Numbered from the stretch's first letter, positions 1 through 64,000 are shown. The stretch is 64,000 nt of DNA from Candidatus Poseidoniales archaeon (GCA_038110525.1 JAYNJV010000005.1:4892-68891); one strand, 5' to 3'. Notes: generated from the sequence alone by a model not told the origin. Translations and numbers: made by a program.

Positions 1-3000
1 GGTGTGTTCGACCCGAGAATTCAACAGAGCGGGGACGTTGAAATGTTGCTTTCACAACTTGACAATGCACCTATTTCGACCATCGACAGTTTCCTTCATC
101 AATTAATTCAACCGTACCTTGACATTGTTGCTACGACTCCACCATCAGAGCAAATATCAGAAGAAATGTCAAAAATTCTCATTCAAGACACATTGAGTAG
201 CGTTTGGCGACTAAGGCATGTTGATGATGCATTGAATGCTGGTTTGCTCGAAAATCCACAAGAATTTCTCGGAGCAAGAGATAGACTCGCGGTTCGTTTG
301 GGAGGACAATCCAATGCAGAGGTTGTGATTCAAGGATTGATGTCGAAATCGATGTTTGTAGAAGAAGCACATCGAAATTTACTCAGGCGAGCCCAAGAGC
401 AGAATATTGAATGGAATGGACATGATGCTGGGCCGGTTGAACTTCTCTATGATATCATGTTAGATACGATTGATCAAGAAGACCTTGACAGATTTTTTGC
501 AACCTTGTTCGTTCGTATGACAGATTGGGTTGAACATTTTAGGGAATTCACTGCACAATGCATTCCTGTTGGTCAGGCATTTACTCAAAGTCGGATGCAT
601 CACCTCATTCATTTGATTGAACATCCTCCTGAACACCAACCGCTAGCACAACTTCGATGGATTTGGCGAGCATGTTTATCCATTGCAAGCCTGTCAAGTC
701 TCAAAGATAGTGAAACGCCTACGTTCTTCCCCCGAGGTACGCTTCCGAGCGATGACTGGCAGGCAGGCCTCTTCAAAAGCGGCGAATCGGGATTTACCGA
801 TAAAAATCTGAAAAAACAGGTTTTCAATGATGGGGTAGAATTATCTGACCTCATTAAACAGCACTTACTCGATCGAGAATCGTCAATATTTTTATTGCTG
901 GCGAAAAGCGTTTTCACTCTTCAACCGGAAGATGGTTATGCATTCATGCCTGCAGGAGTATCTTCGTATTTGTACGGATTGAATGTAGACATACCTCATC
1001 AGCATCACGGATTTGGTCACTATGTAAGTGAAGAACTTCAGATGGATGTTTTACGAGATTTGTTCTTTGTTCACAAAGGAACGCAACAAATTCATTCACA
1101 TCGAAAGGCCATGGATGGTTTCAATGATTTTGATGATGTCTTACGATTTTCCGCAGACATCTTGCTTTCACGTTGCCCAGATATGTGCCGCCACATCTAT
1201 CCAAGAGAGGCTGTCGATGCTCTTGATTCAATGACTTCTGAACCCTGGACTGACATGCACATTGCAAGGGCTATGACCATCTTGCATGACAATGAAGAAT
1301 GTAGAAAAGACCTACAATATCGGTACCGAATCCTCCAAACACTTCGACGACAATTTAGGGCATTCATCATCGATGAATACCAGGATACAAATCCGAGTCA
1401 TGCAAGGTTGTTAGCTCGTTTGTGGGGTCGCCGTACTCGAACGACAGACGAAGTCAAAGGACCACTTGGATATTGGGAGCCCACCATTTGTATTGTCGGA
1501 GATATGAAACAAAGCATCTACCGATTTCGGCAAGCAGAAGTTTCTGTGATGAGAACGATGGTCGAACAAATTCGAGAAGCCAATCGAATGGAAGAAGAAG
1601 ATGAACGCTTTTCTGACCTTCGTAGACAAGACCATGGAAGAGACCCAAGGCCTGTTGGCGATGGAGCATCAGGAACGGCGTTTACAAACAAACACTCCGA
1701 TGGCGAAAAAAGTGCACCATTTTCCTATGTGCATGTTGCTGCGAGAGATGATGAAGAAGGCAATTTCATGACCGACCTTGAGCGAGTCCAAAGGCGGAGG
1801 GAAGGCCATATCGATTTAACAACCAATTATCGAACACGTTCCCATTTGCTTGAATTCATGAATGATGTGTTTGATGATGTGTTCTCACCTCGACACGAAA
1901 CCATCGTTGGAAATTGGTATGCTGACGCCCAGCGTTTGCGTCCTGGAAGAACGGATGACGGCGGATACCTTGAATGGCTCATTCCAATTCAAACACAAAC
2001 CGAACCAGCAAGCACCGATATGAATGATAGCTTCGACCCATTTCTTGATTCTCGTTCATCTCTCAAACAACTTGAAAATGAGCTCATTGCCCAAAGAGTT
2101 GCATCTCTACTTTCTGGCCAAAATACGAGGATATGGGATACTGAGAATCAAATTTGGATAGAAATTGGAGACCGATGTGAATATCAACCTCGAGATATTA
2201 TGATTCTCTTTCACGCAAGAACACATGTTCCAGATTTGATTCAACGACTCTCCAATCGTGGGATTCCTGCAGTCTCTGACAAACAAGGTGCATTGCTTCA
2301 CCAACCCGTTATTCAACCTTTATTATCAATGCTTGAATTCATTGCCTATCCAGAATCAAGAAGGGCTTTGTTCGGTGTTTTGCGGTCGCCACTTGTTGGA
2401 CTCAGCGACGATGAAATCAATACCCTCTTCACATCAGAATTGAATGAACAATTATTTTCATGTTTCGAATCAAACATTTTTCCTGAATCGATTCAAAAGA
2501 TGTTCCGTGATGTAAACTCATTTCGATTGCAAGGCCGATTTAGTGATATTTTCACATATCTTCTGGATTATTCTGACCTCCTTGTCGTCCATTCCAATGA
2601 GTCTGAGCGAAATCATGTTGAAGCGTGGTGTACGTTGCTCAATGAAACATTAGCCAATTTTGGATACAACATCCTTGCAACACAAAGGCATATTCGTTCA
2701 TTGAAGGCATTAGGTAAAGATGGGCCTCCGGCTGAATCATCTTCATCTGGAAACGCAGTTCAAATTATGACACTCCACAAGGCAAAAGGATTGCAGGCAA
2801 AAGTGGTCATCGTTGCAGGTATGTTTGGTGCTGGGCAACAAGATGCATCCCAATCTGTACGAGACAATGTCCTCGTGACTCCACAAATTGTTGCTGGAAG
2901 AATTCAGCCATGGACTGACCACGAACGCCCTCAAGACGGCCTTTGGGAATTTACGAAAGCAATTGAAGATGCACAAGGTCGTGCAGAACGACGAAGACAA

Positions 3001-4548
3001 CTTTATGTTGCACTCACAAGGGCCGAAGAGCGGTTGATTCTAGTTGGCTCACCTTCCTCGAGTGAGTACGATGAAGAAAGCCAAAGGTTCAAAATTAAAC
3101 GTAGCACGAGTGTCCGTTCCTTTGGAAATATGTTGATCGATGCCATGCGACACGTTGCAAAATGTGGAGACCATCCCGATTCTCCTTGGCTGCTCGAAGG
3201 CGATATCGAGGCAGAGGTTTTGGCTCCAGTTGATGAATCGCCTCTATTCATCAATCCGGCTCAATTGTTCGTTCAATCTACATTTCGAGAATCAACGATT
3301 CAAACTTTACAGGTATATCATCACCCTGATTGTTTTTCGACTTCACAGCCTACGTCGGTTTTACACCAAACACTTGAGATGTATTCGAGATTACAACAAG
3401 ATTCCAATGTTCGCGCTCATTCAAGACAAATTCCACATTTGAACCTTGAAACCAGAGGGACGGTATTTGACCTTGATAGTTCATTTCGTTGCCGAAGGAG
3501 GCATTGGCTCAGTCATGTGTTAGGATGGCAAACTGAACCACTCAACATTCAAACGCAACAACGGGATGAATCACAATCAGTATACCCGAATCCCACAGAT
3601 TTTGGTCTGATTATGCATCGTTTGCTCGAAGTTGGTTTACCAAATCCATGCACATATGATGGCTTCACACCCTCGTTATCGAATGAATGGTTCATAGAAA
3701 ACGAAAGTAAGTTGCTCGATGAAACAACCATTGAGGATGTGCTTTTGGAATTTGGAATTTCACCATCTGATGCTAAGTTTTCATCGACAAAACAACGAGT
3801 CAAAGAAATTTCAACATTGATGACACAACAACGATTAGGAATGCTCCTGCAAGGCGTTGAGTGCGAAGGGTTTACGGTCGAAGCAGTTCGAACGGAGTTG
3901 CCTTTCCGACACATTCACAAGGTTTCAGATCTATGTATTGAACATACAAAAGAAACACCCTACGGTTCAGAAATTATGTCGATTATTGATGATATTTCGA
4001 TGATTTTTGAAGGGCGGATAGACTTAGCGATCGCCCTGTGTGATGGACAAAACAATGGATATCTCCAAGTTGTTGATTTGAAAACAAAAGGATGCCTTGA
4101 TGATTTTTCCCATGACAAAGAAGATGCTCATCCCTTACAAGAAAACAATCAGAGCGTAGAGAATTCAAGAGCAATAACCCCTGCTGAACTTGAACTCCTC
4201 GAACAATACAGATTGCAGTTAACCATGTACTCAATGGTCCTCGAATCCATCGAGCAGCACAAGGAACCGAGCCAACGTAGGACAATCCTCCCTCCCTCAA
4301 TTCTAGTTGGTGCCTCAGGGCGAATGATACAACTTAGCGACGAGCAATACACGAATAGCAAAACCGATATTCTTGAACATCTATCTTGGCGGACATCAGT
4401 GCTTGCGAGTTCAGATACTCTTGAGGTTCCCCCTCGACTTGAATCAGACAAGGAGTGCCGGTCTTGTCCATTTTTCATCGGTGATATTCGTCGTTGCGGG
4501 CCCGTCTCTGAACCTTTAGGCCTCAGGGCTTTTGACCCATCAAAATAA
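1..4548 (+). CDS. UvrD/AddA-type SF1 helicase fused to a C-terminal PD-(D/E)XK (RecB/Cas4-like) nuclease with a Cys cluster; 5' end off-window (partial)
   Basis: The reading frame is open to the window edge. Helicase motifs: ISTIDSF, DEYQDTNPSH (motif II), GDMKQSIYRFRQAE (III), TNYRTRS (IV), TLHKAKGLQAKVVIV, YVALTRAEERLILVG (VI). No Walker A is visible, so the N-terminus is missing. Nuclease motifs: GRIDLAI, LQVVDLKTKG, QLTMYSMVL. Cysteines: FRCRRRHW plus CRSCPFFIGDIRRCG. Confidence 0.8.
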   Translation, partial: GVFDPRIQQSGDVEMLLSQLDNAPISTIDSFLHQLIQPYLDIVATTPPSEQISEEMSKILIQDTLSSVWRLRHVDDALNAGLLENPQEFLGARDRLAVRLGGQSNAEVVIQGLMSKSMFVEEAHRNLLRRAQEQNIEWNGHDAGPVELLYDIMLDTIDQEDLDRFFATLFVRMTDWVEHFREFTAQCIPVGQAFTQSRMHHLIHLIEHPPEHQPLAQLRWIWRACLSIASLSSLKDSETPTFFPRGTLPSDDWQAGLFKSGESGFTDKNLKKQVFNDGVELSDLIKQHLLDRESSIFLLLAKSVFTLQPEDGYAFMPAGVSSYLYGLNVDIPHQHHGFGHYVSEELQMDVLRDLFFVHKGTQQIHSHRKAMDGFNDFDDVLRFSADILLSRCPDMCRHIYPREAVDALDSMTSEPWTDMHIARAMTILHDNEECRKDLQYRYRILQTLRRQFRAFIIDEYQDTNPSHARLLARLWGRRTRTTDEVKGPLGYWEPTICIVGDMKQSIYRFRQAEVSVMRTMVEQIREANRMEEEDERFSDLRRQDHGRDPRPVGDGASGTAFTNKHSDGEKSAPFSYVHVAARDDEEGNFMTDLERVQRRREGHIDLTTNYRTRSHLLEFMNDVFDDVFSPRHETIVGNWYADAQRLRPGRTDDGGYLEWLIPIQTQTEPASTDMNDSFDPFLDSRSSLKQLENELIAQRVASLLSGQNTRIWDTENQIWIEIGDRCEYQPRDIMILFHARTHVPDLIQRLSNRGIPAVSDKQGALLHQPVIQPLLSMLEFIAYPESRRALFGVLRSPLVGLSDDEINTLFTSELNEQLFSCFESNIFPESIQKMFRDVNSFRLQGRFSDIFTYLLDYSDLLVVHSNESERNHVEAWCTLLNETLANFGYNILATQRHIRSLKALGKDGPPAESSSSGNAVQIMTLHKAKGLQAKVVIVAGMFGAGQQDASQSVRDNVLVTPQIVAGRIQPWTDHERPQDGLWEFTKAIEDAQGRAERRRQLYVALTRAEERLILVGSPSSSEYDEESQRFKIKRSTSVRSFGNMLIDAMRHVAKCGDHPDSPWLLEGDIEAEVLAPVDESPLFINPAQLFVQSTFRESTIQTLQVYHHPDCFSTSQPTSVLHQTLEMYSRLQQDSNVRAHSRQIPHLNLETRGTVFDLDSSFRCRRRHWLSHVLGWQTEPLNIQTQQRDESQSVYPNPTDFGLIMHRLLEVGLPNPCTYDGFTPSLSNEWFIENESKLLDETTIEDVLLEFGISPSDAKFSSTKQRVKEISTLMTQQRLGMLLQGVECEGFTVEAVRTELPFRHIHKVSDLCIEHTKETPYGSEIMSIIDDISMIFEGRIDLAIALCDGQNNGYLQVVDLKTKGCLDDFSHDKEDAHPLQENNQSVENSRAITPAELELLEQYRLQLTMYSMVLESIEQHKEPSQRRTILPPSILVGASGRMIQLSDEQYTNSKTDILEHLSWRTSVLASSDTLEVPPRLESDKECRSCPFFIGDIRRCGPVSEPLGLRAFDPSK

Positions 4549-5152
4549 GTGTTCCAGCCCACCCATCCGATGCTCCAGTTCGGCTAGATGAAACATGTTG
4601 AAAACCAATGGATTCCAAGCAATTTTTCCAATCTTGTTCACTCAAAGTTGTCATATGTACGCCTAATTTTTCTGGCCAAGTGTGGCTTGCTTCGTTTTCA
4701 AGGTAGTGATCGATACCAAAAACAATCCAGCCATTTGAATTGAGCCAATCACGAAAAACCGTTGCAAGAAATTCTTGTGGTTGATGGAGATAATACATGA
4801 ATTCCATACTCATAGCAAGGTCAAAATTCTCATTTGGAGACCATTGAGGTAATTGGGCGAGTACATAATGTCCTTCAGGGTCAATGTTCTTGGCTTTATC
4901 AATCATATTTTTTGCTCCGTCGACGCCAATGGCCTTCGAACACTGAGCATTGGATTGAAATTTTCGAACGACCCAACCATTTCCGCAACCAATATCGATG
5001 AAAGTAAAATTTGGCTTCATCAAAGGAAGAGCCAAATCAATCATTGTGTTCACTGAAGGACTATGCCCTTGTTCCATTCCCTCATCTTTACCTATTTCTG
5101 CCCAATCTGAAAAGACATCAGTTGCCTTTTTGTTACCCATGAGAAATCTCAA
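4523..5152 (-). CDS. class I SAM-dependent methyltransferase
   Basis: 209-aa ORF with motif I FIDIGCGNGWVV. It converges on the helicase gene and overlaps its 3' end by 26 nt. Confidence 0.6.
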   Translation of the reverse strand: MRFLMGNKKATDVFSDWAEIGKDEGMEQGHSPSVNTMIDLALPLMKPNFTFIDIGCGNGWVVRKFQSNAQCSKAIGVDGAKNMIDKAKNIDPEGHYVLAQLPQWSPNENFDLAMSMEFMYYLHQPQEFLATVFRDWLNSNGWIVFGIDHYLENEASHTWPEKLGVHMTTLSEQDWKNCLESIGFQHVSSSRTGASDGWAGTLILMGQKP

Positions 5153-5218
5153 AAAACACTATTCGATAAATATCTCCACGATAGAAAAAAACTTGTTCTC
5201 ATCACTCTTGCATTGATT

Positions 5219-6178
5219 ATGCAAATCTCAACAGAGCCAATCGATGAGGTTCTTTATCCTCAAATCGAGCCACATACGACCGGATTTTTGGAGGTATCAA
5301 CACTCCACACTCTATATTACGAAAGGTCTGGAAATCCCGATGGCCTACCCATCATCGTGATACACGGTGGACCCGGTGGAGGTAGTCAACCTTTATACAG
5401 ACGATACTTTGACCCAGAGAAATTTGACATCATTCAATTTGACCAACGGGGTTGCGGCAAATCAACACCTCATGCCGAATTGGAGGAGAACCATACCCAC
5501 GCCTCTGTTTCTGATATCGAATCATTGAGGAATTTTTTCGGTATTGAAAAATGGCATGTGTTTGGAGGTTCTTGGGGCTCCACGCTCTCGTTGATTTACG
5601 CTCAACATTATCCAGACAGGGTGCTTAGTTTGGTGTTAAGGGGCATTTTTATGTGTCGAAAAAGTGAGTTGCATTGGTTTTACCAAGATGGTGCGAGCCA
5701 TATATTCCCAGATGCATTCGAGGCCTACAGAGACCACATTCCACTTCAAGAGCAACACAACCTCATTGAAGCCTACTATTCTCGATTGACACATGTTGAT
5801 GTCGAGGTTCGAAGAGCTGCTGCCCGTGAATGGACACGATGGGAAATGGCAACCAGTCGATTGTTTCCCGACCCAAGTTATGTTGAAAAAGCAGAGGACT
5901 TGGATTTTGCAGTTGCATTTGCTCGCATTGAATGTCATTACTTCATCAATGGAATTTTTGTCGAAGAAGCCCATATTTTGAACAACGTCGACAAGATCAA
6001 TCATATCCCAACCATCATTGTTCAAGGACGATACGATGTTGTATGCCCTGCAAGAAGTGCATGGGAGTTGCATAAAGCCTTGAATCACAGTGAACTCATC
6101 ATCGTTCCAGATGCAGGTCATTCAGTGGGTGAAGTCGGTATTGCTCGAGCACTGGTAGCTGCAACTGATAAAATTTGA
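5219..6178 (+). CDS. pip: proline iminopeptidase (alpha/beta hydrolase, S33)
   Basis: HGGPGGG, nucleophile elbow GGSWGSTL, and C-terminal PDAGHS. ATG at 5219; the track start at 5213 is TTG. Confidence 0.8.
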   Translation: MQISTEPIDEVLYPQIEPHTTGFLEVSTLHTLYYERSGNPDGLPIIVIHGGPGGGSQPLYRRYFDPEKFDIIQFDQRGCGKSTPHAELEENHTHASVSDIESLRNFFGIEKWHVFGGSWGSTLSLIYAQHYPDRVLSLVLRGIFMCRKSELHWFYQDGASHIFPDAFEAYRDHIPLQEQHNLIEAYYSRLTHVDVEVRRAAAREWTRWEMATSRLFPDPSYVEKAEDLDFAVAFARIECHYFINGIFVEEAHILNNVDKINHIPTIIVQGRYDVVCPARSAWELHKALNHSELIIVPDAGHSVGEVGIARALVAATDKI

Positions 6179-6275
6179 ACATTGGAAATACGAGAGCAAC
6201 ACGGCATCTTCATGCGTCGGCTTGATATGTAAGGCCAATGTGGATTAGAAGTAGGCGTAGCCCGAGGTGAGCAAA

Positions 6276-7040
6276 ATGACAGACGGCACAATGACCGATG
6301 AGGTTCGAATTAAGGAGTTAGAAGACGCTCTTGGAACAGAAACCGACCGACTTCAGAAACTGTTTGCAGCATACGAAACGCAAGAAAAGGAACTGGTCGA
6401 TGCAAGGGCTGAAATTGAAGTTCTCGAAAAAGAAATTATTGATAGGGAAATCGAAAAAGAATCTCTTGAATCCATTATCGCTGAAAAGGATGTCCGACTA
6501 CGTGAATTGGAACGAAAAGCAACGACCTCATTGAAAAGAGTCGAACATCTTGAGCCAGAACTTGAGAAAATGGAGGAAAAGTACACTCGAGAAAAAGATC
6601 GTCTCGGTAAAGTGTTTTCCATTGCTGAGGAGTTGGATAACGACCTTCGACTCGCAGTTGCTGAAATGTCAGCAAGAGATACATGGTACATGGACCACAT
6701 GGCACTCTTTGAAGACTTGAACAAGGCCATTAAAGCCCGTTACGATATGATTGAACGTGCGGTTGAAGCAGAACGAAAATCACAGCATTTGCGACGAGCG
6801 TTTACCGAGCGTGTTGAAGAACTTGTCGAGGCACGTGCAGGTGAAGGAGCAACCGAAGACGAACAATCAGAAGATGTTGAAGAAGAAGCACCTTCAGAAG
6901 ACGAGGTTTCATCGGAAGAAGCAGGAACTGAAGATGCATCAGAAGATAATGCATCAGACGAGGAAGCACTCGAAGACGAACCATCAGAGACTGCAACATC
7001 AGCAACATGGTCAGATGGAGAAGACCCCTGGGAATCATAA
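6276..7040 (+). CDS. coiled-coil protein with strongly acidic Glu/Asp/Ser-rich C-terminal tail, function unknown
   Basis: Long ORF with heptad-like E/K/L-rich sequence and a tail EDEQSEDVEEEAPSEDEVSSEE.... The start is ambiguous (GTG 6267 or ATG 6276). Confidence 0.5.
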   Translation: MTDGTMTDEVRIKELEDALGTETDRLQKLFAAYETQEKELVDARAEIEVLEKEIIDREIEKESLESIIAEKDVRLRELERKATTSLKRVEHLEPELEKMEEKYTREKDRLGKVFSIAEELDNDLRLAVAEMSARDTWYMDHMALFEDLNKAIKARYDMIERAVEAERKSQHLRRAFTERVEELVEARAGEGATEDEQSEDVEEEAPSEDEVSSEEAGTEDASEDNASDEEALEDEPSETATSATWSDGEDPWES

Positions 7041-7051
7041 TCGGTGAGGCA

Positions 7052-7915
7052 ATGGGCGGATTAGCCCCTGGAGGTTTAGCGCCAGTTTTGACGACTGGTT
7101 GTATGGGCATTAGTGCCCTCATCGTTGGCACAATCGTTGACCCAGTTGCAGGATTGGTTCCTTTTTTTGGTGTACTTTGTATCATGATCTCGTTGTTTTT
7201 TGCAAATTTTTGGAGAGACCCCGACCGACCAATTCCAAAAGACCGAGGTGTTGTTCTCTCCCCTGCAGATGGTCATGTGATGTTTATCAAGCGAGAACGT
7301 GCAGTGGGTAGGCGACCATCTCAATCCGAATTGAATGAAGATGTCATCATTCGTGACTCATTGACCGGTGATTGGTACCCTCAACCATCGGACAATCCTC
7401 TCCGATTTGAAACCGAACAACTTTTTGAAGAAGTACCTCAAGGTGAAGAATCGGAACTTGATGTGTGGCGAATTGCAGTCTTTATGTCTCCACTTGATGT
7501 CCATGTGAACCGAAGTCCCATCGATGGAGAACTGGTCATCACCGAACACAGAAAGGGAAAGGGCCTTAAGCGAGGCCCATTTTTGCCTGCGTTCAAGAAA
7601 GAAAGTGAATTCAATGAACGAGTGCGAAATGTGTTTGAAAACGATGGAGGAGAACGTTTCGAAGTATCTCAAATCTCCGGTGCATTAGCACGCACAATCG
7701 TTCCTTGGGTCATCGCTCCTTTTTCTCTGCGCCGGGGCCAGAGAATTGGCATGATTCGACTTGGTTCGAGAGTCGACGTTCGAGTAAAAGCAGTTGATTA
7801 TGTTCCCAATGTGGTTTCAGCAGAGGAAAAAAATGCCTTACATCCTAAAGGAGAATTTGTACAAGCTGGCTCAAGCATTCTTTTTGTACCAAATCATGTG
7901 GAGGATGATGAATGA
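7052..7915 (+). CDS. psd: phosphatidylserine (archaetidylserine) decarboxylase proenzyme
   Basis: VFMSPLDVHVNRSPIDG matches the PSD FLSPxDYHRxHxP block. GMIRLGSRVDV matches the LGS(T/R) self-cleavage site. N-terminal TM segments are present. GGTGAGG (7043-7049) lies upstream of ATG 7052. The longer track ORF overlaps the previous gene. Confidence 0.7.
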   Translation: MGGLAPGGLAPVLTTGCMGISALIVGTIVDPVAGLVPFFGVLCIMISLFFANFWRDPDRPIPKDRGVVLSPADGHVMFIKRERAVGRRPSQSELNEDVIIRDSLTGDWYPQPSDNPLRFETEQLFEEVPQGEESELDVWRIAVFMSPLDVHVNRSPIDGELVITEHRKGKGLKRGPFLPAFKKESEFNERVRNVFENDGGERFEVSQISGALARTIVPWVIAPFSLRRGQRIGMIRLGSRVDVRVKAVDYVPNVVSAEEKNALHPKGEFVQAGSSILFVPNHVEDDE

Positions 7916-8970
7916 AACGACTACTTCGTGCCCTTCCCGCGTTGATGGTATTGCTTTTGGCTGCAGCACCAGCATTGTATTACCAAGTCGGATTGTTTGT
8001 GTATTTTGAAATTGCAAAAACGGATTTGGATTGTACCAATCATGCCCCATACAATACTCCAGCAAATTTTGAACCCCATCTTTATCCAGAAAATATCGAG
8101 AGCTACACCCATCAATGGAACGACACCATCGTGTCGAATATCGATCAATATTACATGGAGTCATGGGAAAACGCGACAATCTATCTTGAAGAAGAGCCAA
8201 TCAGTATATCTGCGTGGTATGTTGAACAAGATACAGAATCACCATGGGTGATTCTCATCCACGGCATACGTTCGTGCAAAGCCAATCACGAAGTGCTCAT
8301 ACCCGCTGGAATGTTGTCAAAAAATGGATTCAATGTCTTGATGATTGACCTGCGCGATCACTGGCAGAGCACAGTCGAAGATGAGTTGGTTTCAGCAGGT
8401 CAAAGAGAATGGCGTGATGTGCTTGCTGCATGGTCTTGGCTTCAAGATGAAAAGGGCGTTCCGCCACAACATATTGGTCTCTACGGAGCTTCGATGGGAG
8501 CAGGTACGGCTGCCCTTACTTTTGCCCAAGAACCTTCAGTTCAATCTGTATTCCTAGATTCTGTATACTTTTCAATGGACACCATCTTACGAGAAGAACT
8601 CGAATACCAAGGCCTACCTCCTGTGTTGGTTGATGCTGGAATTTTTGCAGGTAAAGTGTATTCTGGCGATGATATTGTCGATGTTGAACCATATGAGGCT
8701 GCAGAAAATCTGAATGGACGTTGGATGTTTATTGCACAATCAAACAACGACACTCGTATTCGATTGCATCACGGCAACAATATGTGCGAAGCAGCCATGG
8801 AGCACAGTGAACATGTCGAGTGTTGGTTTGCTGATTCTGCTGTACAATTTACTACAGATGATGGTGAAGACGCAATGCTTGCCCACGTGACATTGATGCT
8901 TACACAACCTGAAATGTATGAACAAAAATTGGTTGAATTCTTTACGCAATCGCTTTCTATGGAGGTTTGA
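7912..8970 (+). CDS. membrane-anchored alpha/beta-fold hydrolase
   Basis: N-terminal TM segment (LPALMVLLLAAAPALYY), HGIRS oxyanion-like region, and GxSxG elbow GASMGAG. Its ATG overlaps the psd stop (ATGA at 7912-7915). Confidence 0.65.
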   Translation: MKRLLRALPALMVLLLAAAPALYYQVGLFVYFEIAKTDLDCTNHAPYNTPANFEPHLYPENIESYTHQWNDTIVSNIDQYYMESWENATIYLEEEPISISAWYVEQDTESPWVILIHGIRSCKANHEVLIPAGMLSKNGFNVLMIDLRDHWQSTVEDELVSAGQREWRDVLAAWSWLQDEKGVPPQHIGLYGASMGAGTAALTFAQEPSVQSVFLDSVYFSMDTILREELEYQGLPPVLVDAGIFAGKVYSGDDIVDVEPYEAAENLNGRWMFIAQSNNDTRIRLHHGNNMCEAAMEHSEHVECWFADSAVQFTTDDGEDAMLAHVTLMLTQPEMYEQKLVEFFTQSLSMEV

Positions 8971-8975
8971 AGAAG

Positions 8976-10115
8976 ATGACCGAACAACCATCATTACTTT
9001 CGCCGACCTCCAAGCGCTTAAGAATTCACGACTTGGTCAAAGCACCAGAAAACACGCCTTATGCACAAAAAAAGAAGCACGCTTGGGATGCAAGAGACCC
9101 TGCGTTGGTGTATCAAACGCCTGAAGTGACAGCTGATGGTTCAATTTGTCAAGCTGCTACAATTATCTTGAGAACCAAAGGCTGCCACTGGTGGTGGTCA
9201 TCAGGCTGCACTTTTTGCGGCTACTTTAATGACACAAGGGATGATGTGACTTCAGCAGATTTGCATGCACAGTGGGAAGCAGCAAAGAAGAAGTTAGACC
9301 AATTTTCAGAAGTCGATATGGTCAAGGTCTATACTTCGGGTAGCCTGCTTGAGGACAGAGAAATACCTCTTGATTTTCAAGAGACCGTCCTAAGGGATTG
9401 TCATACCTTTCAAAAAGAATTGATTATTGAAAGCCGATGTGAGCAACTGACCAAAGAGAAACTTTCGTGGGCAGTATCTCACAACCCGAACTTCACAGTA
9501 GCGATTGGTCTTGAAGCCTATGATGATGAAGTACTACGGTTTCACGTCAATAAAGGATTCACAACGGCATCCTGGCATCGTGCAGTTGAAAATTTGAGAG
9601 CACACGGTCTACGTGTGAAAACATATCTCATGTTCAAACCTCCATTCATGAGTGAAGCCGACGCTCTATATCATTCAGTGTCATGGATTTCTTCCGTAGC
9701 CTCACTGTCTGATGAGATTTCTATCAACCCAATGAATGTTCAAAATGGAACTGTCATCGACAGACTCTATCGAAACGGCGATTATCATCCTCCGTGGTTA
9801 TGGTCTCTTGTTGAAATGATTCATTTGAGTCATGCAGCATTGGAAAAAAGCAACACAAAGACACGGATCATTGTTCACCCTACAGCAGGAGGAAAACTTC
9901 GGGGTTCACACAATTGCGGGCAGTGTGATGCAGAGGTTGTTGCAGCCATCGAACGTTATGCAGTATCTGCATCGCTTGAGGAATTTAGTGGCCTCACTTG
10001 CGAATGCAAACATCGATGGTCAATGGAGATTGAATTGGAACAAAAGATGCCATTGCCGTTAGGAATTTCCAAGCATCGTCGAACATCCAAAATCGATAAA
10101 CTTCGTTCCCCATAA
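8976..10115 (+). CDS. archaeal radical-SAM protein (Elp3-like; TIGR01210/RaSEA-like, archaeosine-pathway candidate)
   Basis: Cys triad GCHWWWSSGCTFCGY, followed by an Elp3-like barrel region (IGLEAYDDEVLRFHVNKG). GGAGGT at 8961-8966 lies upstream of ATG 8976. Confidence 0.55.
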   Translation: MTEQPSLLSPTSKRLRIHDLVKAPENTPYAQKKKHAWDARDPALVYQTPEVTADGSICQAATIILRTKGCHWWWSSGCTFCGYFNDTRDDVTSADLHAQWEAAKKKLDQFSEVDMVKVYTSGSLLEDREIPLDFQETVLRDCHTFQKELIIESRCEQLTKEKLSWAVSHNPNFTVAIGLEAYDDEVLRFHVNKGFTTASWHRAVENLRAHGLRVKTYLMFKPPFMSEADALYHSVSWISSVASLSDEISINPMNVQNGTVIDRLYRNGDYHPPWLWSLVEMIHLSHAALEKSNTKTRIIVHPTAGGKLRGSHNCGQCDAEVVAAIERYAVSASLEEFSGLTCECKHRWSMEIELEQKMPLPLGISKHRRTSKIDKLRSP

Positions 10116-10211
10116 CATCAAAAATTTCCAACTCTTGCTTGAATGCTATAACTGAATCTTTATGGATACCCGTCAAGTGGCGTGAGCATACCTCTATGGT
10201 GAGTGAGTACG

Positions 10212-10484
10212 ATGACAGACACATCCGTTCTTCCAGACACAACAGTCGGAAACAATGAACCAACCACATCGAGAATGATCTTGGTGCTCATGGTCGTTGC
10301 AATTCTTGGTTTTTTTGCTCTTTTTTCAAACATTTTTGGCTGGGATAATATCCCGCTTCTCGGCGAAATTGTACCTTTAATCGGTAACCTCGGTGGAGGA
10401 GGAATTTGGTATTACCTCTTGGGATTCATCATTGGAATCGGTGCAATTGTTGCAACCCTTGTAGGAGAAATTCTTGTCGATTGA
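10212..10484 (+). CDS. small 2-TM Gly-rich membrane protein
   Basis: 90-aa ORF with two hydrophobic helices and a GNLGGGGIWYY segment. It ends 9 nt before the next gene. Confidence 0.45.
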   Translation: MTDTSVLPDTTVGNNEPTTSRMILVLMVVAILGFFALFSNIFGWDNIPLLGEIVPLIGNLGGGGIWYYLLGFIIGIGAIVATLVGEILVD

Positions 10485-10493
10485 GGTGTAGAA

Positions 10494-12479
10494 ATGGATA
10501 TTGTTTTCTTCTTTGGTTTCGCTCTTATCCTCGCTTTGTACTTTCTTTCCCAATTTCTCGCTAAAGGAATCGGGGAGATGAAGTCAGTCTTCACTCAAAT
10601 TGGGTTGTTCATTCTCAAAAAGAATCCACCCGGCCTTGTTGACCTCTTCAACGATGAAGATGGTAGTGGTTCTAAGACTTGGATGAATTTCGGTATGCTT
10701 TGGTTCTTCTTTGCAGGCATTCTCGGATTCCTCGTTGGCTGGCACACTTACGACCCATCAGCACTCAATTCCTTGTCAAGTGTTGGTTGGTCGTACGATG
10801 ACGGTTCCGCCCTGCTCGAATTTACCGTCAATGCACTCAACACCGCATTACTCCTCGGCCTTATTGGAGGTGGTATGGTGGTCGTTTCTCGAAACGCAAA
10901 TGGTCGATTGGCAAGTGAATCCAACGCTTCGATGGTTGCTGTCCTCATTTCAGTGCTTCTCATCACCCGACTAATACTACCAGGTTTGATGGGTATTTTT
11001 GATATCGATACCTCATCAACAGGTGTTGTGATTCTATTGCTTTCTCTGGAAACACTTGCCATTGCCGCATTACTTATCCCAGTTCTCATTAATCTACTTG
11101 TGACCATTGGTCAATCAAACGGTTCGTCTCTTATGACAGGTTCATGGTTTGTCATTATGGCCGTCACCGTCAAGATTTTCGGATTGATGTTCATCTTCTT
11201 TGGTGAACTTGCAGACTCCACACAAACCGTTTGGCTTGGAGAACGAGTTGCAAATGGTTGGGCTATTCTTGCGTTGTTGATTGGAATGGGTTATTATGTG
11301 GTTCCCAAAGTTGCCGAGGCCCCAATTTGGTCCCCTTCCTTGCGAACTGCGAGCATGGTGCTCCTCTTCGTCACTCCCAGTGTCTTCTTTATGACCTCAT
11401 CCGACAGCAGTAATTTCTTGTCCAATGTAGGGGCCATCCTCCTAACATTGTCGATGCTACCACTCTTTGCAGCGAGTGTTAATATTCTCATGACTGCAAC
11501 TCATGGTTTTGACAAAGTGATGAATCATCCAGGCGCACTTGCTGTTCTTCTGGCATTTTTCCTCCTACCGTTTTTCGTGGTTGGTTCCTATTTCACAGCG
11601 ATGGATGTCTTCGTTGGAGCAGGTGAAATGACAAGCCTCGCAGCCGTTATCGATGTCGGAGCAATGTTCACGATCGGAGGCTTGGTCCTCGTTGGAACTG
11701 TTTACACAACCTATCCGTTAGCGTCTGGTAAAAAGTTACCATCCTCATCGACTGCACATCTATCTGTCTACATGATTTTCGTCGGTGGACTTGCATCAAC
11801 AATTGCCTATACTATTGGTGAATTTTCAACAATGACCGTAAATGCGCTCGCTCTCGAAGATGTTACTGCTGATGTTGGTGGATACTACCTCACCGGGTCG
11901 GTGTTGTTCTATATTCTCCCCATTGGTGCACTCTTTGCAACACTTCTCATGATTCGAACAGGCATTTCGAGGTCGGCCCAAGACGTCATGGCACAAGAAG
12001 CTGATATCAAATCGTACACGCTGGTTTCCGGCGCAAAAACAACCATTCGAGACCTCATCGGTCGGGGTGTTGGCATCGATACCGTTCTGGTGCTCGCCCA
12101 AGATGGGGATGCAGAAGGAGGCACAACACTCATATCTGTTGGTGCTACTTTGCATGACGATGAAATCACCGAAATTCCAGATAAAGAAGTAGACCACCTC
12201 CTTGTTCTTCTTGCCAATCATCTCGTTGATGAAAAGAAATCTGTTTTTGATTTGTTCCGCCAATCCGACAAGGATGCAAGTGGTTCAATTGATGACCAAG
12301 AATTGAGGGATATTTTTTCAGGCTTGGGACAAGACCTTACTGATGCACAAACTACAGCATTAGTGCGCCGATTTGATATCGATGGAGATGGCTCGATCAA
12401 CCTTCCAGAGTTGGACATTCAAATCGCTCTTACCAATGCGGCATACAATGTATCATCATCCTCAGAAGAAGAAGAATGA
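10494..12479 (+). CDS. polytopic (about 13-14 TM) membrane protein with C-terminal EF-hand pair; function unknown
   Basis: 661-aa ORF with GAGGTG at 10483-10488 before the ATG. Two canonical EF-hand loops: DKDASGSIDDQE (12267-12302) and DIDGDGSINLPE (12375-12410). Confidence 0.7.
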   Translation: MDIVFFFGFALILALYFLSQFLAKGIGEMKSVFTQIGLFILKKNPPGLVDLFNDEDGSGSKTWMNFGMLWFFFAGILGFLVGWHTYDPSALNSLSSVGWSYDDGSALLEFTVNALNTALLLGLIGGGMVVVSRNANGRLASESNASMVAVLISVLLITRLILPGLMGIFDIDTSSTGVVILLLSLETLAIAALLIPVLINLLVTIGQSNGSSLMTGSWFVIMAVTVKIFGLMFIFFGELADSTQTVWLGERVANGWAILALLIGMGYYVVPKVAEAPIWSPSLRTASMVLLFVTPSVFFMTSSDSSNFLSNVGAILLTLSMLPLFAASVNILMTATHGFDKVMNHPGALAVLLAFFLLPFFVVGSYFTAMDVFVGAGEMTSLAAVIDVGAMFTIGGLVLVGTVYTTYPLASGKKLPSSSTAHLSVYMIFVGGLASTIAYTIGEFSTMTVNALALEDVTADVGGYYLTGSVLFYILPIGALFATLLMIRTGISRSAQDVMAQEADIKSYTLVSGAKTTIRDLIGRGVGIDTVLVLAQDGDAEGGTTLISVGATLHDDEITEIPDKEVDHLLVLLANHLVDEKKSVFDLFRQSDKDASGSIDDQELRDIFSGLGQDLTDAQTTALVRRFDIDGDGSINLPELDIQIALTNAAYNVSSSSEEEE

Positions 12480-12488
12480 GGGTCTCTT

Positions 12489-13769
12489 GTGAAAATTGGT
12501 TTGGTTGGCAAACCAAATGTCGGTAAATCGACGTTCTTTAGTTCCTCAACATTAGCCCATGTTGACATTGCGAATTATCCTTTTTGCACCATTGACCCCA
12601 ACATAGGTATTGCTTACGTACGTTCACCTATGCCATGTCCTTGCCTTCAATTACGAGAAAAAGCAGAATCTGAGGGGCGTGGCCACCAATATCCATCGAG
12701 TGAAGAGCGAAAAGGCAGTATTTGTCAACCACGAACTGGTTTTTGTGTGGGCCACCAACGGTTTATTCCTGTTCAACTTGTCGATGTCGCTGGACTTGTT
12801 CCAGGAGCCCATGAAGGAAGGGGAAGAGGAAACGCATTTCTGGCTGATTTGTCTCACTGTGATGCTTTGATTCACATTTTCGATGCATCGGGTTCGACAG
12901 ATATAGAAGGTCAATTCTTGGGCTTTGACCAATCGTATGAAAGTATAGTCCAACGCTCCAAAGAAGATATACAATTTTTACAAGATGAATTAGATTCATG
13001 GATTTTCCAACTCCTTGCCGAGGGTTGGAGTCGAGGAACAAGAAGAGTTCAATCAGAAGGTGAGCGTGGCTTTGCATCATTTTTGCTTGATAAATTGAGT
13101 GGTATTGGGGCTCAATCGGTGCATATCAATCAAACAATTCAAGACTTCATACTACAAGGTGGAGATATATCAACACCGTGGTCGTTGAATGAAGCCCAAC
13201 AAAAAAATCTTGCAACAATGTTACGCAATCGAATATTTCCAATTGTGTATGCAGGGAATAAATGTGATAAATCATTCAATCTCCAAAGTCTAATGCAAGA
13301 CCTTCATGTTCAATTTACACCTTGCTTATCCGATTTAGAATTGGCACTTCGAAGGGCTTCAGAATCCAAAATCATTGATTATATTCCAGGTGAAAATACG
13401 TTTTCAATCCGAGATCGAGCTGACCTCAATGATGCCCAAAAGAAAGCGCTTGAACAAATGAAAAACCTTCTTGAGAAACATGGTTCTACAGGAATTCTTC
13501 CGTTACTTGAGCACATAATTTTTGATATTCTTCATCAGGTTGTTGTCTATCCCGTCCAAGATGAAAATCACTGGGTCGATGGGGAAGATCGGATTTTACC
13601 TGATGCCTTCCTCGTTTCATCAGATTCAACTTGCAAAGAAATGGCGTATAAGGTTCACACCGACCTTGGGGAAGGTTTCATCCGAGCCATTCACGGAGTG
13701 ACAAAACGTACGATTGGTGCAGATTATGTTGTGCAAAACAACGATGTCATCAAGATTCATTCAAAATGA
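12489..13769 (+). CDS. Obg-like GTPase of the YchF/Ygr210 type with C-terminal TGS-like domain
   Basis: G1 GKPNVGKST, G3 DVAGLVPGAHEG, G4 NKCD, and a C-terminal beta-grasp-like NDVIKIH. GTG start. Confidence 0.8.
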   Translation: MKIGLVGKPNVGKSTFFSSSTLAHVDIANYPFCTIDPNIGIAYVRSPMPCPCLQLREKAESEGRGHQYPSSEERKGSICQPRTGFCVGHQRFIPVQLVDVAGLVPGAHEGRGRGNAFLADLSHCDALIHIFDASGSTDIEGQFLGFDQSYESIVQRSKEDIQFLQDELDSWIFQLLAEGWSRGTRRVQSEGERGFASFLLDKLSGIGAQSVHINQTIQDFILQGGDISTPWSLNEAQQKNLATMLRNRIFPIVYAGNKCDKSFNLQSLMQDLHVQFTPCLSDLELALRRASESKIIDYIPGENTFSIRDRADLNDAQKKALEQMKNLLEKHGSTGILPLLEHIIFDILHQVVVYPVQDENHWVDGEDRILPDAFLVSSDSTCKEMAYKVHTDLGEGFIRAIHGVTKRTIGADYVVQNNDVIKIHSK

Positions 13770-14156
13770 TCAATGACCTTTAGGACGCTCATATTGAGGC
13801 GTCAATCGAGCCATATCACCTGAGAATTTTCCACTTCTGTAAATAAACCACACAGGGCCGAGGGCGGTTAAGAGAAGAATCAGAATAAGGAAAAAAGTTC
13901 CCCAAGGGTCAACGTTGGAGAGGAACATCACCCAAAGAGTCCAAAGAATTGGAATGTAAAGTAGAATGCTGTATCTCCTTGCAACAATTCCGAATCGTGC
14001 GTTTGCAAGGTCGCCACTGTACATGTTGGGCGCATCTTCTTTGGATATCAGTCCGAGGTCAAGTCCACAACGAACACAAACCTGGGTTTTTGGCCCATTG
14101 CCATGAATAAATTGTTCGCGCGGATATGTACTGGCACAGTGTCTGCACGTTGGCAT
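13770..14156 (-). CDS. zinc-ribbon membrane protein
   Basis: CRHC...CVRC zinc-ribbon pairs are followed by two TM helices. Its stop directly abuts the GTPase stop (TGATCA at 13767-13772). Confidence 0.5.
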   Translation of the reverse strand: MPTCRHCASTYPREQFIHGNGPKTQVCVRCGLDLGLISKEDAPNMYSGDLANARFGIVARRYSILLYIPILWTLWVMFLSNVDPWGTFFLILILLLTALGPVWFIYRSGKFSGDMARLTPQYERPKGH

Positions 14157-14184
14157 AGTCTCCCCAACCTATCGGAATTGAAAC

Positions 14185-16407
14185 TCATTCTTCAACAATG
14201 CGTTTCCTGTTTAAGAAATTTGAGAAAATAATCTCTCCTGATTGGGAACCAACGGACTCTGGATGAAATTGAACACCATAGACCGGTAATTTTGAATGTG
14301 CAATCGCCATGATTTCTCCATGTTCATCGGTTGATGTGATAATGAAATCATGTTTATCTTTTGGTTGCAACACAAGAGAATTATACCGAGTAAATTTCCA
14401 AGGCGATTGAATTTTATTGAACAAACCTGTAGCACCGTGATGCATTTCGCAAGGCTTGCCGTGAACTGGTCCAAAGGGTGATTCTAGAAGTTCGAATCCA
14501 CCATGCAGTCCAATTGCTTGGTGGCCTAAACACACACCAAGCACGGATTGTTTGAGTTTACCTTGCACTGCGAGTTGTGCAATCGTGTAACTAAATAATA
14601 CATTTTCAGGTCGTCCAGGACCTGGGCCTATGACGATAAAATGAGCCGGATGACTCGTGATCCATTGCAGAATCTCATCTTCTTTCATATCTGAAAAAGG
14701 AGGTAGTCGTGCTTGCACCATTTGAACAGAGTACCCTTTAGCAGTGATAGAATGCACAATATTCATCGAGAATGAATCTAAATTATCTACAAAAAGGACA
14801 TCAGCATTGATTGGAGCAATATCGAGGCGTAAATCTCCTACGAGATTTTTAATTCGCTGCCAATTCCTTTCTCTTGGCAAACTGAAAATTTTGATAGGAT
14901 GTTGTGATGATTTTTGCTGACTGGGAATCCATCCAGCTGCATGCAGTAATGGTCTTGCTTTTTGAAATGCCTCATCGACTTCAGAATGTGGATCTGATGA
15001 GATTGTGATCCCACCACCAGCAGCGATTTTTCCGTACCATTGTTTACCATCAAATGTTGCCTCAAGGGTTCGAATGAGAATATTCCATGTGGCGTTGTTG
15101 GAACATGGGTCGAACCAACCAATTGAACCAGTCCAAAATGAACGTCCTTGTTGTTCGATTTGATTGATGACATGACAAACCATGGTTCGAGGACAACCAG
15201 TAATTGAACCACCAGGGAATACAGCCTCAATTGTATGTGAAGATGATACATCTCTCTTGAGTTTGCCAGAAATTCGACTTACAAGATGTTGAACGCTGGC
15301 ATACTGCTCAATATCAAAGCGGTCAACTTTGACACTTCCAACTTCGCAAATTAGTCCGAGGTCATTCCTCATGAGGTCAACAAGCATGCGATGTTCAGCC
15401 CGTTCTTTGTCATCATTGAGGAGCATAGAACGGGCAATTTCATTTTCATGTTCGTCAACTCCAGTATGTATAGTCCCCTTAATTGGAGCAGTATGGATGT
15501 AATCGTCAATTGATTCAAGCAAACACTCTGGCGAACTTGAGACAAGGGATATACCTTCATCTTTGATTTCAAAAAAAGCTGAATATGGTGCAGGATTCAT
15601 ATCGTCTAACGCACAGAAGGTTTGCCAAGGATTGCTTTGTAAACGACCTTGCCAAACTTGACCAATGTTGACTTGATACACGGTACCTTCGACAATTTTT
15701 CGTTGAATATGTTCAATATTTTCAACATAATGACCATCGGTTAATCGTGTTGAAAAATCCATTTGTTGGAATTTTCGCTGAAGGCTCTCTTGTTTCAAAT
15801 CAAATTCAAGTGGCGGGTTCCAATTCGATGAGGCGATTTTAAAGATGGAAAATTTTTGTTCGAGACAATCGTAGACGCACCCTTGTTCAACCAAGTAAAA
15901 ACAAGCCAGAAGTTCTCCTTCATTTGGGTTGTATTGAAGGTGAAGAGGTTGAGTCCATTGTACAACATCGTACGACAATGCAGCAACCCAGAACGGTTGT
16001 GCAGGTAACTTTTGATGTGGTATCGATTCAAAAAGAGAATTTGGAGTGAGCAGCCGTAATTCATCGATAGCCTTCGAAAGACTGTCAAACTTAAACCGCT
16101 GTTTGTGATACCAAGCACCATGCTTCCATTCTTCAATTTCTAAATCAAAGTTCATTGGTTGTTGATTGATGTTGATGTTGGAGAAGTCAGGTTCGGCTTG
16201 CTGATTGATTGATGATGTATCCGGTTGTCGAATCGTTGCTCTCAACCTTGAAGGGCCACAAAGCAAAGAAAAGGTTGCTAAATGTGTTGCTGGGCCACCA
16301 GAGTGAAGCAGCACACAATCTGGGCTGCCGAATCTGTTGGCTTTTTCTCCCAGCCAGCCTTGATCGTGCCACAAATTTTTGAGTTGTAATAATTCATGCA
16401 CAACCAT
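14185..16407 (-). CDS. pabB: aminodeoxychorismate synthase, fused component I (PabB, N-terminal) and glutamine amidotransferase (PabA, C-terminal)
   Basis: Chorismate-binding motifs: SPECLL, APIKGT (Lys typical of PabB rather than TrpE), FPGGSITGCP, GGGITISSDP. GATase triad motifs: GVCLGHQ and VQFHPES. ATG at 16407 overlaps the pabC stop by 1 nt. The 47-aa N-terminal extension in the track ORF is rejected. Confidence 0.8.
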   Translation of the reverse strand: MVVHELLQLKNLWHDQGWLGEKANRFGSPDCVLLHSGGPATHLATFSLLCGPSRLRATIRQPDTSSINQQAEPDFSNININQQPMNFDLEIEEWKHGAWYHKQRFKFDSLSKAIDELRLLTPNSLFESIPHQKLPAQPFWVAALSYDVVQWTQPLHLQYNPNEGELLACFYLVEQGCVYDCLEQKFSIFKIASSNWNPPLEFDLKQESLQRKFQQMDFSTRLTDGHYVENIEHIQRKIVEGTVYQVNIGQVWQGRLQSNPWQTFCALDDMNPAPYSAFFEIKDEGISLVSSSPECLLESIDDYIHTAPIKGTIHTGVDEHENEIARSMLLNDDKERAEHRMLVDLMRNDLGLICEVGSVKVDRFDIEQYASVQHLVSRISGKLKRDVSSSHTIEAVFPGGSITGCPRTMVCHVINQIEQQGRSFWTGSIGWFDPCSNNATWNILIRTLEATFDGKQWYGKIAAGGGITISSDPHSEVDEAFQKARPLLHAAGWIPSQQKSSQHPIKIFSLPRERNWQRIKNLVGDLRLDIAPINADVLFVDNLDSFSMNIVHSITAKGYSVQMVQARLPPFSDMKEDEILQWITSHPAHFIVIGPGPGRPENVLFSYTIAQLAVQGKLKQSVLGVCLGHQAIGLHGGFELLESPFGPVHGKPCEMHHGATGLFNKIQSPWKFTRYNSLVLQPKDKHDFIITSTDEHGEIMAIAHSKLPVYGVQFHPESVGSQSGEIIFSNFLNRKRIVEE

Positions 16408-17177
16408 CACTCCAATGAACTCCAAGATATCTTGTTGCTTTGATGTTGAATGTAGAGTTGATGAATTTCGTTGGTGATGCTTTGACTTGAACCAATTGGG
16501 ATTGAATCGATTTCGATGATTTGAGCAAAACCCACCCCTGTTCCGCACACAAATAATTCCCTACAACTCCGAATCATTCGCTCGGTTAAGCAACCAAATT
16601 GTATCGCAAATCCTTGTTGCTCCAATTTATTTTGGATTGCTTCGAAGGTTGTGCTTGCAACTCCACCGAATTGTTGAGATGAAATCCATAACACACCGTC
16701 TTCAGAAATGAGGCAGGGCGTTGCTCGGTCAGCATCAACTACATTGTTTTCATGCATGAATAATGCAATATCAAACTGGTGTTGATTTGCAATATCTCTT
16801 GCTTCCAAATATGGGCGCCATGCTCCATGCTTGCAACCGGTTATCGCTCCAGACCAACGTGGTGCTGCAATACTCATAGCTCGCAAATATGCTTGATAGG
16901 GTGGCAGTGTGCGTGTTGAAATTTTTACATTGCCATCGGCATGGACTTCTATTTTGAGGAGTTCATTTGGTCTGTGTGGTTGAGATTCGTTCTTGAGATG
17001 TGGCTGCATTTGTTTGAATACTTCAGATTCTAATGAAAGAGGCAATTGAAGGCCTAAACGGTCCGCATGATGTTTCATTCGATTGATATGAAGTCGGCCA
17101 TCGAGAAGATTTCCACGCCCATCCCATACGCAGGTCGTAAATACTGCGTCAGCAGGTTGCATCTCAGCCAAAGCCAT
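16407..17177 (-). CDS. pabC: class IV aminotransferase-fold protein, aminodeoxychorismate lyase candidate
   Basis: Fold-type IV-like C-terminus (RELFVCGTGVGFAQIIEID). The call rests partly on position directly upstream of, and translationally coupled to, pabB. ATG at 17177; the track start at 17192 is TTG. Confidence 0.55.
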   Translation of the reverse strand: MALAEMQPADAVFTTCVWDGRGNLLDGRLHINRMKHHADRLGLQLPLSLESEVFKQMQPHLKNESQPHRPNELLKIEVHADGNVKISTRTLPPYQAYLRAMSIAAPRWSGAITGCKHGAWRPYLEARDIANQHQFDIALFMHENNVVDADRATPCLISEDGVLWISSQQFGGVASTTFEAIQNKLEQQGFAIQFGCLTERMIRSCRELFVCGTGVGFAQIIEIDSIPIGSSQSITNEIHQLYIQHQSNKISWSSLE

Positions 17178-17188
17178 CGAGTATGCCC

Positions 17189-20100
17189 TCAAAGTAGGTC
17201 GTCCAAAAATGATGTGTCAATTGTTGATGGTGTATATTGTTGAGGGTTTTGCGTTGGTTGGCTGAATTGTTGAGTTGGCTGTTGTACTGGTTGAAGGACT
17301 GGTTGAGCGGGTTGGTACACTTCTCTTCCATATGCACCTACTTGTTGGTAGGATTGTGGTTGCTCCGGTACTTGTGTTGATTGTGGCGAACCATATCCTG
17401 TTTCGTTCCAATCGGAATTGGTTTCAATGCCCCATGTTGATTCTTGTAATTCCCAATCCTTCGACACTCGACTTGAACCGCCAGAACCTCCACGGCCACG
17501 AACGACCATGATAAGAATGATGAGCAGGAGAAGAGCTAAGCCAATAGCAAGAAGTAATTCTTGGCTCATCAAGGCATTGATTGAGAACTCGGTCTCGTCA
17601 GAATCTTGGTTGGTCGAACCCGTAGAATCTTCAACGCTGTTCAGCACGACTGGAATCACATCTTTTTCCATACCTAAGGTATTGAACGGTGCAACAGCAA
17701 TGTACCACCGTGATGTGTTGACTAAATCCGGATAGATTTCATTGTTGATGACAAATGATGTAGCACCTGCAATTTCGATGACAAAATCGGCTTCATCTGT
17801 GGTTGAATATCCTTCATTCAAAATGTAAATTCTCATTCCATCTACTCTGTCATCAACTGGATTTTGCCATTGCACTAAAATGTCCTTCTCATTGACCCAA
17901 GATACTTTCACATCCGTTGGTTTGCTGAGCGGGTCGTTGGCTGAGAATCCACCGTTGTCGATGGATTGACCTTGGGCAACAAGAAGGTTTGACTTGTACG
18001 CGTTTCCAGAAGCGTCCACCGCTACAACAGCAATCCAGATATCCAAGCCAGCAAGTATTGGCGTATCGCCTGCGAGGAGTTCAATTCGCACTGGTAACTC
18101 AGGGGCCCGATGAAGAACAACGAGAGGTGTTGTTGGTCCATCTCCGCCAACGCTGACATCTGAGAACGCCCAAGTAGCACCATAGATTTCGTAAGATGAA
18201 ATATCGGATGCATCAGAGAGGTCGAAATCAACAAATATCGCACTACCATCATCGTTTGGCACGTCTGAAATTTCAACAGAGTCGAGTCGATTAGGTGGTG
18301 TGTTATCGTTGATGTTGTCAATTGGCGTTACTGTTGCTTGAATCAAATCGTCGACATGGACGTTTCCTTTCAAGTCATGGACTGTCACCACAACATAGAG
18401 TTTGATGTCCGGTTTAATCAGCTGAGGCGTTGTAGCAAGTAGGTCTTGACCACCATAGAGGCCGGTGGAAATTGTCAATTCAATCGGATTTGTTTTTTCG
18501 TCGATCCACTGCTTTGAGAAGGTAAAACATCCGCAGGTTTCAGCATTCGTGCCACGTGATGCGTACAACCATGAAATATCATTCAATGGTTTATCGGCGA
18601 CCCAAATCGTGTAGGATGAGAAGTCATCTGCTTCGGAAGGAGACCATATGACATCGATGGCCGTTCCGTCGTCATCGGGATGGTCAAAGGCCATGATATT
18701 GGTAATTCTATCAGGAATTGAGCCCTTACCCACTACATTTTGCAACGGTGTAGCCGTTACGAGAGTCACGGCAGTGAGGTCGGCATTGAGCCATGCATCG
18801 AAGGCCACAACACCAATTGCATACATTCTTCCATCCACCAATGGAATACCGTCGAGTTGATTGATGATGACTTCGGTTTCATCGCAAGGACTGACGATGG
18901 TCGCTTGTGAAAAAGATGTAACATCTCCTTGTTCAATATCCGGCAGTTCAACATCAATATCCCATGGAGACATGTACACGGCATAAAATGAACAGTCAGA
19001 TGCTGTGCTTTCATTCCAACGAACGACGATTCTTCCACCTTCGTCGTCAGGTACATCTTCGGCTGAAGTGCCTTCAACTGGTGGTGGGGCTTGTTCGTCA
19101 TTCAGGTCTCCAGTTGGAACAATAGGTCCGATAACTGTCACATCTGATTTGTTCTCTTGGCCCGATTCATCTTCACATGTAAATCCAATCCAATATGGTG
19201 TTTGTGGGGTAAGTGTGATGATTGAAGTATTACCTTCATTGACATCAAATGTCGAATGAGCCTTCAAACCGACCACGTCATTAAATTGTGATTTCGACAC
19301 GTAGACATTGGTTGATGCAAGGTCCAAAGCGGTACATCTTGCCCACTCTAATTCTATTTCACCATCTGCACCGTTTAAGTGTGGTTGTGCCATTGCCCAT
19401 AAAGGAGGTCGTGGGATTTCATCGGAAGGTGATGCTGGCCCAATTTGTGAAGGAATGTTACCCCATCGACCATCGTTGTATTGTGTGACCACAAGGGCGT
19501 AATAATCGGTTCCATCGACAAGGGATTGTCCATTTGCAGTTGAAACATCCGTTGAAGTTCGACTGTGTAATGATATGATTTTATCTGGCGTTCTTTGACT
19601 TAGGTCGAGTTCTGTTGGAGCTATTGACCATGGCCCTTCGTTGATGAAGACAAGGTATTGTGAAAAATCAGGGTCGTGAATGAGTGACCATTCGACCATC
19701 AATGTTGAACCACCATCATCTGGCCGATCGTAGAGCGAATTCATTTGAATTGGAGTATCTCGACGAATAAAGTCGTAACTTAATCGAATCAATATGGAAC
19801 CATTTTGAGGCGATTGGAGCGTAAGTGACACATGTTGGGTGTTGTTGAGTAACATTCCAGAGTCAATTGCATATTGCAAGTTCGATTGTAAATTGACATC
19901 GTTTGATAGGTTGATGATGGCGTTGTATTTCAAATCGACAAGTTGCGTCCAAACCATGGCGTTATCCACTGGAGAGGTAAACATGAGTGGCATTGTAGAG
20001 AACTGTGTGTTGTGAGGGCCAGTAACATCACCGGCTAGATTAAGTTGCAATGGGTTGGTTGAATCGATGAGTGAGATTGTTTGGCCTACATGAGTTTGCG

Positions 20101-23100
20101 AGGTGATATTTCGAGTGATAGCACCACCTGCTGTTGCCACTTGAAGAGGTTGGGCTCGTCTTAAGACAAAGTCATCGACGCTGTTGTATTGCCCGTTGTT
20201 CTCAAATCCAATCAATCCTTGATTGGTTGTTAACCAAAAGTGCGATGACGTGACAATACCTTGGCGGACTTCATTGACGCCTTGAGGGGGCAAGGCCAAG
20301 TTGAGAATAGAGTGTGAACTTGTTCGAGATTCGAGCATAGCGATACCATTGTTTGAACTGATGGTCACAATTTGGTTCCCATTGCTCATCATGTCACGTG
20401 CCGGCCACCAAGAATTGAGATTCGCAAACCCCTGCCCCTCTTCAAAATCTCCACTGCTGCTGTTCCAGTGAATCATCTGTTGAGAGTTGAAGGCCGAAAT
20501 GTGGACGCCCCACCAATCGCTTGATAGTGCGATGACTACATTTGATGGAAGTTGGTCAAATTTATGTGTTGAATCAACGGTTGGAGGTGAAGTGCCAATG
20601 TCAAGAATACTCACCCCAGGTCGTTCATCGCCCCGTCCATCGTGTGAAACAATGAGGCTGATTGAACCATCTGAATTTGTTCTAGGTGCAAACATCCATG
20701 ATGAGTCACCGTCGAGTCCTTGGGCTTGTCCAATGGTTTGCATTTGGCCAGCCCCTTCATCAAATTCAACGATCCCATTTGCGGTAGCAAAGTACACCAG
20801 AGAGCCCTGTCCAGTTCCTGAACCACCGACATAGACATCATTGACGACAGCGGCAGGTAAACCATCAGCGGTTGTTATGGAATCTTCCCAATCTGCTGTT
20901 GTGTAGTTCCAAACACCAACGCCATTATCTGTTGCAATATACATGTGTGTTGAACTTGAACCGAATCCATTGACAATATTGGAGGGTAAACCTGCAATGA
21001 GTCTACCCGTCGTGAAGGACTGTGAACCAAGATTGAAACGCTGCACCCCAGGACTTGAACCAGATTGTGCTGCTAGTCCAATGACGAGTTCATTTCCATA
21101 GCGGACAATACCATCGAGATTTTGATGTAGGCCACCATTGATTTTTTGCAATTGCCCATTCGAAGTGAGTTTGAACAGTCCATTTTCAATCGTCGAGAAG
21201 TAGATGTCTGAATTGACCATTTCAGCATCGTATGCGACTGCACGTCCAGGGAATGTCCACCCATAATCCCATTCAATGGTACCGTTTGGCAAGAAATGAC
21301 CTTTGAGGACACCTGTTGCTGCAAATGAATTTCCAGTGCCACCATTTGTGGGGCGAGTCGTGACATAGACGTGTGTTGAATTGCCTGTAATGGTGCCTAA
21401 TTGTCCACTTACAATACCGGGAAGGTCAAGCAAAACTTGTTCTCCAAGAATAGAAATATTTGACACTCGACTGTATCCAGATGATCCGCCAGCTTGTCCC
21501 ATCAACCATGAGGAACCAAGCCACTGGAATGATGTCGCAGATGAACCACCACCTCGAACTGTTGCTTGACCAGTGGTTGCTCCGTTGGAAGTGAAAATTG
21601 AATATCCACCTGCAATATCATTACCGACGCCGTGTCCAACGATGAGACGCCCATTCGCCCAATCCAAGCCATCGTACCATACAAGGTCAGTAGGTAATCC
21701 GTTTGCCGAGGTTGTGATTTGATTGAGCCATTGTTGAGTAGCGTAACTATACTTTGAAATTCCTTGGTTGTTGTTGTAAAATCCTACATACAGTGTTTGC
21801 GATGAATCACAAGTGACCGATGCAACACCGAATCCACCAAAGTCAGACCGTTGGAACGGCGAGACAGTACTGGACTGATTGTTGTTAATGTTGAACCGAG
21901 CAATTGAACCAGTACCTTGGTACATAGCCATGTGGAGGTATCCACCGCACATCGTAGCAGATATTGGATATCCGTTTGGGATGTTGTTGGATTGACTGCT
22001 TCGATGAAGAGTTGTGATGTTGGTAATGCCGTTGATATGGGTGACTACACCTTCTTGGAAGAAGTCACCACCGCCAAAGTTGCCGTAGATGCCACCACCT
22101 ATGATGAGGTGGTTTCCATCGGTCCATAATTCAAAGAAATGAGACCCTGCATTATTGGGAAGCCCACTTCCTTCTGTCCATGTGGAAAGCCACTGTGAAT
22201 TTTGTTCATCGTATCGAAGGATTCCATCTTCAGATGCAAAGAGGGTTGCCCCCTTCCATTCGACGATGCCCCGAATGGGGAAATCAAACTGAGTCCAGGA
22301 ACCCACAAGTGTGTAACTTGAATCATAGAGTTCAAGTTTGGTTTCGCCCCAAGCGACCCAAGTGTTGCCGTAGCTGCTCTTGTAAGCAGTTACACGGTCA
22401 ACTTGCCCTTCGGGAAACACACTTGTTCCCCAAGAATTGTTTGATGTATTCCATAATGCAAGGCCTCCTGAACCCTCAGCATTCCACCATTGGCCAGAAG
22501 CAACAGAAGCGATGATAATGTCACCTATCAAACCAAGTCCGTAGATGACTCCGCCATTTTCGTTCACTTCAGGGCCCGCATCTAAGAGTGTCATTTGACT
22601 AAAATTAGCCACATCGATACGACCAATGGAATCAGAATTATCGCTTCTGTAATACATAACGTTGTTGTGAATAATCATCTGATAGGGTTCGGACGTTCCT
22701 GTGTAGAGGTTACTGTTTCGTTCGATATCGTAGACTTCTTGTCCAGATGTGACGTTAATGAGTTGGAACCCATCTCCGCCTCCAATCCAAAGATGATTTG
22801 GGCGAATATCGGCAACAAGTCCGGACACATCCTCATTACCATTATCGAGAACATTGTCAAGCGTGTAGGGTGTCATCCATTGATTGGTTGATAATTCGTA
22901 TCGAAGAACGCCAAACCCATTGATGCCAATGTAGGCGACGTTTCCAATAATCTCAACGACAGCATTTCCAGATTGACCAAAATCATTTTCCCAATTTTCC
23001 GACCAAGTAAATGATGATTTGTCGATGAGTCCAGCACCGCTAATAGTGCCGCCAAAGACCGTTGTTGAATTGGTTCCTACACTGTAAACTGCCCAATTTG

Positions 23101-25525
23101 GCATCCCATCCGGTTGATTAATGCAATCTTGAACTGCAAGCGAACTTAATGTGTATTTGCAAAGCCCAATATTCGTACCCGCGTAAATGGCATTTCCTTC
23201 GACCATGAGGTCAAAAAATTGTGATGGGCGTGTAGACCAACTGCTTCCCAAACCGAAGGATGACGCTGATTGGCCATCCCATCGACGAGCCCCTTGCTGA
23301 GTTCCAATGTACAAATTACTTCCATCTGAGGTGAGGGCATAGACATTTGCTGAAGGAAGAATAGCGAATCGATTTCCACTATTTCCTTGAGCTGTGACCA
23401 GCGGCTGAATAATTTCATTGAGCGACAAGTCCTTGCGTGCAACACCAAATCCTGGAAGCCCTAAGTGAAGGATATCGCCGACAAGAGCAACTGGAGCAAA
23501 ATCAACACCGTTCACACCAGTCGATGTCCATGGTTGTAAGAATGATGTGGAACTGATGTTGTAGCGTAAGACACCTTCATCTTCTGATGCGATGTAAATG
23601 ATTTGATTGTGAATCGCAACATCGAGCAGGAATGAAGAGTCAAGACCGTTTTGGGTGTTAAAGACATTCCAGCCTGCGTTTGTTGTTGTGTGGTCGATAT
23701 AGGCCATCACTCCCGAAGCCACAATCACCAAGTTCGTTGTATCCACAGCACATCCTGCAAGTCTTGAACCGGTTTGTTGGCTGCTTGAGTAATATGTTTG
23801 AACTTGTCCCGACGGTGATATCTTTGAAACATCTCCATTTTCAAAACAGACAAAGATGGATTGCCCATCAGTTCGTAGATACGTGATACTGTTTTGATTT
23901 TGATTACCGAGGTTTGATAGCGGAGTATCCCATTGAGCAGATGCAACATTGTATCGGTTGATGAGGCCATCTGCACCGACATAGACAATTCCGTTTAACT
24001 CCACAATGCCAGTCATGTCACCAGAGGTTGGCCCACTTGCCAACACAATCTCAACAAAAGTAGAACTTTGGTCGGCGTTATAGGCAATCAATCGACCAGA
24101 ACCGTCATTGATGATCACTGGGGACCACGTGGGTCCAAATTCGCCACCTGCGGGCCATGAGAAAAGGCTTTGTCCATCACCAAGAAGCCCAAAGGTTGAC
24201 GACAATCCGTAATTTCCGCCACTGACGAAAACGCCACTTGTGAGGTTGTAGGTTTGCAGATTTTTCCCATTCAAGATGTACAATGTACTCGAGTTGAGGG
24301 CTAAACCACCAACATAATTTGATGACAACCAATTGCCGCTGTTCCAACTCGAAAGCCAAAATCCTGAATTCCAATCGTATCTGCCAATCCCACTATCATG
24401 AGATGCCATGAAAATTTGGTTTCCAACCACGAGGAATTCAGTCACCGAATCCGAATGCAAGTTGTTGGCCGTGGACCATTGAGACCTGACATTCCCATTG
24501 GAAATATCGATGGCTTGAACACCAAGATTTGCATGTGAAACATAGAGTACGCCATTGTTGACGAGCATAGCAAGACCATCGTTCGATCCTGAATTTTGTT
24601 GACCGCTTGTGACCCAAGTTGATGTTGAATTGCTTTGTTGAAGAGAAGCTACACCGCCTGAATATGTGGCCCACCAAGTTTGCCCATCGTGAATAAATTT
24701 ATTGAAGATATAATTGGCAGGGGCGTGCGGTAAACTGCTTTGAATTGAATTATCGAGGAGTGCTAATGCTGAAAAAGTACCATCTGCATGCAAAATGTGC
24801 AAAAGTCCTGACGAAGCCTCGCTTTCAAGGTCGAGAATCCTTTCTTTTTGGAGGTCAATGACATCAAGAATTGAAGATGTTGCTCCATTAAAGCCCAAGA
24901 CAAGAATTGAGGTCCCAATCGCCAAGTACATTTTGTTATCATTTACATCAAGTTCTGAGTCAGTAATTTGAACTGTGACCTCCCTAAGAGAAATCGCAGG
25001 GTCAGCAGGAGAGAGCGCTTCGATAATCATCGTCGTAATTTCTGCATCGGTCGGCAGTGTCACTTGTGCACCTGAGAAACTATTCGGACTGAGTTGACCT
25101 GATTTTGTGGAGGATGCTGGAGAGCCATCGAAGACATTTGTTTGACCGAGAGTCCCCCAACCTCTCATATCGACGAGATTGGCATTGTTTTGTTGTCCAA
25201 TAAAGAGATGTGGTTCATCAATGATGATTCCGTCTTCGCCACGAACTTGGATTTCAAGGTTAACATTGGATACTTCTGCACCTGGTGCAAAGGATAAGTT
25301 CCACGTTGCTGATGCTTTTGTTCCGATGGTTGGATTAGCACCAGTGGTCGTCAATTGAACCCATCCTGTATCGTTGCTTCCCTCTGTGGGCCACACAACA
25401 TCACCGGGGACCGAATGTGCTTGAACAGGTGCGAGGAGACCGAGTGGAATCGTTGTACTCAAGACCATAATGGCAATCATAAGAACGGCTGAAAACGCTT
25501 TGTTATTCGGAGAGCGCTCCATCAT
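17189..25525 (-). CDS. giant (2,778 aa) type-I cell-surface protein: signal peptide, many Reg_prop-like beta-propeller blades, FN3/Ig-like modules, C-terminal TM anchor, Q/P-rich cytoplasmic tail
   Basis: Uninterrupted 8.3-kb ORF. Signal-like N-terminus FSAVLMIAIMVLSTTIPLGLLAPVQAHS. Recurrent blade motif G(I/V/L)xRY(D/N/E)xxxxxW. Repeated DDGG...W....DFSxY modules. TM segment LLLAIGLALLLLIILIMVV, then a 103-aa tail. Confidence 0.85.
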   Translation of the reverse strand: MMERSPNNKAFSAVLMIAIMVLSTTIPLGLLAPVQAHSVPGDVVWPTEGSNDTGWVQLTTTGANPTIGTKASATWNLSFAPGAEVSNVNLEIQVRGEDGIIIDEPHLFIGQQNNANLVDMRGWGTLGQTNVFDGSPASSTKSGQLSPNSFSGAQVTLPTDAEITTMIIEALSPADPAISLREVTVQITDSELDVNDNKMYLAIGTSILVLGFNGATSSILDVIDLQKERILDLESEASSGLLHILHADGTFSALALLDNSIQSSLPHAPANYIFNKFIHDGQTWWATYSGGVASLQQSNSTSTWVTSGQQNSGSNDGLAMLVNNGVLYVSHANLGVQAIDISNGNVRSQWSTANNLHSDSVTEFLVVGNQIFMASHDSGIGRYDWNSGFWLSSWNSGNWLSSNYVGGLALNSSTLYILNGKNLQTYNLTSGVFVSGGNYGLSSTFGLLGDGQSLFSWPAGGEFGPTWSPVIINDGSGRLIAYNADQSSTFVEIVLASGPTSGDMTGIVELNGIVYVGADGLINRYNVASAQWDTPLSNLGNQNQNSITYLRTDGQSIFVCFENGDVSKISPSGQVQTYYSSSQQTGSRLAGCAVDTTNLVIVASGVMAYIDHTTTNAGWNVFNTQNGLDSSFLLDVAIHNQIIYIASEDEGVLRYNISSTSFLQPWTSTGVNGVDFAPVALVGDILHLGLPGFGVARKDLSLNEIIQPLVTAQGNSGNRFAILPSANVYALTSDGSNLYIGTQQGARRWDGQSASSFGLGSSWSTRPSQFFDLMVEGNAIYAGTNIGLCKYTLSSLAVQDCINQPDGMPNWAVYSVGTNSTTVFGGTISGAGLIDKSSFTWSENWENDFGQSGNAVVEIIGNVAYIGINGFGVLRYELSTNQWMTPYTLDNVLDNGNEDVSGLVADIRPNHLWIGGGDGFQLINVTSGQEVYDIERNSNLYTGTSEPYQMIIHNNVMYYRSDNSDSIGRIDVANFSQMTLLDAGPEVNENGGVIYGLGLIGDIIIASVASGQWWNAEGSGGLALWNTSNNSWGTSVFPEGQVDRVTAYKSSYGNTWVAWGETKLELYDSSYTLVGSWTQFDFPIRGIVEWKGATLFASEDGILRYDEQNSQWLSTWTEGSGLPNNAGSHFFELWTDGNHLIIGGGIYGNFGGGDFFQEGVVTHINGITNITTLHRSSQSNNIPNGYPISATMCGGYLHMAMYQGTGSIARFNINNNQSSTVSPFQRSDFGGFGVASVTCDSSQTLYVGFYNNNQGISKYSYATQQWLNQITTSANGLPTDLVWYDGLDWANGRLIVGHGVGNDIAGGYSIFTSNGATTGQATVRGGGSSATSFQWLGSSWLMGQAGGSSGYSRVSNISILGEQVLLDLPGIVSGQLGTITGNSTHVYVTTRPTNGGTGNSFAATGVLKGHFLPNGTIEWDYGWTFPGRAVAYDAEMVNSDIYFSTIENGLFKLTSNGQLQKINGGLHQNLDGIVRYGNELVIGLAAQSGSSPGVQRFNLGSQSFTTGRLIAGLPSNIVNGFGSSSTHMYIATDNGVGVWNYTTADWEDSITTADGLPAAVVNDVYVGGSGTGQGSLVYFATANGIVEFDEGAGQMQTIGQAQGLDGDSSWMFAPRTNSDGSISLIVSHDGRGDERPGVSILDIGTSPPTVDSTHKFDQLPSNVVIALSSDWWGVHISAFNSQQMIHWNSSSGDFEEGQGFANLNSWWPARDMMSNGNQIVTISSNNGIAMLESRTSSHSILNLALPPQGVNEVRQGIVTSSHFWLTTNQGLIGFENNGQYNSVDDFVLRRAQPLQVATAGGAITRNITSQTHVGQTISLIDSTNPLQLNLAGDVTGPHNTQFSTMPLMFTSPVDNAMVWTQLVDLKYNAIINLSNDVNLQSNLQYAIDSGMLLNNTQHVSLTLQSPQNGSILIRLSYDFIRRDTPIQMNSLYDRPDDGGSTLMVEWSLIHDPDFSQYLVFINEGPWSIAPTELDLSQRTPDKIISLHSRTSTDVSTANGQSLVDGTDYYALVVTQYNDGRWGNIPSQIGPASPSDEIPRPPLWAMAQPHLNGADGEIELEWARCTALDLASTNVYVSKSQFNDVVGLKAHSTFDVNEGNTSIITLTPQTPYWIGFTCEDESGQENKSDVTVIGPIVPTGDLNDEQAPPPVEGTSAEDVPDDEGGRIVVRWNESTASDCSFYAVYMSPWDIDVELPDIEQGDVTSFSQATIVSPCDETEVIINQLDGIPLVDGRMYAIGVVAFDAWLNADLTAVTLVTATPLQNVVGKGSIPDRITNIMAFDHPDDDGTAIDVIWSPSEADDFSSYTIWVADKPLNDISWLYASRGTNAETCGCFTFSKQWIDEKTNPIELTISTGLYGGQDLLATTPQLIKPDIKLYVVVTVHDLKGNVHVDDLIQATVTPIDNINDNTPPNRLDSVEISDVPNDDGSAIFVDFDLSDASDISSYEIYGATWAFSDVSVGGDGPTTPLVVLHRAPELPVRIELLAGDTPILAGLDIWIAVVAVDASGNAYKSNLLVAQGQSIDNGGFSANDPLSKPTDVKVSWVNEKDILVQWQNPVDDRVDGMRIYILNEGYSTTDEADFVIEIAGATSFVINNEIYPDLVNTSRWYIAVAPFNTLGMEKDVIPVVLNSVEDSTGSTNQDSDETEFSINALMSQELLLAIGLALLLLIILIMVVRGRGGSGGSSRVSKDWELQESTWGIETNSDWNETGYGSPQSTQVPEQPQSYQQVGAYGREVYQPAQPVLQPVQQPTQQFSQPTQNPQQYTPSTIDTSFLDDLL

Positions 25526-25545
25526 GAAAAAATTTGCAGTCTAAT

Positions 25546-25553
25546 GATATTTG
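25546..25553 (-). promoter_or_regulatory. candidate archaeal TATA box for the giant surface-protein gene
   Basis: The minus strand reads CAAATATC, 21-28 nt upstream of the ATG at 25525. This is compatible with a leaderless or very short-leader mRNA. Confidence 0.3.
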
Positions 25554-25682
25554 AAGCCATTCCTTCGATGACTCTTATTATCTTCTTGACATCAACATCA
25601 AATCGATAGAAACGCGTTGGTTCTCATCATTCATTCGCAATCCTCATACATGAAGTGAGCACGGCTTTTGAAAAGTGATGCT

Positions 25683-27992
25683 ATGAATCGACGTCAAAAA
25701 GAATCTCGACTCAAAAAAGAAGCATTGGAATATCACGAAGCGGAACCCCGTGGTAAAATCAAAGTTGTGCCTACAAAACCGCATTCAACTTCGCATGAAC
25801 TGAGTTTAGCCTACTCACCAGGTGTCGCCTATCCCTGTCTTGAAATAGAAAAGGAACCAGAGAACGCTTACAAGTACACATCCAAAGGGAATCTTGTCGC
25901 CGTCATCAGTAACGGAACTGCTGTTTTAGGTTTGGGTAATATTGGCCCTCTTGCAAGTAAACCAGTGATGGAAGGAAAAGGACTGCTCCTCAAGACATTT
26001 GCAGGTATTGATGTCTTCGACATAGAAGTCAGCACTGAAGACCCCGATGAATTTGTACAAACAGTGGTTAATATCTCAAAGACATTTGGTGGAATTAACC
26101 TTGAAGACATAAAAGCTCCAGAATGTTTTGAAATTGAGAAAAGAATTGCAGAAGCAACGGATATTCCAGTGATGCATGATGACCAACACGGAACTGCAAT
26201 TATTTCTGGTGCTGCTTTACTCAATGCCTGTGAATTGCAAGGGAAAAAGTTGGGCAAAGTCAAGGTTGTTGTCGTAGGTGCTGGTGCATCGGCAATCGCT
26301 TGTGCCAATCATTATGTCGCACTCGGTGTTGACATGAACAACATCACAATGGTGGATAGCCAAGGCATCGTCACGACATCACGGGTCAAAAAAGGTGAGG
26401 TGAATGAATACAAGCAACCATTTGCCCAAGACAGAAAAGATGGGGACCTCAGTGAAGCACTCGAAGGTGCAGATGTCCTTCTTGGACTGTCAAAAGGTGG
26501 ATTGGTTTCGAAGGACATGGTGGCAAAGATGGCTGAGAAACCAATTGTGTTTGCCTTGGCAAATCCAACGCCAGAGATCACTCCAGAAGAGGTCATGAAA
26601 GTAAGGAAAGATGCAATTGTTGCAACTGGAAGGTCGGATTATCCTAACCAAGTGAACAATGTTCTTGGATTTCCTTACATTTTCCGAGGTGCCCTTGATG
26701 TACGTGCCAGAGATATCACACAGAACATGAAAATGGCTGCAACAAAAGCCTTAGCACAATTGGCAAAGGAACCTGTTCCAGATTATATTTCAGAAGCATA
26801 CGACGGGGTCACGATGCAATATGGTCCTGAATACATCATTCCCAAACCTTTCGACCGACGAGTTTTGATTTGGGAGGCAGCAGCCGTGGCCCAAGCGGCA
26901 ATCGACGAAGGAATTACTGGAGTAAAAGCCGAGGAGTTTGACATCAAAGCATACCAAGAGGAACTCGAGGCGAGGCTTGGAGAAACATATTCAGTCATGC
27001 GGCAGGTCATCAATCAAGTACGTAGGAAAAATAAGAAAATTGTCTTCCCTGAAGGTGATAATGAGAAAGTGATTCGAGCGGCTGCACAATTATATGAAGA
27101 GAAAATTTGCCATCCTATCTTACTCGGAAAAGTCGATCGAATTCAAAAGATGGTCGAAGATTTAGGACTTCAATTTGAGTATGAAGTGTACGATCCGCCC
27201 AACGATCCGAGAAGAAAAACAACGTATGCAGAAGCATTTTTCAAAAGACGGCAACGAAAAGGAGTTACTTTGGCCGATGCCCAACGAATAATGAGAAGCC
27301 GGCCATATTTTGCAAGTCAAATGGTCATTCAGGGCGATGCAGATGGTTTCGTCGGTGGTGTGAGTCGAAATTATGCTGATGTATTACGCCCAACACTTGA
27401 ATCAATTGGGAAAAGCACCAACAGCCATTGTGTAATTGGATGCTACATGATGAACATCAAAGGCAAAACAATTTTCCTCGCTGATGCTACAGTAAATGTA
27501 TATCCAGATGAAAGGACGCTTGCGGAAATAGCCGTTCAAACTGCGAAGGTGGCAAGGCGCTTTGGTGTCAGTCCAAGGGTAGCCATGCTATCGTTTTCGA
27601 ATTTTGGTTCGACAAGAGAAATCCGAACAAATCGAATCGAAAAAGCACTACAAATAGCGAAGGAACTTGACCCTACCCTTGTAATTGACGGCCCAATGCA
27701 AGCGGATACCGCACTCAATACAGATGTTCAGCAAGATTATCCATTTATGGCATTTAATGGTCCTGCGAATGTTCTGATCTTACCTAATCTTGCGGCTGCA
27801 AACATCGCCTACAAATTACTCGAAGAATTAGGTGATGCAGAAACGACTGGACCGATTCTTGAAGGGATGAAATGCCCAGTGCAACTTGTTGCCCAACAAG
27901 ATGGTGTGAGACATATCTTCAACATGGCCACAATTTGTGTCGCAGATGCCATTCGAAAGGAATCTGTTTGGGATCAATTCTCATCTGAATAA
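25683..27992 (+). CDS. maeB: NADP-dependent malic enzyme, MaeB type (malic enzyme domain plus C-terminal phosphate-acetyltransferase-like domain)
   Basis: LSLAYSPGVA, VISNGTAVLGLGNIGP, FGGINLEDIKAPECF, HDDQHGTAI, VVVGAGASAIA, and a PTA-like C-terminal half of about 330 aa. ATG at 25683. Confidence 0.85.
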   Translation: MNRRQKESRLKKEALEYHEAEPRGKIKVVPTKPHSTSHELSLAYSPGVAYPCLEIEKEPENAYKYTSKGNLVAVISNGTAVLGLGNIGPLASKPVMEGKGLLLKTFAGIDVFDIEVSTEDPDEFVQTVVNISKTFGGINLEDIKAPECFEIEKRIAEATDIPVMHDDQHGTAIISGAALLNACELQGKKLGKVKVVVVGAGASAIACANHYVALGVDMNNITMVDSQGIVTTSRVKKGEVNEYKQPFAQDRKDGDLSEALEGADVLLGLSKGGLVSKDMVAKMAEKPIVFALANPTPEITPEEVMKVRKDAIVATGRSDYPNQVNNVLGFPYIFRGALDVRARDITQNMKMAATKALAQLAKEPVPDYISEAYDGVTMQYGPEYIIPKPFDRRVLIWEAAAVAQAAIDEGITGVKAEEFDIKAYQEELEARLGETYSVMRQVINQVRRKNKKIVFPEGDNEKVIRAAAQLYEEKICHPILLGKVDRIQKMVEDLGLQFEYEVYDPPNDPRRKTTYAEAFFKRRQRKGVTLADAQRIMRSRPYFASQMVIQGDADGFVGGVSRNYADVLRPTLESIGKSTNSHCVIGCYMMNIKGKTIFLADATVNVYPDERTLAEIAVQTAKVARRFGVSPRVAMLSFSNFGSTREIRTNRIEKALQIAKELDPTLVIDGPMQADTALNTDVQQDYPFMAFNGPANVLILPNLAAANIAYKLLEELGDAETTGPILEGMKCPVQLVAQQDGVRHIFNMATICVADAIRKESVWDQFSSE

Positions 27993-28822
27993 ACGCCCAT
28001 TTCAAATGAAATTGTGGGTCGCCGGGGTCGCCAAATTGCTCCACTAACAAATCCTGCAACAAGGCCACCAAACAGTAAATTTGGCCAGTCAGATATTGCA
28101 TAATCTTGCATTCCTCGCATGATGGGAATCAAAAATGATGGGATAATGCCAAACAGAGAAATCCATAACAATTCTGAACCTAATGTTGCACGAAAGTCCG
28201 CATTTTTTGGCACGACCTTTGGACTCTCGGTTCTTCGAGGGGAGAGTACAATTCGAGCAATGACATTTGGTAAATTCCGGTCGATTGGAACAGAAGTGAG
28301 GGCAGTCACTCCCTTTTGTTTTGGGTGAACGGCGATGGCAGCAACTTGGGCAGAAGCTGGTCCAATCAGCGTATTCGGTCGAGGCCTCCCATCCATCATT
28401 GCACCACGATTTCCCATCATTGGGGCGTCACATAACAATTCAGTCTTTCCAGGGCTGGTGATGATGTGATTTTGTTCGTAAGCACACTGCCATTCGGATA
28501 AAGAAGGTAACCGAGCCTCCAATTGTTCTTGTTCTAAGAAGTCTGCAACGCCTTTGTCTTGACAGAAGTGCTCAAGAATTTCATGTGTTTCTAAAAAATT
28601 AAGCGATTCATAATCTCCTTGTGAATCATCAATTTTAGTGTCGAAGAGTTTTCCAAGGTGATGATGTTGAATTGGTGATTCAAGAATGAAATACTCGGGT
28701 AGTTGAACTTCATACCTCGGCCGCTGATTTGCATACATCCATCCCCCCTTGTCACTACCGATATAGCAGGACTGGGCTTGAACTTTTACAAATGTAAAAT
28801 CCAAAAATGTGAGGCGTTCCAC
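27974..28822 (-). CDS. divergent FGE-sulfatase (SUMF1)-like domain protein with C-terminal TM helices
   Basis: YIGSD...RPRYEVQLPEYFI and ARLPSLSEWQCAYEQ resemble the FGE-family blocks (xRLPTEAEWEYA). Two C-terminal hydrophobic helices. GTG start. The similarity is weak. Confidence 0.35.
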   Translation of the reverse strand: MERLTFLDFTFVKVQAQSCYIGSDKGGWMYANQRPRYEVQLPEYFILESPIQHHHLGKLFDTKIDDSQGDYESLNFLETHEILEHFCQDKGVADFLEQEQLEARLPSLSEWQCAYEQNHIITSPGKTELLCDAPMMGNRGAMMDGRPRPNTLIGPASAQVAAIAVHPKQKGVTALTSVPIDRNLPNVIARIVLSPRRTESPKVVPKNADFRATLGSELLWISLFGIIPSFLIPIMRGMQDYAISDWPNLLFGGLVAGFVSGAIWRPRRPTISFEMGVYSDEN

Positions 28823-28831
28823 GATGATTCC

Positions 28832-29524
28832 TCATGAAACTAAATTCATCATACGTGTGTACCACGCCATTCCTCGTTCATGGCTAGTTAAAAGAGAAAA
28901 TTGCTTGAAAGGAGAGATTGAACGCATATATCCGAAGGCTGCAAAATCGACTAAATCAGGCGTTGAACCTCCAAAGAAAGCATTCTCACCCACCTCAGAT
29001 GTGAATTCATCGAGAAGGTCATGCCATAGTTTCTGCGGACTTCTTCCATCCTTTTTGACCCGAGAACGTGCAATAATGCCCCACATGATAGGGAAACCTA
29101 ACCAAGCATACATTCGTCGAGAAAAAAAACCGAATTTTTCTTCTTTGGAGACTCTTCTGGTGGTGCTTAATGCAGAAAAAAATCCACCGTAGAGAATAGG
29201 AATTGTTGCTTTTGATAATTTTGAATCGCACCACTCAAGCCATGAATCTTGTCGAGATTGCTCCGAGCCTGATTGCAATGAGCCTTGGTTAAAAGTGTCA
29301 TCTAAATGTTTCATTATTGGAGTAGAATCAACAAAATGTTTGCCGTTGGCATCGGTAAACACCGGTACTTTATTCCAATCTTCAACGAATTTCAATTCTT
29401 TCTTGGCTCGAAGTCCATTGATTCCATGATAGTTTACATCAAGTTTGAGATACTCAATCATTCCTCGAACTTTCCAACAAAAAGGGCAGGTATAGAGTAG
29501 GTGTAGGGTTCCATCGTTGCCCAT
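28832..29524 (-). CDS. glutaredoxin/GST-fold protein (prostaglandin-E-synthase-2 / Grx2-like)
   Basis: N-terminal LYTCPFCWKVR (CPFC) with KVPVF...DSTPI, followed by a helical GST-C-like half. Confidence 0.55.
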   Translation of the reverse strand: MGNDGTLHLLYTCPFCWKVRGMIEYLKLDVNYHGINGLRAKKELKFVEDWNKVPVFTDANGKHFVDSTPIMKHLDDTFNQGSLQSGSEQSRQDSWLEWCDSKLSKATIPILYGGFFSALSTTRRVSKEEKFGFFSRRMYAWLGFPIMWGIIARSRVKKDGRSPQKLWHDLLDEFTSEVGENAFFGGSTPDLVDFAAFGYMRSISPFKQFSLLTSHERGMAWYTRMMNLVS

Positions 29525-29558
29525 ATCCGCCCCAAGAAATGTACCTTCTTAAGCCTCA

Positions 29559-29882
29559 TCAATTCGTTTCATCTTCATCAAATTTCCAGCCAGGTTTCCA
29601 AAATTCAAGATTGTCCAACCAACTCAACCATTCATCGTCGTTGCAGGTCATGAGCATCTCTGCCCTATTTTCCAAACCTTTCATGTTGACCTTTGACAAA
29701 GTTCCCTCTTCATGCGAACGTTTCCATTCTAACCTGAAGATTTCAATTTGTTCACGTCCCTGTTCAGGTTTGTCGTAATGTCGTTCACATGATTCGCGGA
29801 GTTCGGCCAACCAAATCGTATAGGTTTTGAGAATTGGGTCATTGGAATAGGTCTGCTTTTTAGACCAAAATTTCCACCACAT
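29559..29882 (-). CDS. hypothetical Trp-rich 107-aa protein
   Basis: ATG-initiated ORF filling the gap. No motif recognised. Confidence 0.4.
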   Translation of the reverse strand: MWWKFWSKKQTYSNDPILKTYTIWLAELRESCERHYDKPEQGREQIEIFRLEWKRSHEEGTLSKVNMKGLENRAEMLMTCNDDEWLSWLDNLEFWKPGWKFDEDETN

Positions 29883-29960
29883 GGGTGCCTAACATTGTTC
29901 CACTCATTTGAGGATTTTGTTCATCAAAGCAAGTATCAACCAGTTCGCCATCGCGATAAC

Positions 29961-30392
29961 ATGGGCCGAATTGTCCTTCACCATCACGGCCGTCTAAAAG
30001 AGAAATCAATTGTTGCACTCTACTCGATATATGAACAGAGATTGAAATCGCGAAGCATCAAAATTGAATTCCATTCCGAGAAGTTAGAAATTCAAGAATA
30101 CTATGATCAAATAAGTGCTCTTGACGGTGAGAAAATTTTTCTTGATGAACGAGGAGCGTTTAAATCATCATTTGAATTTGCAGATATGATCAAAGAATCA
30201 ACCCTCGAGTCCCAAAACATCCATTTTTGTATAGGGCCCTTTGATGGGTGGCAAGGCGTTTTGTCTGATCATGACCTAAAATTGTCTCTATCGCCAATGA
30301 CATTGACGCATGAATTTACAGCAGTCCTCTTGTTGGAGCAAATATATCGGGCATTTGAAATTCTTCGAGGTTCAAATTATCACAAAGATTAG
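29961..30392 (+). CDS. rlmH: 23S rRNA (pseudouridine-N3)-methyltransferase RlmH (SPOUT)
   Basis: FLDERG, IHFCIGPFDGW, MTLTHEFTAVLLLEQIYRAFEILRGSNYHK (an RlmH-type C-terminal knot ending in YHK). ATG 29961 aligns with the E. coli RlmH N-terminus. Confidence 0.7.
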   Translation: MGRIVLHHHGRLKEKSIVALYSIYEQRLKSRSIKIEFHSEKLEIQEYYDQISALDGEKIFLDERGAFKSSFEFADMIKESTLESQNIHFCIGPFDGWQGVLSDHDLKLSLSPMTLTHEFTAVLLLEQIYRAFEILRGSNYHKD

Positions 30393-30438
30393 GGACGGAA
30401 TTTACAAATTTTTTTGACCAAAAAGGTAGGAAATTGTT

Positions 30439-31194
30439 ATGCTCATTGAATCATTTGCAAATAAAAATGTGCTTTACATTGTTGTTTTTTCAATGGCGTT
30501 GATTCTTACGATGTGGAGCCGCCATCAACCGTTTCCATCAATTTCAAAACGACTTGGAATCATTTCTTTTGGTTATCTCGTTTTACTCTTACTTGCTGAA
30601 ACTGCACCAAGACCAATGAAGTCAGAAGTTGTGTTACTTACTATGTTCGTATTTTCAGGTCTTGGAATTTGGGTTGGTATGTACCATCTACTCAAGACAA
30701 GACGCGATGTCATTATTGCACCTATGTTCGGATTTTTATTTTGTATTTCAAGCACAGGCTTGGTCGTGAATCTTTGGGATCAATTAGAATCCGTCGAGCA
30801 TTGGGTAGGGTTCCTCACCCTCGGCGCCCTCTATTCAGGGCAGACGTGGTTGGTTTTCAGAGGTTTGTTAATTGGAAGACTACCGTTAGCTTGGAGTCAA
30901 GCAGGCTTTATTGCCTTATCTCGAGGGCAATTGTATGGTCCTCACGGAGCGATAGAATGCTTTGAAAAAGCATGGGATGCGGAAGAGGAACATCTCAATC
31001 CGATGGCATATTTTGCTTTGATGAACATACATACTTTTCTCAACAACGACGATGAAAGGATTCGATGGAGTGATTTACTCGAACTCTCAGGTGGCAAAGA
31101 TGCGATCGATGAACAATGGATTGAAGCGGTGCAGAAACATATTGCCGCGTTAAGTAAAGCCTCTTTGGATGACACACCAGATACTGAAGAATGA
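30439..31194 (+). CDS. membrane protein (about 6 TM) with helical C-terminal domain, unknown function
   Basis: 251-aa ORF with hydrophobic helices through about residue 165, followed by a soluble acidic tail. Confidence 0.5.
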   Translation: MLIESFANKNVLYIVVFSMALILTMWSRHQPFPSISKRLGIISFGYLVLLLLAETAPRPMKSEVVLLTMFVFSGLGIWVGMYHLLKTRRDVIIAPMFGFLFCISSTGLVVNLWDQLESVEHWVGFLTLGALYSGQTWLVFRGLLIGRLPLAWSQAGFIALSRGQLYGPHGAIECFEKAWDAEEEHLNPMAYFALMNIHTFLNNDDERIRWSDLLELSGGKDAIDEQWIEAVQKHIAALSKASLDDTPDTEE

Positions 31195-31251
31195 TTGTAA
31201 ATTGATTCAAAGAATACAAGATTTAATAATCTTCGAGGTCGATTGTACATC

Positions 31252-31536
31252 ATGAATAGGATAGCCAAACGAGATGACTGGTCAATGCATACTATCATGT
31301 GGTATGCCGTTCTTGTTTGGTTTTCTGCAAGTTTGCTTTCCCAATCATTGTATCTTGCATTTTATCGTGAACCGTATGATGCAGTGGTGCTGCTCAAAAC
31401 ACTTGGTCCGATTTACTATCTTGTCCTTTTCATTGAAATTGTTATGTGGGTCATACTCTTCGTTCTTGGGTATTCAAAGATGAAATCATTTAAATCCAGA
31501 CCTGCTCCAGAATTCGTAAATTCAACAACGGTTTGA
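31252..31536 (+). CDS. small 2-TM membrane protein
   Basis: 94-aa ORF from an ATG, with two clear hydrophobic helices. Confidence 0.35.
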   Translation: MNRIAKRDDWSMHTIMWYAVLVWFSASLLSQSLYLAFYREPYDAVVLLKTLGPIYYLVLFIEIVMWVILFVLGYSKMKSFKSRPAPEFVNSTTV

Positions 31537-31624
31537 ATCGGTCGAAAATTGTTGATTTGAAAACGGTCGATTCCATTCCGAATACACCGATGAATTCAAA
31601 GGCTGTCAAAATTAAGGGTCTTTC

Positions 31625-32107
31625 GTGAATTCAAAGAAAGATGAGCCTTTTCTCTCCGGAATTCCAATGGATGTGGAACCCATCCATTTGGAACAGTTTT
31701 CGGAAGAATTGCCGAGACAAGCACGTTTGGTGAGTCTTGATGAAGCGAGAGATTCGTTGGAACAGGCTTCAAGCACAATGTGTATTCTCCAATCTCTCAG
31801 CGAAGAGGCACACGACCTTACGGATGAATTGGAGATTTTATTGGAGCAGTTGGACATCAACGATGAACATGTTGTACAGGTTGCAGAGCAACTTGCTTGC
31901 CTGGTAGCGCAATGGCAGGGATTGGTTGAAGAATTGGAATTGACAGGAGCAAGGATTGCTTCACTTGACCTCGGTCGGTTGGAATGGTATGGCATTGTGG
32001 ATGGTACATTGGCCATATATTCTTGGATGATTGGTGAACATGATATTGAATGGTATCATGATGTACATTGCAGTTTTCAAACCCGAAAACCCCTCATAGA
32101 AGCATGA
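31625..32107 (+). CDS. DUF2203-like protein
   Basis: The C-terminal block LGRLEWYGIVDGTLAIYSWMIGEHDIEWYHDVHCSFQTRKPL resembles the DUF2203 signature (GLVDF...LCW..GE..I.YWH....GF.GR.P). GTG start; an alternative ATG is at 31667. Confidence 0.45.
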   Translation: MNSKKDEPFLSGIPMDVEPIHLEQFSEELPRQARLVSLDEARDSLEQASSTMCILQSLSEEAHDLTDELEILLEQLDINDEHVVQVAEQLACLVAQWQGLVEELELTGARIASLDLGRLEWYGIVDGTLAIYSWMIGEHDIEWYHDVHCSFQTRKPLIEA

Positions 32108-32129
32108 ATGTGGTAGGCTTGGTGAGGCT

Positions 32130-32825
32130 ATGGTTCGAATAGACCGAGTTCATACTGGAGCAGGTGATGCAGGAGATACATCGCTTGTTGATGGGACTCG
32201 AACTTCAAAATCAAACCCTCGAATCCAAATCGTTGGGACACTCGATGAAGTCAATTCATGCATTGGTATCGTTTGCATGGAAGCACATAGGCTCCCCCAT
32301 CACTCTGATGGTGGTGATAGCAGTTCAATTCAACGCGTTCAAAGTATTGCATTACCTGCATTACAACGAATTCAAAACGAACTTTTTGACCTCGGTGCCG
32401 AATTAGGCTGTGATATCAACAACATCCCTGAATATGTGACATTACTGGAGACATATCACTCTGATATTTTACTTCAAGAAATGGAAGCTTGGATTAAAGA
32501 CACTCCGCCACTCACAAGTTTCATCCTACCTGGGGGTAGCCCCCCCGCAACATTTCTTCATCTGGCGCGGACGGTGACAAGACGCTTGGAGCGACTCATC
32601 GTTCAATTGGAACGAGACCAGCAAGGATCAATTCGCCCAATTGTGCTTCAATACGTCAATCGATTATCCGATTGGTTTTTTGTCCTTGGAAGGTGGATAA
32701 GTTCTACACTCGGTGATAGTGAACCACTTTGGCTGCCGTTAAATCAACGACCTTCAGAAAAAGGCATCGTTGATATTTTAACTCAAATGAAGGCAAATGA
32801 TGCTGATTTTGATGCTTTAGATTGA
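32130..32825 (+). CDS. ATP:cob(I)alamin adenosyltransferase, PduO/MMAB type
   Basis: RVHTGAGDAGDTSLVDGTRTSK, GTLDEVNSCIG, LPGGSPPATFLHLARTVTRRLER, NRLSDWFF. GGTGAGG at 32121-32127 precedes the ATG. Confidence 0.8.
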   Translation: MVRIDRVHTGAGDAGDTSLVDGTRTSKSNPRIQIVGTLDEVNSCIGIVCMEAHRLPHHSDGGDSSSIQRVQSIALPALQRIQNELFDLGAELGCDINNIPEYVTLLETYHSDILLQEMEAWIKDTPPLTSFILPGGSPPATFLHLARTVTRRLERLIVQLERDQQGSIRPIVLQYVNRLSDWFFVLGRWISSTLGDSEPLWLPLNQRPSEKGIVDILTQMKANDADFDALD

Positions 32826-33215
32826 TTGCAAAAACGCCTTTGCAGCTCGTACGACCTCAATTGTTTCATCATGAGTAATCAATTGGAAAGCACTCTCCCA
32901 ATCGAGCCAAATATAGTCACGATGTTCATGTGATAATGTAACATCTATCTCATCAGTTTCCGCAAGAAACCAATGAACTTCCTTCACTCTTTCTTTACCC
33001 TTGTAAGTGTAGGTGTACGAGGTGGTTTTTTGGAAGCCATCAACGATTCGTATCTCCTCGATGCCTGTTTCTTCATGAAGTTCTCTTTTCATTGTTTCAG
33101 CGAATGGTTCATCCTTTTCCACATGCCCTTTTGGTAGGTCCCAATGACCTTGAGGATACTGCAAGAGCAGAACTGTACCAAAATTCACCAAGACAACACC
33201 ACAAGATGTCTCCAT
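32817..33215 (-). CDS. NUDIX hydrolase (Ap4A-hydrolase-like)
   Basis: Nudix box GHWDLPKGHVEKDEPFAETMKRELHEETGI. I prefer ATG 33215 over the track start at 33263, which overlaps the MMPL gene. Confidence 0.75.
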   Translation of the reverse strand: METSCGVVLVNFGTVLLLQYPQGHWDLPKGHVEKDEPFAETMKRELHEETGIEEIRIVDGFQKTTSYTYTYKGKERVKEVHWFLAETDEIDVTLSHEHRDYIWLDWESAFQLITHDETIEVVRAAKAFLQSI

Positions 33216-33237
33216 GTGTTTCGGAAGTTCTCCCACT

Positions 33238-35568
33238 TCATTGATTTGACGGGTCGGTATCACCTTGTGTAAGAAATTTTTGACGCTGGAAAATTTTCGG
33301 TGACCACCAGTTGAACTTGCCCATCAAGCGCATCGTAGATGGTACAACCAAAGCCCGAACCAAGGTGGCATCGATGAGAATGGCAAGGGCCAATCCCAAG
33401 CCAATTTGTTTCAGAATAATAACCGAAGACAAGCCAAAGGCGCTAAACACGACGACCATAATGGCAGCAGCACCGGTGATGAGGCCCCCCGTCTTCTGCA
33501 GCCCGTTGGCCACGGCGAGCGTGTTATCTCCAGTTCGTTCCCATTCTTCGTGAATGCGAGACAACATCAGCACTTCGTAGTCCATAGAAAGTCCGAATAC
33601 AATACAGAACATGATGACTGGGTTGCCTGAATCAATAGGTTGGGCGGTGAAATTGAGCAGGCTTTCACCGTATCCCCACTGGAACACCCACACCAACATT
33701 CCGAACGAAGCTGAGATGGACAAGATGTTCATGGCGATGGCCTTGATTGGGATGATGACAGAGCGAACTTGGAGGAAAATCAACAAAATGGTAGCGACGA
33801 GGATGAAAGCCAGTGCTCGCGGAAGATTGTCGGCGATAGCGTCAAGATTGTCTGCATTGTAAGCGGCAAAGCCAGCAACCAACAAACGGTCATCGTCGCC
33901 ATCAAAGTCATCGAGAAAACCGTCCCGATGTTTTCGAATGTCCTCGACCATCATTCTGGAATCAACGTTGGTTTGAGCCCCCACCAATTGAAGAGAAATC
34001 ATAGTGGCGTTGTCACCCACCAAAGATGAACGCAAACTTTCTCGCATGGCAATTTGTTCAGCCGGGAGGAATTCATCTGGCGTTTGCCAGAATTGCAGTA
34101 CTTCGTCGACGTTCATAGTAGGGGACGGCAACCCCACACCGATGCCGCCTGACGTTCTTGAATCGTTAAGCAACTCGGTTATGTAAGCGTGCTGAACTCG
34201 CAGGTTTGCTTCCGAAAGGGGGTCGGCTCCGTCGGTATCAATGACCAAGAAAATCGAGTTGGCTGCTTGGTCAGGCCAGTGTTCATCGATGAGTTCCATA
34301 CCTTGTCTGGATTCATCATCGGGGGGCAGAGCCTTCCACGAAGAAAGGGAAAATTCAGCGTATGCAAATGGCAACCCAGCACCGATCAACAACACCAATG
34401 TAGGAATCAGAACAGCCCAAGGTCGGTCCATGACTCGCTTGGCGATGCGGGCCCACATGCCATCGTCTTTGGCCGACATATCAAACGCATAGGGAATTTT
34501 TCCTTTGTTGACTCGAGGACCCAACCAAGCCATTACTGCAGGTAGGACGATTGTTGAATAGATCATGGCAATGGAAACGGCGATTGTTCCCCCAATGCCG
34601 AGCGAAGGCAGCGAAGTGTTGGAAAAAAAGAGCATTCCCATGAGTCCAATAGCTACGGTGATGCCGGAATAGAAGACCGCTTTTCCAGCGGTAGCACAAC
34701 TCATTGCCGTGGCGGTCCGAACATCGTGACCACGGTCCAATTCTTCTCTGAACCGATTGACGAGGAACAAGGAATAATCAATGGACACCCCGATGCCAAT
34801 GAGAGAGACGATGTTCGTGGCATAAACGGTCACGTCGGTGATGTTTGACAGCAATACGGTCATCCCCATAGCTGCGATCAGCGTCCCTCCACCAATACCC
34901 ATTGGAAGGATTGCCGCAATGAATGAACCAAAGATGAGCCCTAAGATGATGAGTGTGAGCGGAATTGCAACGAGTTCGGCTTTGATGAGGTCGTTTTTGA
35001 TTCGGTCGTCGAAGGTCCAATCAATTGCAATACCATCGGTCTTCCAACCCTCAAATCCACTTGCGATTTCAATTGAATCGTGGTGTTCGTCCATGATGGC
35101 TTTGGCCTCTTTTCGGCTGGTAGCAAAGTGAACGGTATTGATAGCGTAATTGCCGTCATCACTGCTGACGAACACATCGTCTCTATCAACATCATCAGCA
35201 AGCCAAGAATAGTCAATCGTCACATGAGGTTGTTCCGCAAACGGTTTCAAAGCCGCCACTACTGCATCTTGCCATTCAACAGTGGAGTCGTTCAATGTAG
35301 GATGGTACACGAGATATCTGAGCGTTTGCCCTCCGTCATCATCGTCGGTTCCGAACCGCTCGGCGATGAGTCGTCCTGCATTGACGGACTCTACATCGTC
35401 TTCACCGAATCCTTCTGCCCAATCTGCCCCAATGGACATGAGTCCACCCATGAAGATACATGAGATGAGGCCAAAGGCCATCATCACCTTTCGATGATCG
35501 TGGATGAACAAGCCGAGTCGGAAGAAGAGGCGGTTTTTGAGGACCTCAGGGTCGGTCGCACCTTCCAT
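33238..35568 (-). CDS. MMPL/RND-superfamily membrane transporter
   Basis: 776 aa with two repeats of six TM helices plus a large loop. Typical MMPL blocks: SIDYSLFLVNRFREEL and GLSMDYEVLMLSRIHEE. Confidence 0.8.
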   Translation of the reverse strand: MEGATDPEVLKNRLFFRLGLFIHDHRKVMMAFGLISCIFMGGLMSIGADWAEGFGEDDVESVNAGRLIAERFGTDDDDGGQTLRYLVYHPTLNDSTVEWQDAVVAALKPFAEQPHVTIDYSWLADDVDRDDVFVSSDDGNYAINTVHFATSRKEAKAIMDEHHDSIEIASGFEGWKTDGIAIDWTFDDRIKNDLIKAELVAIPLTLIILGLIFGSFIAAILPMGIGGGTLIAAMGMTVLLSNITDVTVYATNIVSLIGIGVSIDYSLFLVNRFREELDRGHDVRTATAMSCATAGKAVFYSGITVAIGLMGMLFFSNTSLPSLGIGGTIAVSIAMIYSTIVLPAVMAWLGPRVNKGKIPYAFDMSAKDDGMWARIAKRVMDRPWAVLIPTLVLLIGAGLPFAYAEFSLSSWKALPPDDESRQGMELIDEHWPDQAANSIFLVIDTDGADPLSEANLRVQHAYITELLNDSRTSGGIGVGLPSPTMNVDEVLQFWQTPDEFLPAEQIAMRESLRSSLVGDNATMISLQLVGAQTNVDSRMMVEDIRKHRDGFLDDFDGDDDRLLVAGFAAYNADNLDAIADNLPRALAFILVATILLIFLQVRSVIIPIKAIAMNILSISASFGMLVWVFQWGYGESLLNFTAQPIDSGNPVIMFCIVFGLSMDYEVLMLSRIHEEWERTGDNTLAVANGLQKTGGLITGAAAIMVVVFSAFGLSSVIILKQIGLGLALAILIDATLVRALVVPSTMRLMGKFNWWSPKIFQRQKFLTQGDTDPSNQ

Positions 35569-35619
35569 GAACCAGCGGGCAAATCATGAGTTTATCAAAA
35601 AGTGCATTTCACCTTAGGA

Positions 35620-36099
35620 TTATAATACTTCAAAAATATACAAAAAACCGAGGAATGAGTGAATAAAAACAAGAATCATGACCAAATCTGAAGCCCTACC
35701 ATGTTGCTTTTTTTGTAGTGCAAACGATTCCCCTTTTTCTTTTAAATCAGCAGCTCGTCGGCCAAATCGCACCATGTAGTAGAGCAAGAACAGACCGATT
35801 GGGCCAGAAAAACCATGAAGGCTTGATGGAATGAGGCTTTTGAGCATGCTTTCATTGTGGATGTACGCATCAATTGCTCGGGCGACGAATGCAAGCAGCA
35901 CAATCATGATTGCAGAAACGAGTAAGCGTTCTCCAATTTTTTGATGTTGTGCGACATAAGTTGTCCGTTCTTCACCTTTGAATTGCAATTGTCTGGTTTT
36001 CCATGAATACTGCCACCACATTGCAGTGATGAGTACAATAGCAAAAATAGGATGGAGCAGCAAGACAACGGTTGAGAACATATCCATCTGATTCAGCAT
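35620..36099 (-). CDS. 4-TM membrane protein, unknown function
   Basis: 159-aa ORF with four hydrophobic helices. Confidence 0.5.
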   Translation of the reverse strand: MLNQMDMFSTVVLLLHPIFAIVLITAMWWQYSWKTRQLQFKGEERTTYVAQHQKIGERLLVSAIMIVLLAFVARAIDAYIHNESMLKSLIPSSLHGFSGPIGLFLLYYMVRFGRRAADLKEKGESFALQKKQHGRASDLVMILVFIHSFLGFLYIFEVL

Positions 36100-36212
36100 G
36101 ACTATGACTCTTACCTATGTTGATTTTGTGTTTGAGGAACGTCGTTGTCAAACTTTCATAGCGGTGGGTTGAAAACACACCGTTTCCGCGTTTGATATAT
36201 CGAGGTTATCCT

Positions 36213-39200
36213 ATGATTGAACTTAGGATGGAACAATGCTTGAAGGAGGTATTGGGCTATCCTAAACAAAATAGGCTCAAAATCGCCGTACGTTCTTCTT
36301 CATGGGAATTGCTCGATAAGCCGCACAAAGGCATTCTTTCATTTGCAATGAATGAAGAAGAAGTACCACCAGAAGATGATGAAAAGGGTTCAACAAGTCA
36401 ACCCGTGCGCAGTAGAGGCCGAAGATTGAGAAATAAAAGCAGAGGACAAGCCTCGGCAATGTCACCATTCGAATATCTCCCTGAATTAGATGATATGGAG
36501 CAATTCGAATTATCATCAGCATCGACCCTTGCAATCTTACTGATACGAAAGCAGATGAATGACCAACAATGGAATGATGATTTTGATGCCCTTGAACAAG
36601 TGATGAGAAACGATTGTCTTGAGAAAGGAGTCCATCCGGTTTGGCATATGATTGCAGAAAAAACGAATTATCTTACTCAATTTTTGGCGTTTTCTAAGGT
36701 GAGACCAAAATCAGAAACGGCCACAATTCAATTTGACGTTACTAAAGTTGCCATCAATCCAACGAAATCATCTCAAATTGTAGAATTGTTAACCCATGCC
36801 CTTGCTACAACGATAGACGCAAACTTACAAGTTGCAATGAATCGGTTGGTAAGTCAACTTCAGTCTTCTTCAGGCCATGTTAGTAAAGTTGAACAACAAT
36901 TACTTGAATTGAGTGGAGACCATAAATTCTTGAGCATTGTTTTGAAATTTTTCATTCAAGACTCGCTTGATGACGACGAACTTGCTTTTTTGCAGGGTTC
37001 AAAAAGTCAAGTCGCAAAACTATTGTATATTTATCATCAATTTCAAAACAAGGATTACTCTTCCTGGAAGGAAGTCATTGAACTCAATGGCGAAAATGAA
37101 CTTCAGTTATTCCTGCTTGAAACACTTTGGATGAATATTCCCGATGAGGCATCAGAACTCACTTCAGGACAACTTGAAGATGGCATCCAACGAATTCAAC
37201 ACATTTCTCATGCGAAAGCCCAGACTGAAAAAATAAAATGGTGGAAAATGAGTGCTTTGCAAAAAGAAGGAGAAGGGAGTGTTGCATTAGAAGTGCTTCA
37301 GGACCTTTCGATAAGTTCAACCACCGATATCGATGCATTGTTGAAATTTCTTACAATTTTTCCCCAAGAAGAAACGAGTTCTTGGCTTGAAAAATACTTG
37401 GATGTGATCGACGTCGATGGGTTGAGCGCAATTCTTGTTTCAAATCATTACGAAGGAGGATTGCAATTGCACATTGCTCAGAAAATATTCGATACGCATG
37501 GGTTGGACCTTGAACAAGAACGAAGTTTTCTCCTGCAAGCATTTGTTTGTGGATTGGATTTTGACCGGCTAATCCAATTGTTTCATCTGGACCCTGTGCT
37601 AAGTATGTCGTATCCTTATGATGCGTTATTCTGCTATCATGCTACTCCATCAGGATTGTCAGTCAACGATGAAAAAAGATTTCATGAATTAAGATTGCAT
37701 TCTATTCAAAGTTTAAACGATTCCCAAAGACCAAATTATTTGTCCGATGCAACCGAAGAACTTCTTCTTCTCATGGAAGGAATTCAAAGCGAATCGAATG
37801 CATTAATGAAAACCTTGGGCAATAAGACTTACATCGATTTTTTACCAATTATCAATGCACTTCATCACGGTATTGCAGAAGTCAATATTCAACAAAACAA
37901 ATTAGAAGCTGTAAAATTGAGGGTTGATAATACCGAAAATTTGTCCATTATTGAACGCCATTTGTTCAATGTGTTGTTTGCAACCATTTCCGTCAACAAC
38001 ATACGCCAATCGTTTCACAATCGAATGGAAGACACTGACCAAAGAAAGGTGTTGTCAAGTATTGTCAATCAGCCGTATTTTACATTAACAATTTTACATA
38101 CCATTCAAGAACTCGTTTTAGATTATGATTTAGGTATTCCCGAATTGGTTGAATGGTATCAACATTGGAGCCCCTCTTCACCTTGGCAGACTCTTTCAAG
38201 AGCTGCGCATCATGTAACTCGAAATGAACAACTCAATGCTGCACGGGAATACAAACGAATTGCCGACCAAATACATCAAGTTCGAATTCAATCGAATCAA
38301 GGAAAACAAAGTGAAGAAGATGTGAGTTATTACATCGAGCAAGGTGTGTTCGGAATTGAACAAGAAATCGCATTGTACCGCAAAGCTCTCATCCATTACG
38401 CCCACGCAGAACATTGGTCCGAGGCTTTAGAATTACTCGAGAAAAATGCATCCCTAAAATCCGCTCTCACCAAACGCTTCCAACTTTACCTACATGTGTC
38501 GGATTTAGCCAGCCGTCAGCAATCCGGACCAGCAACTCGTCTCATTTTGAATCACGTTCAAAAGAAGCAAGAGATGGCTGATGAACTTCATGATAATCAG
38601 CGATACCGAGAGACGTATGACGAAGAGGAACTTGAAACATTGCGAAGTTATACAACAAGTCATGCCATTCACTTGCCAGAAAAACCGTTCAATGGTCGAG
38701 TGATAGCAGCACATACCGAACTATCAAGGAAATTGTCGAGAAATAGGGATGAGTTCGAACGACGGTATCAAACACTTGCGAAGGAGAAAAAATTGGACAC
38801 AATGGCTGTGTATTCACTTGCGAAAGATGCAAGCCAAGAAAGTCCGTTAACTGGGTTAAAGATTCTCGAGAGAGCCCAGCATCAAACCAATATCACTTCC
38901 AAACAACGCGATAGTTTGCAGGCTGCTGAATTGAATTTATTCAAATCCTATGAATCAGAAATTGCGTTAAAGAACCGAAGTCAATTACGCCAATTAAATC
39001 TGAAACCACTTGTCATTATCGATACCAATATTCTTGTGAATGCTCTTATCGAAGAGGTGTATGCCCATCTCGGAATTATCGTTGGCCATCAACGTTCGAC
39101 AATGAAGCAGAGCGATTCTCTGGGCGATGTTCTTCCTAATTCTGGACTTGGTGATTTCTTCCGATTTTTGAAAAACCAAGCAGATTCTGGAAAGATTTTC

Positions 39201-39716
39201 CTCCATGTACCAGATGTTATTCGAGACGAATTGAATATGTTCAAGGACAAACAGCGATTAGAGAGGCAGATGAATCTGCAATCGATGTATTCTAAATCAA
39301 ATGGTAAAGAAATCACTCAGGAGTTCTTGCAACAGAAAATTAACGAAGTTATCGCTTCATTTTCCACGTGGAAGAGTCCGATTGAAATCAAAGCAGTCAA
39401 CGATATCAATACACCAGAAATTGAAGAATTTTTTGTACGCCATGAAGAAGTATTTCAAGAAATATCAGAGGTGAAGCAGAAGAATGGAGCAACGACTCCG
39501 AGAACCGAGATCGCTGGTAAGAAGTATTATCCCGAAGAAAATGACATGCAGTTATTGCACTATACAAAGTCGATTTCGGAACTCGCATCAAAAGATATCG
39601 GCGTCGTTCTCATTGCATCATATGACAATGATTTCACCTTTATCTCCCGTTCTTTGGAAGAAACCTTTGGATTTTCGGTTGTCCGAAATCCCAGAACATT
39701 GTCAGATTGGTTGTGA
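36213..39716 (+). CDS. large helical protein with C-terminal PIN-domain nuclease
   Basis: 3.5-kb uninterrupted ORF. The C-terminal 238 aa (39000-39713) carry PIN acidic elements in order: VIIDTNILV, DVIRDEL, EENDMQLL, SYDNDFTF. The start is ambiguous (TTG 36192, ATG 36213, ATG 36228). Confidence 0.75.
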   Translation: MIELRMEQCLKEVLGYPKQNRLKIAVRSSSWELLDKPHKGILSFAMNEEEVPPEDDEKGSTSQPVRSRGRRLRNKSRGQASAMSPFEYLPELDDMEQFELSSASTLAILLIRKQMNDQQWNDDFDALEQVMRNDCLEKGVHPVWHMIAEKTNYLTQFLAFSKVRPKSETATIQFDVTKVAINPTKSSQIVELLTHALATTIDANLQVAMNRLVSQLQSSSGHVSKVEQQLLELSGDHKFLSIVLKFFIQDSLDDDELAFLQGSKSQVAKLLYIYHQFQNKDYSSWKEVIELNGENELQLFLLETLWMNIPDEASELTSGQLEDGIQRIQHISHAKAQTEKIKWWKMSALQKEGEGSVALEVLQDLSISSTTDIDALLKFLTIFPQEETSSWLEKYLDVIDVDGLSAILVSNHYEGGLQLHIAQKIFDTHGLDLEQERSFLLQAFVCGLDFDRLIQLFHLDPVLSMSYPYDALFCYHATPSGLSVNDEKRFHELRLHSIQSLNDSQRPNYLSDATEELLLLMEGIQSESNALMKTLGNKTYIDFLPIINALHHGIAEVNIQQNKLEAVKLRVDNTENLSIIERHLFNVLFATISVNNIRQSFHNRMEDTDQRKVLSSIVNQPYFTLTILHTIQELVLDYDLGIPELVEWYQHWSPSSPWQTLSRAAHHVTRNEQLNAAREYKRIADQIHQVRIQSNQGKQSEEDVSYYIEQGVFGIEQEIALYRKALIHYAHAEHWSEALELLEKNASLKSALTKRFQLYLHVSDLASRQQSGPATRLILNHVQKKQEMADELHDNQRYRETYDEEELETLRSYTTSHAIHLPEKPFNGRVIAAHTELSRKLSRNRDEFERRYQTLAKEKKLDTMAVYSLAKDASQESPLTGLKILERAQHQTNITSKQRDSLQAAELNLFKSYESEIALKNRSQLRQLNLKPLVIIDTNILVNALIEEVYAHLGIIVGHQRSTMKQSDSLGDVLPNSGLGDFFRFLKNQADSGKIFLHVPDVIRDELNMFKDKQRLERQMNLQSMYSKSNGKEITQEFLQQKINEVIASFSTWKSPIEIKAVNDINTPEIEEFFVRHEEVFQEISEVKQKNGATTPRTEIAGKKYYPEENDMQLLHYTKSISELASKDIGVVLIASYDNDFTFISRSLEETFGFSVVRNPRTLSDWL

Positions 39717-39717
39717 T

Positions 39718-40095
39718 TTAGACAAATTGAGGAACATTTGTTCCTGTCTTTGGTGGCTTGAGCGAATCTTCATTGACTCTATCAATCAAATCTTTTCCTA
39801 AGATCATCGCACATGATAATTCAGTGCGGTCTGTAACTGACAATTCAACATCGTATGTGGTTCGACCAACTCGAATTTTTGCCTCGACCAAACGGCGAGT
39901 TTGTTTTCCCATAGCATTTCGAACTTGTATTTCACCAATTTCTTTCAAACCGAGAGCTTTTGCTAATTTTTTATCGATTGAACATCTCGCAGCACCGGTG
40001 TCAATTTTTGCCTTCAATCGAATCCACCACTTTCGTTTTCCTCCACCTTTTAGGCTCACCCATCGAGAGTCAAACGATTTTGCCATCGGCATCAC
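39718..40095 (-). CDS. retropepsin-like aspartic protease (DUF785 / so-called ATP-dependent zinc protease family)
   Basis: KIDTGAARCSID (DTG catalytic motif) and a later ILGKDLI flap-like block. 125 aa. It starts 6 nt downstream of icd on the same strand. Confidence 0.6.
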   Translation of the reverse strand: MMPMAKSFDSRWVSLKGGGKRKWWIRLKAKIDTGAARCSIDKKLAKALGLKEIGEIQVRNAMGKQTRRLVEAKIRVGRTTYDVELSVTDRTELSCAMILGKDLIDRVNEDSLKPPKTGTNVPQFV

Positions 40096-40101
40096 CCTAA
40101 A

Positions 40102-41412
40102 TTACATGTGTTGAATAATTTGATTGCCAAATTCGCTGCACGAAACAAGGGTAGCATCATCCATGAGACGTTCAAAGTCGTAGGTTACGGTTCCTGCTGA
40201 AATGGCACCTTCCATTCCTTTGATAATGAGATTTGCTGCTTCAGTCCACCCCATGTGTCTGAGCATCATTTCTGCGCTGAGAATTAGTGAACCTGGATTC
40301 ACCTTATCCTGTCCAGCGTATTTTGGAGCAGTACCATGTGTTGCTTCAAAGATAGCATGGCCACTTGTGTAGTTGATGTTTGCACCTGGCGCAATTCCGA
40401 TGCCACCGACTTGTGCTGCAAGTGCATCACTGAGATAATCTCCGTTAAGATTGAGGGTTGCAATGACCTCGTATTCTTTTGGCCTCAGTAAAATTTGTTG
40501 AAGCATAGCATCTGCAATTACATCTTTGATGATCATTCCAGCTCCTTTTTGTCCTTCAGGAATGATGTGCCACGGTCCGCCTTCGTATGGTTCTGCACCA
40601 AAGAATTCTCGTGCTACTTTGTAACCCCAATCTGCGAATGAACCTTCAGTAAATTTCATGATGTTTCCTTTGTGAACGATTGTTACGTTCGGTCGATTGT
40701 TTTGGATAGCATATTCAATTGCACTGTGAACAAGACGTTCAGTTCCAAGGTAACTCACTGGCTTGAGTCCGATACCAACTGTGACAGGTAAGTCTCGGGA
40801 TGGTGCTCCAATCGAAGTTAATGCATTGATCCATTGGTCTGATTTTTCCTTTGTACCAAATCGAATTTTGGCGTATCTTTCGGGGAATTGCTCTGAAAGC
40901 ATTTGTAGGAAGGATGCGTTGTCTTCAGTACCCGCTTCGAATTCAATTCCAGCGTAAATATCTTCGGTGTTTTCCCTGAAGATGACCATGTCGACATGTT
41001 GAGGTTCTCGTACTGGGGCAGGTACACCATTAAACCATCGAACAGGACGAACACAGGCAAACAAATCGAGTTGTTGTCGAAGTGCAACGTTGAGTGAACG
41101 AATTCCGCCACCAACAGGAGTTGTGAGCGGTCCTTTGATGGACACAAATCCTTCCGACATGGCTTGCAATGTGGTTTGAGGCAACCATTCACCAGTAGCA
41201 TGAAACGCTTTTTCACCCGCTAAAACTTCAATCCAGTGAATTTTTTTGTTACCGGCGTAGGCTTTCTCAACAGCAGCATCAACAACCTTGAGCATGACAG
41301 GTGAAATATCGATTCCGATACCATCTCCTTCAATATAGTGAACAATAGGCTCATCGGGTACGTGAAGTGTTCCGTTTTCAAAGGTAATAGGCATTCCAGT
41401 CATAACTCTCAT
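40102..41412 (-). CDS. icd: NADP-dependent isocitrate dehydrogenase (E. coli Icd type)
   Basis: [77 protein letters not shown]. Confidence 0.9.
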
Positions 41413-41461
41413 GCCTTGCGACCGACATCTCCTTCAAGAATGAAACGCCCGCAATTTATTG

Positions 41462-41848
41462 ATGAAGGCAAGCGTTAGATGGGGTGGAGGAACAAAAATT
41501 ACTGGAGTAACCTCTCAAGGACAGGAGTTACATCTGAATTGGGAAGATGGGCCTTCACCGATGCAGGTGACGCTCCAAATGATTGGTGCCTGTTCGCTTG
41601 TCGATGTTGTTCTTGGACTCAAAGAGAGAGAATTTTCCGATGTTTGGGTCGAGTGCGATGCCATTAGGGCCACCGATTATCCTCGTATTTTCACAAATAT
41701 TCACATGGAGTATCACGTCAAAGGGAGCGTTCCTTTAACCTTAGTCCAGCGAATTGTAGAGAAGAGTCACGAAAAATATTGCAGTGTTTCCAACATGCTG
41801 AGTGAATCAGTTTCAATTACATTTGAGGTAAAAATTCATTCAGATTGA
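41462..41848 (+). CDS. OsmC/Ohr-family peroxiredoxin-like protein
   Basis: Two conserved Cys contexts (MIGACSLVDV and HEKYCSVSNML) at OsmC-like size. Confidence 0.7.
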   Translation: MKASVRWGGGTKITGVTSQGQELHLNWEDGPSPMQVTLQMIGACSLVDVVLGLKEREFSDVWVECDAIRATDYPRIFTNIHMEYHVKGSVPLTLVQRIVEKSHEKYCSVSNMLSESVSITFEVKIHSD

Positions 41849-42310
41849 AGGGGTGTTGAATTGTTTTTTCATGATTGATTGCAAAACTTTCAACAATTGT
41901 GTAAACAATTCCTTCCACTGCTCAGGCAAATTTTTGGGTGAGGTCAAGCCGATGAAAGAATCCTCCTTCTGAAGCACGGTTGCAAACGGACGAATCTTTT
42001 CTCCTCGGCTGTCGGTGAGTTCAAGCAAGAGGTGGTAGGCATCTCTATCTCTTTTGATAAGGACGGAGTTTACATCTAATTCCATTTGATAATCTAGTAC
42101 AGTTTGTAACAACTCGGTATCGGAAGCAATTTCTTCTTGTGCCAAGATTCGAAGCAAATCTTCAACGCTATCTTCTTGTTCGATTTCATCATCCATGAAA
42201 GCATCAAGTGGGTCTTCGTAAGTGGATTGTTCTACAATATTTGGTTGACCAACACCCAATTCCATGAATATATCAAAATCATCATCGTTGTCGCTATCTA
42301 CTGTAATCAT
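41840..42310 (-). CDS. acidic hypothetical protein
   Basis: 156-aa ATG ORF with a strong consensus TATA box 23-30 nt upstream. Confidence 0.45.
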   Translation of the reverse strand: MITVDSDNDDDFDIFMELGVGQPNIVEQSTYEDPLDAFMDDEIEQEDSVEDLLRILAQEEIASDTELLQTVLDYQMELDVNSVLIKRDRDAYHLLLELTDSRGEKIRPFATVLQKEDSFIGLTSPKNLPEQWKELFTQLLKVLQSIMKKQFNTPSI

Positions 42311-42332
42311 GAATCATGTGTTATTCCATTCA

Positions 42333-42340
42333 AATATAAA
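42333..42340 (-). promoter_or_regulatory. candidate archaeal TATA box (TTTATATT) for the 41840-42310 gene
   Basis: The minus strand reads GGTTTATATTTGA. The TATA box lies 23-30 nt upstream of the ATG at 42310, which implies a leaderless transcript. Confidence 0.45.
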
Positions 42341-42410
42341 CCATCGTTTTCTTTGGATGTAAATTGCATCAAGAACAAGTCTCAAAAAGTAGGGTTCAAG
42401 TCATTGAGTG

Positions 42411-43028
42411 ATGAGGTGGGTATTTGTATGGTTCACACTCATTGTCTTGCTTGTCAGCCCTTCGATTCTCTCTACAAACGCAAGTCATTTTGGCGTGGGT
42501 AATGCAGCCAACGAAGGTTGTCAATGTCATGCATTTTCAGCAGATACATTGATTCTTTTGGAAGATCTTCCACAACGCTTTGAATCAAACATGACTTTGA
42601 ATCTAACATTGTCATTGGAGAGCTCGATTCCGATGACTGAGGGGCAACATAATGGAGGCTTTCGATTGGAGTACATCGGAGAAGGTTCGGTTGTACCATT
42701 AGATCTCACATTAACACAGGAATTGGATGGTTATCTAACGCACACTGAAAATGGTTCGTTCTTGAGGGAATGGACTTTCGAATGGACGACACCTATGGAT
42801 AACTCAACCGTTGTCGAATTTCGAATTTATGGTAATGTAGTCAATGGAAACAACGAGCCTACAGGAGATGGCTGGTCAGAGTTGACCGTCAAAGTACCAG
42901 GGGTGCAAAGTAATGAGGACTTTTCTCTCAATACTTCTCAAGACATTGACCTCGTTGACATCGCAATACTTGTTCTTGGCCTATTGTTACTTGGATATCT
43001 ATTGTGGAGCAGTTTTCGGTCTAATTGA
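42411..43028 (+). CDS. secreted/anchored protein (N-terminal signal, C-terminal TM), unknown function
   Basis: Signal-like WVFVWFTLIVLLVSPSILS, a beta-rich middle, and a C-terminal helix IAILVLGLLLLGYLLW. Confidence 0.5.
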   Translation: MRWVFVWFTLIVLLVSPSILSTNASHFGVGNAANEGCQCHAFSADTLILLEDLPQRFESNMTLNLTLSLESSIPMTEGQHNGGFRLEYIGEGSVVPLDLTLTQELDGYLTHTENGSFLREWTFEWTTPMDNSTVVEFRIYGNVVNGNNEPTGDGWSELTVKVPGVQSNEDFSLNTSQDIDLVDIAILVLGLLLLGYLLWSSFRSN

Positions 43029-44151
43029 CGAATTCAATACTTTGATTTCGTAAAGCACGCAATTGCCGATTTTCATTTGACCCATGAATTTGGGCGCTCT
43101 TTACTCCAGTGAGTACAATCATGACTCGAATTTCATCACCCATCGATTCATCGACAGCAGCCCCCCAAATGATTTTTGCATGAGGTGAAATACGTTGTTG
43201 AATCAATTGGGCACAGATTTCTGCTTCGCCGAGGCTGAGGGAAGGCCCACCAACGACATTGATGAGTGCACCACGGGCATCGGAGGTATCCATTTCAAGC
43301 AAAGGTGATTCAAAGGCCTCCAATGTTGCCTTTGTTGCTCTTTCTGGCCCTCGCCCAGATCCAAGTCCAATCATGGCAACTCCGCTACCTGATTGGATAA
43401 CAGAACGCAAATCTTCAAAGTCGAGATTTACCATTCCTTCGGTCGTGAGAAGTTCTGTAACACCGGTGATCGAGCGCACCAGCAACTCGTCGCCAACTCT
43501 GAATGCTTTTGCGATTGGTAAATCCTTGACACCCTCAATTTCGAGGAGTCTTTCGTTCGGTATGACGAGAATGGTATCGCAGAACTCCCTCAATCGCTCA
43601 AGTCCCCATTCTGCATTTTGCTTTCGAAGTGAGCCTTCGGATTTGAATGGATAGGTCACAACGGCAAGCGTCAATGCTCCTTGTTGCTTTGCAAGTCGTG
43701 CAAGTTGTCCAGCAGCTCCTGTTCCAGAACCTCCACCCATTCCTGCAGTGATGATGGCAAGTTGTGTGTCTTCGGTGATTCGGCGAAGGGCATTTTCGGA
43801 CTCCAACGCTGCAGCTTCCCCTTTGGTGGGGTCTCCACCCGCACCGCGTCCTCTGGCTGTTCGGCCAATCAAGATTTTTTGATCAAGTGGCGATTGGAGC
43901 AAGGCTTGTGCATCGGTATTGATTGCATATCCTGTCACATACGAAGAGTCGAACAAGCCTTCCTCGTGGAGTCTGTTAATCGCATTGCAACCAGCACCAC
44001 CCACACCGTAGACTCGAATCCTTGGTTGTAAGGATTCCAAAAGGGCCCTCAGTTCTGCATCACTGCCTTCATCGAGGTGAATAGGGGGTGCAAAATCAGA
44101 TTGCAATTCGTCTTCAGATAACTGTAACACTCGCTCGATGAGATGGCGCAT
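43021..44151 (-). CDS. ftsZ: cell division GTPase FtsZ
   Basis: VYGVGGAGCNAINRL, tubulin signature GMGGGSGTGAAG, and NLDFEDLRSV. GGGGTGA SD-like sequence upstream. Confidence 0.9.
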   Translation of the reverse strand: MRHLIERVLQLSEDELQSDFAPPIHLDEGSDAELRALLESLQPRIRVYGVGGAGCNAINRLHEEGLFDSSYVTGYAINTDAQALLQSPLDQKILIGRTARGRGAGGDPTKGEAAALESENALRRITEDTQLAIITAGMGGGSGTGAAGQLARLAKQQGALTLAVVTYPFKSEGSLRKQNAEWGLERLREFCDTILVIPNERLLEIEGVKDLPIAKAFRVGDELLVRSITGVTELLTTEGMVNLDFEDLRSVIQSGSGVAMIGLGSGRGPERATKATLEAFESPLLEMDTSDARGALINVVGGPSLSLGEAEICAQLIQQRISPHAKIIWGAAVDESMGDEIRVMIVLTGVKSAQIHGSNENRQLRALRNQSIEFVN

Positions 44152-44237
44152 GGGTATTTTTCACCCCATCACATTTTGAATGTGCCGCTTCGAAGGAGGG
44201 GAATCGTTGCGATTTTCAGAGAGAAATTGTTTTCCCG

Positions 44238-45263
44238 TTAGTCGCGTAGACCATCTTGAGTGACTTCGTAGACGCATTCTCCATCTGGTAAATTTGGGGA
44301 GTCAACGAGACGGGCTATTCTCCGTCCGCCCTTTGCCTTTCTTAGGTACAGCCTGAATGTGCTTGCGTGGGCTAAGATGTGTCCACCAATTGGCTTGGTA
44401 GGGTCGCCCCAAAGTGCATCTGGTTTGGCATGAACCTGATTTGTGACAAGCACAAGGGCATTGTTCACATCTGCGAGTTGTTTCAAATCTTTGAGGTGAC
44501 TGTTGAGTTTTTGTTGTCTTCGAGCAAGCATGCCCCGACCAATGAATTCCGCTCTAAAGTGACTTGTGAGTGAATCGACAATGATCATTTTCACATTCAA
44601 GCCCTTGCTCATTCTCTTGATTTCATCCGTGAGTAGCATTTGATGAGCTGAATTGTATGCCCTCGCTACGTGAATGCGCGATAAGACATAATCTGGGTCA
44701 AGGCCGTGGCCCCTGGCCATTTGTGAAATTCGCTCTGGACGAAAAGTATCTTCAGTATCGATGTAAAATACGTCACCATCAAGACCGCCTTGGTCGATTG
44801 GAAGTGTACAATTTACTGCAAGTTGGTGTCCGATTTGTGTTTTCCCGCTACCGAATTCGCCGTAGACTTCGACGAGGGCTTGAGTTTCAAATCCTCCACC
44901 GAGTAGGTCATCAATGGACTGGACTTTGGAAGATAATTTTTGAACTTCTTTTCTTCGTTCGAGCAGGGCATCACCTGAAACGAATCCACCGATGTTAGCC
45001 ATTTTCTTTGCCGCAGCAATTATTTTTGCTGCAACCGCCTCTCCGAGTTCTGCTTCTTCTGAAAGGTCAGCAGGTGACATTACTGCGAGTGAAAGAAGCT
45101 CTTCAAAACCTGCTTCTCTCAATTTTTCTGCTGTAGCAGGACCTACGCCGGGTAAGTCTTCAATGGTCAACTCTGGCACTTCATCTTCCATTGGTATCTG
45201 CTCTTCAACCTGTGAACTTTGGTCTTTTTCATCTGTTTGTATGGCTTTCGATTTTGCTGGCAT
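44238..45263 (-). CDS. radA: DNA repair and recombination protein RadA
   Basis: N-terminal HhH domain ([20 protein letters not shown]), Walker [10 protein letters not shown], Walker [16 protein letters not shown]. Confidence 0.9.
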
Positions 45264-45403
45264 GTACCGAGAACATCTGCCTTCCCTATATGAAAGGTGA
45301 AAAGACTGCTCTGGAAATTTTTCAAAATAAAAACATTATCTCGCCATCGCAGTGCACTGTTATTTTACTTTAAGTTCATTTTAACACTCGATTAAACTGA
45401 AGT

Positions 45404-46207
45404 TTATTGGGGTAAATCGATTGGATTTGGCTCGGATTCTTTTTCTTCGTAACGTATGGAAACATCGTGTGCAATGTTGATGTTATCTTCCCCGTTGTCA
45501 ATGATGACATCCAAAGTCCACATACCGGAAGTCACACCCAATTGGTCATGTTCCCACAGTTTTGTTTGCCCATCTGCAACAGGTTCAGTTTTTGATGCAG
45601 TCGTATCACCTTCTGGATTATTTAATTTCCAAGTAATTGTGGTCGTTGACCCAGTTCCAGGAAACAAACTTTCAGGATTTGAAACCTGTGAATCTATGGC
45701 GATGAGCGTTGGACCTTCACAATCTTCACAGTCCGGAATGGTATTGATGCTCATGGTTTCTGGTTCATCTGAATTTTGTTCAATCCAATGAGTAAAGGAA
45801 TCGATTCGAATTGTTATGTCCATTTCAGCACGATTTTCACCTTCATCTGTTGCAGAAAGTTTCCCCAAAAATAGACCATGCGTTTGATACTCATACGTGA
45901 GGGATGCGGAATCAGATGCGAGAACTTCGATCTCAGCACTACCATCGCCAGGAGAAAATGAAAATGATTGCATTTCACCTTTGGTTGAGGTGGTTCTGGC
46001 GAAATCAAAGGATAATTCAACACCAGTTTGTGATATTCGCTGACCATTCGTCCAATTCTCATAAAGCGTCCCTGACGTCGAGTCAAAATACACGACAAGT
46101 GAAATTGGAGATGCATTAGACTCTTCGTTGGTTAAACATCCAGCCATGGTTGCAATCATGAACAAAGAGACGAACACCAATCCTGTTGTTCTCCTGCCCA
46201 TGTGCAT
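45404..46207 (-). CDS. lipobox-bearing secreted beta-rich protein (PKD/Ig-like), unknown function
   Basis: Signal plus Cys (LFMIATMAGC), followed by Thr/Ser/Glu-rich beta-type sequence. Confidence 0.5.
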   Translation of the reverse strand: MHMGRRTTGLVFVSLFMIATMAGCLTNEESNASPISLVVYFDSTSGTLYENWTNGQRISQTGVELSFDFARTTSTKGEMQSFSFSPGDGSAEIEVLASDSASLTYEYQTHGLFLGKLSATDEGENRAEMDITIRIDSFTHWIEQNSDEPETMSINTIPDCEDCEGPTLIAIDSQVSNPESLFPGTGSTTTITWKLNNPEGDTTASKTEPVADGQTKLWEHDQLGVTSGMWTLDVIIDNGEDNINIAHDVSIRYEEKESEPNPIDLPQ

Positions 46208-46299
46208 GGTAATGCATGGACATAGATGAATCCAATGGCTATGTTTTGATTTTCTTATGCATCGGTGGTTTCAAATTGGTGCACCAAAGCGGAGGAGTT

Positions 46300-46377
46300 A
46301 GCGAGGTGGGGTAGTCTGGATATCCCGTCGGGCTCATAACCCGGAGATCGATGGTTCAAATCCATCCCTCGCTACCA
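46300..46377 (+). tRNA. initiator tRNA-Met (anticodon CAT), genomically encoded CCA
   Basis: Hand-folded cloverleaf. Acceptor AGCGAGG/CCTCGCT gives A1:U72. Anticodon arm TCGGG-CTCATAA-CCCGG has three G:C pairs next to the loop. T arm GATGG-TTCAAAT-CCATC. Discriminator A followed by CCA. Confidence 0.85.
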
Positions 46378-47127
46378 TTAACCATACTCGTAATAGTCAT
46401 ATTTTGGTTGCAAACTTTGCAATGCTGCCTCAAGTTGTGCATTTGCAGCCCTTTCACCAGCGTCAATTTTGGTTATTTCATCTTCAAGAAATTGAATGAA
46501 CTGAGATGATCGTTGTTCGTGTTGTGAAGAAGATTTGATGGCGTGAAGAGCGTTCTTCACCGTGTCAACTTTGACTTTGGCACCGGATGTGGAATGAACA
46601 ACAAATTCCCCATGTATTCTTGACACGCCTTTGTTTTGTTCGCATGCAAGAAGAAAAAATGAACAGGTTTTTCCATCGAGAAATCCATTGAGAACAGCAT
46701 CGCACCAAACCTCAATGGGTTGGTCTAAGTATGAGGCACTTTTTTTGTACATTTTTTTTGCTTTGCTTGATTTACCTGCTTGAGCGAATAAATTTCCTGA
46801 GAGGTGATAATCTTCGCCGGGTGATGGTAGAGATTCGAGTAAGTGAGGAGCATTTTTGTTCAAATATCTGTAAAGTTTACTTCGAAACGAATGTAATTTG
46901 CTGACCCATTTTAGACCATCTTGACCCTTTTTTCGTTTGAAATGGATGGTGCAAAGTAATCGTAATCCTTTGACTAAATACACGAGTTGTTGAACATCTT
47001 CGCTGTGTTTTGTAAGCATCAGTTGACAAAATTCAGTGGCCATGACCTCAGCCAATTCAAGTCGTCCTTCACTTGAATAACGTTCGATCTGTAAGATTGT
47101 TTGGGCAGGGTCGCTCATGCCAAACAT
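46378..47127 (-). CDS. basic hypothetical protein, lower GC
   Basis: ORF whose stop (TAA, 46378-46380) directly abuts the tRNA CCA end. I prefer ATG 47127 (or 47118) over the track TTG at 47145. No motif recognised. Confidence 0.45.
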   Translation of the reverse strand: MFGMSDPAQTILQIERYSSEGRLELAEVMATEFCQLMLTKHSEDVQQLVYLVKGLRLLCTIHFKRKKGQDGLKWVSKLHSFRSKLYRYLNKNAPHLLESLPSPGEDYHLSGNLFAQAGKSSKAKKMYKKSASYLDQPIEVWCDAVLNGFLDGKTCSFFLLACEQNKGVSRIHGEFVVHSTSGAKVKVDTVKNALHAIKSSSQHEQRSSQFIQFLEDEITKIDAGERAANAQLEAALQSLQPKYDYYEYG

Positions 47128-47216
47128 CGTACTCGGAAATCGCAACTCTTCATCATGTATGATGTCTTTGTATCATTGATACGAAATTCGACTCTGTTCG
47201 AAAGCAACAAACCTAA

Positions 47217-47774
47217 ATGATTGCATGTGTTGGTCCATATGTGGAAATTCACGGGTGTATCTCAATAACTGGGACGCCAGGGGTTGGAAAAACAACGATA
47301 GCACAATTGTTGTCATCATCAATTGGTTTTGATGTTGTATCCATCGAAAAAGTAGCTTCTGATTCTCAATGTTTTGCAGGAGTGGATGAATCAGACAAGA
47401 CCTCGCTTATCGATGTGGATTGCTTGCAAGCCCAATCCGATTACAGGGGAAAAAACCTGATTATCGAAGGCCATCTTTCACACTTTGTTCCATCGGACAT
47501 CATCATTATTTTGCGATGTCACCCACAAGAAATCCAACGGCGACTCGAACAACGGGATTACTCTCCTGACAAAATTCGAAACAATGTGGAATGGGAATTG
47601 ATCGGTGGCGTATGGACAGAACTTGAAGAAGTAGAGCACGAAGCATCACTGCTTGAATTTAATACTTCAACTCAATCGCCTGAAGCGATTACAACAATGA
47701 TACTTGAATGCTTAACTTCGGGTATGTTCATGAAAAATAAGGATGATGTTATCGATTGGTTTGAAGAGGCTTGA
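47217..47774 (+). CDS. Fap7/AK6-type putative adenylate kinase (archaeal/eukaryal NTPase)
   Basis: P-loop ITGTPGVGKTT, then LIIEGHLSHF and ILRCHPQEIQRRLEQRDY. The start is uncertain (ATG 47217 or GTG 47241). Confidence 0.65.
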   Translation: MIACVGPYVEIHGCISITGTPGVGKTTIAQLLSSSIGFDVVSIEKVASDSQCFAGVDESDKTSLIDVDCLQAQSDYRGKNLIIEGHLSHFVPSDIIIILRCHPQEIQRRLEQRDYSPDKIRNNVEWELIGGVWTELEEVEHEASLLEFNTSTQSPEAITTMILECLTSGMFMKNKDDVIDWFEEA

Positions 47775-47853
47775 ATGAGCAAAAATTCATGCATTTACGC
47801 TTTGATACATACAAAAACATAACAATGCTCAACCATTTCGACCAAACGATAGC

Positions 47854-48561
47854 ATGGTGCTTGAGCAACTTCGGAAATCTTGGGAAAAAAGCCTCGACCC
47901 AATTCTTGAGAAATACGATTGGATTTCTCCTTCAATCATTACATGGATAGCCTTACCCATCGGTTTACTCGCCGCAATATTGTCTTGGTTTGCCCCGATG
48001 GGTGCTGAGGGCGGTTGGTGGTTTATCGGAAGTGCTGCGTTAATCGGCATAGCGATGATTTTTGATGGATTGGATGGGCCAATTGCGAGGAAGAAGGGGA
48101 TGGTGACTCGTTGGGGAGATTATCTCGACCATACTTTTGACCGTATTCTCGATGCAGCGTGGTTGATTGGACTGAGCGCCTCAGCATATGTGGACAATTT
48201 CGCATTAGGTTTTGCTGCTGCCTTCTTTACCTTGCTCGGCTCATACATGGGTACACAAGCCCAAGCCGTCTCTGGGACAAGAAATTATGGTGGCTTTTCA
48301 AGAGCAGATCGAACAATACTCATCATTCTCATGCTCACCATTATGGGTGTGGTGACAATCGCAGATTACCCATTTAAAGACCGATTTTTCGCACCATTTG
48401 ACTCCATTGCCCTCAACCCATTGTCTGTCGTCTTGTTCATCAGCCTATTTGGTGGTTTGTGGACGTTTTTCCTTCGATTTTTTCAAGCACAGAGCGTGAT
48501 TCAATCTATGGATGTCAACCACCCACTTCCGCAACCAAATGCTGCGCCCGAAGAAGAATAA
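47854..48561 (+). CDS. CDP-alcohol phosphatidyltransferase (archaetidylserine / archaetidylinositol-phosphate synthase class)
   Basis: Signature DGLDGPIARKKGMVTRWGDYLDHTFDRILD (D-G-x2-A-R-x8-G-x3-D-x3-D), with about 6 TM segments. Confidence 0.75.
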   Translation: MVLEQLRKSWEKSLDPILEKYDWISPSIITWIALPIGLLAAILSWFAPMGAEGGWWFIGSAALIGIAMIFDGLDGPIARKKGMVTRWGDYLDHTFDRILDAAWLIGLSASAYVDNFALGFAAAFFTLLGSYMGTQAQAVSGTRNYGGFSRADRTILIILMLTIMGVVTIADYPFKDRFFAPFDSIALNPLSVVLFISLFGGLWTFFLRFFQAQSVIQSMDVNHPLPQPNAAPEEE

Positions 48562-48618
48562 TCGGAAATGTAGCAAACATACTCAAATAGAACATTTTAA
48601 GCAAAATGGCGGCATAGT

Positions 48619-48628
48619 CATAATATAC
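48619..48628 (+). promoter_or_regulatory. candidate TATA box (CATAATATAC) for the 48665 surface-protein gene
   Basis: AT-rich box 37-46 nt upstream of ATG 48665. GGGGTGGGGT lies between the box and the start. Confidence 0.3.
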
Positions 48629-48664
48629 GAAGTTCACAGGTGTATAGACGGGGTGGGGTATCCA

Positions 48665-51600
48665 ATGAACAAAACAAGGCGACACACATTGTTTGTGCTT
48701 GCAATGATGCTACTTTCAATCGTGCCATTTTCACCGTTAGCAATCGCAGAAGACCAAGGTGTTCCAGAAAACTATCAAGCACAGAATATTGAAGCATATT
48801 TTGACCCAATCACCGAATCCACAACTGTAAATTGGACTGTTCAAGCCACTGTGGATGGCACTGCCCAATTTATCCAATCGCAAGTCTATCAAGTCTATCG
48901 TTCTTCAACTCCAATTACTCCCCAATCATTATCAAGCCTCACACCTTTTGCAACAAGGGATGTTTGTCCACAATCAATGAGTCCGTTCCAATGTTATGGT
49001 ATGGCTCATTCCGTCACATTTGCTGTTCTGCCTGGTGTTAATGGGTCATTTTATTACGCCGTCACCACTATGCTCTCCAATGGAACCGAAGCGGCGGAAC
49101 TCATCATGAATTCATCCTCATTATACACTCCAGTTGAAGAGGTAACATCAGCCATAAAAACCCCTTACTTTGTCTCAGCATCCTTCGATCCATCAACAAG
49201 TATCACTTCTCTTCGTTGGATTAATCACAACAAAATCTGCAATTGCCTCGACCTTCCTGAAACTGGGCCATCCGCCATGAGCATTCGCGTGTGGCGAACA
49301 GAATATCCAGTTGACCGAAGCGTTGGTCTCACCTTGCCTACACAAGGAACCTTGGTGGCAAATCTAACGGCTAACGCCTCCTCTCTTGATATTGTTATTC
49401 CACAAGATACTGAAAGGACGAGCTATTATTCACTCACATATTACTTACCGAATTGGTCTGGTCCAAATCAATCCTATGAGGACTTCCGTTTCCTTGCAGA
49501 GAATACCCTCAAGGAGCCAGTTGAAGAAGATAACATGCCACCTTCACAACCAACCATCGTGTATGCACAGTTCCAGCCTGAACCTGAAACGGGTGGCGGA
49601 GCAACCTTGATTCAATGGAACGATCTTCTTGATGAGGAGGGTGAAACATACCGAATATATCGCTCGGACCAACCATTTACGACAATTTTACGAGCAGATG
49701 TTGAACTTGTAGTTAAGGATATCATCGAAGGCATCGAATCCTACGAAGTACCTGTTCCTCGGGGATATCTTGGTTACTCATATTATTGCATGGTTACCGT
49801 CGATGCTACGGGTGTGATCAACACCAACACAACCCAAACGAGTTGTACCTCACAAGATGGAATTCTTGAAGACGCTTTCTACAACTGGATTGCCGAACCG
49901 ACCAATGTTGAGTGTGAGTACTTAGGTGACCGTACAACACGTGTCACTTGGGACGACCAACTTGGGGTCGAAGGTGAGCAATACCATGTGTGGCATGCAA
50001 CATACCGAGTCTCTGGAGTTGAGGTCCAAAACAACCCGAGTGCATTGAATTGGAACATGTCCGTGGATACAGGTGCTCAACTTTGGCTCAAAGGTTCAGT
50101 TGCTGACGGTGTAGGTGAGTTATTTATCGAAATTGAGGAAGGTATTGAACCAACCCAATCACGTTACTTTGTGACCACAGAAGCCTTGTATGGTAACCAC
50201 AACGGAACATACCATTATCTCGGTTTGGAACAAAATTTCTGTACGCCAGGTTTAGAGGATACCAAAGCGCCAGATATTCCATCGATTCGAACTGCAGAAA
50301 CGAACGGTGTACTCAATCTCGTTCAAATTGAATGGGTCAACGATGATGATGAACAGGGAGAAACCTATGCTATATGGCGACACTATGGCGACCCATTTGA
50401 CCCACTTGGTGATTCAGAAGCCATTGAAGATGGATGGGAACTCGTTCGTTCAGAAATTCATGAAATGTCAGGTCAATATTTGTACGAAGAATTTGAAATC
50501 GAAGTCAATGTGGACCGAGATGTCTGGTATGCAGTGACCATTACCGACCGATTCAACAATACCAATTACGAAATTACCAGTAACCTTGGCGGTAATGCTT
50601 ACCGAGTTCACGAAGACACGTTACTCCCGAATGCAACCTTACTGTTCCTTGACAGCACAGGTGCTCCGTACACAAGTCCATCACTTGTTTCAGGTTCCTA
50701 TACGCTTCGTGTCGAAGTCAACGAAGATTTATCGACGACGCCAACGATCAACATCACGACCTCCAGTGGTGGTCAACTCACTGGCGATGAAGAGCCATTA
50801 CCGATTCTCCAAGACAACAAGAACGACCCAAATCGTGGTCCAGTGTACGAATATGATTTCTCGATTACCTCAAACACAAAAGCAGGTCTCATGACCATCA
50901 AAATTCGAATGACCGATGAATCAAACAACGAAGTTGTACAATCATGGAGTGAGAAATTTGTCGATGCAAAAATGCCGACAATCACCATCTTTTCGCCTTC
51001 ATCAAGAAATGATGGGTCTCAATACCTCTATGGTAACAACGTCAACGTTCTTGTTGGGGCTGAAGATGACGTCATGGTTGCTTCATTCCAATACAGATTC
51101 ACATACCATTATGGAGGCACGACTGGGAGTACAGTTTCAACAGAATGGTCAGACCTGACAGGCATTACAGATCTTGATGGCGATGGTTCAGCGTTAACAG
51201 CAAATATGGATGTTGCTGCGGGTAACTTTGGTTTAGGTTATCACCGACTTTCCGTTCGAGTGGTTGACACGGCAGGAAATCAGAACACCGCTAATGTTGA
51301 TTTCACGGTAGATTTCTGTCGAAACACCATCAACGGAACAACGATTTGCGAAGTTGTTGAACAATTGAAGGGCACACCTGACCCTATAGAAATCCGCCCT
51401 TCATTTACCGACCCGCCATATGTCATTGTCTGGATTGTTGCAGCCATCAATTTGCTCGCCATTCTCGTGTCGATGCTTGTCATTAAGACTGGAATGAGTG
51501 GACCGAAGAAGAAGAAGGGTGAAGAAGAAGAGACTGATGACTGGATGGCGGAATTCATCGGTTCAGGCTCATCTCAGGAATTGGATATGTCGGCTATTAC

Positions 51601-51961
51601 TGGAACTGAAAAGAAGGAGGTTCCAAGCCTCGACAGCGATGGTGCAGAGAAATCAAATGAACCCGAAGAAGATGACCCATTCGCCATTAATATCACTCAA
51701 CGAAAACCACGCCGCCGTCAGTCAAAGAAGGAAGAGCCTGAAGATGACGACGATGACGACGATGACGACGATGATGACGAAGACCTCTTCGACGATGACG
51801 ACGATGACGACGATGATGACGATGACGATGATGGCCCACGACGTCCACGACGAAGACCCGCAGGCCGAGCACCCGCTCGCAAGCGACCGACCACTGGAAG
51901 AAGACCTGCTCCAAGCACAGCACCTCGTAAGCGTCGAACTGTGAAAAGATCTGATGATTGA
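48665..51961 (+). CDS. type-I surface protein (about 1,098 aa) with FN3/Ig-like modules, C-terminal TM anchor and poly-Asp / Arg-Pro-rich cytoplasmic tail
   Basis: Signal-like MNKTRRHTLFVLAMMLLSIVPFSPLAIAED. Repeated W..D...(E)GE.Y.(I/V)(W/Y)R modules. TM segment VIVWIVAAINLLAILVSMLVI. I reject the 51-aa upstream extension in the track ORF. Confidence 0.75.
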   Translation: MNKTRRHTLFVLAMMLLSIVPFSPLAIAEDQGVPENYQAQNIEAYFDPITESTTVNWTVQATVDGTAQFIQSQVYQVYRSSTPITPQSLSSLTPFATRDVCPQSMSPFQCYGMAHSVTFAVLPGVNGSFYYAVTTMLSNGTEAAELIMNSSSLYTPVEEVTSAIKTPYFVSASFDPSTSITSLRWINHNKICNCLDLPETGPSAMSIRVWRTEYPVDRSVGLTLPTQGTLVANLTANASSLDIVIPQDTERTSYYSLTYYLPNWSGPNQSYEDFRFLAENTLKEPVEEDNMPPSQPTIVYAQFQPEPETGGGATLIQWNDLLDEEGETYRIYRSDQPFTTILRADVELVVKDIIEGIESYEVPVPRGYLGYSYYCMVTVDATGVINTNTTQTSCTSQDGILEDAFYNWIAEPTNVECEYLGDRTTRVTWDDQLGVEGEQYHVWHATYRVSGVEVQNNPSALNWNMSVDTGAQLWLKGSVADGVGELFIEIEEGIEPTQSRYFVTTEALYGNHNGTYHYLGLEQNFCTPGLEDTKAPDIPSIRTAETNGVLNLVQIEWVNDDDEQGETYAIWRHYGDPFDPLGDSEAIEDGWELVRSEIHEMSGQYLYEEFEIEVNVDRDVWYAVTITDRFNNTNYEITSNLGGNAYRVHEDTLLPNATLLFLDSTGAPYTSPSLVSGSYTLRVEVNEDLSTTPTINITTSSGGQLTGDEEPLPILQDNKNDPNRGPVYEYDFSITSNTKAGLMTIKIRMTDESNNEVVQSWSEKFVDAKMPTITIFSPSSRNDGSQYLYGNNVNVLVGAEDDVMVASFQYRFTYHYGGTTGSTVSTEWSDLTGITDLDGDGSALTANMDVAAGNFGLGYHRLSVRVVDTAGNQNTANVDFTVDFCRNTINGTTICEVVEQLKGTPDPIEIRPSFTDPPYVIVWIVAAINLLAILVSMLVIKTGMSGPKKKKGEEEETDDWMAEFIGSGSSQELDMSAITGTEKKEVPSLDSDGAEKSNEPEEDDPFAINITQRKPRRRQSKKEEPEDDDDDDDDDDDDEDLFDDDDDDDDDDDDDDGPRRPRRRPAGRAPARKRPTTGRRPAPSTAPRKRRTVKRSDD
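51743..51832 (+). repeat. in-frame (GAY)n trinucleotide tract encoding D12-EDLF-D14
   Basis: Read directly: 12 GAT/GAC codons, then GAA GAC CTC TTC, then 14 GAT/GAC codons. Confidence 0.9.
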
Positions 51962-51987
51962 GGAACTGCATTCCAGGTGATGCTGTT

Positions 51988-53127
51988 ATGTCCGAAGAAA
52001 CACAACAGCAAGCCGTTCATAGCGAATCTTTTCGCTCGTTGATATCGATTTTTCACCCAGGAGAAAATAAATTGAATTGGTTGTTGCTCCTTCTGCCTGT
52101 TTCAATTTACTTCTCTCTAAGCCACCAACTTACTTTGGCATTTTTTTCATCGATGCTTGCTATTGCACCACTTGCGTTTCTCATGGGGAAGGCAACTGAA
52201 GAAATTGCAATACGTACTGGCGAATCCATCGGAGGATTGTTGAACGCCACATTTGGAAACGCTGTTGAAATGATTATCGCTGGTATGGCTCTCTATGCTG
52301 CGAGCACTAACCCTGATATTTTGGACACAATGGTCACAGTTACTCAAGCCTCACTGATTGGTTCGATTTTGGGCAATCTCCTCCTTGTCCTCGGTCTTTC
52401 CATCGTTTGGGGTGGGATTCGACACAATGAACAATCGTTTAGTCGCGTAGGCGGGGAGATGAATGGGGCCCTTCTTGTCATTGCAATTGCCTGTCTCATC
52501 ATCCCTTCTGCAATGCATCACTCTGGAGGAACAACCGAAGATGTGCTCAACCTCTCGCGGGCTACAGCCTTGATTATGCTCATCGTCTATGGCTGTTCAC
52601 TTCTGTTCCAACTCAAAACGCATTCTTCGATGTTTGAATCATCTGAGCATGGAGAACACGAAGAGCCAGAACTCTCTCTTCGAGATTCTTGGATTCTTTT
52701 GCTCACCGCTACAATTCTAGTAGGTTGGATGGCTCATATTCTTGTTCACAGTCTGGAGGAGGCAGTGACCGAGTATGCAATTCCTGAGTTGTTTATCGGG
52801 GTTATTTTGCTTCCATTTTTTGGAAACGCTGCGGAACACTTTACCGCAGTTTTGGTTGCAGGTAAAGGAAAAATGGACCTTTCGATGTCAATCGCCATTG
52901 GAAGTAGCATTCAGATTGCCCTTTTTGTCGCACCGGTGATGGTCCTTCTTGGTTGGACACTTGGTGTCAGTCTTCCATTGGAATTTGGGTTACTTGAAAC
53001 GGCTGCAACCTTTGTCGCTGTGCTGATCACAATCGCTATTCTCAATGATGGCAAGACCAATTGGCTTGAAGGTGTACTCGCACTCGCTTGTTATACCATT
53101 CTTGGCATTGCATTCTTCTTTATGTGA
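51988..53127 (+). CDS. Ca2+/H+ exchanger (CAX/ChaA family)
   Basis: Paired alpha-repeat motifs GNAVEMI and GNAAEHF, about 11 TM segments, and an acidic central loop (SSEHGEHEEPE). ATG at 51988. Confidence 0.8.
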   Translation: MSEETQQQAVHSESFRSLISIFHPGENKLNWLLLLLPVSIYFSLSHQLTLAFFSSMLAIAPLAFLMGKATEEIAIRTGESIGGLLNATFGNAVEMIIAGMALYAASTNPDILDTMVTVTQASLIGSILGNLLLVLGLSIVWGGIRHNEQSFSRVGGEMNGALLVIAIACLIIPSAMHHSGGTTEDVLNLSRATALIMLIVYGCSLLFQLKTHSSMFESSEHGEHEEPELSLRDSWILLLTATILVGWMAHILVHSLEEAVTEYAIPELFIGVILLPFFGNAAEHFTAVLVAGKGKMDLSMSIAIGSSIQIALFVAPVMVLLGWTLGVSLPLEFGLLETAATFVAVLITIAILNDGKTNWLEGVLALACYTILGIAFFFM

Positions 53128-53136
53128 GGGACAGCG

Positions 53137-53691
53137 ATGAGATTGTTACCAGAAACAAAAAAGCAATTCGCTGGAAGCATACTTGTGTCCTTGAGCATTC
53201 TATGTTGCACATTTGGTTATATCGGATGGAGTACAGGAGGCGAAGTTTCGGATATTCAAACCCCGACCATTCGAGATTACTCCTTTTTTTCAAATGAACC
53301 AATTCCTTCAGAATTATCCAATATGTTGATTATTTCACAACTGAAATTAACCTGGGATAGCGAGGAAATTTACGTTGTCATCGTCGATGAAGATGAGAAG
53401 AATTCCTGTCCTGTTGAAGCAGCGTTTATGGAAGGATCAACACCCGGGGGTTCTTGTTCTTCGACGGACCAAGACATTCTTGCTGGAGGTGCCGCATTTG
53501 GACCCGATGAAGGCATCACTTGGGAAATTGAACAAGGACCTCATTATGTTGGATTAGGTTCTCGAGTCGATACCCTTTCTTCAAATGCAGATGTCACCAT
53601 CGGTTATGAAGTACACGTTCGTGCTTCTTTTGCCTTGTATTTCATCATCTTTCTTGTTGGAATTGGTGGGGCAGTGATGTGGTGGGATTAA
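53137..53691 (+). CDS. hypothetical protein with N- and C-terminal TM helices
   Basis: 184-aa ORF with GTGAGGG at 53124-53130 before the ATG. Confidence 0.4.
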   Translation: MRLLPETKKQFAGSILVSLSILCCTFGYIGWSTGGEVSDIQTPTIRDYSFFSNEPIPSELSNMLIISQLKLTWDSEEIYVVIVDEDEKNSCPVEAAFMEGSTPGGSCSSTDQDILAGGAAFGPDEGITWEIEQGPHYVGLGSRVDTLSSNADVTIGYEVHVRASFALYFIIFLVGIGGAVMWWD

Positions 53692-54953
53692 TTCCCTTCG
53701 ACACCTTCGTAATAATGTTCTACAGCGAGGTCGAGGTCTTGACGAATACTCTGTTCGTCAAGTGAAAGTGTCACTCCGTCTTTTCGCAATTGTCGACCTT
53801 CGACCCACATGTCAAGGCATTCTGCACCATTGTACACGAGATGAGATAGATAGCGATTTCTTCCACGACCATGTGGTGACATTCGAATATCGTCCGTTCC
53901 CCATGCAACCCAATCCTGACTTCCCTTTGTCGCTATTTGAAAAATCTCTGATGCAGGCAAGAGCGTTGCATCCCAATGGTCATGCCGTTGAACAAGACTT
54001 GCGGTTTTCGCTTCAGCGAGCAAATTCAGTCCGTTGCCTGATGATGCGGCACCATCGGTGCCGAGGCGGACATCAACCCCTGCTTGAGCATAGGCTGGAT
54101 AGGAAAGTGTTCCGCCGCACGCAAGTTTCATGTTTGAGGAAGGACAGTGAACGACCGTTGCCTCGTGATTTTTGAGAAGCTGAATTTCGTTCTTTTTGAC
54201 CCATGAAGCGTGTGCACAAATCGTTCCTGGTTTGAAAAAATCAATCGAATCCAAAAATTCAACGGGGTACTTGTTGTGTGCAGAAAAACAATCTGAAATT
54301 TCTTTCCTTGTTTCACTGACATGGATGTGCAAACGAGCCTTTCGTTTTTCAGCCAATTCAGAAGCCTGAAGCAATGTTTCTTCTGAACAAAGGTAGACTG
54401 AATGCGTTGCAATAGCATACTGAATTCGTCGAGCCTTGTCATTTGATGCCAAGAGACCATCCAATTCGTCGAGAGCAGATTTTGCATCTGGGTGACTTGG
54501 AAGTGCAATATCACTGACAGGGCCACCGATGAGACCGCGAAGGCCTGCTTGTTCAAGCACTTCGCCCGTGGTTGAAGGGAAAAAATACATGTCAGCAGCA
54601 AATGTTGAGCCAGTTTTGATCATTTCAGCAGCCGCAGAACTTGACCCCACCCTCACATATTCTGGAGATATTCGAGATTCGGTTGGAAAAATCGCTTCGT
54701 CAAGCCAGCGGTGGAGAGGAAAACCATCGCTAAAATCACGCCCATTGAGTTGCATGGCAAGATGCGTATGCCAATTCTGAAGGGACCTCGTGATGAGTTT
54801 CTTTGAGCCATCAATCACCTCATGGACATCCTCATCACCATTGGAGACCGACCATGAACCATCGGCGTGAAGCAAGACATCTCCCTCTTGGCGTACGCCA
54901 TTGTGGTCAATGAGAATCGTGTTCGTGTAACGAACCGAGGCATCTTCGCCCAT
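53688..54953 (-). CDS. metal-dependent amidohydrolase of the MtaD/SsnA (MTA/SAH deaminase-like) family
   Basis: HTHLAM (HxH), HIHVSETRKE, VHCPSSNMKLA, LGTDGAAS. The start is set at ATG 54953, because the 72 upstream codons of the track ORF run antisense through tRNA-Thr. Confidence 0.75.
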   Translation of the reverse strand: MGEDASVRYTNTILIDHNGVRQEGDVLLHADGSWSVSNGDEDVHEVIDGSKKLITRSLQNWHTHLAMQLNGRDFSDGFPLHRWLDEAIFPTESRISPEYVRVGSSSAAAEMIKTGSTFAADMYFFPSTTGEVLEQAGLRGLIGGPVSDIALPSHPDAKSALDELDGLLASNDKARRIQYAIATHSVYLCSEETLLQASELAEKRKARLHIHVSETRKEISDCFSAHNKYPVEFLDSIDFFKPGTICAHASWVKKNEIQLLKNHEATVVHCPSSNMKLACGGTLSYPAYAQAGVDVRLGTDGAASSGNGLNLLAEAKTASLVQRHDHWDATLLPASEIFQIATKGSQDWVAWGTDDIRMSPHGRGRNRYLSHLVYNGAECLDMWVEGRQLRKDGVTLSLDEQSIRQDLDLAVEHYYEGVEGN

Positions 54954-55036
54954 GGTTCTTGGGAAGACTTCTAACTCATGAATGCTGGTATTCTTACCGA
55001 GTTGCTTATGTTCAAAAATAAATTCGGCGGGTTTAT

Positions 55037-55109
55037 GCCACTGTGGCTTAGCTGGTAGAGCATCTGATTCGTAATCAGAAGGTCGGGGGTTCGAATCCCC
55101 CCAGTGGCT
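55037..55109 (+). tRNA. tRNA-Thr (anticodon CGT), no encoded CCA
   Basis: Hand-folded 73-nt cloverleaf: GCCACTG-TG-GCTT-AGCTGGTA-GAGC-A-TCTGA-TTCGTAA-TCAGA-AGGTC-GGGGG-TTCGAAT-CCCCC-CAGTGGC-T. Confidence 0.85.
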
Positions 55110-55110
55110 T

Positions 55111-56370
55111 TTATTCTGGTTTGGTGACTTTCGTGAGTTCCATTGAAAACAAAGCAGCGCTCGATTCAAGACTTACCACGCCAGGAAGAGCACGGCCAGC
55201 AATATAATCGAGGCATGCACCTCCACCCGTTGATACATGCCCCATTTTTGAGGCTAAATTTCTCTTCGTAACGAGGGTTGCAGTATGCCCTCCTCCAACC
55301 ACAGTATAAGCGTTCGACTCTGCACATGCGTTGAGAATTTCAAAGGTGCCGAGGGCGAAATCATTGTGTTCAAACACCCCTGCTGGACCGTTGAGAATCA
55401 CTGTACCTGCTTTCTTAATCGCTGTTGAAATTTCAAAGATTGACTTGATGCCAAGGTCATGGATTGGAGCGCCAAAAGGCAATTTGTCGAGTGGAATATC
55501 CACCCGGTTGTTTTCTACATTGACCGCAACATCAACGGGAAGGCGAATTTTTTCTGGGAAGTTAGCAAGTAATGAGGTTGCAATATCCACCACATGGTCC
55601 CAAGCGCCTTCTGCTGCCTTGATGAGGAAGTCGATGTTCTCCTTGCCAATGTCGATGCCTTTGGCATGGAAGAATACGTTGGCAACACCGCCTGTTGCCC
55701 AAATTTCATCGGCGATATTGTTGCGAAGCATGTTTTGTGCAACTTCGATCGAATCGTCGATTTTTACCCCGCCTAAGACGGCAAGGCAAGGCCGAACAGG
55801 TTGTTCGAGTGCTTGGTCTAATTTTTTGATTTCTTTCCCCATGAGGACGCCTGCGATGCATGGAATATGGCTGGTAAAACCGACGATGGATGCACTTCCG
55901 CGATGGGCACAAGCAAACGCATCATTGACGAACACATCGGCGATGCTTGCCAGATGTTGAACCATATTTGTGTCAGAGAGGGTGCTAAAATCACCTTTGA
56001 GCAATTCATCATCATCCATACGGACATTGTTGAGCATGAGAATGTCTCCATTACTCATTTTTTCGATGGCTTGCATGGCACGTTCCCCATGGATATCATT
56101 GACCCACTGCACTTTCCTTCCCAACAAACGCCCGAGTTCTCTTGCATGCCCGAGCGTACTTGTAAAATCGTATTTTCCACGGCGAGATTGGTGGGCGAGG
56201 ATGACCACTTTTGCAGATTTGAGTTTGTTCATGGTGGGGATGATTGCTCGAATTCGAGTCACATCGAGAAATTCTTTGGTTTGTGGGTCCATCGGGCTGT
56301 TGATATCAACGCGAAGCAGGACGGTTTTACCAGCGACGTCCACATCGGACAAGGTCAGAACCTTCGCCAT
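55111..56370 (-). CDS. pgk: 3-phosphoglycerate kinase
   Basis: GKTVLLRVDINSPMD, ILAHQSRRGK, FVNDAFACAHR, GGGHTATLV, HVSTGGGACLDY. ATG 56370 gives an archaeal-type N-terminus, MAKVLTLSDVDVAGK. Confidence 0.9.
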   Translation of the reverse strand: MAKVLTLSDVDVAGKTVLLRVDINSPMDPQTKEFLDVTRIRAIIPTMNKLKSAKVVILAHQSRRGKYDFTSTLGHARELGRLLGRKVQWVNDIHGERAMQAIEKMSNGDILMLNNVRMDDDELLKGDFSTLSDTNMVQHLASIADVFVNDAFACAHRGSASIVGFTSHIPCIAGVLMGKEIKKLDQALEQPVRPCLAVLGGVKIDDSIEVAQNMLRNNIADEIWATGGVANVFFHAKGIDIGKENIDFLIKAAEGAWDHVVDIATSLLANFPEKIRLPVDVAVNVENNRVDIPLDKLPFGAPIHDLGIKSIFEISTAIKKAGTVILNGPAGVFEHNDFALGTFEILNACAESNAYTVVGGGHTATLVTKRNLASKMGHVSTGGGACLDYIAGRALPGVVSLESSAALFSMELTKVTKPE

Positions 56371-56475
56371 TGTATCATCGAAGCGAAGTCGGTTTTTCAT
56401 ATCTTGTGTGAGCAAAAAAAATTGATTGGGCACAGTATCTTTGTTGTGAAAACTGGAATCAATGCTCTTGTTTTT

Positions 56476-56485
56476 GATAAAAATA
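56476..56485 (+). promoter_or_regulatory. candidate TATA box (GATAAAAATA) for the DNA methyltransferase gene
   Basis: AT-rich box 28-37 nt upstream of ATG 56513, in the divergent pgk/MTase intergenic region. Confidence 0.35.
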
Positions 56486-56512
56486 GAAAGGGTTTCGCGT
56501 TGAATCGGAGAT

Positions 56513-57457
56513 ATGGCTGATAACGATTTGCACGAAAAGGGGGTTCTTGATGGGCCTCGCCGACGTGCGAAAACGGCAACATCTGCGTTTGGAGTTTCAA
56601 AACGAGAAGGTCATGACTCCTCAGCATATTATGCTGCAAAAATGAATCAAGCATTGACCTCATCGAGGGAAGTTGGCGAGATTGCTCCATTTCCAGCACA
56701 TTTGGGTAACACCATCCATTGTCATGACTCCACCAATCTGGATTTCATACCAAACAACTGTGTCGACCTCGTCGTTACATCTCCACCCTACAATGCAACC
56801 AAAGAATACGATGAAGATTTGACGTTTGAGCAATATTTGAATCTTCTTCGTGACGTGTTTTCAGAATGCTATCGAGTTTTAGCTCCGGGTGGTCGAATGG
56901 TTGTAAATGTGGCTAATCTTGGAAGGAAGCCGTATATTCCGCTCACATCACATATCAACATGATGATGATCGACATTGGATTCTTGATGCGAGGGGAGAT
57001 CATTTGGGATAAATCGGCGAGTGCAGGAGGTTCATGTGCTTGGGGTTCGTTTCAATCAGCAAGTAACCCTTGTTTACGAGATGTGCATGAGTATTTACTC
57101 GTTTTTTCAAAAGGAGATTTCAAGAAATCAAATCAAGGTCTTGATGACACCAAGAAATTAAACACCATCGAAAAAGATGAATTTATACAATTTTCAAAAT
57201 CGATATGGTCATTTTCCACCGAACGGGCATCACGTGTTCAACATCCAGCACCATTCCCCGTTGAGTTGCCTCGAAGATGTATCGAATTTTATTCGTATGA
57301 AGATGATGTCGTGCTCGACCCATTCCTCGGTTCAGGTTCAACTGCAATTGCTGCACTCCTCTCCAAACGAAGATACATCGGTGTCGATATTTCAGATAAC
57401 TATTGTAACATTGCTCAGCAACGAGTCGATGATGTGCTCCCTTCAATCAAATCGTGA
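56513..57457 (+). CDS. beta-class N4/N6 DNA methyltransferase (SPPY type), solitary
   Basis: Motif IV VVTSPPYNA precedes motif I VLDPFLGSGSTAIAA (beta permutation). FGVSKREGHDSSAYY N-terminal block. Confidence 0.8.
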   Translation: MADNDLHEKGVLDGPRRRAKTATSAFGVSKREGHDSSAYYAAKMNQALTSSREVGEIAPFPAHLGNTIHCHDSTNLDFIPNNCVDLVVTSPPYNATKEYDEDLTFEQYLNLLRDVFSECYRVLAPGGRMVVNVANLGRKPYIPLTSHINMMMIDIGFLMRGEIIWDKSASAGGSCAWGSFQSASNPCLRDVHEYLLVFSKGDFKKSNQGLDDTKKLNTIEKDEFIQFSKSIWSFSTERASRVQHPAPFPVELPRRCIEFYSYEDDVVLDPFLGSGSTAIAALLSKRRYIGVDISDNYCNIAQQRVDDVLPSIKS

Positions 57458-57522
57458 GTGAATGCAAGGAACAAATCCATTGAAGCAGGAGTTGTTTTGA
57501 ACCACTCCCTCATGGCCAATTC

Positions 57523-58803
57523 ATGGAGGAATCGCTTGGTCTTCATCTTGGGCCCGAAGGCGAAGATTGGCGAGTGCCAGTTCAAGAATTGGAACAAAGG
57601 CAACACCAGTTTGCGCAACTTCTTGGCGAACATGGCCATGAAGGAGCTCTCATTCACCATCCAATTGATTTGTATTACTTCACAGGAGGAAGACAAGATT
57701 CGACATTCTTCATTCCTGCAAATGGCGCTCCAGGTTCAGAAGAATCTGGAGGCGATGGTCCGATTGCGTTTGTTCGTCGTTCACTTCGTCGAGCCATCTA
57801 CGAAGCAGGCGGTGACAACGCCCCACACCGAATCGAAGAATTTGGCCGATTATCCCAATTTTCAAATCGTCTAAAATCGATGGGCGTTTCAAGGAAACCA
57901 AGTTTGCAATTTGGCGAGATTCCCTCTCAATTTGGTATGCGCTTTGAGGCAGCATTGCATGGTCTAGAAGGTGATGTCCTAGATGCCACATCATTGGTTC
58001 ACAACATGAGGGAAGTCAAATCAGCATGGGAGTTGGAGCAAATGCATATCGGAGCACAAGTCCAACGAAGAATGTTTGATACCATCGAAGCCGTTGGAGG
58101 CGAAGGGATGTCAGAACTCGACCTCGTCGCAGCGGCGGAAGCCATTAGTCGAAGCGAAGGATTCGGTGGTAATGTGCAGATGCGAAGATACCCCCTGCAA
58201 TGCGACCGAGGTGTTATTGTCGCAGGTAGAGCAGGCGGCGTGCCATCGTTTTTCGATTCTGCAATTGGAGGTGAGGGGCCACACCCGTTGTCAGGAATGG
58301 GGGCGGGATTTAACAAAGTCAAGAGAGACGAACCCGTCCTTGTCGACCTTGTCCATGTACATCGAGGATATGTTGTTGATACCACTCGAATCTTCGTTTC
58401 AGGTCGTTTAAACAGTGTTTGGGAAGAGCGGCTTGATGATATGCTCACGGTCAAGAATACAGTGATTGATGTCCTTGACCAAGGCATGAATTGCAGTCAG
58501 GCTTGGCTGGAGGGGCTCGAGGTCGCTACAGAATTAGGTCATGCAGACCATCTCATGGGCATGGCTCCAGACCAAAGCAAATTCTTGGGTCACTCTGTAG
58601 GTTTGCAACTCGATGAAAGTCCTGTGATTGCTCAAGGTTTTGACCGCCCTCTTCCTATCAATGGGGTCATGGCTATCGAACCAAAGGTTGTGCACAATGA
58701 TGGTTCGATTGGAACCGAGGACACCTGGGTTCGAACTCAGGATGGCCTTGAACCCATCACGGCAGATGCTGACTTACCTTGGCTGATTTACTGGGATGCT
58801 TAA
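57523..58803 (+). CDS. M24-family Xaa-Pro peptidase (creatinase-N plus pita-bread domain)
   Basis: VDLVHVHRGYVVDTTR, GHSVGLQLDESP, MAIEPKV, GTEDTWV metal-ligand blocks. Confidence 0.75.
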   Translation: MEESLGLHLGPEGEDWRVPVQELEQRQHQFAQLLGEHGHEGALIHHPIDLYYFTGGRQDSTFFIPANGAPGSEESGGDGPIAFVRRSLRRAIYEAGGDNAPHRIEEFGRLSQFSNRLKSMGVSRKPSLQFGEIPSQFGMRFEAALHGLEGDVLDATSLVHNMREVKSAWELEQMHIGAQVQRRMFDTIEAVGGEGMSELDLVAAAEAISRSEGFGGNVQMRRYPLQCDRGVIVAGRAGGVPSFFDSAIGGEGPHPLSGMGAGFNKVKRDEPVLVDLVHVHRGYVVDTTRIFVSGRLNSVWEERLDDMLTVKNTVIDVLDQGMNCSQAWLEGLEVATELGHADHLMGMAPDQSKFLGHSVGLQLDESPVIAQGFDRPLPINGVMAIEPKVVHNDGSIGTEDTWVRTQDGLEPITADADLPWLIYWDA

Positions 58804-58854
58804 CATCAAAATCCATCACCACATGGTTGAAAGAGAAAACTCCGTAAGGCAACC

Positions 58855-59643
58855 ATGGGCGCAAAACCGTATGCACCAAGCCACATCGCAGCAGTCGCAT
58901 CATCCTTTACTTCGATGCGATTATCAGGTGAGGTCAAAGAAGAGTTGGTGACCTTATTGCTTGGGCAATTGGATGAGTATGTTCCAGTGCTTGAACAAGA
59001 AACCCTCGCACAGGACAGTGAACGCAAAACACTCGACGACCCATTCCGAACAAGACTCAATTATAATCGGACAAGGGAGCACATGATTGACCGAATTCAA
59101 TCGGTGGATTCTGTAGGCTCTGCAGCTGTGCAAGCAGGTATTGAACATCTTGAACAGTACCTTTCCAAGACGCTACGATTTGCCCAAGATGCGGCGGAAC
59201 GCGATAAGGTTTCAACGATAAAACCACGTCACCTCAAAGCCGCCCTCGTTCAAATGGACGAACAAAACGATGAGCAACAAGAAGAATCTGGAACATCGTT
59301 TGATACCGAATTTGTCGCTGGACAGGTTGGGGGAGTTGTGACGTCCACAACCATTCAATCCCTTGCAAGGTCAATGGCGAAAATGCCCGTCACCAAAGAA
59401 GCGGTCGAAGAATTGCTTGAGACGTACACATTGGTGCTCGAAGAATTGGAAAGTGATATTCGTCAGCATGCACAACTCGGGCGAAATCCTCAGATGTTCA
59501 TCGAATCCATACAGCGAATGAAAGGCTTGATGACGCTTGGTTGGATCCGTTCAATGGTCTCAAGGGCTGCAAAAAATGCTGCTGAACAGGGAAAAAGGGC
59601 CATTGACATTGATGATATTGTTCATCTCGACCCATTTGCGTAA
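58855..59643 (+). CDS. protein with three tandem histone-fold-like (archaeal histone / DUF1931-like) repeats
   Basis: Three segments fit an alpha1-L1-alpha2-L2-alpha3 pattern and end in SERKTLDD, RDKVSTIKPRHLKAAL and QGKRAIDIDDIVHL. These are comparable to the HMfB-type ending [13 protein letters not shown]. Confidence 0.5.
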   Translation: MGAKPYAPSHIAAVASSFTSMRLSGEVKEELVTLLLGQLDEYVPVLEQETLAQDSERKTLDDPFRTRLNYNRTREHMIDRIQSVDSVGSAAVQAGIEHLEQYLSKTLRFAQDAAERDKVSTIKPRHLKAALVQMDEQNDEQQEESGTSFDTEFVAGQVGGVVTSTTIQSLARSMAKMPVTKEAVEELLETYTLVLEELESDIRQHAQLGRNPQMFIESIQRMKGLMTLGWIRSMVSRAAKNAAEQGKRAIDIDDIVHLDPFA

Positions 59644-59700
59644 TCCATTTTCCAATACAATGAAATAATGCATACGAATAGTTGGGTGAGAGGTGCAGTG

Positions 59701-60231
59701 ATGAACTTCATCGGTCAATCTGCACCAGATTGGACATTGCAAGGTTTTGGTCCAAGTGGAAGTCAAGAATATTCTTCCAAAGCATTGTTTGGAAACTGGT
59801 ATGTCATTTATTGGTACCCAAGAGACTTTTCCACGGTCTGCCCAACTGAAGTGCTTGCACTTAATCACCTCCTCGAGGATTTTGAAGATTCACAAGTGAC
59901 TTTGTTTGGATGTTCACTTGACTCTATTGAAACACACGAACGATGGGTTTCTCAACGAGATATTTTCCCAGAAGGCATTCATCATGTGCTACTATCTGAT
60001 GAAGACGGCGAAGTAACAAAGTCGTTTGATCTTATTCACGAAGCATCTGGCTTACCTTGTCGTGGGTTGGTTATCGTGGATGAGTTCGGTAAAATTCAGC
60101 ATTATTCGCAAAGTTCTCTCATCGTAGGAAGGCAACCAAAATCGATTCTTCGAATGGTTGAGGCATTAAAATCAAAAGGACTTTGTTCTGCAACTTGGCA
60201 AAAAGGCGACAAACACATTGGTGAAGATTGA
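59701..60231 (+). CDS. peroxiredoxin (AhpC/Prx1-like)
   Basis: YPRDFSTVCPTE peroxidatic Cys motif. AGAGGTG at 59689-59695 precedes ATG 59701. Confidence 0.8.
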   Translation: MNFIGQSAPDWTLQGFGPSGSQEYSSKALFGNWYVIYWYPRDFSTVCPTEVLALNHLLEDFEDSQVTLFGCSLDSIETHERWVSQRDIFPEGIHHVLLSDEDGEVTKSFDLIHEASGLPCRGLVIVDEFGKIQHYSQSSLIVGRQPKSILRMVEALKSKGLCSATWQKGDKHIGED

Positions 60232-60566
60232 TGATACAAATTGAACAATTTGATGAAAGTTCGTTGAATACGTTGTCCAAGATAGAAGTCGCCGTACTCG
60301 TTTTTGGTCGTAGTAATTGCCAAAATTGCTCCAATTGGCATGCTGAATTACGTCAAGCTGCGGCGTCAGGAGACATCCCAACATGCAGAGTATTTTTGGT
60401 CAATCTTGATTCTGGTGCCGCAGAAGACCTTGCAGAAATGTATCGTTGGGTCAATAACATCGATGTTTTGCCTATGAATATCATCCTTGTTCAAGGCGAG
60501 GTCAAAAAAGAATGGGCCGGTGGTTCAATTCAACAATTATCACACAGACTTTCACGGTATTTGTGA
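60231..60566 (+). CDS. thioredoxin-fold protein (CxxC = CQNC)
   Basis: VLVFGRSNCQNCSNW and a later VLPMNIILVQG (cis-Pro loop region). Its ATG overlaps the prx TGA (TGATG). Confidence 0.55.
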   Translation: MIQIEQFDESSLNTLSKIEVAVLVFGRSNCQNCSNWHAELRQAAASGDIPTCRVFLVNLDSGAAEDLAEMYRWVNNIDVLPMNIILVQGEVKKEWAGGSIQQLSHRLSRYL

Positions 60567-60570
60567 TGAT

Positions 60571-61410
60571 ATGTCTGCTTTGACGGTGCTGCTTTCTGCT
60601 GTTTTTGCAGGTGTTGTTGCTATTTTAGTCACCATTGCGATTGAAAGGTGGGGTGGGGTCATTGGCGGAATTTTAGGTACAGTACCTTCAACCATCGTGC
60701 CAGCCTCGATTGGAATGTACATGATTTCAGCACGGGAAGAATTTCTCGAGAGTATGGCCATCATTCCATTTGGAATGATGTTGAACGCCATGTTCCTTGG
60801 CGTGTGGCTCATTTTGCCTGCGAAGGTCCCTCAATCGAGCCATCTCCTTGTGAAAACCACGATGTTGTCGATTCTTTTCTGGGCAATATGCGGCTCAGCA
60901 CTTTTCCTTGTATTGGAATCGCAAACATTTGCAAAAACTTCTCCTCAACAACTTGGTTATGTTGGGTTCGTGGGTGTCTTGTGTGTTGCCCTTTATTTCA
61001 ATATCAAACGTCTTCCAGCACCAGGGGGACATCGCAAAGTCACTCGTCTCACTTTATTCATTCGCGGTATTATGGCAGCGATAGCAATTGGAATTGCTGT
61101 AGTGCTGTCACACTTCCACGAACCGCTTCTCGCAGGTTTAGCAAGTGTATTCCCTGCTATTTTCTTGACCACGATGGTAGCGTTGTGGCACGCACAAGGA
61201 CCTTCTGTGCCGAAAGGGGCTGCTGGTCCGATGATGCTCGGAGGCATGAGTGTGGCCGTCTTTGCTTTGCTCGCCATGGTTTGTTTTCCACGATATGGAC
61301 CATGGTTTGGGGCCTTAATATCATGGTTTGGGGCCATTGTGTTGTGGTCAATGCCAGCATTTTTTGCACTTCAAAAATATCGACAACGAGAGCAAATTAA
61401 CCCCGTATAA
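60571..61410 (+). CDS. 8-TM membrane protein with internal two-fold repeat, unknown function
   Basis: 279 aa from ATG 60571. The two halves share the pattern (I/V)xxxxxxxGGxLGxVPxxI / LLAGLASVFPAIF. Confidence 0.5.
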   Translation: MSALTVLLSAVFAGVVAILVTIAIERWGGVIGGILGTVPSTIVPASIGMYMISAREEFLESMAIIPFGMMLNAMFLGVWLILPAKVPQSSHLLVKTTMLSILFWAICGSALFLVLESQTFAKTSPQQLGYVGFVGVLCVALYFNIKRLPAPGGHRKVTRLTLFIRGIMAAIAIGIAVVLSHFHEPLLAGLASVFPAIFLTTMVALWHAQGPSVPKGAAGPMMLGGMSVAVFALLAMVCFPRYGPWFGALISWFGAIVLWSMPAFFALQKYRQREQINPV

Positions 61411-61411
61411 T

Positions 61412-61729
61412 CTACTCGTTGCTTGATGTTTCATCGTTGATCAGTCTCGTCCAACGACCAGATTCTGGAACACCTTCAACCTCAATATGCACACTGGAAA
61501 TATGTTTGATGGTTGAGATTTTCTTTCTCAATTCGCTAAAGTCATAAAGACAGCATGGGCAGTGTGGCCTTGAAGGTTTGACGACCAACTCAACTTCACC
61601 TTCCATCGAAACCTGCATGCTCTTGACGACATCGATGGAAGTGAGCGGCTCAACATTGTGAGGGTCTTTCCATTGTTGCAAGGCTTTGAAGACTTGGCGT
61701 TGAGCCGCTTCATGATGTTTCTTTTTCAT
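61412..61729 (-). CDS. DUF59/MIP18-like (SufT-type Fe-S assembly) small protein
   Basis: VEPLTSIDVVKSMQV...VELVVKPSRPHCPCC pattern typical of the DUF59 fold. Its ATG overlaps the xseB stop (ATGA). Confidence 0.5.
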   Translation of the reverse strand: MKKKHHEAAQRQVFKALQQWKDPHNVEPLTSIDVVKSMQVSMEGEVELVVKPSRPHCPCCLYDFSELRKKISTIKHISSVHIEVEGVPESGRWTRLINDETSSNE

Positions 61730-61944
61730 TCCGAATCGCCTAACTGTTCTGCTTCTTCAAGTGACAATTCGTTCACTCGATCTTCGACTGAACTCAATTC
61801 CTGCTGACATTTCTTGAGCAGTGCAGCACCTTCTTCAAACAATTGAATGGTCTCTTCAAGCCCCTTTCCACCTTGTTCTAGTTGCTGAACAATGTTTTCT
61901 AAACGCTTCATTGCTTCACCAAAATTTAATGCTTCTTCACTCAT
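61726..61944 (-). CDS. xseB: exodeoxyribonuclease VII small subunit
   Basis: NFGEAMKRLENIVQQLEQGGKGLEETIQLFEEGAALLKKCQQEL matches the XseB helical hairpin consensus. It overlaps the xseA 3' end. Confidence 0.7.
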   Translation of the reverse strand: MSEEALNFGEAMKRLENIVQQLEQGGKGLEETIQLFEEGAALLKKCQQELSSVEDRVNELSLEEAEQLGDSE

Positions 61945-63190
61945 TTTCTTCACCTATTTCCTTTTCTTGTATTGTTGAATGTGCCTTTCCATCTGCGAGT
62001 CGCAGCAAAATCGTTTGCCCTTCCTCGATGTCGTGTATGGACTGCACGACAGCACCTTCGGATTCAATCATTGCGTAGCCACGTTCAAGTGTACGCTGAG
62101 GATGTGCCGCATTGAGGGTTGATTGCATTTGGATGAGTTGTTGTTTGAACTGATTGGTCGAAGATTTGACAGAGGCCGCAAGTCTTGATTTCAATCCGTC
62201 CAATTGACGATGCATTGCTACGACACCAGCTTTCGGAGCGCTCGCAAGTCGTTTGAAAAGAAAATTCAACTGAGTTCTGTTTCGCTCAAGGTATCTTGAC
62301 ATTGCGAGAGATGAACGCATTTCAAGTTCGTCAAGCCATTGTTCAAGGTTTAGTCTATCTGGAACGACAAGTTCAACGGCGTGAGAAGGAGTTGATGCTC
62401 GGACATCGGCAACGAGGTCAGAGACAAGGATATCCGATTCATGACCCACGGCAGATACAACGGGTATAGGACTTGCAAGAATTGCTCTTGCGACTTGTTC
62501 AAGATTGAATGCCCACAAATCCTCAACCGAGCCACCTCCTCGACCGACAATAACAACATCAACGGGAACAATTCCTAATTTTGCTGCTCCTTGTTTATCC
62601 GCCCACGCTCTCGAAACGGCGAGAGCACGCGCAATTTCTTGTGCTGCTTGTTGACCTTGGACAAGCACCTCGACAACGGAGATTCTGATGTTTGGATATC
62701 GAAGCATTGCAAGTCTGTTCATATCGGCAAGTGCCGCTGAATTTTTTCCCGTGATGATCATCACATGCTTTGGCAGAATTGGAAGTGGCTTTTTTGGACG
62801 GTCGAGAGCCCCTTCTTGTCTTAATTGAGCGAGCAATTCACGTTTTGCAAGCTCAAGTTCACCTATCGAGAGAACTGGCATGATCTTCTTGACAACCAAT
62901 TGAATTCGACCTTGTTTTGGCCATAAATCTAGATTTGCTATGACGATGACCTCACTACCTTCCTTGATGCTTGGGTCAATTGGAATTGAAGCATTCCAAA
63001 TGACACAGTTCATTTGTCCTTTTTCATCACGCAGTGCGAAGTAAATGTTGTTGTTGTGCTCTTTCCATTGAGAGATTTCGCCTTTGAGAGTCTGAAGTTG
63101 GAATTGGGGGTCTTGAACGATGGTTTGTTTGACGAATTGCACAAAATCTCCGATGGGAATCGGGCTACTTGTTGTGCTGTCCAAAGCCAT
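61937..63190 (-). CDS. xseA: exodeoxyribonuclease VII large subunit
   Basis: N-terminal OB fold (LKGEISQWKEHNNNIYFALRDEKGQMNCVIW), VIVGRGGGSVEDLWAFN, SAVGHESD. ATG at 63190; the track start at 63220 is TTG. Confidence 0.8.
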   Translation of the reverse strand: MALDSTTSSPIPIGDFVQFVKQTIVQDPQFQLQTLKGEISQWKEHNNNIYFALRDEKGQMNCVIWNASIPIDPSIKEGSEVIVIANLDLWPKQGRIQLVVKKIMPVLSIGELELAKRELLAQLRQEGALDRPKKPLPILPKHVMIITGKNSAALADMNRLAMLRYPNIRISVVEVLVQGQQAAQEIARALAVSRAWADKQGAAKLGIVPVDVVIVGRGGGSVEDLWAFNLEQVARAILASPIPVVSAVGHESDILVSDLVADVRASTPSHAVELVVPDRLNLEQWLDELEMRSSLAMSRYLERNRTQLNFLFKRLASAPKAGVVAMHRQLDGLKSRLAASVKSSTNQFKQQLIQMQSTLNAAHPQRTLERGYAMIESEGAVVQSIHDIEEGQTILLRLADGKAHSTIQEKEIGEENE

Positions 63191-63299
63191 ATTTGCATAG
63201 TGTCGTCGAGGGTTTTTCAATGCATGGTCGCCTTCGAATTAGATATTGAATCAAACGGTAGCGTCTGTATCGGCCCACTGAATCCCCTTTGTCTTGAGG

Positions 63300-63332
63300 A
63301 AAAAAATGCAAAGGGGTTTTGGATAACCCCTT
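63300..63332 (-). terminator. hairpin plus T7 tract downstream of the HExxH gene
   Basis: The minus strand reads AAGGGGTT-ATCCAA-AACCCCTT (8-bp stem), then GCA and TTTTTTT. It starts 26 nt after the stop at 63358. Confidence 0.5.
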
Positions 63333-63357
63333 GCGACTTATCCGAAACGGTTTGTTT

Positions 63358-63999
63358 CTAGAATGATTCGTTATTTAGAATCTGCAAAATTTTTCTTATG
63401 ATTTCAGGGCTCTCATAGTCATGTCTATTTGTATAAATATCCGCAATATTATCTGCTAAGATTTCCTCTGCATGAAACAAATAATCGGTGTTATAACCTA
63501 CATTTTCAAAAAACTCTTGACAATCATCAAAATCAATAATTCGAATTTCTTCTGGATACATGTGATAGTCTGTTGCATTCTCTCCATCGAGTAGAAATAA
63601 TCCAACTTCGATATATTCAAAGAAATTTCCTCCGAGGTAATTTTCTTGACTTGTATAGATAATAGGAGCAACTTTCTGCTTAACACCGTTATATGTTACT
63701 TCTAAGGCATGTTCAATTCTTGGTGCATCTGGATTACTAAACACATATTTTTGAAATTCAGAAGTGAATGAAGGAGATTCGCATGGAAAAAATCCTATTT
63801 GAGAATAGAGATTGTCTTTCCATTTACCATTATTCCGAGTGGCGACATGAACCAACTCATGGGCGATCAATCTTGCCAGATTTCTGTTATTTCGAATAAT
63901 TCTCTCATTCAAGAAAATAGCGCTTCCACGGGTGTAAGCAGCAAATCCTTCATCTAGACCGGTAGTCAAAACAAAATGCACATCCTTTGGTAATGGCAT
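63358..63999 (-). CDS. HExxH zinc-metallopeptidase-like protein, lower GC; may continue beyond the window edge
   Basis: LIAHELVHVA (HExxH) preceded by a hydrophobic helix. The ORF reaches the last full codon of the window, so the ATG at 63999 may be internal. Confidence 0.5.
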   Translation of the reverse strand: MPLPKDVHFVLTTGLDEGFAAYTRGSAIFLNERIIRNNRNLARLIAHELVHVATRNNGKWKDNLYSQIGFFPCESPSFTSEFQKYVFSNPDAPRIEHALEVTYNGVKQKVAPIIYTSQENYLGGNFFEYIEVGLFLLDGENATDYHMYPEEIRIIDFDDCQEFFENVGYNTDYLFHAEEILADNIADIYTNRHDYESPEIIRKILQILNNESF

Positions 64000-64000
64000 A

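What the first reader, a model, noticed from the sequence alone, without database searches (positions are those of the whole stretch)
10212..13769. Polytopic membrane protein with a textbook EF-hand pair, coupled to a small TM protein and followed by a GTPase
The 661-aa product of 10494-12479 has about 13-14 hydrophobic segments. Its soluble C-terminus contains two perfect 12-residue EF-hand loops: DKDASGSIDDQE (12267-12302) and DIDGDGSINLPE (12375-12410). Both show D1, D3, S/D5, G6, I8 and E12. EF-hand pairs fused to large integral-membrane domains are uncommon in archaea, and I cannot name the membrane domain. The segment GMGYYVVPKVAEAPIWSPSL (about 11284-11343) reminds me, from memory, of the MYY(L/V)VP(K/R)....LYS helix of cbb3-oxidase CcoN/FixN and NorB. 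However, the membrane part has only about four His and none in the expected ligand contexts. If it is related, it would be a ligand-less derivative. The gene sits 9 nt after a 90-aa Gly-rich 2-TM protein, with GAGGTG 6 nt upstream, and 9 nt before a Ygr210/YchF-type GTPase. This could be a Ca2+-gated transporter or sensor module. A CAX Ca2+/H+ exchanger is also in the window (51988-53127).
Basis: partly seen in the sequence, partly recalled or inferred. Interest (0 to 1): 0.65.

Follow-up and report, generated by a model that had tools for sequence, protein, structure and literature searches.

The report
Cofactor-less oxidase-fold protein with EF-hands
Marine Group II archaea all keep a membrane protein with the fold of the catalytic subunit of respiratory oxygen reductases but without any of its metal-binding residues, here fused to a calmodulin-like calcium-binding tail, so an old respiratory scaffold seems to have been reused for an unknown, non-respiratory job.

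Summary
The 661-aa product of 10494-12479 has 13 TM helices and a cytoplasmic tail with a canonical EF-hand pair. The membrane domain has the heme-copper oxidase (HCO) subunit I fold and is closest to cbb3 CcoN (Foldseek E 1e-8, TM 0.70-0.76; hhalign 97.8% against a genuine CcoN; Pfam COX1 above threshold in two relatives). None of the six canonical His ligands is conserved, and no cytochrome partner gene is adjacent. The family is small, discrete, under strong purifying selection, and found only in Poseidoniales. It always sits in the same core: RaSEA, a TATA-like box and leader hairpin, a 90-aa 2-TM orphan protein, the HCO-like gene, then a YchF-type GTPase, with 9-14 nt gaps inside the unit. 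The EF pair is an accessory: 8 of 20 divergent representatives lack it and many carry a C-terminal SAP domain instead or as well. The invariant core is the 13-TM body, its cytoplasmic loops and a post-TM motif. Best reading: a non-redox pseudo-oxidase membrane platform, calcium-responsive in this lineage. The function is unproven. It is a new variant of a known kind.

The parts
8967..10115 (+). RaSEA-type radical SAM gene (archaeosine biosynthesis). It is the conserved upstream neighbour and is separated from the unit by a promoter-bearing spacer.
   Evidence: NCBIfam TIGR01210 E=1e-85, above cutoff. It lies upstream in 87 of 87 loci and in the divergent loci L088-L090.
10155..10163 (+). AATCTTTAT, a TATA-like box conserved across the order. 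Putative archaeal promoter of the small-gene/HCO-like/GTPase unit.
   Evidence: The motif AAT(C/G)(C/T)TTA(T/A), or GAACGTTTAT, is present in the RaSEA-to-small-gene spacer of essentially all loci, MGIIb included. That it acts as a promoter is inferred from position and consensus and has not been shown.
10181..10211 (+). Leader hairpin between the TATA-like box and the start codon. It is weak in this clade, and its 3' arm overlaps the GGUGA Shine-Dalgarno-like motif.
   Evidence: RNAalifold on 32 leaders predicts 6 pairs, 4 of them with compensatory double changes. Single-sequence folds: window -8.0 kcal/mol (z -1.1); relatives -10.6 to -14.6 kcal/mol (z -1.1 to -2.9).
10212..10484 (+). 90-aa Gly-rich 2-TM protein with no Cys or His. 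An order-specific orphan and the presumed partner subunit.
   Evidence: It ends 4-14 nt before the HCO-like gene in the 11 loci examined from all branches; the automated gap median over 91 loci is 14 nt. Conserved motifs are G..EP..S, GE(L/I)VPL and GIW(Y/F)(Y/F)L.G. dN/dS is 0.008. Its homologues are all stand-alone, 81-146 aa, Poseidoniales only, with no Pfam domain.
10494..11966 (+). Residues 1-491: one extra N-terminal TM helix, a conserved cytoplasmic loop, and a 12-TM core with the heme-copper oxidase subunit I fold (CcoN-like). There are no metal ligands.
   Evidence: Foldseek: top 7 hits are CcoN, E 1.4e-8 to 7.6e-8, TMt 0.70-0.76, and all 50 listed hits are HCO/NOR catalytic subunits. 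phmmer against 9g83_t gives E=7e-5. hhalign of the family against the genuine CcoN P0221 gives 97.8%, E=9e-13.
10821..10823 (+). F110, at the position of the helix II axial His of the low-spin heme.
   Evidence: mafft and hhalign alignments to P0221 H60.
11241..11246 (+). E250-R251, at the position of the helix VI CuB His (the GHN motif). Invariant within Poseidoniaceae.
   Evidence: phmmer aligns the His with E250. mafft and hhalign align it with R251.
11385..11396 (+). F298-F299-M300-T301, at the position of the helix VII CuB His-His pair.
   Evidence: the register is uncertain by about 3 residues. There is no His anywhere in residues 85-336.
11649..11660 (+). I386-G389, at the position of the helix X His-x-His (ligands of the high-spin and low-spin hemes).
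   Evidence: There is no His in residues 346-421.
12015..12089 (+). Residues 508-532: post-TM cytoplasmic motif Y.L..G.TTIR.L.GRGVG.DT. It is the most conserved part of the tail across the family.
   Evidence: G513, R519, G525, D529 and T530 are invariant or nearly so in 20-31 divergent sequences. No Pfam or PDB match. Only a short helix is modelled, at low confidence.
12183..12446 (+). Residues 564-651: calmodulin-like EF-hand pair, cytoplasmic. Loops at 12267-12302 and 12375-12410.
   Evidence: Pfam PF13499 E=4.8e-10. Calmodulin E about 4e-18. pLDDT 83-88 with helix-loop-helix twice. K+R counts of 10-19 on the inside against 0-6 outside in all 20 representatives place the tail in the cytoplasm.
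12465..12476 (+). EEEE acidic C-terminus, recurrent in the family.
   Evidence: An EEE-type end is seen in many family members with different tails. Only 3 of 47 window ORFs end in three or more D/E.
12489..13769 (+). YchF-related (Ygr210-type) GTPase with a TGS domain. Last gene of the unit.
   Evidence: NCBIfam PRK09602 E=7.5e-131. It follows the HCO-like gene at a median of 12 nt in 91 loci. A convergent gene abuts its stop.

Best explanation
Shown: the 661-aa protein is a paralogue of heme-copper oxidase subunit I, closest to the C-family subunit CcoN of cbb3 oxidases. It has lost all six metal-ligand histidines and the cross-link tyrosine, and it has no cytochrome partner gene. Therefore it cannot be an O2 or NO reductase of the known kind. 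It is under strong purifying selection, found only in Poseidoniales, and always encoded directly after a 90-aa 2-TM orphan protein and directly before a YchF-type GTPase. That unit is preceded by a TATA-like box and a leader hairpin conserved across the order. Inferred: the small protein and the HCO-like protein form a membrane complex, a pseudo-oxidase, that works as a non-redox platform. Its working surface is the conserved cytoplasmic face (the N-terminal loop at residues 25-57, the loops at 133-146 and 271-284, and the post-TM motif at 508-532) together with a flexible acidic tail. The tail carries lineage-specific adaptor modules: a calmodulin-like EF-hand pair in this organism, and a SAP domain in many relatives. 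In this lineage, a rise in cytosolic Ca2+ would load the two canonical loops and switch the tail's binding to the cytoplasmic face or to a soluble partner. The co-transcribed GTPase is the prime candidate partner. My confidence that it is a cofactor-less HCO subunit I is about 0.95. My confidence in the platform/regulator mechanism is about 0.35.
For: Fold: Foldseek with two independent AF2 models gives CcoN as the top 7 hits, followed by NorB, ba3 and aa3 (second model pLDDT 80.2, pTM 0.73). Sequence: phmmer against 9g83_t E=7e-5; hhalign of the family against P0221 97.8%, E=9e-13 over 368 columns; Pfam COX1 above its gathering score in P0135 and P0142. P0221 is a genuine CcoN: Pfam COX1 E=1.7e-78, and its downstream gene has CQYCH and CIGCH heme-c motifs. 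Ligand loss: the six His columns hold His in 0, 2, 1, 0, 0 and 4 of 20 family members, and the window protein has no His in the equivalents of helices II, VI, VII and X. Functional gene: dN/dS 0.017-0.043 for the TM part, 0.058-0.079 for the EF part and 0.008 for the small gene. Discrete family: 102 clusters among 1.84e9 proteins, and relatives in 204 Poseidoniales species genomes. Operon: gaps of median 14 and 12 nt in 91 loci, with a conserved promoter-like box only upstream of the small gene; the core order is kept while the outer flanks change. Cytoplasmic tail. EF and SAP modules are optional. Residues invariant across the family lie in cytoplasmic loops or at cytoplasmic helix ends (R133, E142, N200, T204, W279, S280, N330, T334, P408, R519, D529, T530) or are aromatic packing residues. 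No charged or polar mid-membrane residue is invariant.
Against: There is no direct evidence for any interaction: not small protein with HCO-like protein, not tail with cytoplasmic face, not with the GTPase. All loci come from one archaeal order, so the conserved gene order could partly reflect inherited synteny; RaSEA and the GTPase are housekeeping genes. The family profile built from close relatives alone found nothing in PDB sequences, so the window protein's own sequence signal for HCO is weak (NCBIfam E=0.013). The argument about the cytoplasmic face rests on one-dimensional topology and modest differences in conservation. I could not inspect the model coordinates for cavities. Calcium binding is predicted from sequence only. 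No expression data could be obtained.
Confidence: 0.45

Rival explanations
1. One reading: a Ca2+-gated ion channel or transporter. With the hemes and copper gone, the remnants of the HCO proton pathways or the vacated cofactor pockets would form an ion path (H+, Ca2+ or Na+). The cytoplasmic EF pair would open or close it, working alongside the Na_Ca_ex exchanger in calcium homeostasis in seawater.
For: In eukaryotes, EF-hand pairs fused to polytopic membrane proteins are typically regulators of channels, carriers or oxidases (established knowledge). HCO subunit I is built around internal proton pathways. The tail is cytoplasmic, where Ca2+ is low and therefore informative. Within Poseidoniaceae there are invariant charged residues at the outer ends of helices: E186, E238, E250-R251 and D371. 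A Na_Ca_ex (CaCA-type) exchanger is in the window.
Against: 8 of 20 divergent representatives have no EF pair, so any gating by Ca2+ is lineage-specific. The intramembrane charges are not conserved beyond Poseidoniaceae; the family-wide invariants are cytoplasmic-face residues and aromatics. The ligand positions are filled with Phe (F110, F292, F298, F299), which suggests packed pockets and not an aqueous pore. The only transporter folds in Foldseek are MATE hits at TM 0.13-0.16.
Confidence: 0.2
2. A structural or membrane-organising protein that is unrelated to its gene neighbours. Examples would be an assembly or stabilising factor for respiratory or other membrane complexes, or a membrane anchor that tethers DNA or other cargo through the tail. 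The gene order would be kept by inheritance within one order, and the EF pair would be a constitutive Ca2+-stabilised fold and not a switch.
For: RaSEA and the YchF-type GTPase are housekeeping genes with no known membrane link. All loci come from a single order. SAP domains, which typically bind nucleic acid, end many family members, which fits a tether. Pseudoenzymes often act as scaffolds (general knowledge).
Against: Inside the unit the gaps are 9-14 nt, with stop codons overlapping SD-like motifs. The only promoter-like element is upstream of the small gene, and the core order survives where the flanks are rearranged. That looks like co-expression and not mere neighbourhood. No respiratory genes lie nearby in any locus inspected.
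Confidence: 0.2
3. It is still a redox enzyme that binds heme or another cofactor through non-histidine ligands (Met, Tyr, Glu).
For: Poseidoniaceae members have several invariant Met, Tyr and Glu residues in TM helices: M64, M68, M222, M288, M300, Y267 and E250.
Against: None of these is conserved across the family. There is no electron-donor partner: the small protein has no Cys or His, and no adjacent gene has a CXXCH motif. Genuine CcoN genes such as P0221 are followed by a c-type cytochrome gene.
Confidence: 0.03

Closest known systems
CcoN, catalytic subunit I of cbb3-type (C-family) cytochrome c oxidase (e.g. PDB 3MK7, 8SMR, 6XKW, 9G83)
   Same: It has the same 12-TM helical core (TM-score 0.70-0.76). 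There is recognisable sequence homology around helices VI-VIII, including the YY(V/I)(V/I)PK...P(I/V)(W/Y)S motif. Both ends of the core are cytoplasmic.
   Different: All six His ligands and the cross-link Tyr are missing. There are no CcoO, CcoP or CcoQ partner genes. It has an extra N-terminal TM helix and a conserved cytoplasmic loop. It carries a 170-aa cytoplasmic tail with an EF-hand pair. It is encoded with a 2-TM orphan protein and a GTPase.
NorB of cytochrome c-dependent nitric oxide reductase (PDB 4XYD, 3O0R)
   Same: It is the second-best structural match (E 1e-5 to 5e-5, TMt 0.70-0.74). It belongs to the same superfamily.
   Different: NorB has heme b, heme b3 and FeB ligands and a NorC partner. 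None of these is present here.
Calmodulin C-lobe and EF-hand-regulated membrane proteins of eukaryotes (NOX5/DUOX/Rboh oxidases, Aralar/SCaMC carriers, TPC channels)
   Same: It has a canonical paired EF-hand, about 35% identical to a calmodulin lobe, fused to a polytopic membrane protein and facing the cytoplasm.
   Different: It has one pair only, placed at the C-terminus after a flexible acidic linker. The membrane partner has the HCO fold, for which no EF-hand fusion turned up in the literature searched.
Unannotated HCO-like family fam02696 of Halobacteria (Meheust et al. 2022, PMC9258230)
   Same: It is another archaeal lineage-specific family with only distant homology to HCO subunit I. 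The same paper notes Poseidoniaceae- and Thalassarchaeaceae-specific modules with calcium-binding domains.
   Different: That family co-localises with genuine HCO/NOR genes, whereas this one never does in the loci seen.

Membership tests
Heme-copper oxidase superfamily, subunit I (Pfam COX1 PF00115) | 12-TM helical core with the subunit I fold | tested here: met
   Foldseek with two models gives only HCO/NOR catalytic subunits among the top hits, best E 1.4e-8, TMt up to 0.76.
Heme-copper oxidase superfamily, subunit I (Pfam COX1 PF00115) | Sequence homology to the family model | tested here: met
   The window protein itself has no Pfam hit and only NCBIfam E=0.013. However, phmmer against CcoN 9g83_t gives E=7e-5, family members P0135 and P0142 exceed the COX1 gathering score, and hhalign of the family against a genuine CcoN gives 97.8%. 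The profile built from close relatives found no PDB hit.
Heme-copper oxidase superfamily, subunit I (Pfam COX1 PF00115) | Six invariant His: two for the low-spin heme, one for the high-spin heme, three for CuB (FeB in NOR) | tested here: not met
   His is present in 0, 2, 1, 0, 0 and 4 of 20 family sequences at the six columns. In the window protein these positions are F110, E250/R251, F298-T301 and I386-G389.
Heme-copper oxidase superfamily, subunit I (Pfam COX1 PF00115) | Active-site cross-linked Tyr (helix VII in the C family) | tested here: not met
   F292 aligns with the Tyr six residues before the HH pair in the phmmer alignment. The register is uncertain, but no conserved Tyr lies in that helix.
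cbb3 oxidase / cNOR operon | Adjacent gene for a membrane-anchored c-type cytochrome (CcoO/CcoP or NorC, with a CXXCH motif) | tested here: not met
   The neighbours are a Cys-free 90-aa protein and a GTPase in 91 of 91 loci. In contrast, the genuine CcoN P0221 is followed by a gene with CQYCH and CIGCH motifs.
EF-hand (calmodulin-like pair, PF13499) | Two 12-residue loops with oxygen ligands at positions 1, 3, 5 and 12, Gly at 6 and a hydrophobic residue at 8 | tested here: met
   DKDASGSIDDQE and DIDGDGSINLPE. Pfam scores above the gathering score. The loops are conserved in 12 of 20 representatives.
EF-hand (calmodulin-like pair, PF13499) | Helix-loop-helix twice, packed as a pair | tested here: met
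   AF2 models helices 584-591/601-610 and 617-627/637-651 with bridging residues at 599 and 635, at pLDDT 83-88. Foldseek also finds calmodulin lobes.
EF-hand (calmodulin-like pair, PF13499) | Measured Ca2+ binding and a Ca2+-dependent conformational change | not testable with these tools
   This needs ITC, a 45Ca overlay or NMR on residues 564-661.
YchF/Ygr210-type Obg-like GTPase (downstream gene) | G domain with a P-loop, a YGR210-like G4 domain and a C-terminal TGS domain | tested here: met
   NCBIfam PRK09602 at 436.6 bits against a cutoff of 387. Pfam MMR_HSR1, YGR210-like_G4 and TGS. P-loop GKPNVGKS.
   No Pfam or NCBIfam transporter hit. The only transporter folds in Foldseek are MATE at TM 0.13-0.16.

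The most novel reading that the evidence does not exclude
The HCO subunit I fold has been converted, across a whole order of abundant marine archaea, into a cofactor-free signalling platform. Together with a 2-TM partner, it would couple cytosolic Ca2+ (through EF hands) and, in relatives, nucleic acid (through SAP) to the activity or membrane recruitment of a ribosome-associated YchF-type GTPase. That would be a membrane-to-translation control circuit with no described counterpart, and the first non-redox function for this fold.
Probability: 0.15. Interest if true: 0.85.

Novelty: new variant of a known kind. Interest (0 to 1): 0.65.

Why it matters
Subunit I of heme-copper oxidases is one of the most studied membrane protein folds, and it is known only as a heme- and copper-bearing catalytic core. 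This family has shed every cofactor ligand yet is kept under strong purifying selection in one of the most abundant archaeal groups of the surface ocean. That implies a second, non-respiratory use of the fold. It also has a practical consequence. Automated pipelines already label at least one member "cbb3-type cytochrome oxidase subunit 1", which could wrongly credit Marine Group II archaea with a high-affinity oxidase and a low-oxygen lifestyle. Finally, the optional EF-hand and SAP tails give a natural experiment in how adaptor modules are added to a membrane scaffold. The canonical, cytoplasmic calmodulin-like pair is a concrete handle on calcium signalling in archaea.

Tried and rejected
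1. A profile of the membrane domain from 11 close relatives found nothing against PDB sequences, although the single sequence did. I therefore did not rest the homology claim on sequence alone, and settled it with fold search, hhalign and Pfam hits in relatives.
2. The 20-sequence alignment A3 was too diverse for the genome scan. A closer alignment (A4) worked, but its patterns favour Poseidoniaceae, so the figure of 204 species is a lower bound and cannot be read as presence or absence.
Co-transcription is therefore inferred only.
4. The linker at residues 495-575 has no Pfam hit, and its only PDB hit is a meaningless one to RecJ2 (E=0.075).
5. The small protein has only DUF3021 at E=0.04, below threshold. 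A profile search found only stand-alone orphans, so the idea that it is a remnant of a known HCO subunit has no support.
6. The convergent 128-aa gene has a weak FixQ hit (E=0.11), which I rejected as a chance match to a TM segment.
7. Taxonomy of the nearest genuine oxidase P0221: the contigs are short and unnamed. Only its CcoO-like neighbour was informative.
8. Literature searches for an earlier description of a ligand-less HCO, of an EF-hand/HCO fusion, or of cbb3 in Marine Group II found none.
9. I considered predicting the complex of the small protein with the HCO-like protein. I did not attempt it because paired alignments from loci are not accepted by the structure tool.

Full report
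**1. Observation**

All three ORFs exist as described. Homologues fix the small gene's start at ATG 10212, giving 90 aa. The 661-aa ORF is 10494-12479. The GTPase starts with GTG at 12489. Both junctions have the same form: a TGA stop overlapping a Shine-Dalgarno-like GAGG, then 9 nt to the next start (tGAGGTGtagaaATG and tGAGGGtctcttGTG).

The two EF loops are at exactly the stated coordinates. Pfam EF-hand_7 scores above its gathering threshold (E=4.8e-10), and calmodulin chains match at about 4e-18. Both AF2 models show two helix-loop-helix units with the inter-loop bridge at pLDDT above 80. Hydropathy and both models give 13 TM helices. The membrane part has four His.

**2. What the membrane domain is**

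Five lines of evidence agree.

- **Single-sequence search:** the membrane domain alone hits a cbb3 CcoN chain (9g83_t) at E=7e-5 over residues 222-361. NCBIfam gives a weak cbb3 subunit I/II hit at E=0.013.
- **First model:** with a 22-sequence alignment (pLDDT 69.6), the top seven Foldseek hits are CcoN at E about 5e-7, TMt 0.70-0.76.
- **Second model:** with a 31-sequence alignment (pLDDT 80.2, pTM 0.73, all five models 76.8-80.2), CcoN scores E 1.4e-8 to 7.6e-8, followed by NorB, ba3 and aa3. All 50 listed hits are HCO/NOR catalytic subunits.
- **Pfam:** the COX1 model scores above its gathering threshold in two divergent family members, P0135 (43.2 bits) and P0142 (42.0 bits, nearly full length).
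- **Profile comparison:** hhalign of the 20-sequence family profile against P0221 gives 97.8%, E=9e-13 over 368 columns. P0221 is a genuine C-family oxidase: COX1 E=1.7e-78, with GHN, HH and HxH motifs, and its downstream gene carries CQYCH and CIGCH motifs.

One caveat: a profile built only from close relatives found nothing in PDB sequences. The sequence signal is therefore thin for this clade.

**3. Ligands**

In a mafft alignment of 20 divergent family members with P0221, the six canonical His columns hold His in 0, 2, 1, 0, 0 and 4 of 20 sequences. In the window protein the equivalents are as follows:

| Canonical ligand | Window residue(s) |
|---|---|
| Helix II heme His | F110 |
| Helix VI CuB His | E250/R251 |
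| Helix VII CuB His-His | F298-T301 |
| Helix X His-x-His | I386-G389 |

The exact register varies by 1-3 residues between methods. This does not matter for the conclusion, because there is no His at all in residues 85-336 or 346-421. The neighbouring small protein has no Cys or His, and no neighbour has a CXXCH motif. The protein is an HCO by descent and fold, but it is not an oxidase or NO reductase of any known kind.

**4. The family**

An exhaustive HMMER search of 1.84 billion representatives found only 102 clusters, about 20 of them full length. Below the weakest family member there is a clear gap before the first genuine HCO, at E=7.8e-4. Source names are Poseidonia, Poseidoniaceae (MGIIa), Thalassarchaeaceae (MGIIb) or unspecific archaeal labels. 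A scan of species-representative genomes found relatives in 204 genomes. All are Poseidoniales apart from one contig binned as Verrucomicrobiales that carries the whole archaeal cluster.

The genes are under strong purifying selection:

| Region | dN/dS |
|---|---|
| TM part | 0.017-0.043 |
| EF part | 0.058-0.079 |
| Small gene | 0.008 |

**5. Architecture across the family**

Every member has the extra N-terminal helix, a conserved cytoplasmic loop, the 12-TM core and a post-TM motif (G-x-T-T-I-R-x-L-x-x-x-G-x-G-x-D-T). R519, G525, D529 and T530 are invariant.

The rest of the tail varies:
- EF pair only, as in the window's clade and in P0126.
- EF pair plus a C-terminal SAP domain (PF02037, E 1e-9 to 4e-7) behind an acidic linker.
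- SAP only (P0142, P0155).
- Neither (six representatives).

Many members end in EEE. The positive-inside bias is strong in all 20 representatives (K+R 10-19 inside, 0-6 outside), so the tail is cytoplasmic. This agrees with the known topology of CcoN. Residues invariant across the family are aromatic packing residues or lie at the cytoplasmic face. No mid-membrane polar residue is invariant.

**6. Gene context**

In 87 of 87 loci the order RaSEA, small gene, HCO-like gene, GTPase is kept. Close relatives share the whole 14-kb neighbourhood. In the divergent branches only this four-gene core persists, while the flanks become Band_7 genes, an MFS transporter or the L11-L1-L10-L12 ribosomal operon.

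The small protein is better conserved than the HCO-like protein (57-67% against 44-56% identity; 35-44% against 26-28% in the distant branches). Its family consists only of stand-alone Poseidoniales orphans.

Over 91 loci the gaps are:

| Junction | Median gap |
|---|---|
| Small gene to HCO-like gene | 14 nt |
| HCO-like gene to GTPase | 12 nt |
| RaSEA to small gene | 98 nt |

The 98-nt spacer holds an AAT(C/G)TTTAT box conserved in all branches. About 22 nt further on is a hairpin with compensatory changes, followed by GAGGTG and the start codon. The natural reading is a three-gene transcription unit with its own archaeal promoter. This is an inference, because no RNA data could be obtained.

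**7. Mechanism**

Shown: the fold, the loss of ligands, purifying selection, the operon-like organisation, the cytoplasmic tail and the canonical EF pair.

Inferred: the small protein and the HCO-like protein form a non-redox membrane complex. Its conserved cytoplasmic face and modular tail are the functional surface. In this lineage the EF pair makes that surface responsive to calcium, and the GTPase is the most likely partner.

I put about 0.95 on the identity and about 0.35 on this mechanism. The rivals are:
- **A Ca2+-gated ion path (0.2).** It is weakened by the optional EF pair, the lack of conserved intramembrane polar residues, and the Phe residues at ligand positions.
- **A structural or tethering role unrelated to the neighbours (0.2).** It is weakened by the tight coupling inside the unit.
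- **A residual redox enzyme with unusual ligands (0.03).**

**8. Comparison with what is known, and novelty**

The closest known proteins are CcoN and NorB for the body and a calmodulin lobe for the tail. The protein fails the defining catalytic features of the HCO family while passing the tests of fold and homology. I found no description of this family, or of any EF-hand/HCO fusion, in the searchable literature. One paper notes in general terms that Poseidoniales have lineage-specific calcium-binding families, and that Halobacteria have an unannotated HCO-like family. One public record already annotates a member as "cbb3-type cytochrome oxidase subunit 1", which is misleading. I class it as a new variant of a known kind. 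It would be more than that if a non-redox signalling role were shown.

Noticed in passing
window 10155-10211; leaders of L002-L090 (alignment A6): The spacer upstream of the small gene carries a TATA-like box (AAT(C/G)TTTAT) conserved across the order. About 22 nt downstream is a leader hairpin whose stem changes by compensatory substitutions between clades (TTGACCCC/GGGGTCAA, ATTGCC/GGCAAT, TTGTCCC/GGGGCAA). In the window's clade the hairpin is weaker and overlaps the SD-like GGUGA.
   Followed up: partly
window 13770-14156 (-): A 128-aa protein with an N-terminal CxxC...CxxC zinc-ribbon-like motif and two TM segments. Its gene is convergent with the GTPase gene and abuts it. It is conserved in that position in 79 of 87 loci (Poseidoniaceae) but absent from the MGIIb contexts. 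Its only Pfam hit is a sub-threshold FixQ match (E=0.11), probably chance.
   Followed up: partly
cluster 3; L002/L003/L091 junctions: One 90%-identity protein cluster mixes 660-aa HCO-like proteins with 400-430-aa YchF-type GTPases. In several relatives the HCO-like stop and the GTPase start overlap by 4 nt (gene coordinates). Fused or run-through gene calls in some assemblies probably bridged the two families.
   Followed up: no
L050 (NZEQ01000068.1): A contig binned as 'Verrucomicrobiales bacterium' carries the complete archaeal core RaSEA, small gene, HCO-like gene, GTPase at 51% identity to the window protein. It is very likely a misbinned Poseidoniales contig.
   Followed up: partly
L029 and L033 (PAGK01000004.1, PAGK01000020.1; MAG MED790): The same MAG holds two full copies of the cluster on different contigs, both about 53% identical to the window protein. 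This is either a mixed bin of two strains or a true duplication.
   Followed up: no
L088 1264-1944: In an MGIIb context where the HCO-like protein has no SAP domain, a separate 226-aa SAP/HeH-domain protein is encoded about 4 kb upstream of the cluster.
   Followed up: no
window 17189-25525 (-), 36192-39716 (+), 48512-51961 (+), 6267-7040 (+): Three very large ORFs (2778, 1174 and 1149 aa) and a highly acidic 257-aa ORF (31% D+E) have no Pfam match at E<=0.001. The giant ORF is syntenic in relatives (2751-2773 aa in L002/L003).
   Followed up: no
window 47854-48561 (+) and 7007-7915 (+): Only two other window ORFs end in three or more acidic residues: a CDP-alcohol phosphatidyltransferase (...APEEE) and phosphatidylserine decarboxylase (...EDDE). 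Both are membrane-lipid enzymes. Whether an acidic C-terminus means anything for membrane proteins in this organism is unknown.
   Followed up: no
window 14185-16548 (-): A fused aminodeoxychorismate/anthranilate synthase (Chorismate_bind plus GATase). The longest ORF here is 787 aa, against 679-746 aa in relatives, so the listed GTG start is probably too far upstream.
   Followed up: no

Follow-up and report, generated by a model that had tools for sequence, protein, structure and literature searches.

In this study, a protein of 1,167 residues encoded in the window, a stretch of 64,000 nucleotides from a Candidatus Poseidoniales archaeon, was analysed. It is probably a core protein specific to the Poseidoniales, in which a TPR-like solenoid of ~700 residues is joined to a divergent, metal-dependent PIN-like nuclease of the VapC group with two lineage-specific inserts. 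In the literature, the Poseidoniales (Marine Group II) are described as outnumbering all other planktonic archaea in surface ocean water; they are uncultured, so their biology has been almost wholly inferred from annotation. The protein is among the largest of the Poseidoniales and apparently occurs throughout the order at a fixed position. It has no published description; no database holds an annotation for the family, no Pfam or NCBIfam model covers the protein, and nearly all entries read "hypothetical protein".

The gene and its upstream elements were placed as follows, in window positions:

36161..36175, + strand: upstream motif GCGGTGGGTTGAAAA, family consensus CGGTGG.TTGAAAG, deeply conserved in orthologs
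36202..36206, + strand: Shine-Dalgarno-like GAGGT, 6 nt 5' of ATG 36213, from the sequence
36213..39716, + strand: complete gene for the 1,167-aa protein of alpha-solenoid and PIN-like domain, TGA stop included, from the ORF

The ORF call agreed with the first-pass annotation of this DNA, and the gene was supported by 14 full-length homologs and by ~40 full-length clusters at 50% identity, with identity down to 22-25%. An alternative start at TTG 36192 would add 7 aa. ATG 36213 is favoured as the likely start, judging from the GAGGT block and from the N-termini of the orthologs, in which a purine-rich GGGG/GAGG block lies at the corresponding position. The motif GCGGTGGGTTGAAAA is kept in orthologs of as little as ~30% protein identity, its exact copy occurs once in the window, and a nearly identical element sits ~29 nt upstream of tRNA-Met; folding of the motif region as RNA gave no significant fold. 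The motif is probably a BRE/TATA-like core promoter resembling that of tRNA-Met. The upstream neighbour is divergent and codes for a membrane protein, and no co-directional antitoxin-like or other small ORF was found upstream, which agrees with the earlier remark that an antitoxin is absent. At the other end, the TGA stop (39714-39716) is separated by 1 nt from the stop of a convergent retropepsin gene (39718-39720), as had been pointed out before.

The gene is real and is under purifying selection, with a dN/dS of 0.07-0.11 for the whole gene, 0.05-0.07 for the PIN region and 0.07-0.12 for the solenoid. Moreover, it is an order-wide, syntenic core gene specific to the Poseidoniales and inherited vertically. 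The phyletic distribution and neighbourhood, which the first-pass annotation had proposed to check, revealed order-wide presence at a fixed locus: full-length orthologs of 1,090-1,170 aa were found in at least 189 species-level genomes, and all the named ones are Poseidoniales, from both families of the order, with Ca. Thalassarchaeum among the divergent members. The chromosomal order NUDIX ... gene ... icd-OsmC is fixed, and synteny is kept at 32% and at 24-28% identity. Only 27 of the 84 loci have the retropepsin neighbour, whose adjacency is therefore incidental or optional; the slot directly downstream of the gene is an insertion hotspot. The region also carries radA and a UvrD/PD-(D/E)XK helicase-nuclease, and the synteny with radA reflects genome-wide collinearity and no operon. 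Divergence of the protein is fast, with 30-33% identity where icd retains 67% and RadA 89%. No member of the family was found in 2.9 million viral contigs.

The architecture of a solenoid plus an alpha/beta domain holds. The N-terminal part comprises the following features:

36213..36353, + strand: four-helix N-terminal segment, residues 1-47, with C9-L10 nearly invariant (model secondary structure, alignment A1)
36354..36476, + strand: disordered region, residues 48-88, an acidic patch and then an Arg/Gly-rich basic patch (pLDDT ~31-33)
36477..38558, + strand: TPR-like alpha-solenoid, residues 89-782, ~38 helices (model)
38559..38747, + strand: beta-hairpin (783-802), short helix EEELxxLxxY and low-confidence linker (model)
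38673..38717, + strand: linear motif LPxxPFxGRVxAAxT, residues 821-835, in the low-pLDDT linker (alignments A1 and A4; pLDDT 29-51)
38748..38987, + strand: helical connector, residues 846-925 (model)

As modelled, the N-terminal 930 aa take the form of a TPR-like alpha-solenoid, and no family could be assigned to them. The first reading of this part as all-helical and free of assignable motifs stands, with the beta-hairpin at 783-802 as the exception in a model that is otherwise almost all helix. The matches obtained were weak or generic: Pfam gave weak matches only, to TPR (TPR_12, TPR_6), PPR, clathrin and ARM models, and Foldseek with the full-length model returned generic solenoids only, at TM 0.1-0.17 and E at best 0.003. 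Invariant alignment columns define the conserved solenoid motifs GVHPVWH (139-145), LYRKxLIHYAHA (721-732) and RFxLYL (755-760). The charged patch that had been seen near the N-terminus, EEEVPPEDDEKGSTSQPVRSRGRRLRNKSRGQ, was located at residues 48-79. In 24 of 24 diverse members, the most basic 25-residue window in the first 130 residues contains 7-11 Arg/Lys, and in 23 of the 24 this window is the Arg/Gly-rich patch, a hint that the patch may be a family-wide RNA-binding feature. Furthermore, the hairpin/linker region is the second most conserved outside the PIN domain (mean pairwise identity 0.36). Within it, L821, P822, G828 and R829 are invariant in 24/24 members, and LPxxPFxGRVxAAxT could act as a partner-binding motif or as a plug in cis.

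The C-terminal 240 aa, from sequence and model together, most probably form a divergent PIN-like nuclease of the VapC group, with the following elements:

38988..39713, + strand: predicted PIN-like nuclease domain, residues 926-1167 (domain model, PIN-clan matches, conservation)
39021..39029, + strand: D937-T938-N939 codons, first acidic element, end of beta1, invariant in 28/28 sequences
39069..39152, + strand: insert 1, residues 953-980, disordered (pLDDT <50; alignment gap)
39228..39230, + strand: E1006 codon, second acidic element, helix after beta2, invariant in alignment A4 and at least 90% in A3
39249..39497, + strand: insert 2, residues 1013-1095, four helices after the E1006 helix (model; mean pairwise identity 0.23)
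39534..39545, + strand: E1108 to D1111 codons, YPExxD, third acidic element, N-terminus of the helix after beta3, with P1107, E1108 and D1111 invariant
39624..39632, + strand: D1138-N-D1140 codons, fourth acidic element after beta4, family consensus ATRDxDF, with D1138, D1140 and F1141 invariant

The AlphaFold domain model (pLDDT 83, pTM 0.83) has the order b1-a1-[ins1]-a2-b2-a3-[ins2]-b3-a-b4-a-b5, which fits PIN; the PIN fold itself is defined by three alpha/beta/alpha layers around a parallel sheet with strands in the order 3-2-1-4-5. The four motifs recognized at first sight, LVIIDTNILV (D937), PDVIRDELN (E1006), YPEENDMQLLHY (E1108/D1111) and IASYDNDFTFI (D1138/D1140), do follow one another in the canonical order, and their acidic residues lie at predicted strand and helix ends in the order expected of a VapC-type PIN. 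Across 24-28 diverse sequences of 22-37% identity, DTN, E, PExxD and DxDF show no or almost no variation (at least 90% conserved). The spacings between elements are 69/105/27 residues, compared with 35/56/21 in Shigella VapC (3TND), and two inserts are therefore deduced, one of ~34 aa in the first interval (elements 1-2) and one of ~49 aa in the second (elements 2-3). Thus the insertion previously described between the second and third elements is there, but its size of ~100 aa was that of the spacing, and the other insert has to be added to it. Within the protein, conservation peaks in the two PIN core segments (mean pairwise identity 0.52 and 0.46) and is lowest in the inserts (0.18 for insert 1, 0.23 for insert 2); insert 1 includes a 13-aa expansion limited to the present sub-clade.

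A PIN fold is likely because the putative catalytic residues are invariant, the topology fits, the sub-threshold profile matches are consistent and checked by reversed controls, and the top BFVD match is a PIN protein. Models of the PIN clan in Pfam (CL0280) were matched below threshold by 10/10 members in one register, with the first residue of beta1 at profile position 1-2, and reversed-sequence controls gave 0 PIN matches. The four Pfam families matched by the largest numbers of members all belong to the PIN clan, the Pfam signal comes from the VapC-group models PIN_12, PIN_4, PIN_3 and PIN, and a single member aligns with all of PIN_12 (1-172 of 172) and with positions 2-123 of 132 of PIN_4. 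The search of viral structures in BFVD gave a PIN-domain protein as top match (probability 0.93, E = 0.07, TM ~0.33), with XRN, FEN (5'-3' exonuclease) and NYN proteins among the weaker matches. The C-terminal PIN domain of the first-pass annotation is thus upheld as probable, but the support is weaker than had been assumed. The best scores stayed below the Pfam gathering scores (23.5 against 32 bits for PIN_12, 21.3 against 21.9 bits for PIN_4), and one reversed control produced a chance match at E = 0.001, so that no single Pfam match is significant. When the domain model was run with Foldseek against PDB, neither a PIN structure nor any significant match came back; hhalign with a narrow VapC profile reached a probability of 1%, which is not significant, and placed D1111 opposite VapC D98; and profile searches for a bridge to outside PINs recovered only the family itself. 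These results would suit an unrelated alpha/beta domain whose PIN-like motifs arose by chance or convergence, serving as a non-catalytic scaffold or in some other activity. Such a domain is unlikely, however, given the uniform register and clan of the matches, the invariance of the acidic residues at PIN positions in the contexts hhhhDTN and hhATxDxDF, and the BFVD result; the two large inserts plausibly account for the Foldseek failure. Moreover, JGI/IMG independently names some members LabA/DUF88 (NYN group), which supports the superfamily assignment and not the NYN family. If the domain is PIN-like, it might still be a structure-specific DNA nuclease of repair or replication, working in the manner of the FEN-type members of the superfamily and not as an RNase, as the XRN and FEN-group matches and the presence of radA and the helicase-nuclease in the region could suggest. 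This is very doubtful, since a Glu in the helix that follows beta2 supplies the second acidic residue, an arrangement of VapC type and not of FEN type (PMC5499597). Furthermore, the Pfam signal comes from VapC-group and not from 5'-3' exonuclease models, no H3TH/H2TH module is present in a protein that ends right after the PIN core, and the radA synteny is collinearity alone.

A repeat sensor coupled to a nuclease effector is a common defence layout, and the protein would share this pairing. As an anti-virus defence or abortive-infection effector, its solenoid would detect a protein or nucleic acid of viral origin and then free the PIN domain to degrade host or viral RNA; divergence far faster than that of the neighbours would also fit an arms-race gene, and an insertion hotspot lies directly downstream. 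Nevertheless, this role is quite improbable for a gene that has kept a single conserved locus throughout an order ~1 billion years old (PMC10877094). In addition, the dN/dS carries no arms-race sign, the promoter resembles that of a tRNA gene, a Walker A NTPase motif is absent, the family is on none of the viral contigs, and PADLOC defence models gave no match except noise at E = 0.012. A recently acquired accessory gene or solitary VapC-type toxin, finally, would be compatible with the lack of family annotation and with the low GC from which the first-pass annotation had suggested an accessory or acquired origin. The dip exists, but it is slight: GC is 0.396 in this gene, 0.438 on average per gene (sd 0.031; z ~ -1.4) and 0.441 in the window. 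GC3 is normal (0.360 against 0.378), as is codon usage, in which the gene ranks 8th of 22 by RSCU distance from the remaining genes. The deficit sits at codon position 2 (0.321 against 0.392), which is lowered by an amino-acid composition rich in Leu/Glu/Gln/Lys and poor in Gly/Pro/Ala, and the contrast first drawn with the flanks was overstated because the flanking MMPL gene is itself a GC outlier (GC3 0.552). An acquired origin is refuted by these composition data together with the order-wide, syntenic and vertical distribution, and a solitary toxin is at odds with 1,167 aa and no antitoxin; the reading as a whole is hardly credible.

For the preferred reading of a solenoid-borne PIN-like nuclease, we infer a catalytic activity, an RNA substrate and a housekeeping role. 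The proposed acidic cluster D937, E1006, D1111 and D1138 (with E1108 and D1140) would coordinate Mg2+ or Mn2+ and cleave a phosphodiester bond in single-stranded RNA, and the solenoid and the basic disordered patch would recruit and position their target, whether a specific RNA, a ribonucleoprotein or a protein partner. As no antitoxin accompanies it, the nuclease would be restrained by substrate selection or by an element within its own chain, and not by an inhibitor made separately. The protein would be expressed from a single gene with its own strong promoter and would serve in RNA processing or decay, not in defence or addiction. A bolder version, which we hold at long odds, is an independently evolved SMG6-like machine: the solenoid would dock on a specific ribonucleoprotein (e.g. 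the ribosome or an RNA-decay complex) and deliver the PIN domain, and LPxxPFxGRVxAAxT, which bears an Arg and lies ~100 residues before the PIN domain, would plug the acidic pocket until a target is engaged. If the plug were real, this would be a new self-regulated nuclease of RNA surveillance or processing, unique to the Poseidoniales, and if the layout truly works like SMG6, a scaffolded endonuclease would have evolved convergently in archaea. A scaffold-tethered PIN-like nuclease would also offer a testable handle on lineage-specific RNA metabolism and extend the PIN-like superfamily by a new architecture and probably by a new family, and the gene could serve as a lineage marker.

Several known systems were compared with the protein. 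With VapC (Shigella, PDB 3TND) it shares an identical first motif, hhhhDTNI, the order D / E / D / acidic and the last element context hhhhT-x-D/N-x-x-F. VapC toxins, in contrast, are ~130 aa and mobile or multi-copy, whereas this is a single large core gene. The protein is not a VapBC toxin because no antitoxin accompanies it, the upstream gene being the divergent membrane-protein gene; size and the missing partner thus bear out the first impression that it is no typical VapC. For NYN/LabA (DUF88; PF01936/COG1432), only 1 of 28 members matched, at E = 0.033. The CxxC expected of a Nob1-type rRNA endonuclease occurs in 0/24 members, and the chain ends directly after the PIN core. A STAND/Avs-like or otherwise catalogued defence system finds no counterpart in Walker A or in PADLOC, and the locus is order-wide.

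The all-helical solenoids of ~1,000 residues in Ski3 and Ctr9, TPR scaffolds of RNA-decay and RNA-processing complexes, and in karyopherins were the top Foldseek matches; at their low TM scores they share the fold class only and no specific relationship. With SMG6/EST1A, the protein shares a layout in which a PIN endonuclease sits C-terminal to a long scaffold of helices, but the present PIN bears two inserts, and archaea of this kind are not known to possess the nonsense-mediated decay machinery. The SMG6/EST1-type layout proposed at first pass holds as an analogy, not as demonstrated homology: EST1/14-3-3 profiles gave no match, with no EST1 model in 24 members at E up to 1, and no SMG5/6/7 structure was among the 50 best Foldseek matches listed. 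PIN_4 (PF13638), which we take to be the Pfam family of SMG6/SMG5 and YlaK-type PINs, came just under its threshold in one member, and membership of the SMG6/EST1 family, in which a PIN_4 domain follows an N-terminal TPR domain of EST1 or 14-3-3-like type (Pfam EST1 and EST1_DNA_bind), is rejected.

The best and most frequent Pfam match was DUF4935/PIN_12 (PF16289), found in 9/14 and 7/28 members with a best E of 8e-5. In this VapC-like group, strand S2 is followed by a long helical insert, and the genes occur singly (Matelska et al. 2017, PMC5499597). The present protein has such an insert too, and it also shares with the group additional helices ahead of the final core elements, 4-5 acidic residues and a single gene without antitoxin (PMC5499597). 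The sub-threshold score and the different architecture exclude membership, and the insert position is a resemblance only: DUF4935 proteins are bacterial, ~350 aa long, with an N-terminal PIN domain and an alpha/beta C-terminal region, whereas the protein described here is archaeal and carries its PIN domain C-terminal to a 930-aa helical region.

The gene under study, which the first-pass annotation had placed exactly at 36213-39716 (+), comprises 1,167 codons followed by TGA. The encoded protein contains the charged patch and each of the four motifs quoted there, and what had been observed from the sequence was largely correct. An alternative start at TTG 36192 would add seven residues; ATG 36213 was favoured because of a Shine-Dalgarno-like GAGGT block at 36202-36206 and because of the N-termini of the orthologs, which consist of 5-10 residues followed by a nearly invariant Cys-Leu. 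As had also been noted, 1 nt separates the stop codon from that of a convergent retropepsin-like gene (39718-40095; Pfam Asp_protease_2, E = 4e-9), and the region upstream of the gene contains no co-directional small ORF that might encode an antitoxin.

The C-terminal domain (residues 926-1167) is very likely PIN-like. In an alignment of 28 domain sequences, which share 24-37% identity with the window protein apart from two closer ones, D937-T938-N939, R1097, P1107-E1108, D1111, G1130, A1135, D1138, D1140 and F1141 were invariant, and E1006 was at least 90% conserved; in the alignment of 24 full-length members, E1006 was invariant. The two PIN core segments had the highest mean pairwise identity in the whole protein (0.52 and 0.46), and two inserts had the lowest (0.18 and 0.23). 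The insertion of roughly 100 residues proposed earlier does not hold as an insert size, since that figure is the spacing between the second and third acidic elements. The elements are spaced by 69, 105 and 27 residues, compared with 35, 56 and 21 in Shigella VapC (PDB 3TND), and these longer spacings indicate two inserts of ~34 and ~49 residues. The AlphaFold2 model of the domain alone (pLDDT 83, pTM 0.83) runs through beta1, alpha1, a disordered insert, alpha2, beta2, alpha3 (which bears E1006) and four inserted helices, and then through a beta-hairpin (beta3), a helix from D1111, beta4 followed by D1138/D1140, helices and beta5. As modelled, the order of secondary structures is that of a PIN domain, with the acidic residues predicted at the canonical places.

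When ten members were scanned singly against Pfam, all ten matched at least one model of the PIN clan (PIN_12, PIN_4, PIN_3, PIN_5, PIN_2 or PIN), which accounted for 16 of the 29 matches obtained. The PIN-clan alignments started at the first beta1 residue, at profile position 1-2; one member spanned all of PIN_12 (1-172 of 172) and also positions 2-123 of 132 of PIN_4, scoring 21.3 bits with the latter (cutoff 21.9). The reversed sequences of the same ten members gave seven matches, none of them to PIN, with a chance match as strong as E = 0.001. In the scan of 28 members, the four families with the most members matching all belonged to the PIN clan. Moreover, the best structural match in BFVD was a Medusavirus "PIN domain-containing protein" (probability 0.93, E = 0.07, 242 aligned columns, TM ~0.33), and XRN and FEN-type exonucleases and one NYN protein stood lower in that list. 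The source names of family members are almost all "hypothetical protein", and several members carry the JGI/IMG pipeline label "LabA/DUF88 family", corresponding to the NYN branch within the PIN-like superfamily. The DUF4935 family (PF16289; Pfam PIN_12) has been described as a VapC-group PIN family, usually monocistronic, in which S2 is followed by a long helical insert and S3 by additional helices (Matelska et al., PMC5499597), and the subject domain agrees with this layout.

The PIN interpretation of the first-pass annotation is probably right, with Pfam support that is entirely sub-threshold: no PIN match reached the gathering score, and the window's own sequence gave only E = 0.013. When the domain model was searched against the PDB with Foldseek, neither a PIN structure nor any significant match was obtained; this result was judged non-decisive because local 3Di alignments are interrupted by the inserts (~30 and ~80 residues), and it is nonetheless evidence against a PIN assignment. 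Profile HMM searches of the PDB with two successive domain alignments and the full-length alignment found no PIN and only spurious matches (a DC-SIGNR neck-repeat artefact and GGA1), and a domain-profile search of 5.8 billion proteins recovered fragments of the same family and no outside relative. The domain profile aligned by hhalign with VapC, either as a single sequence or as a 117-sequence profile, reached a probability of at most 1%; the VapC profile was narrow (Neff ~2) because the matches among those listed were at least 73% identical. In the register obtained at 1% probability, D1111 faces VapC D98 and TRDxDF faces TNNTREF. When both bodies of evidence are considered, it is unlikely that the domain is something other than PIN.

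The full-length model (pLDDT 77, pTM 0.59) divides the rest of the protein as follows.

Segments of the N-terminal region in the full-length model
residues 1-47: four N-terminal helices
residues 48-88: disordered segment
residues 89-782: solenoid of ~38 helices
residues 783-802: single beta-hairpin
residues 816-845: linker, low confidence
residues 846-925: connector of four helices

Foldseek comparison of this model with the PDB returned only generic solenoids at TM 0.1-0.17, namely importins (importin-4), Ctr9, Ski3, IFT-A and APC/C TPR subunits, and no specific relative. Pfam scans of the 24 members gave scattered insignificant matches to TPR, PPR, clathrin-repeat and ARM models and no match to EST1 or 14-3-3 models. 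In every member, the disordered segment retains an acidic stretch and, after it, a basic patch rich in Arg and Gly (7-11 Arg/Lys per 25 residues; e.g., GRRGGRGR), a composition typical of RNA-binding tails. The motif LPxxPFxGRVxAAxT (residues 821-835; 38673-38717 in the window) has L821, P822, G828 and R829 invariant in the 24 members and was modelled at pLDDT 29-51. Such invariance at low pLDDT is characteristic of short linear motifs, whose binding site lies on a partner or elsewhere in the same protein, and the motif might possibly act in cis as a plug of the acidic pocket. Neither a Walker A motif nor a CxxC pair was found in any of the 24 members.

The order MMPL, 157-aa membrane protein, subject gene, retropepsin, icd, OsmC, FtsZ and RadA is kept at 32% identity of the subject protein, and at 24-28% identity a macro-synteny of SPOUT methyltransferase, Cob adenosyltransferase, NUDIX, subject gene, icd and OsmC persists. 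The subject gene is flanked in 79 of 84 loci by a divergent gene for a 159-aa membrane protein, and likewise in 79 by icd; the retropepsin is found in only 27. The cargo between the subject gene and icd varies by lineage.

Content of the insertion slot between the subject gene and icd
39717-40101, window: retropepsin-like aspartic protease
10281-12082, homologous locus L086: methyltransferase and rhodopsin (bacteriorhodopsin-family) gene
5570-8799, homologous locus L087: peptidase, ATP-grasp enzyme and aminotransferase

The conserved synteny and variable cargo mark the subject gene as a fixed landmark beside an insertion hotspot. The adjacency of the retropepsin is therefore incidental, and its presence in 27 of 84 loci rules out a functional link. 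The 159-aa membrane protein (35620-36099, minus strand) is the most constant neighbour, with 40-50% identity and a weak DUF4079 match (E = 9e-4); in L086 it is replaced by a co-directional gene of 319 aa, and no functional link to the subject gene was evident. Elsewhere in the window, a 1,501-aa protein (43-4548, plus strand) is an AddA-like helicase-nuclease, with UvrD-type helicase domains and, at its C-terminus, a PD-(D/E)XK nuclease, and two large ORFs have no Pfam match at E <= 0.001, one of 2,778 aa (17189-25525, minus strand) and one of 1,149 aa (48512-51961, plus strand). The latter was rejected as an in-window paralog, having zero similarity to the subject protein.

The spacer of 113 nt (36100-36212) that separates the subject gene from the divergent membrane-protein gene is 87% identical among orthologs with saturated synonymous sites, and its core motif CGGTGG.TTGAAAG (36161-36175) is retained in orthologs at ~30% protein identity. 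Within the window this exact motif occurs only once, with total matches no more than chance, and a near-identical element lies ~29 nt upstream of tRNA-Met (46261-46277). A structured RNA was ruled out for the conserved block (fold z = -0.39). Judged from sequence, the motif is probably a strong BRE/TATA-like promoter. Transcription would then begin near 36197, and the Shine-Dalgarno-like block would lie in a short leader.

The GC dip reported earlier is present and small (0.396 vs a per-gene mean of 0.438, sd 0.031). GC3 is 0.360 vs a mean of 0.378, and the deficit falls at codon position 2 (0.321 vs 0.392), in a protein high in Leu, Glu, Gln and Lys and low in Gly, Pro, Ala and Val. When the 22 genes are ordered by how far their RSCU departs from that of the others, the subject gene comes 8th. 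The compositional outlier of the window is the neighbouring MMPL transporter gene (33238-35568, minus strand; GC 0.50, GC3 0.552 vs a mean of 0.378), which has the largest RSCU distance and inflated the GC contrast first perceived. In orthologous loci the MMPL gene is flipped or missing, and rearrangement or transfer is more plausible for it than for the subject gene. The accessory or acquired origin suggested earlier is contradicted by GC3, RSCU, synteny and distribution; the gene is native, and the idea of horizontal acquisition is wrong. Its dN/dS is 0.11 and 0.07 against close orthologs of 95% and 86% identity, respectively (0.05-0.07 in the PIN region, 0.07-0.12 in the solenoid). For a core gene it diverges quickly, at 30-33% identity where icd retains ~67%, FtsZ ~80% and RadA ~89%.

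A homolog search found 14 full-length proteins of 1,062-1,167 aa with a lowest identity of 31%. When 1.84 billion cluster representatives were scanned exhaustively with phmmer, 120 matches were obtained, none recognised as lying outside the family; ~40 were full-length clusters (1,090-1,170 aa) extending to 22-25% identity, and the others look like fragments of the same family. When each GTDB species was represented by one genome, the gene was found in 189 genomes, and all 80 genomes among the matches listed were named Poseidonia, Poseidoniaceae, Poseidoniales or older umbrella MAG names. According to cluster look-ups, the most divergent members are likewise Poseidoniales, and one is a Candidatus Thalassarchaeum from the second family of the order. 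The split of the two families has been dated to >0.9 billion years ago (PMC10877094); presence in both suggests that the family probably traces to the ancestor of Poseidoniales. The family was not found in 2.9 million viral contigs. One fragment, in the cluster of the family protein P0020 (781 aa, 2.4-kb contig), bears the NCBI label 'Flavobacteriales bacterium' and is most likely a mis-binned archaeal contig rather than a bacterial homolog. In the MAG UBA128, two contigs each carry one copy at ~30% identity to the window protein, which may reflect genuine duplication, strain heterogeneity or a binning artefact.

On balance, the subject protein is more likely than not a metal-dependent, VapC-like PIN endonuclease permanently tethered to a large solenoid, in which the solenoid and the basic disordered tail would pick the substrate or partner complex. 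Since a separate inhibitor gene is absent, specificity must come from recruitment, perhaps together with an intramolecular element. Several features favour a housekeeping role in RNA processing or decay over a toxin or defence system: the fixed locus throughout the order, strong purifying selection, the probable tRNA-like promoter, and the absence of the family from viruses and from catalogues of defence systems. A defence effector would fit the quick divergence of the protein and its layout of repeat sensor plus nuclease; however, the distribution of the family, the dN/dS values, the missing NTPase and the PADLOC search, in which no defence model matched, make it quite unlikely. A nuclease acting on DNA structures is considered improbable, and a recently acquired gene or solitary toxin scarcely credible. 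The subject protein is a conserved and wholly unannotated nuclease candidate in an archaeal group that ranks among the most abundant in the ocean.

No description of the protein was found in the literature searched, and no NCBIfam model matches it. The resemblance to SMG6/EST1 that had been suggested is confined to architecture, as the N-terminal region does not match that family. The size of the protein and the missing antitoxin exclude a VapBC toxin, and it differs from Nob1 in having no zinc ribbon. The domain is likened to VapC-group PIN domains in its mode of working and most closely resembles DUF4935/PIN_12 and PIN_4, yet it misses the threshold for membership in both. The subject protein probably represents a new, Poseidoniales-specific family and architecture within the known PIN-like superfamily.
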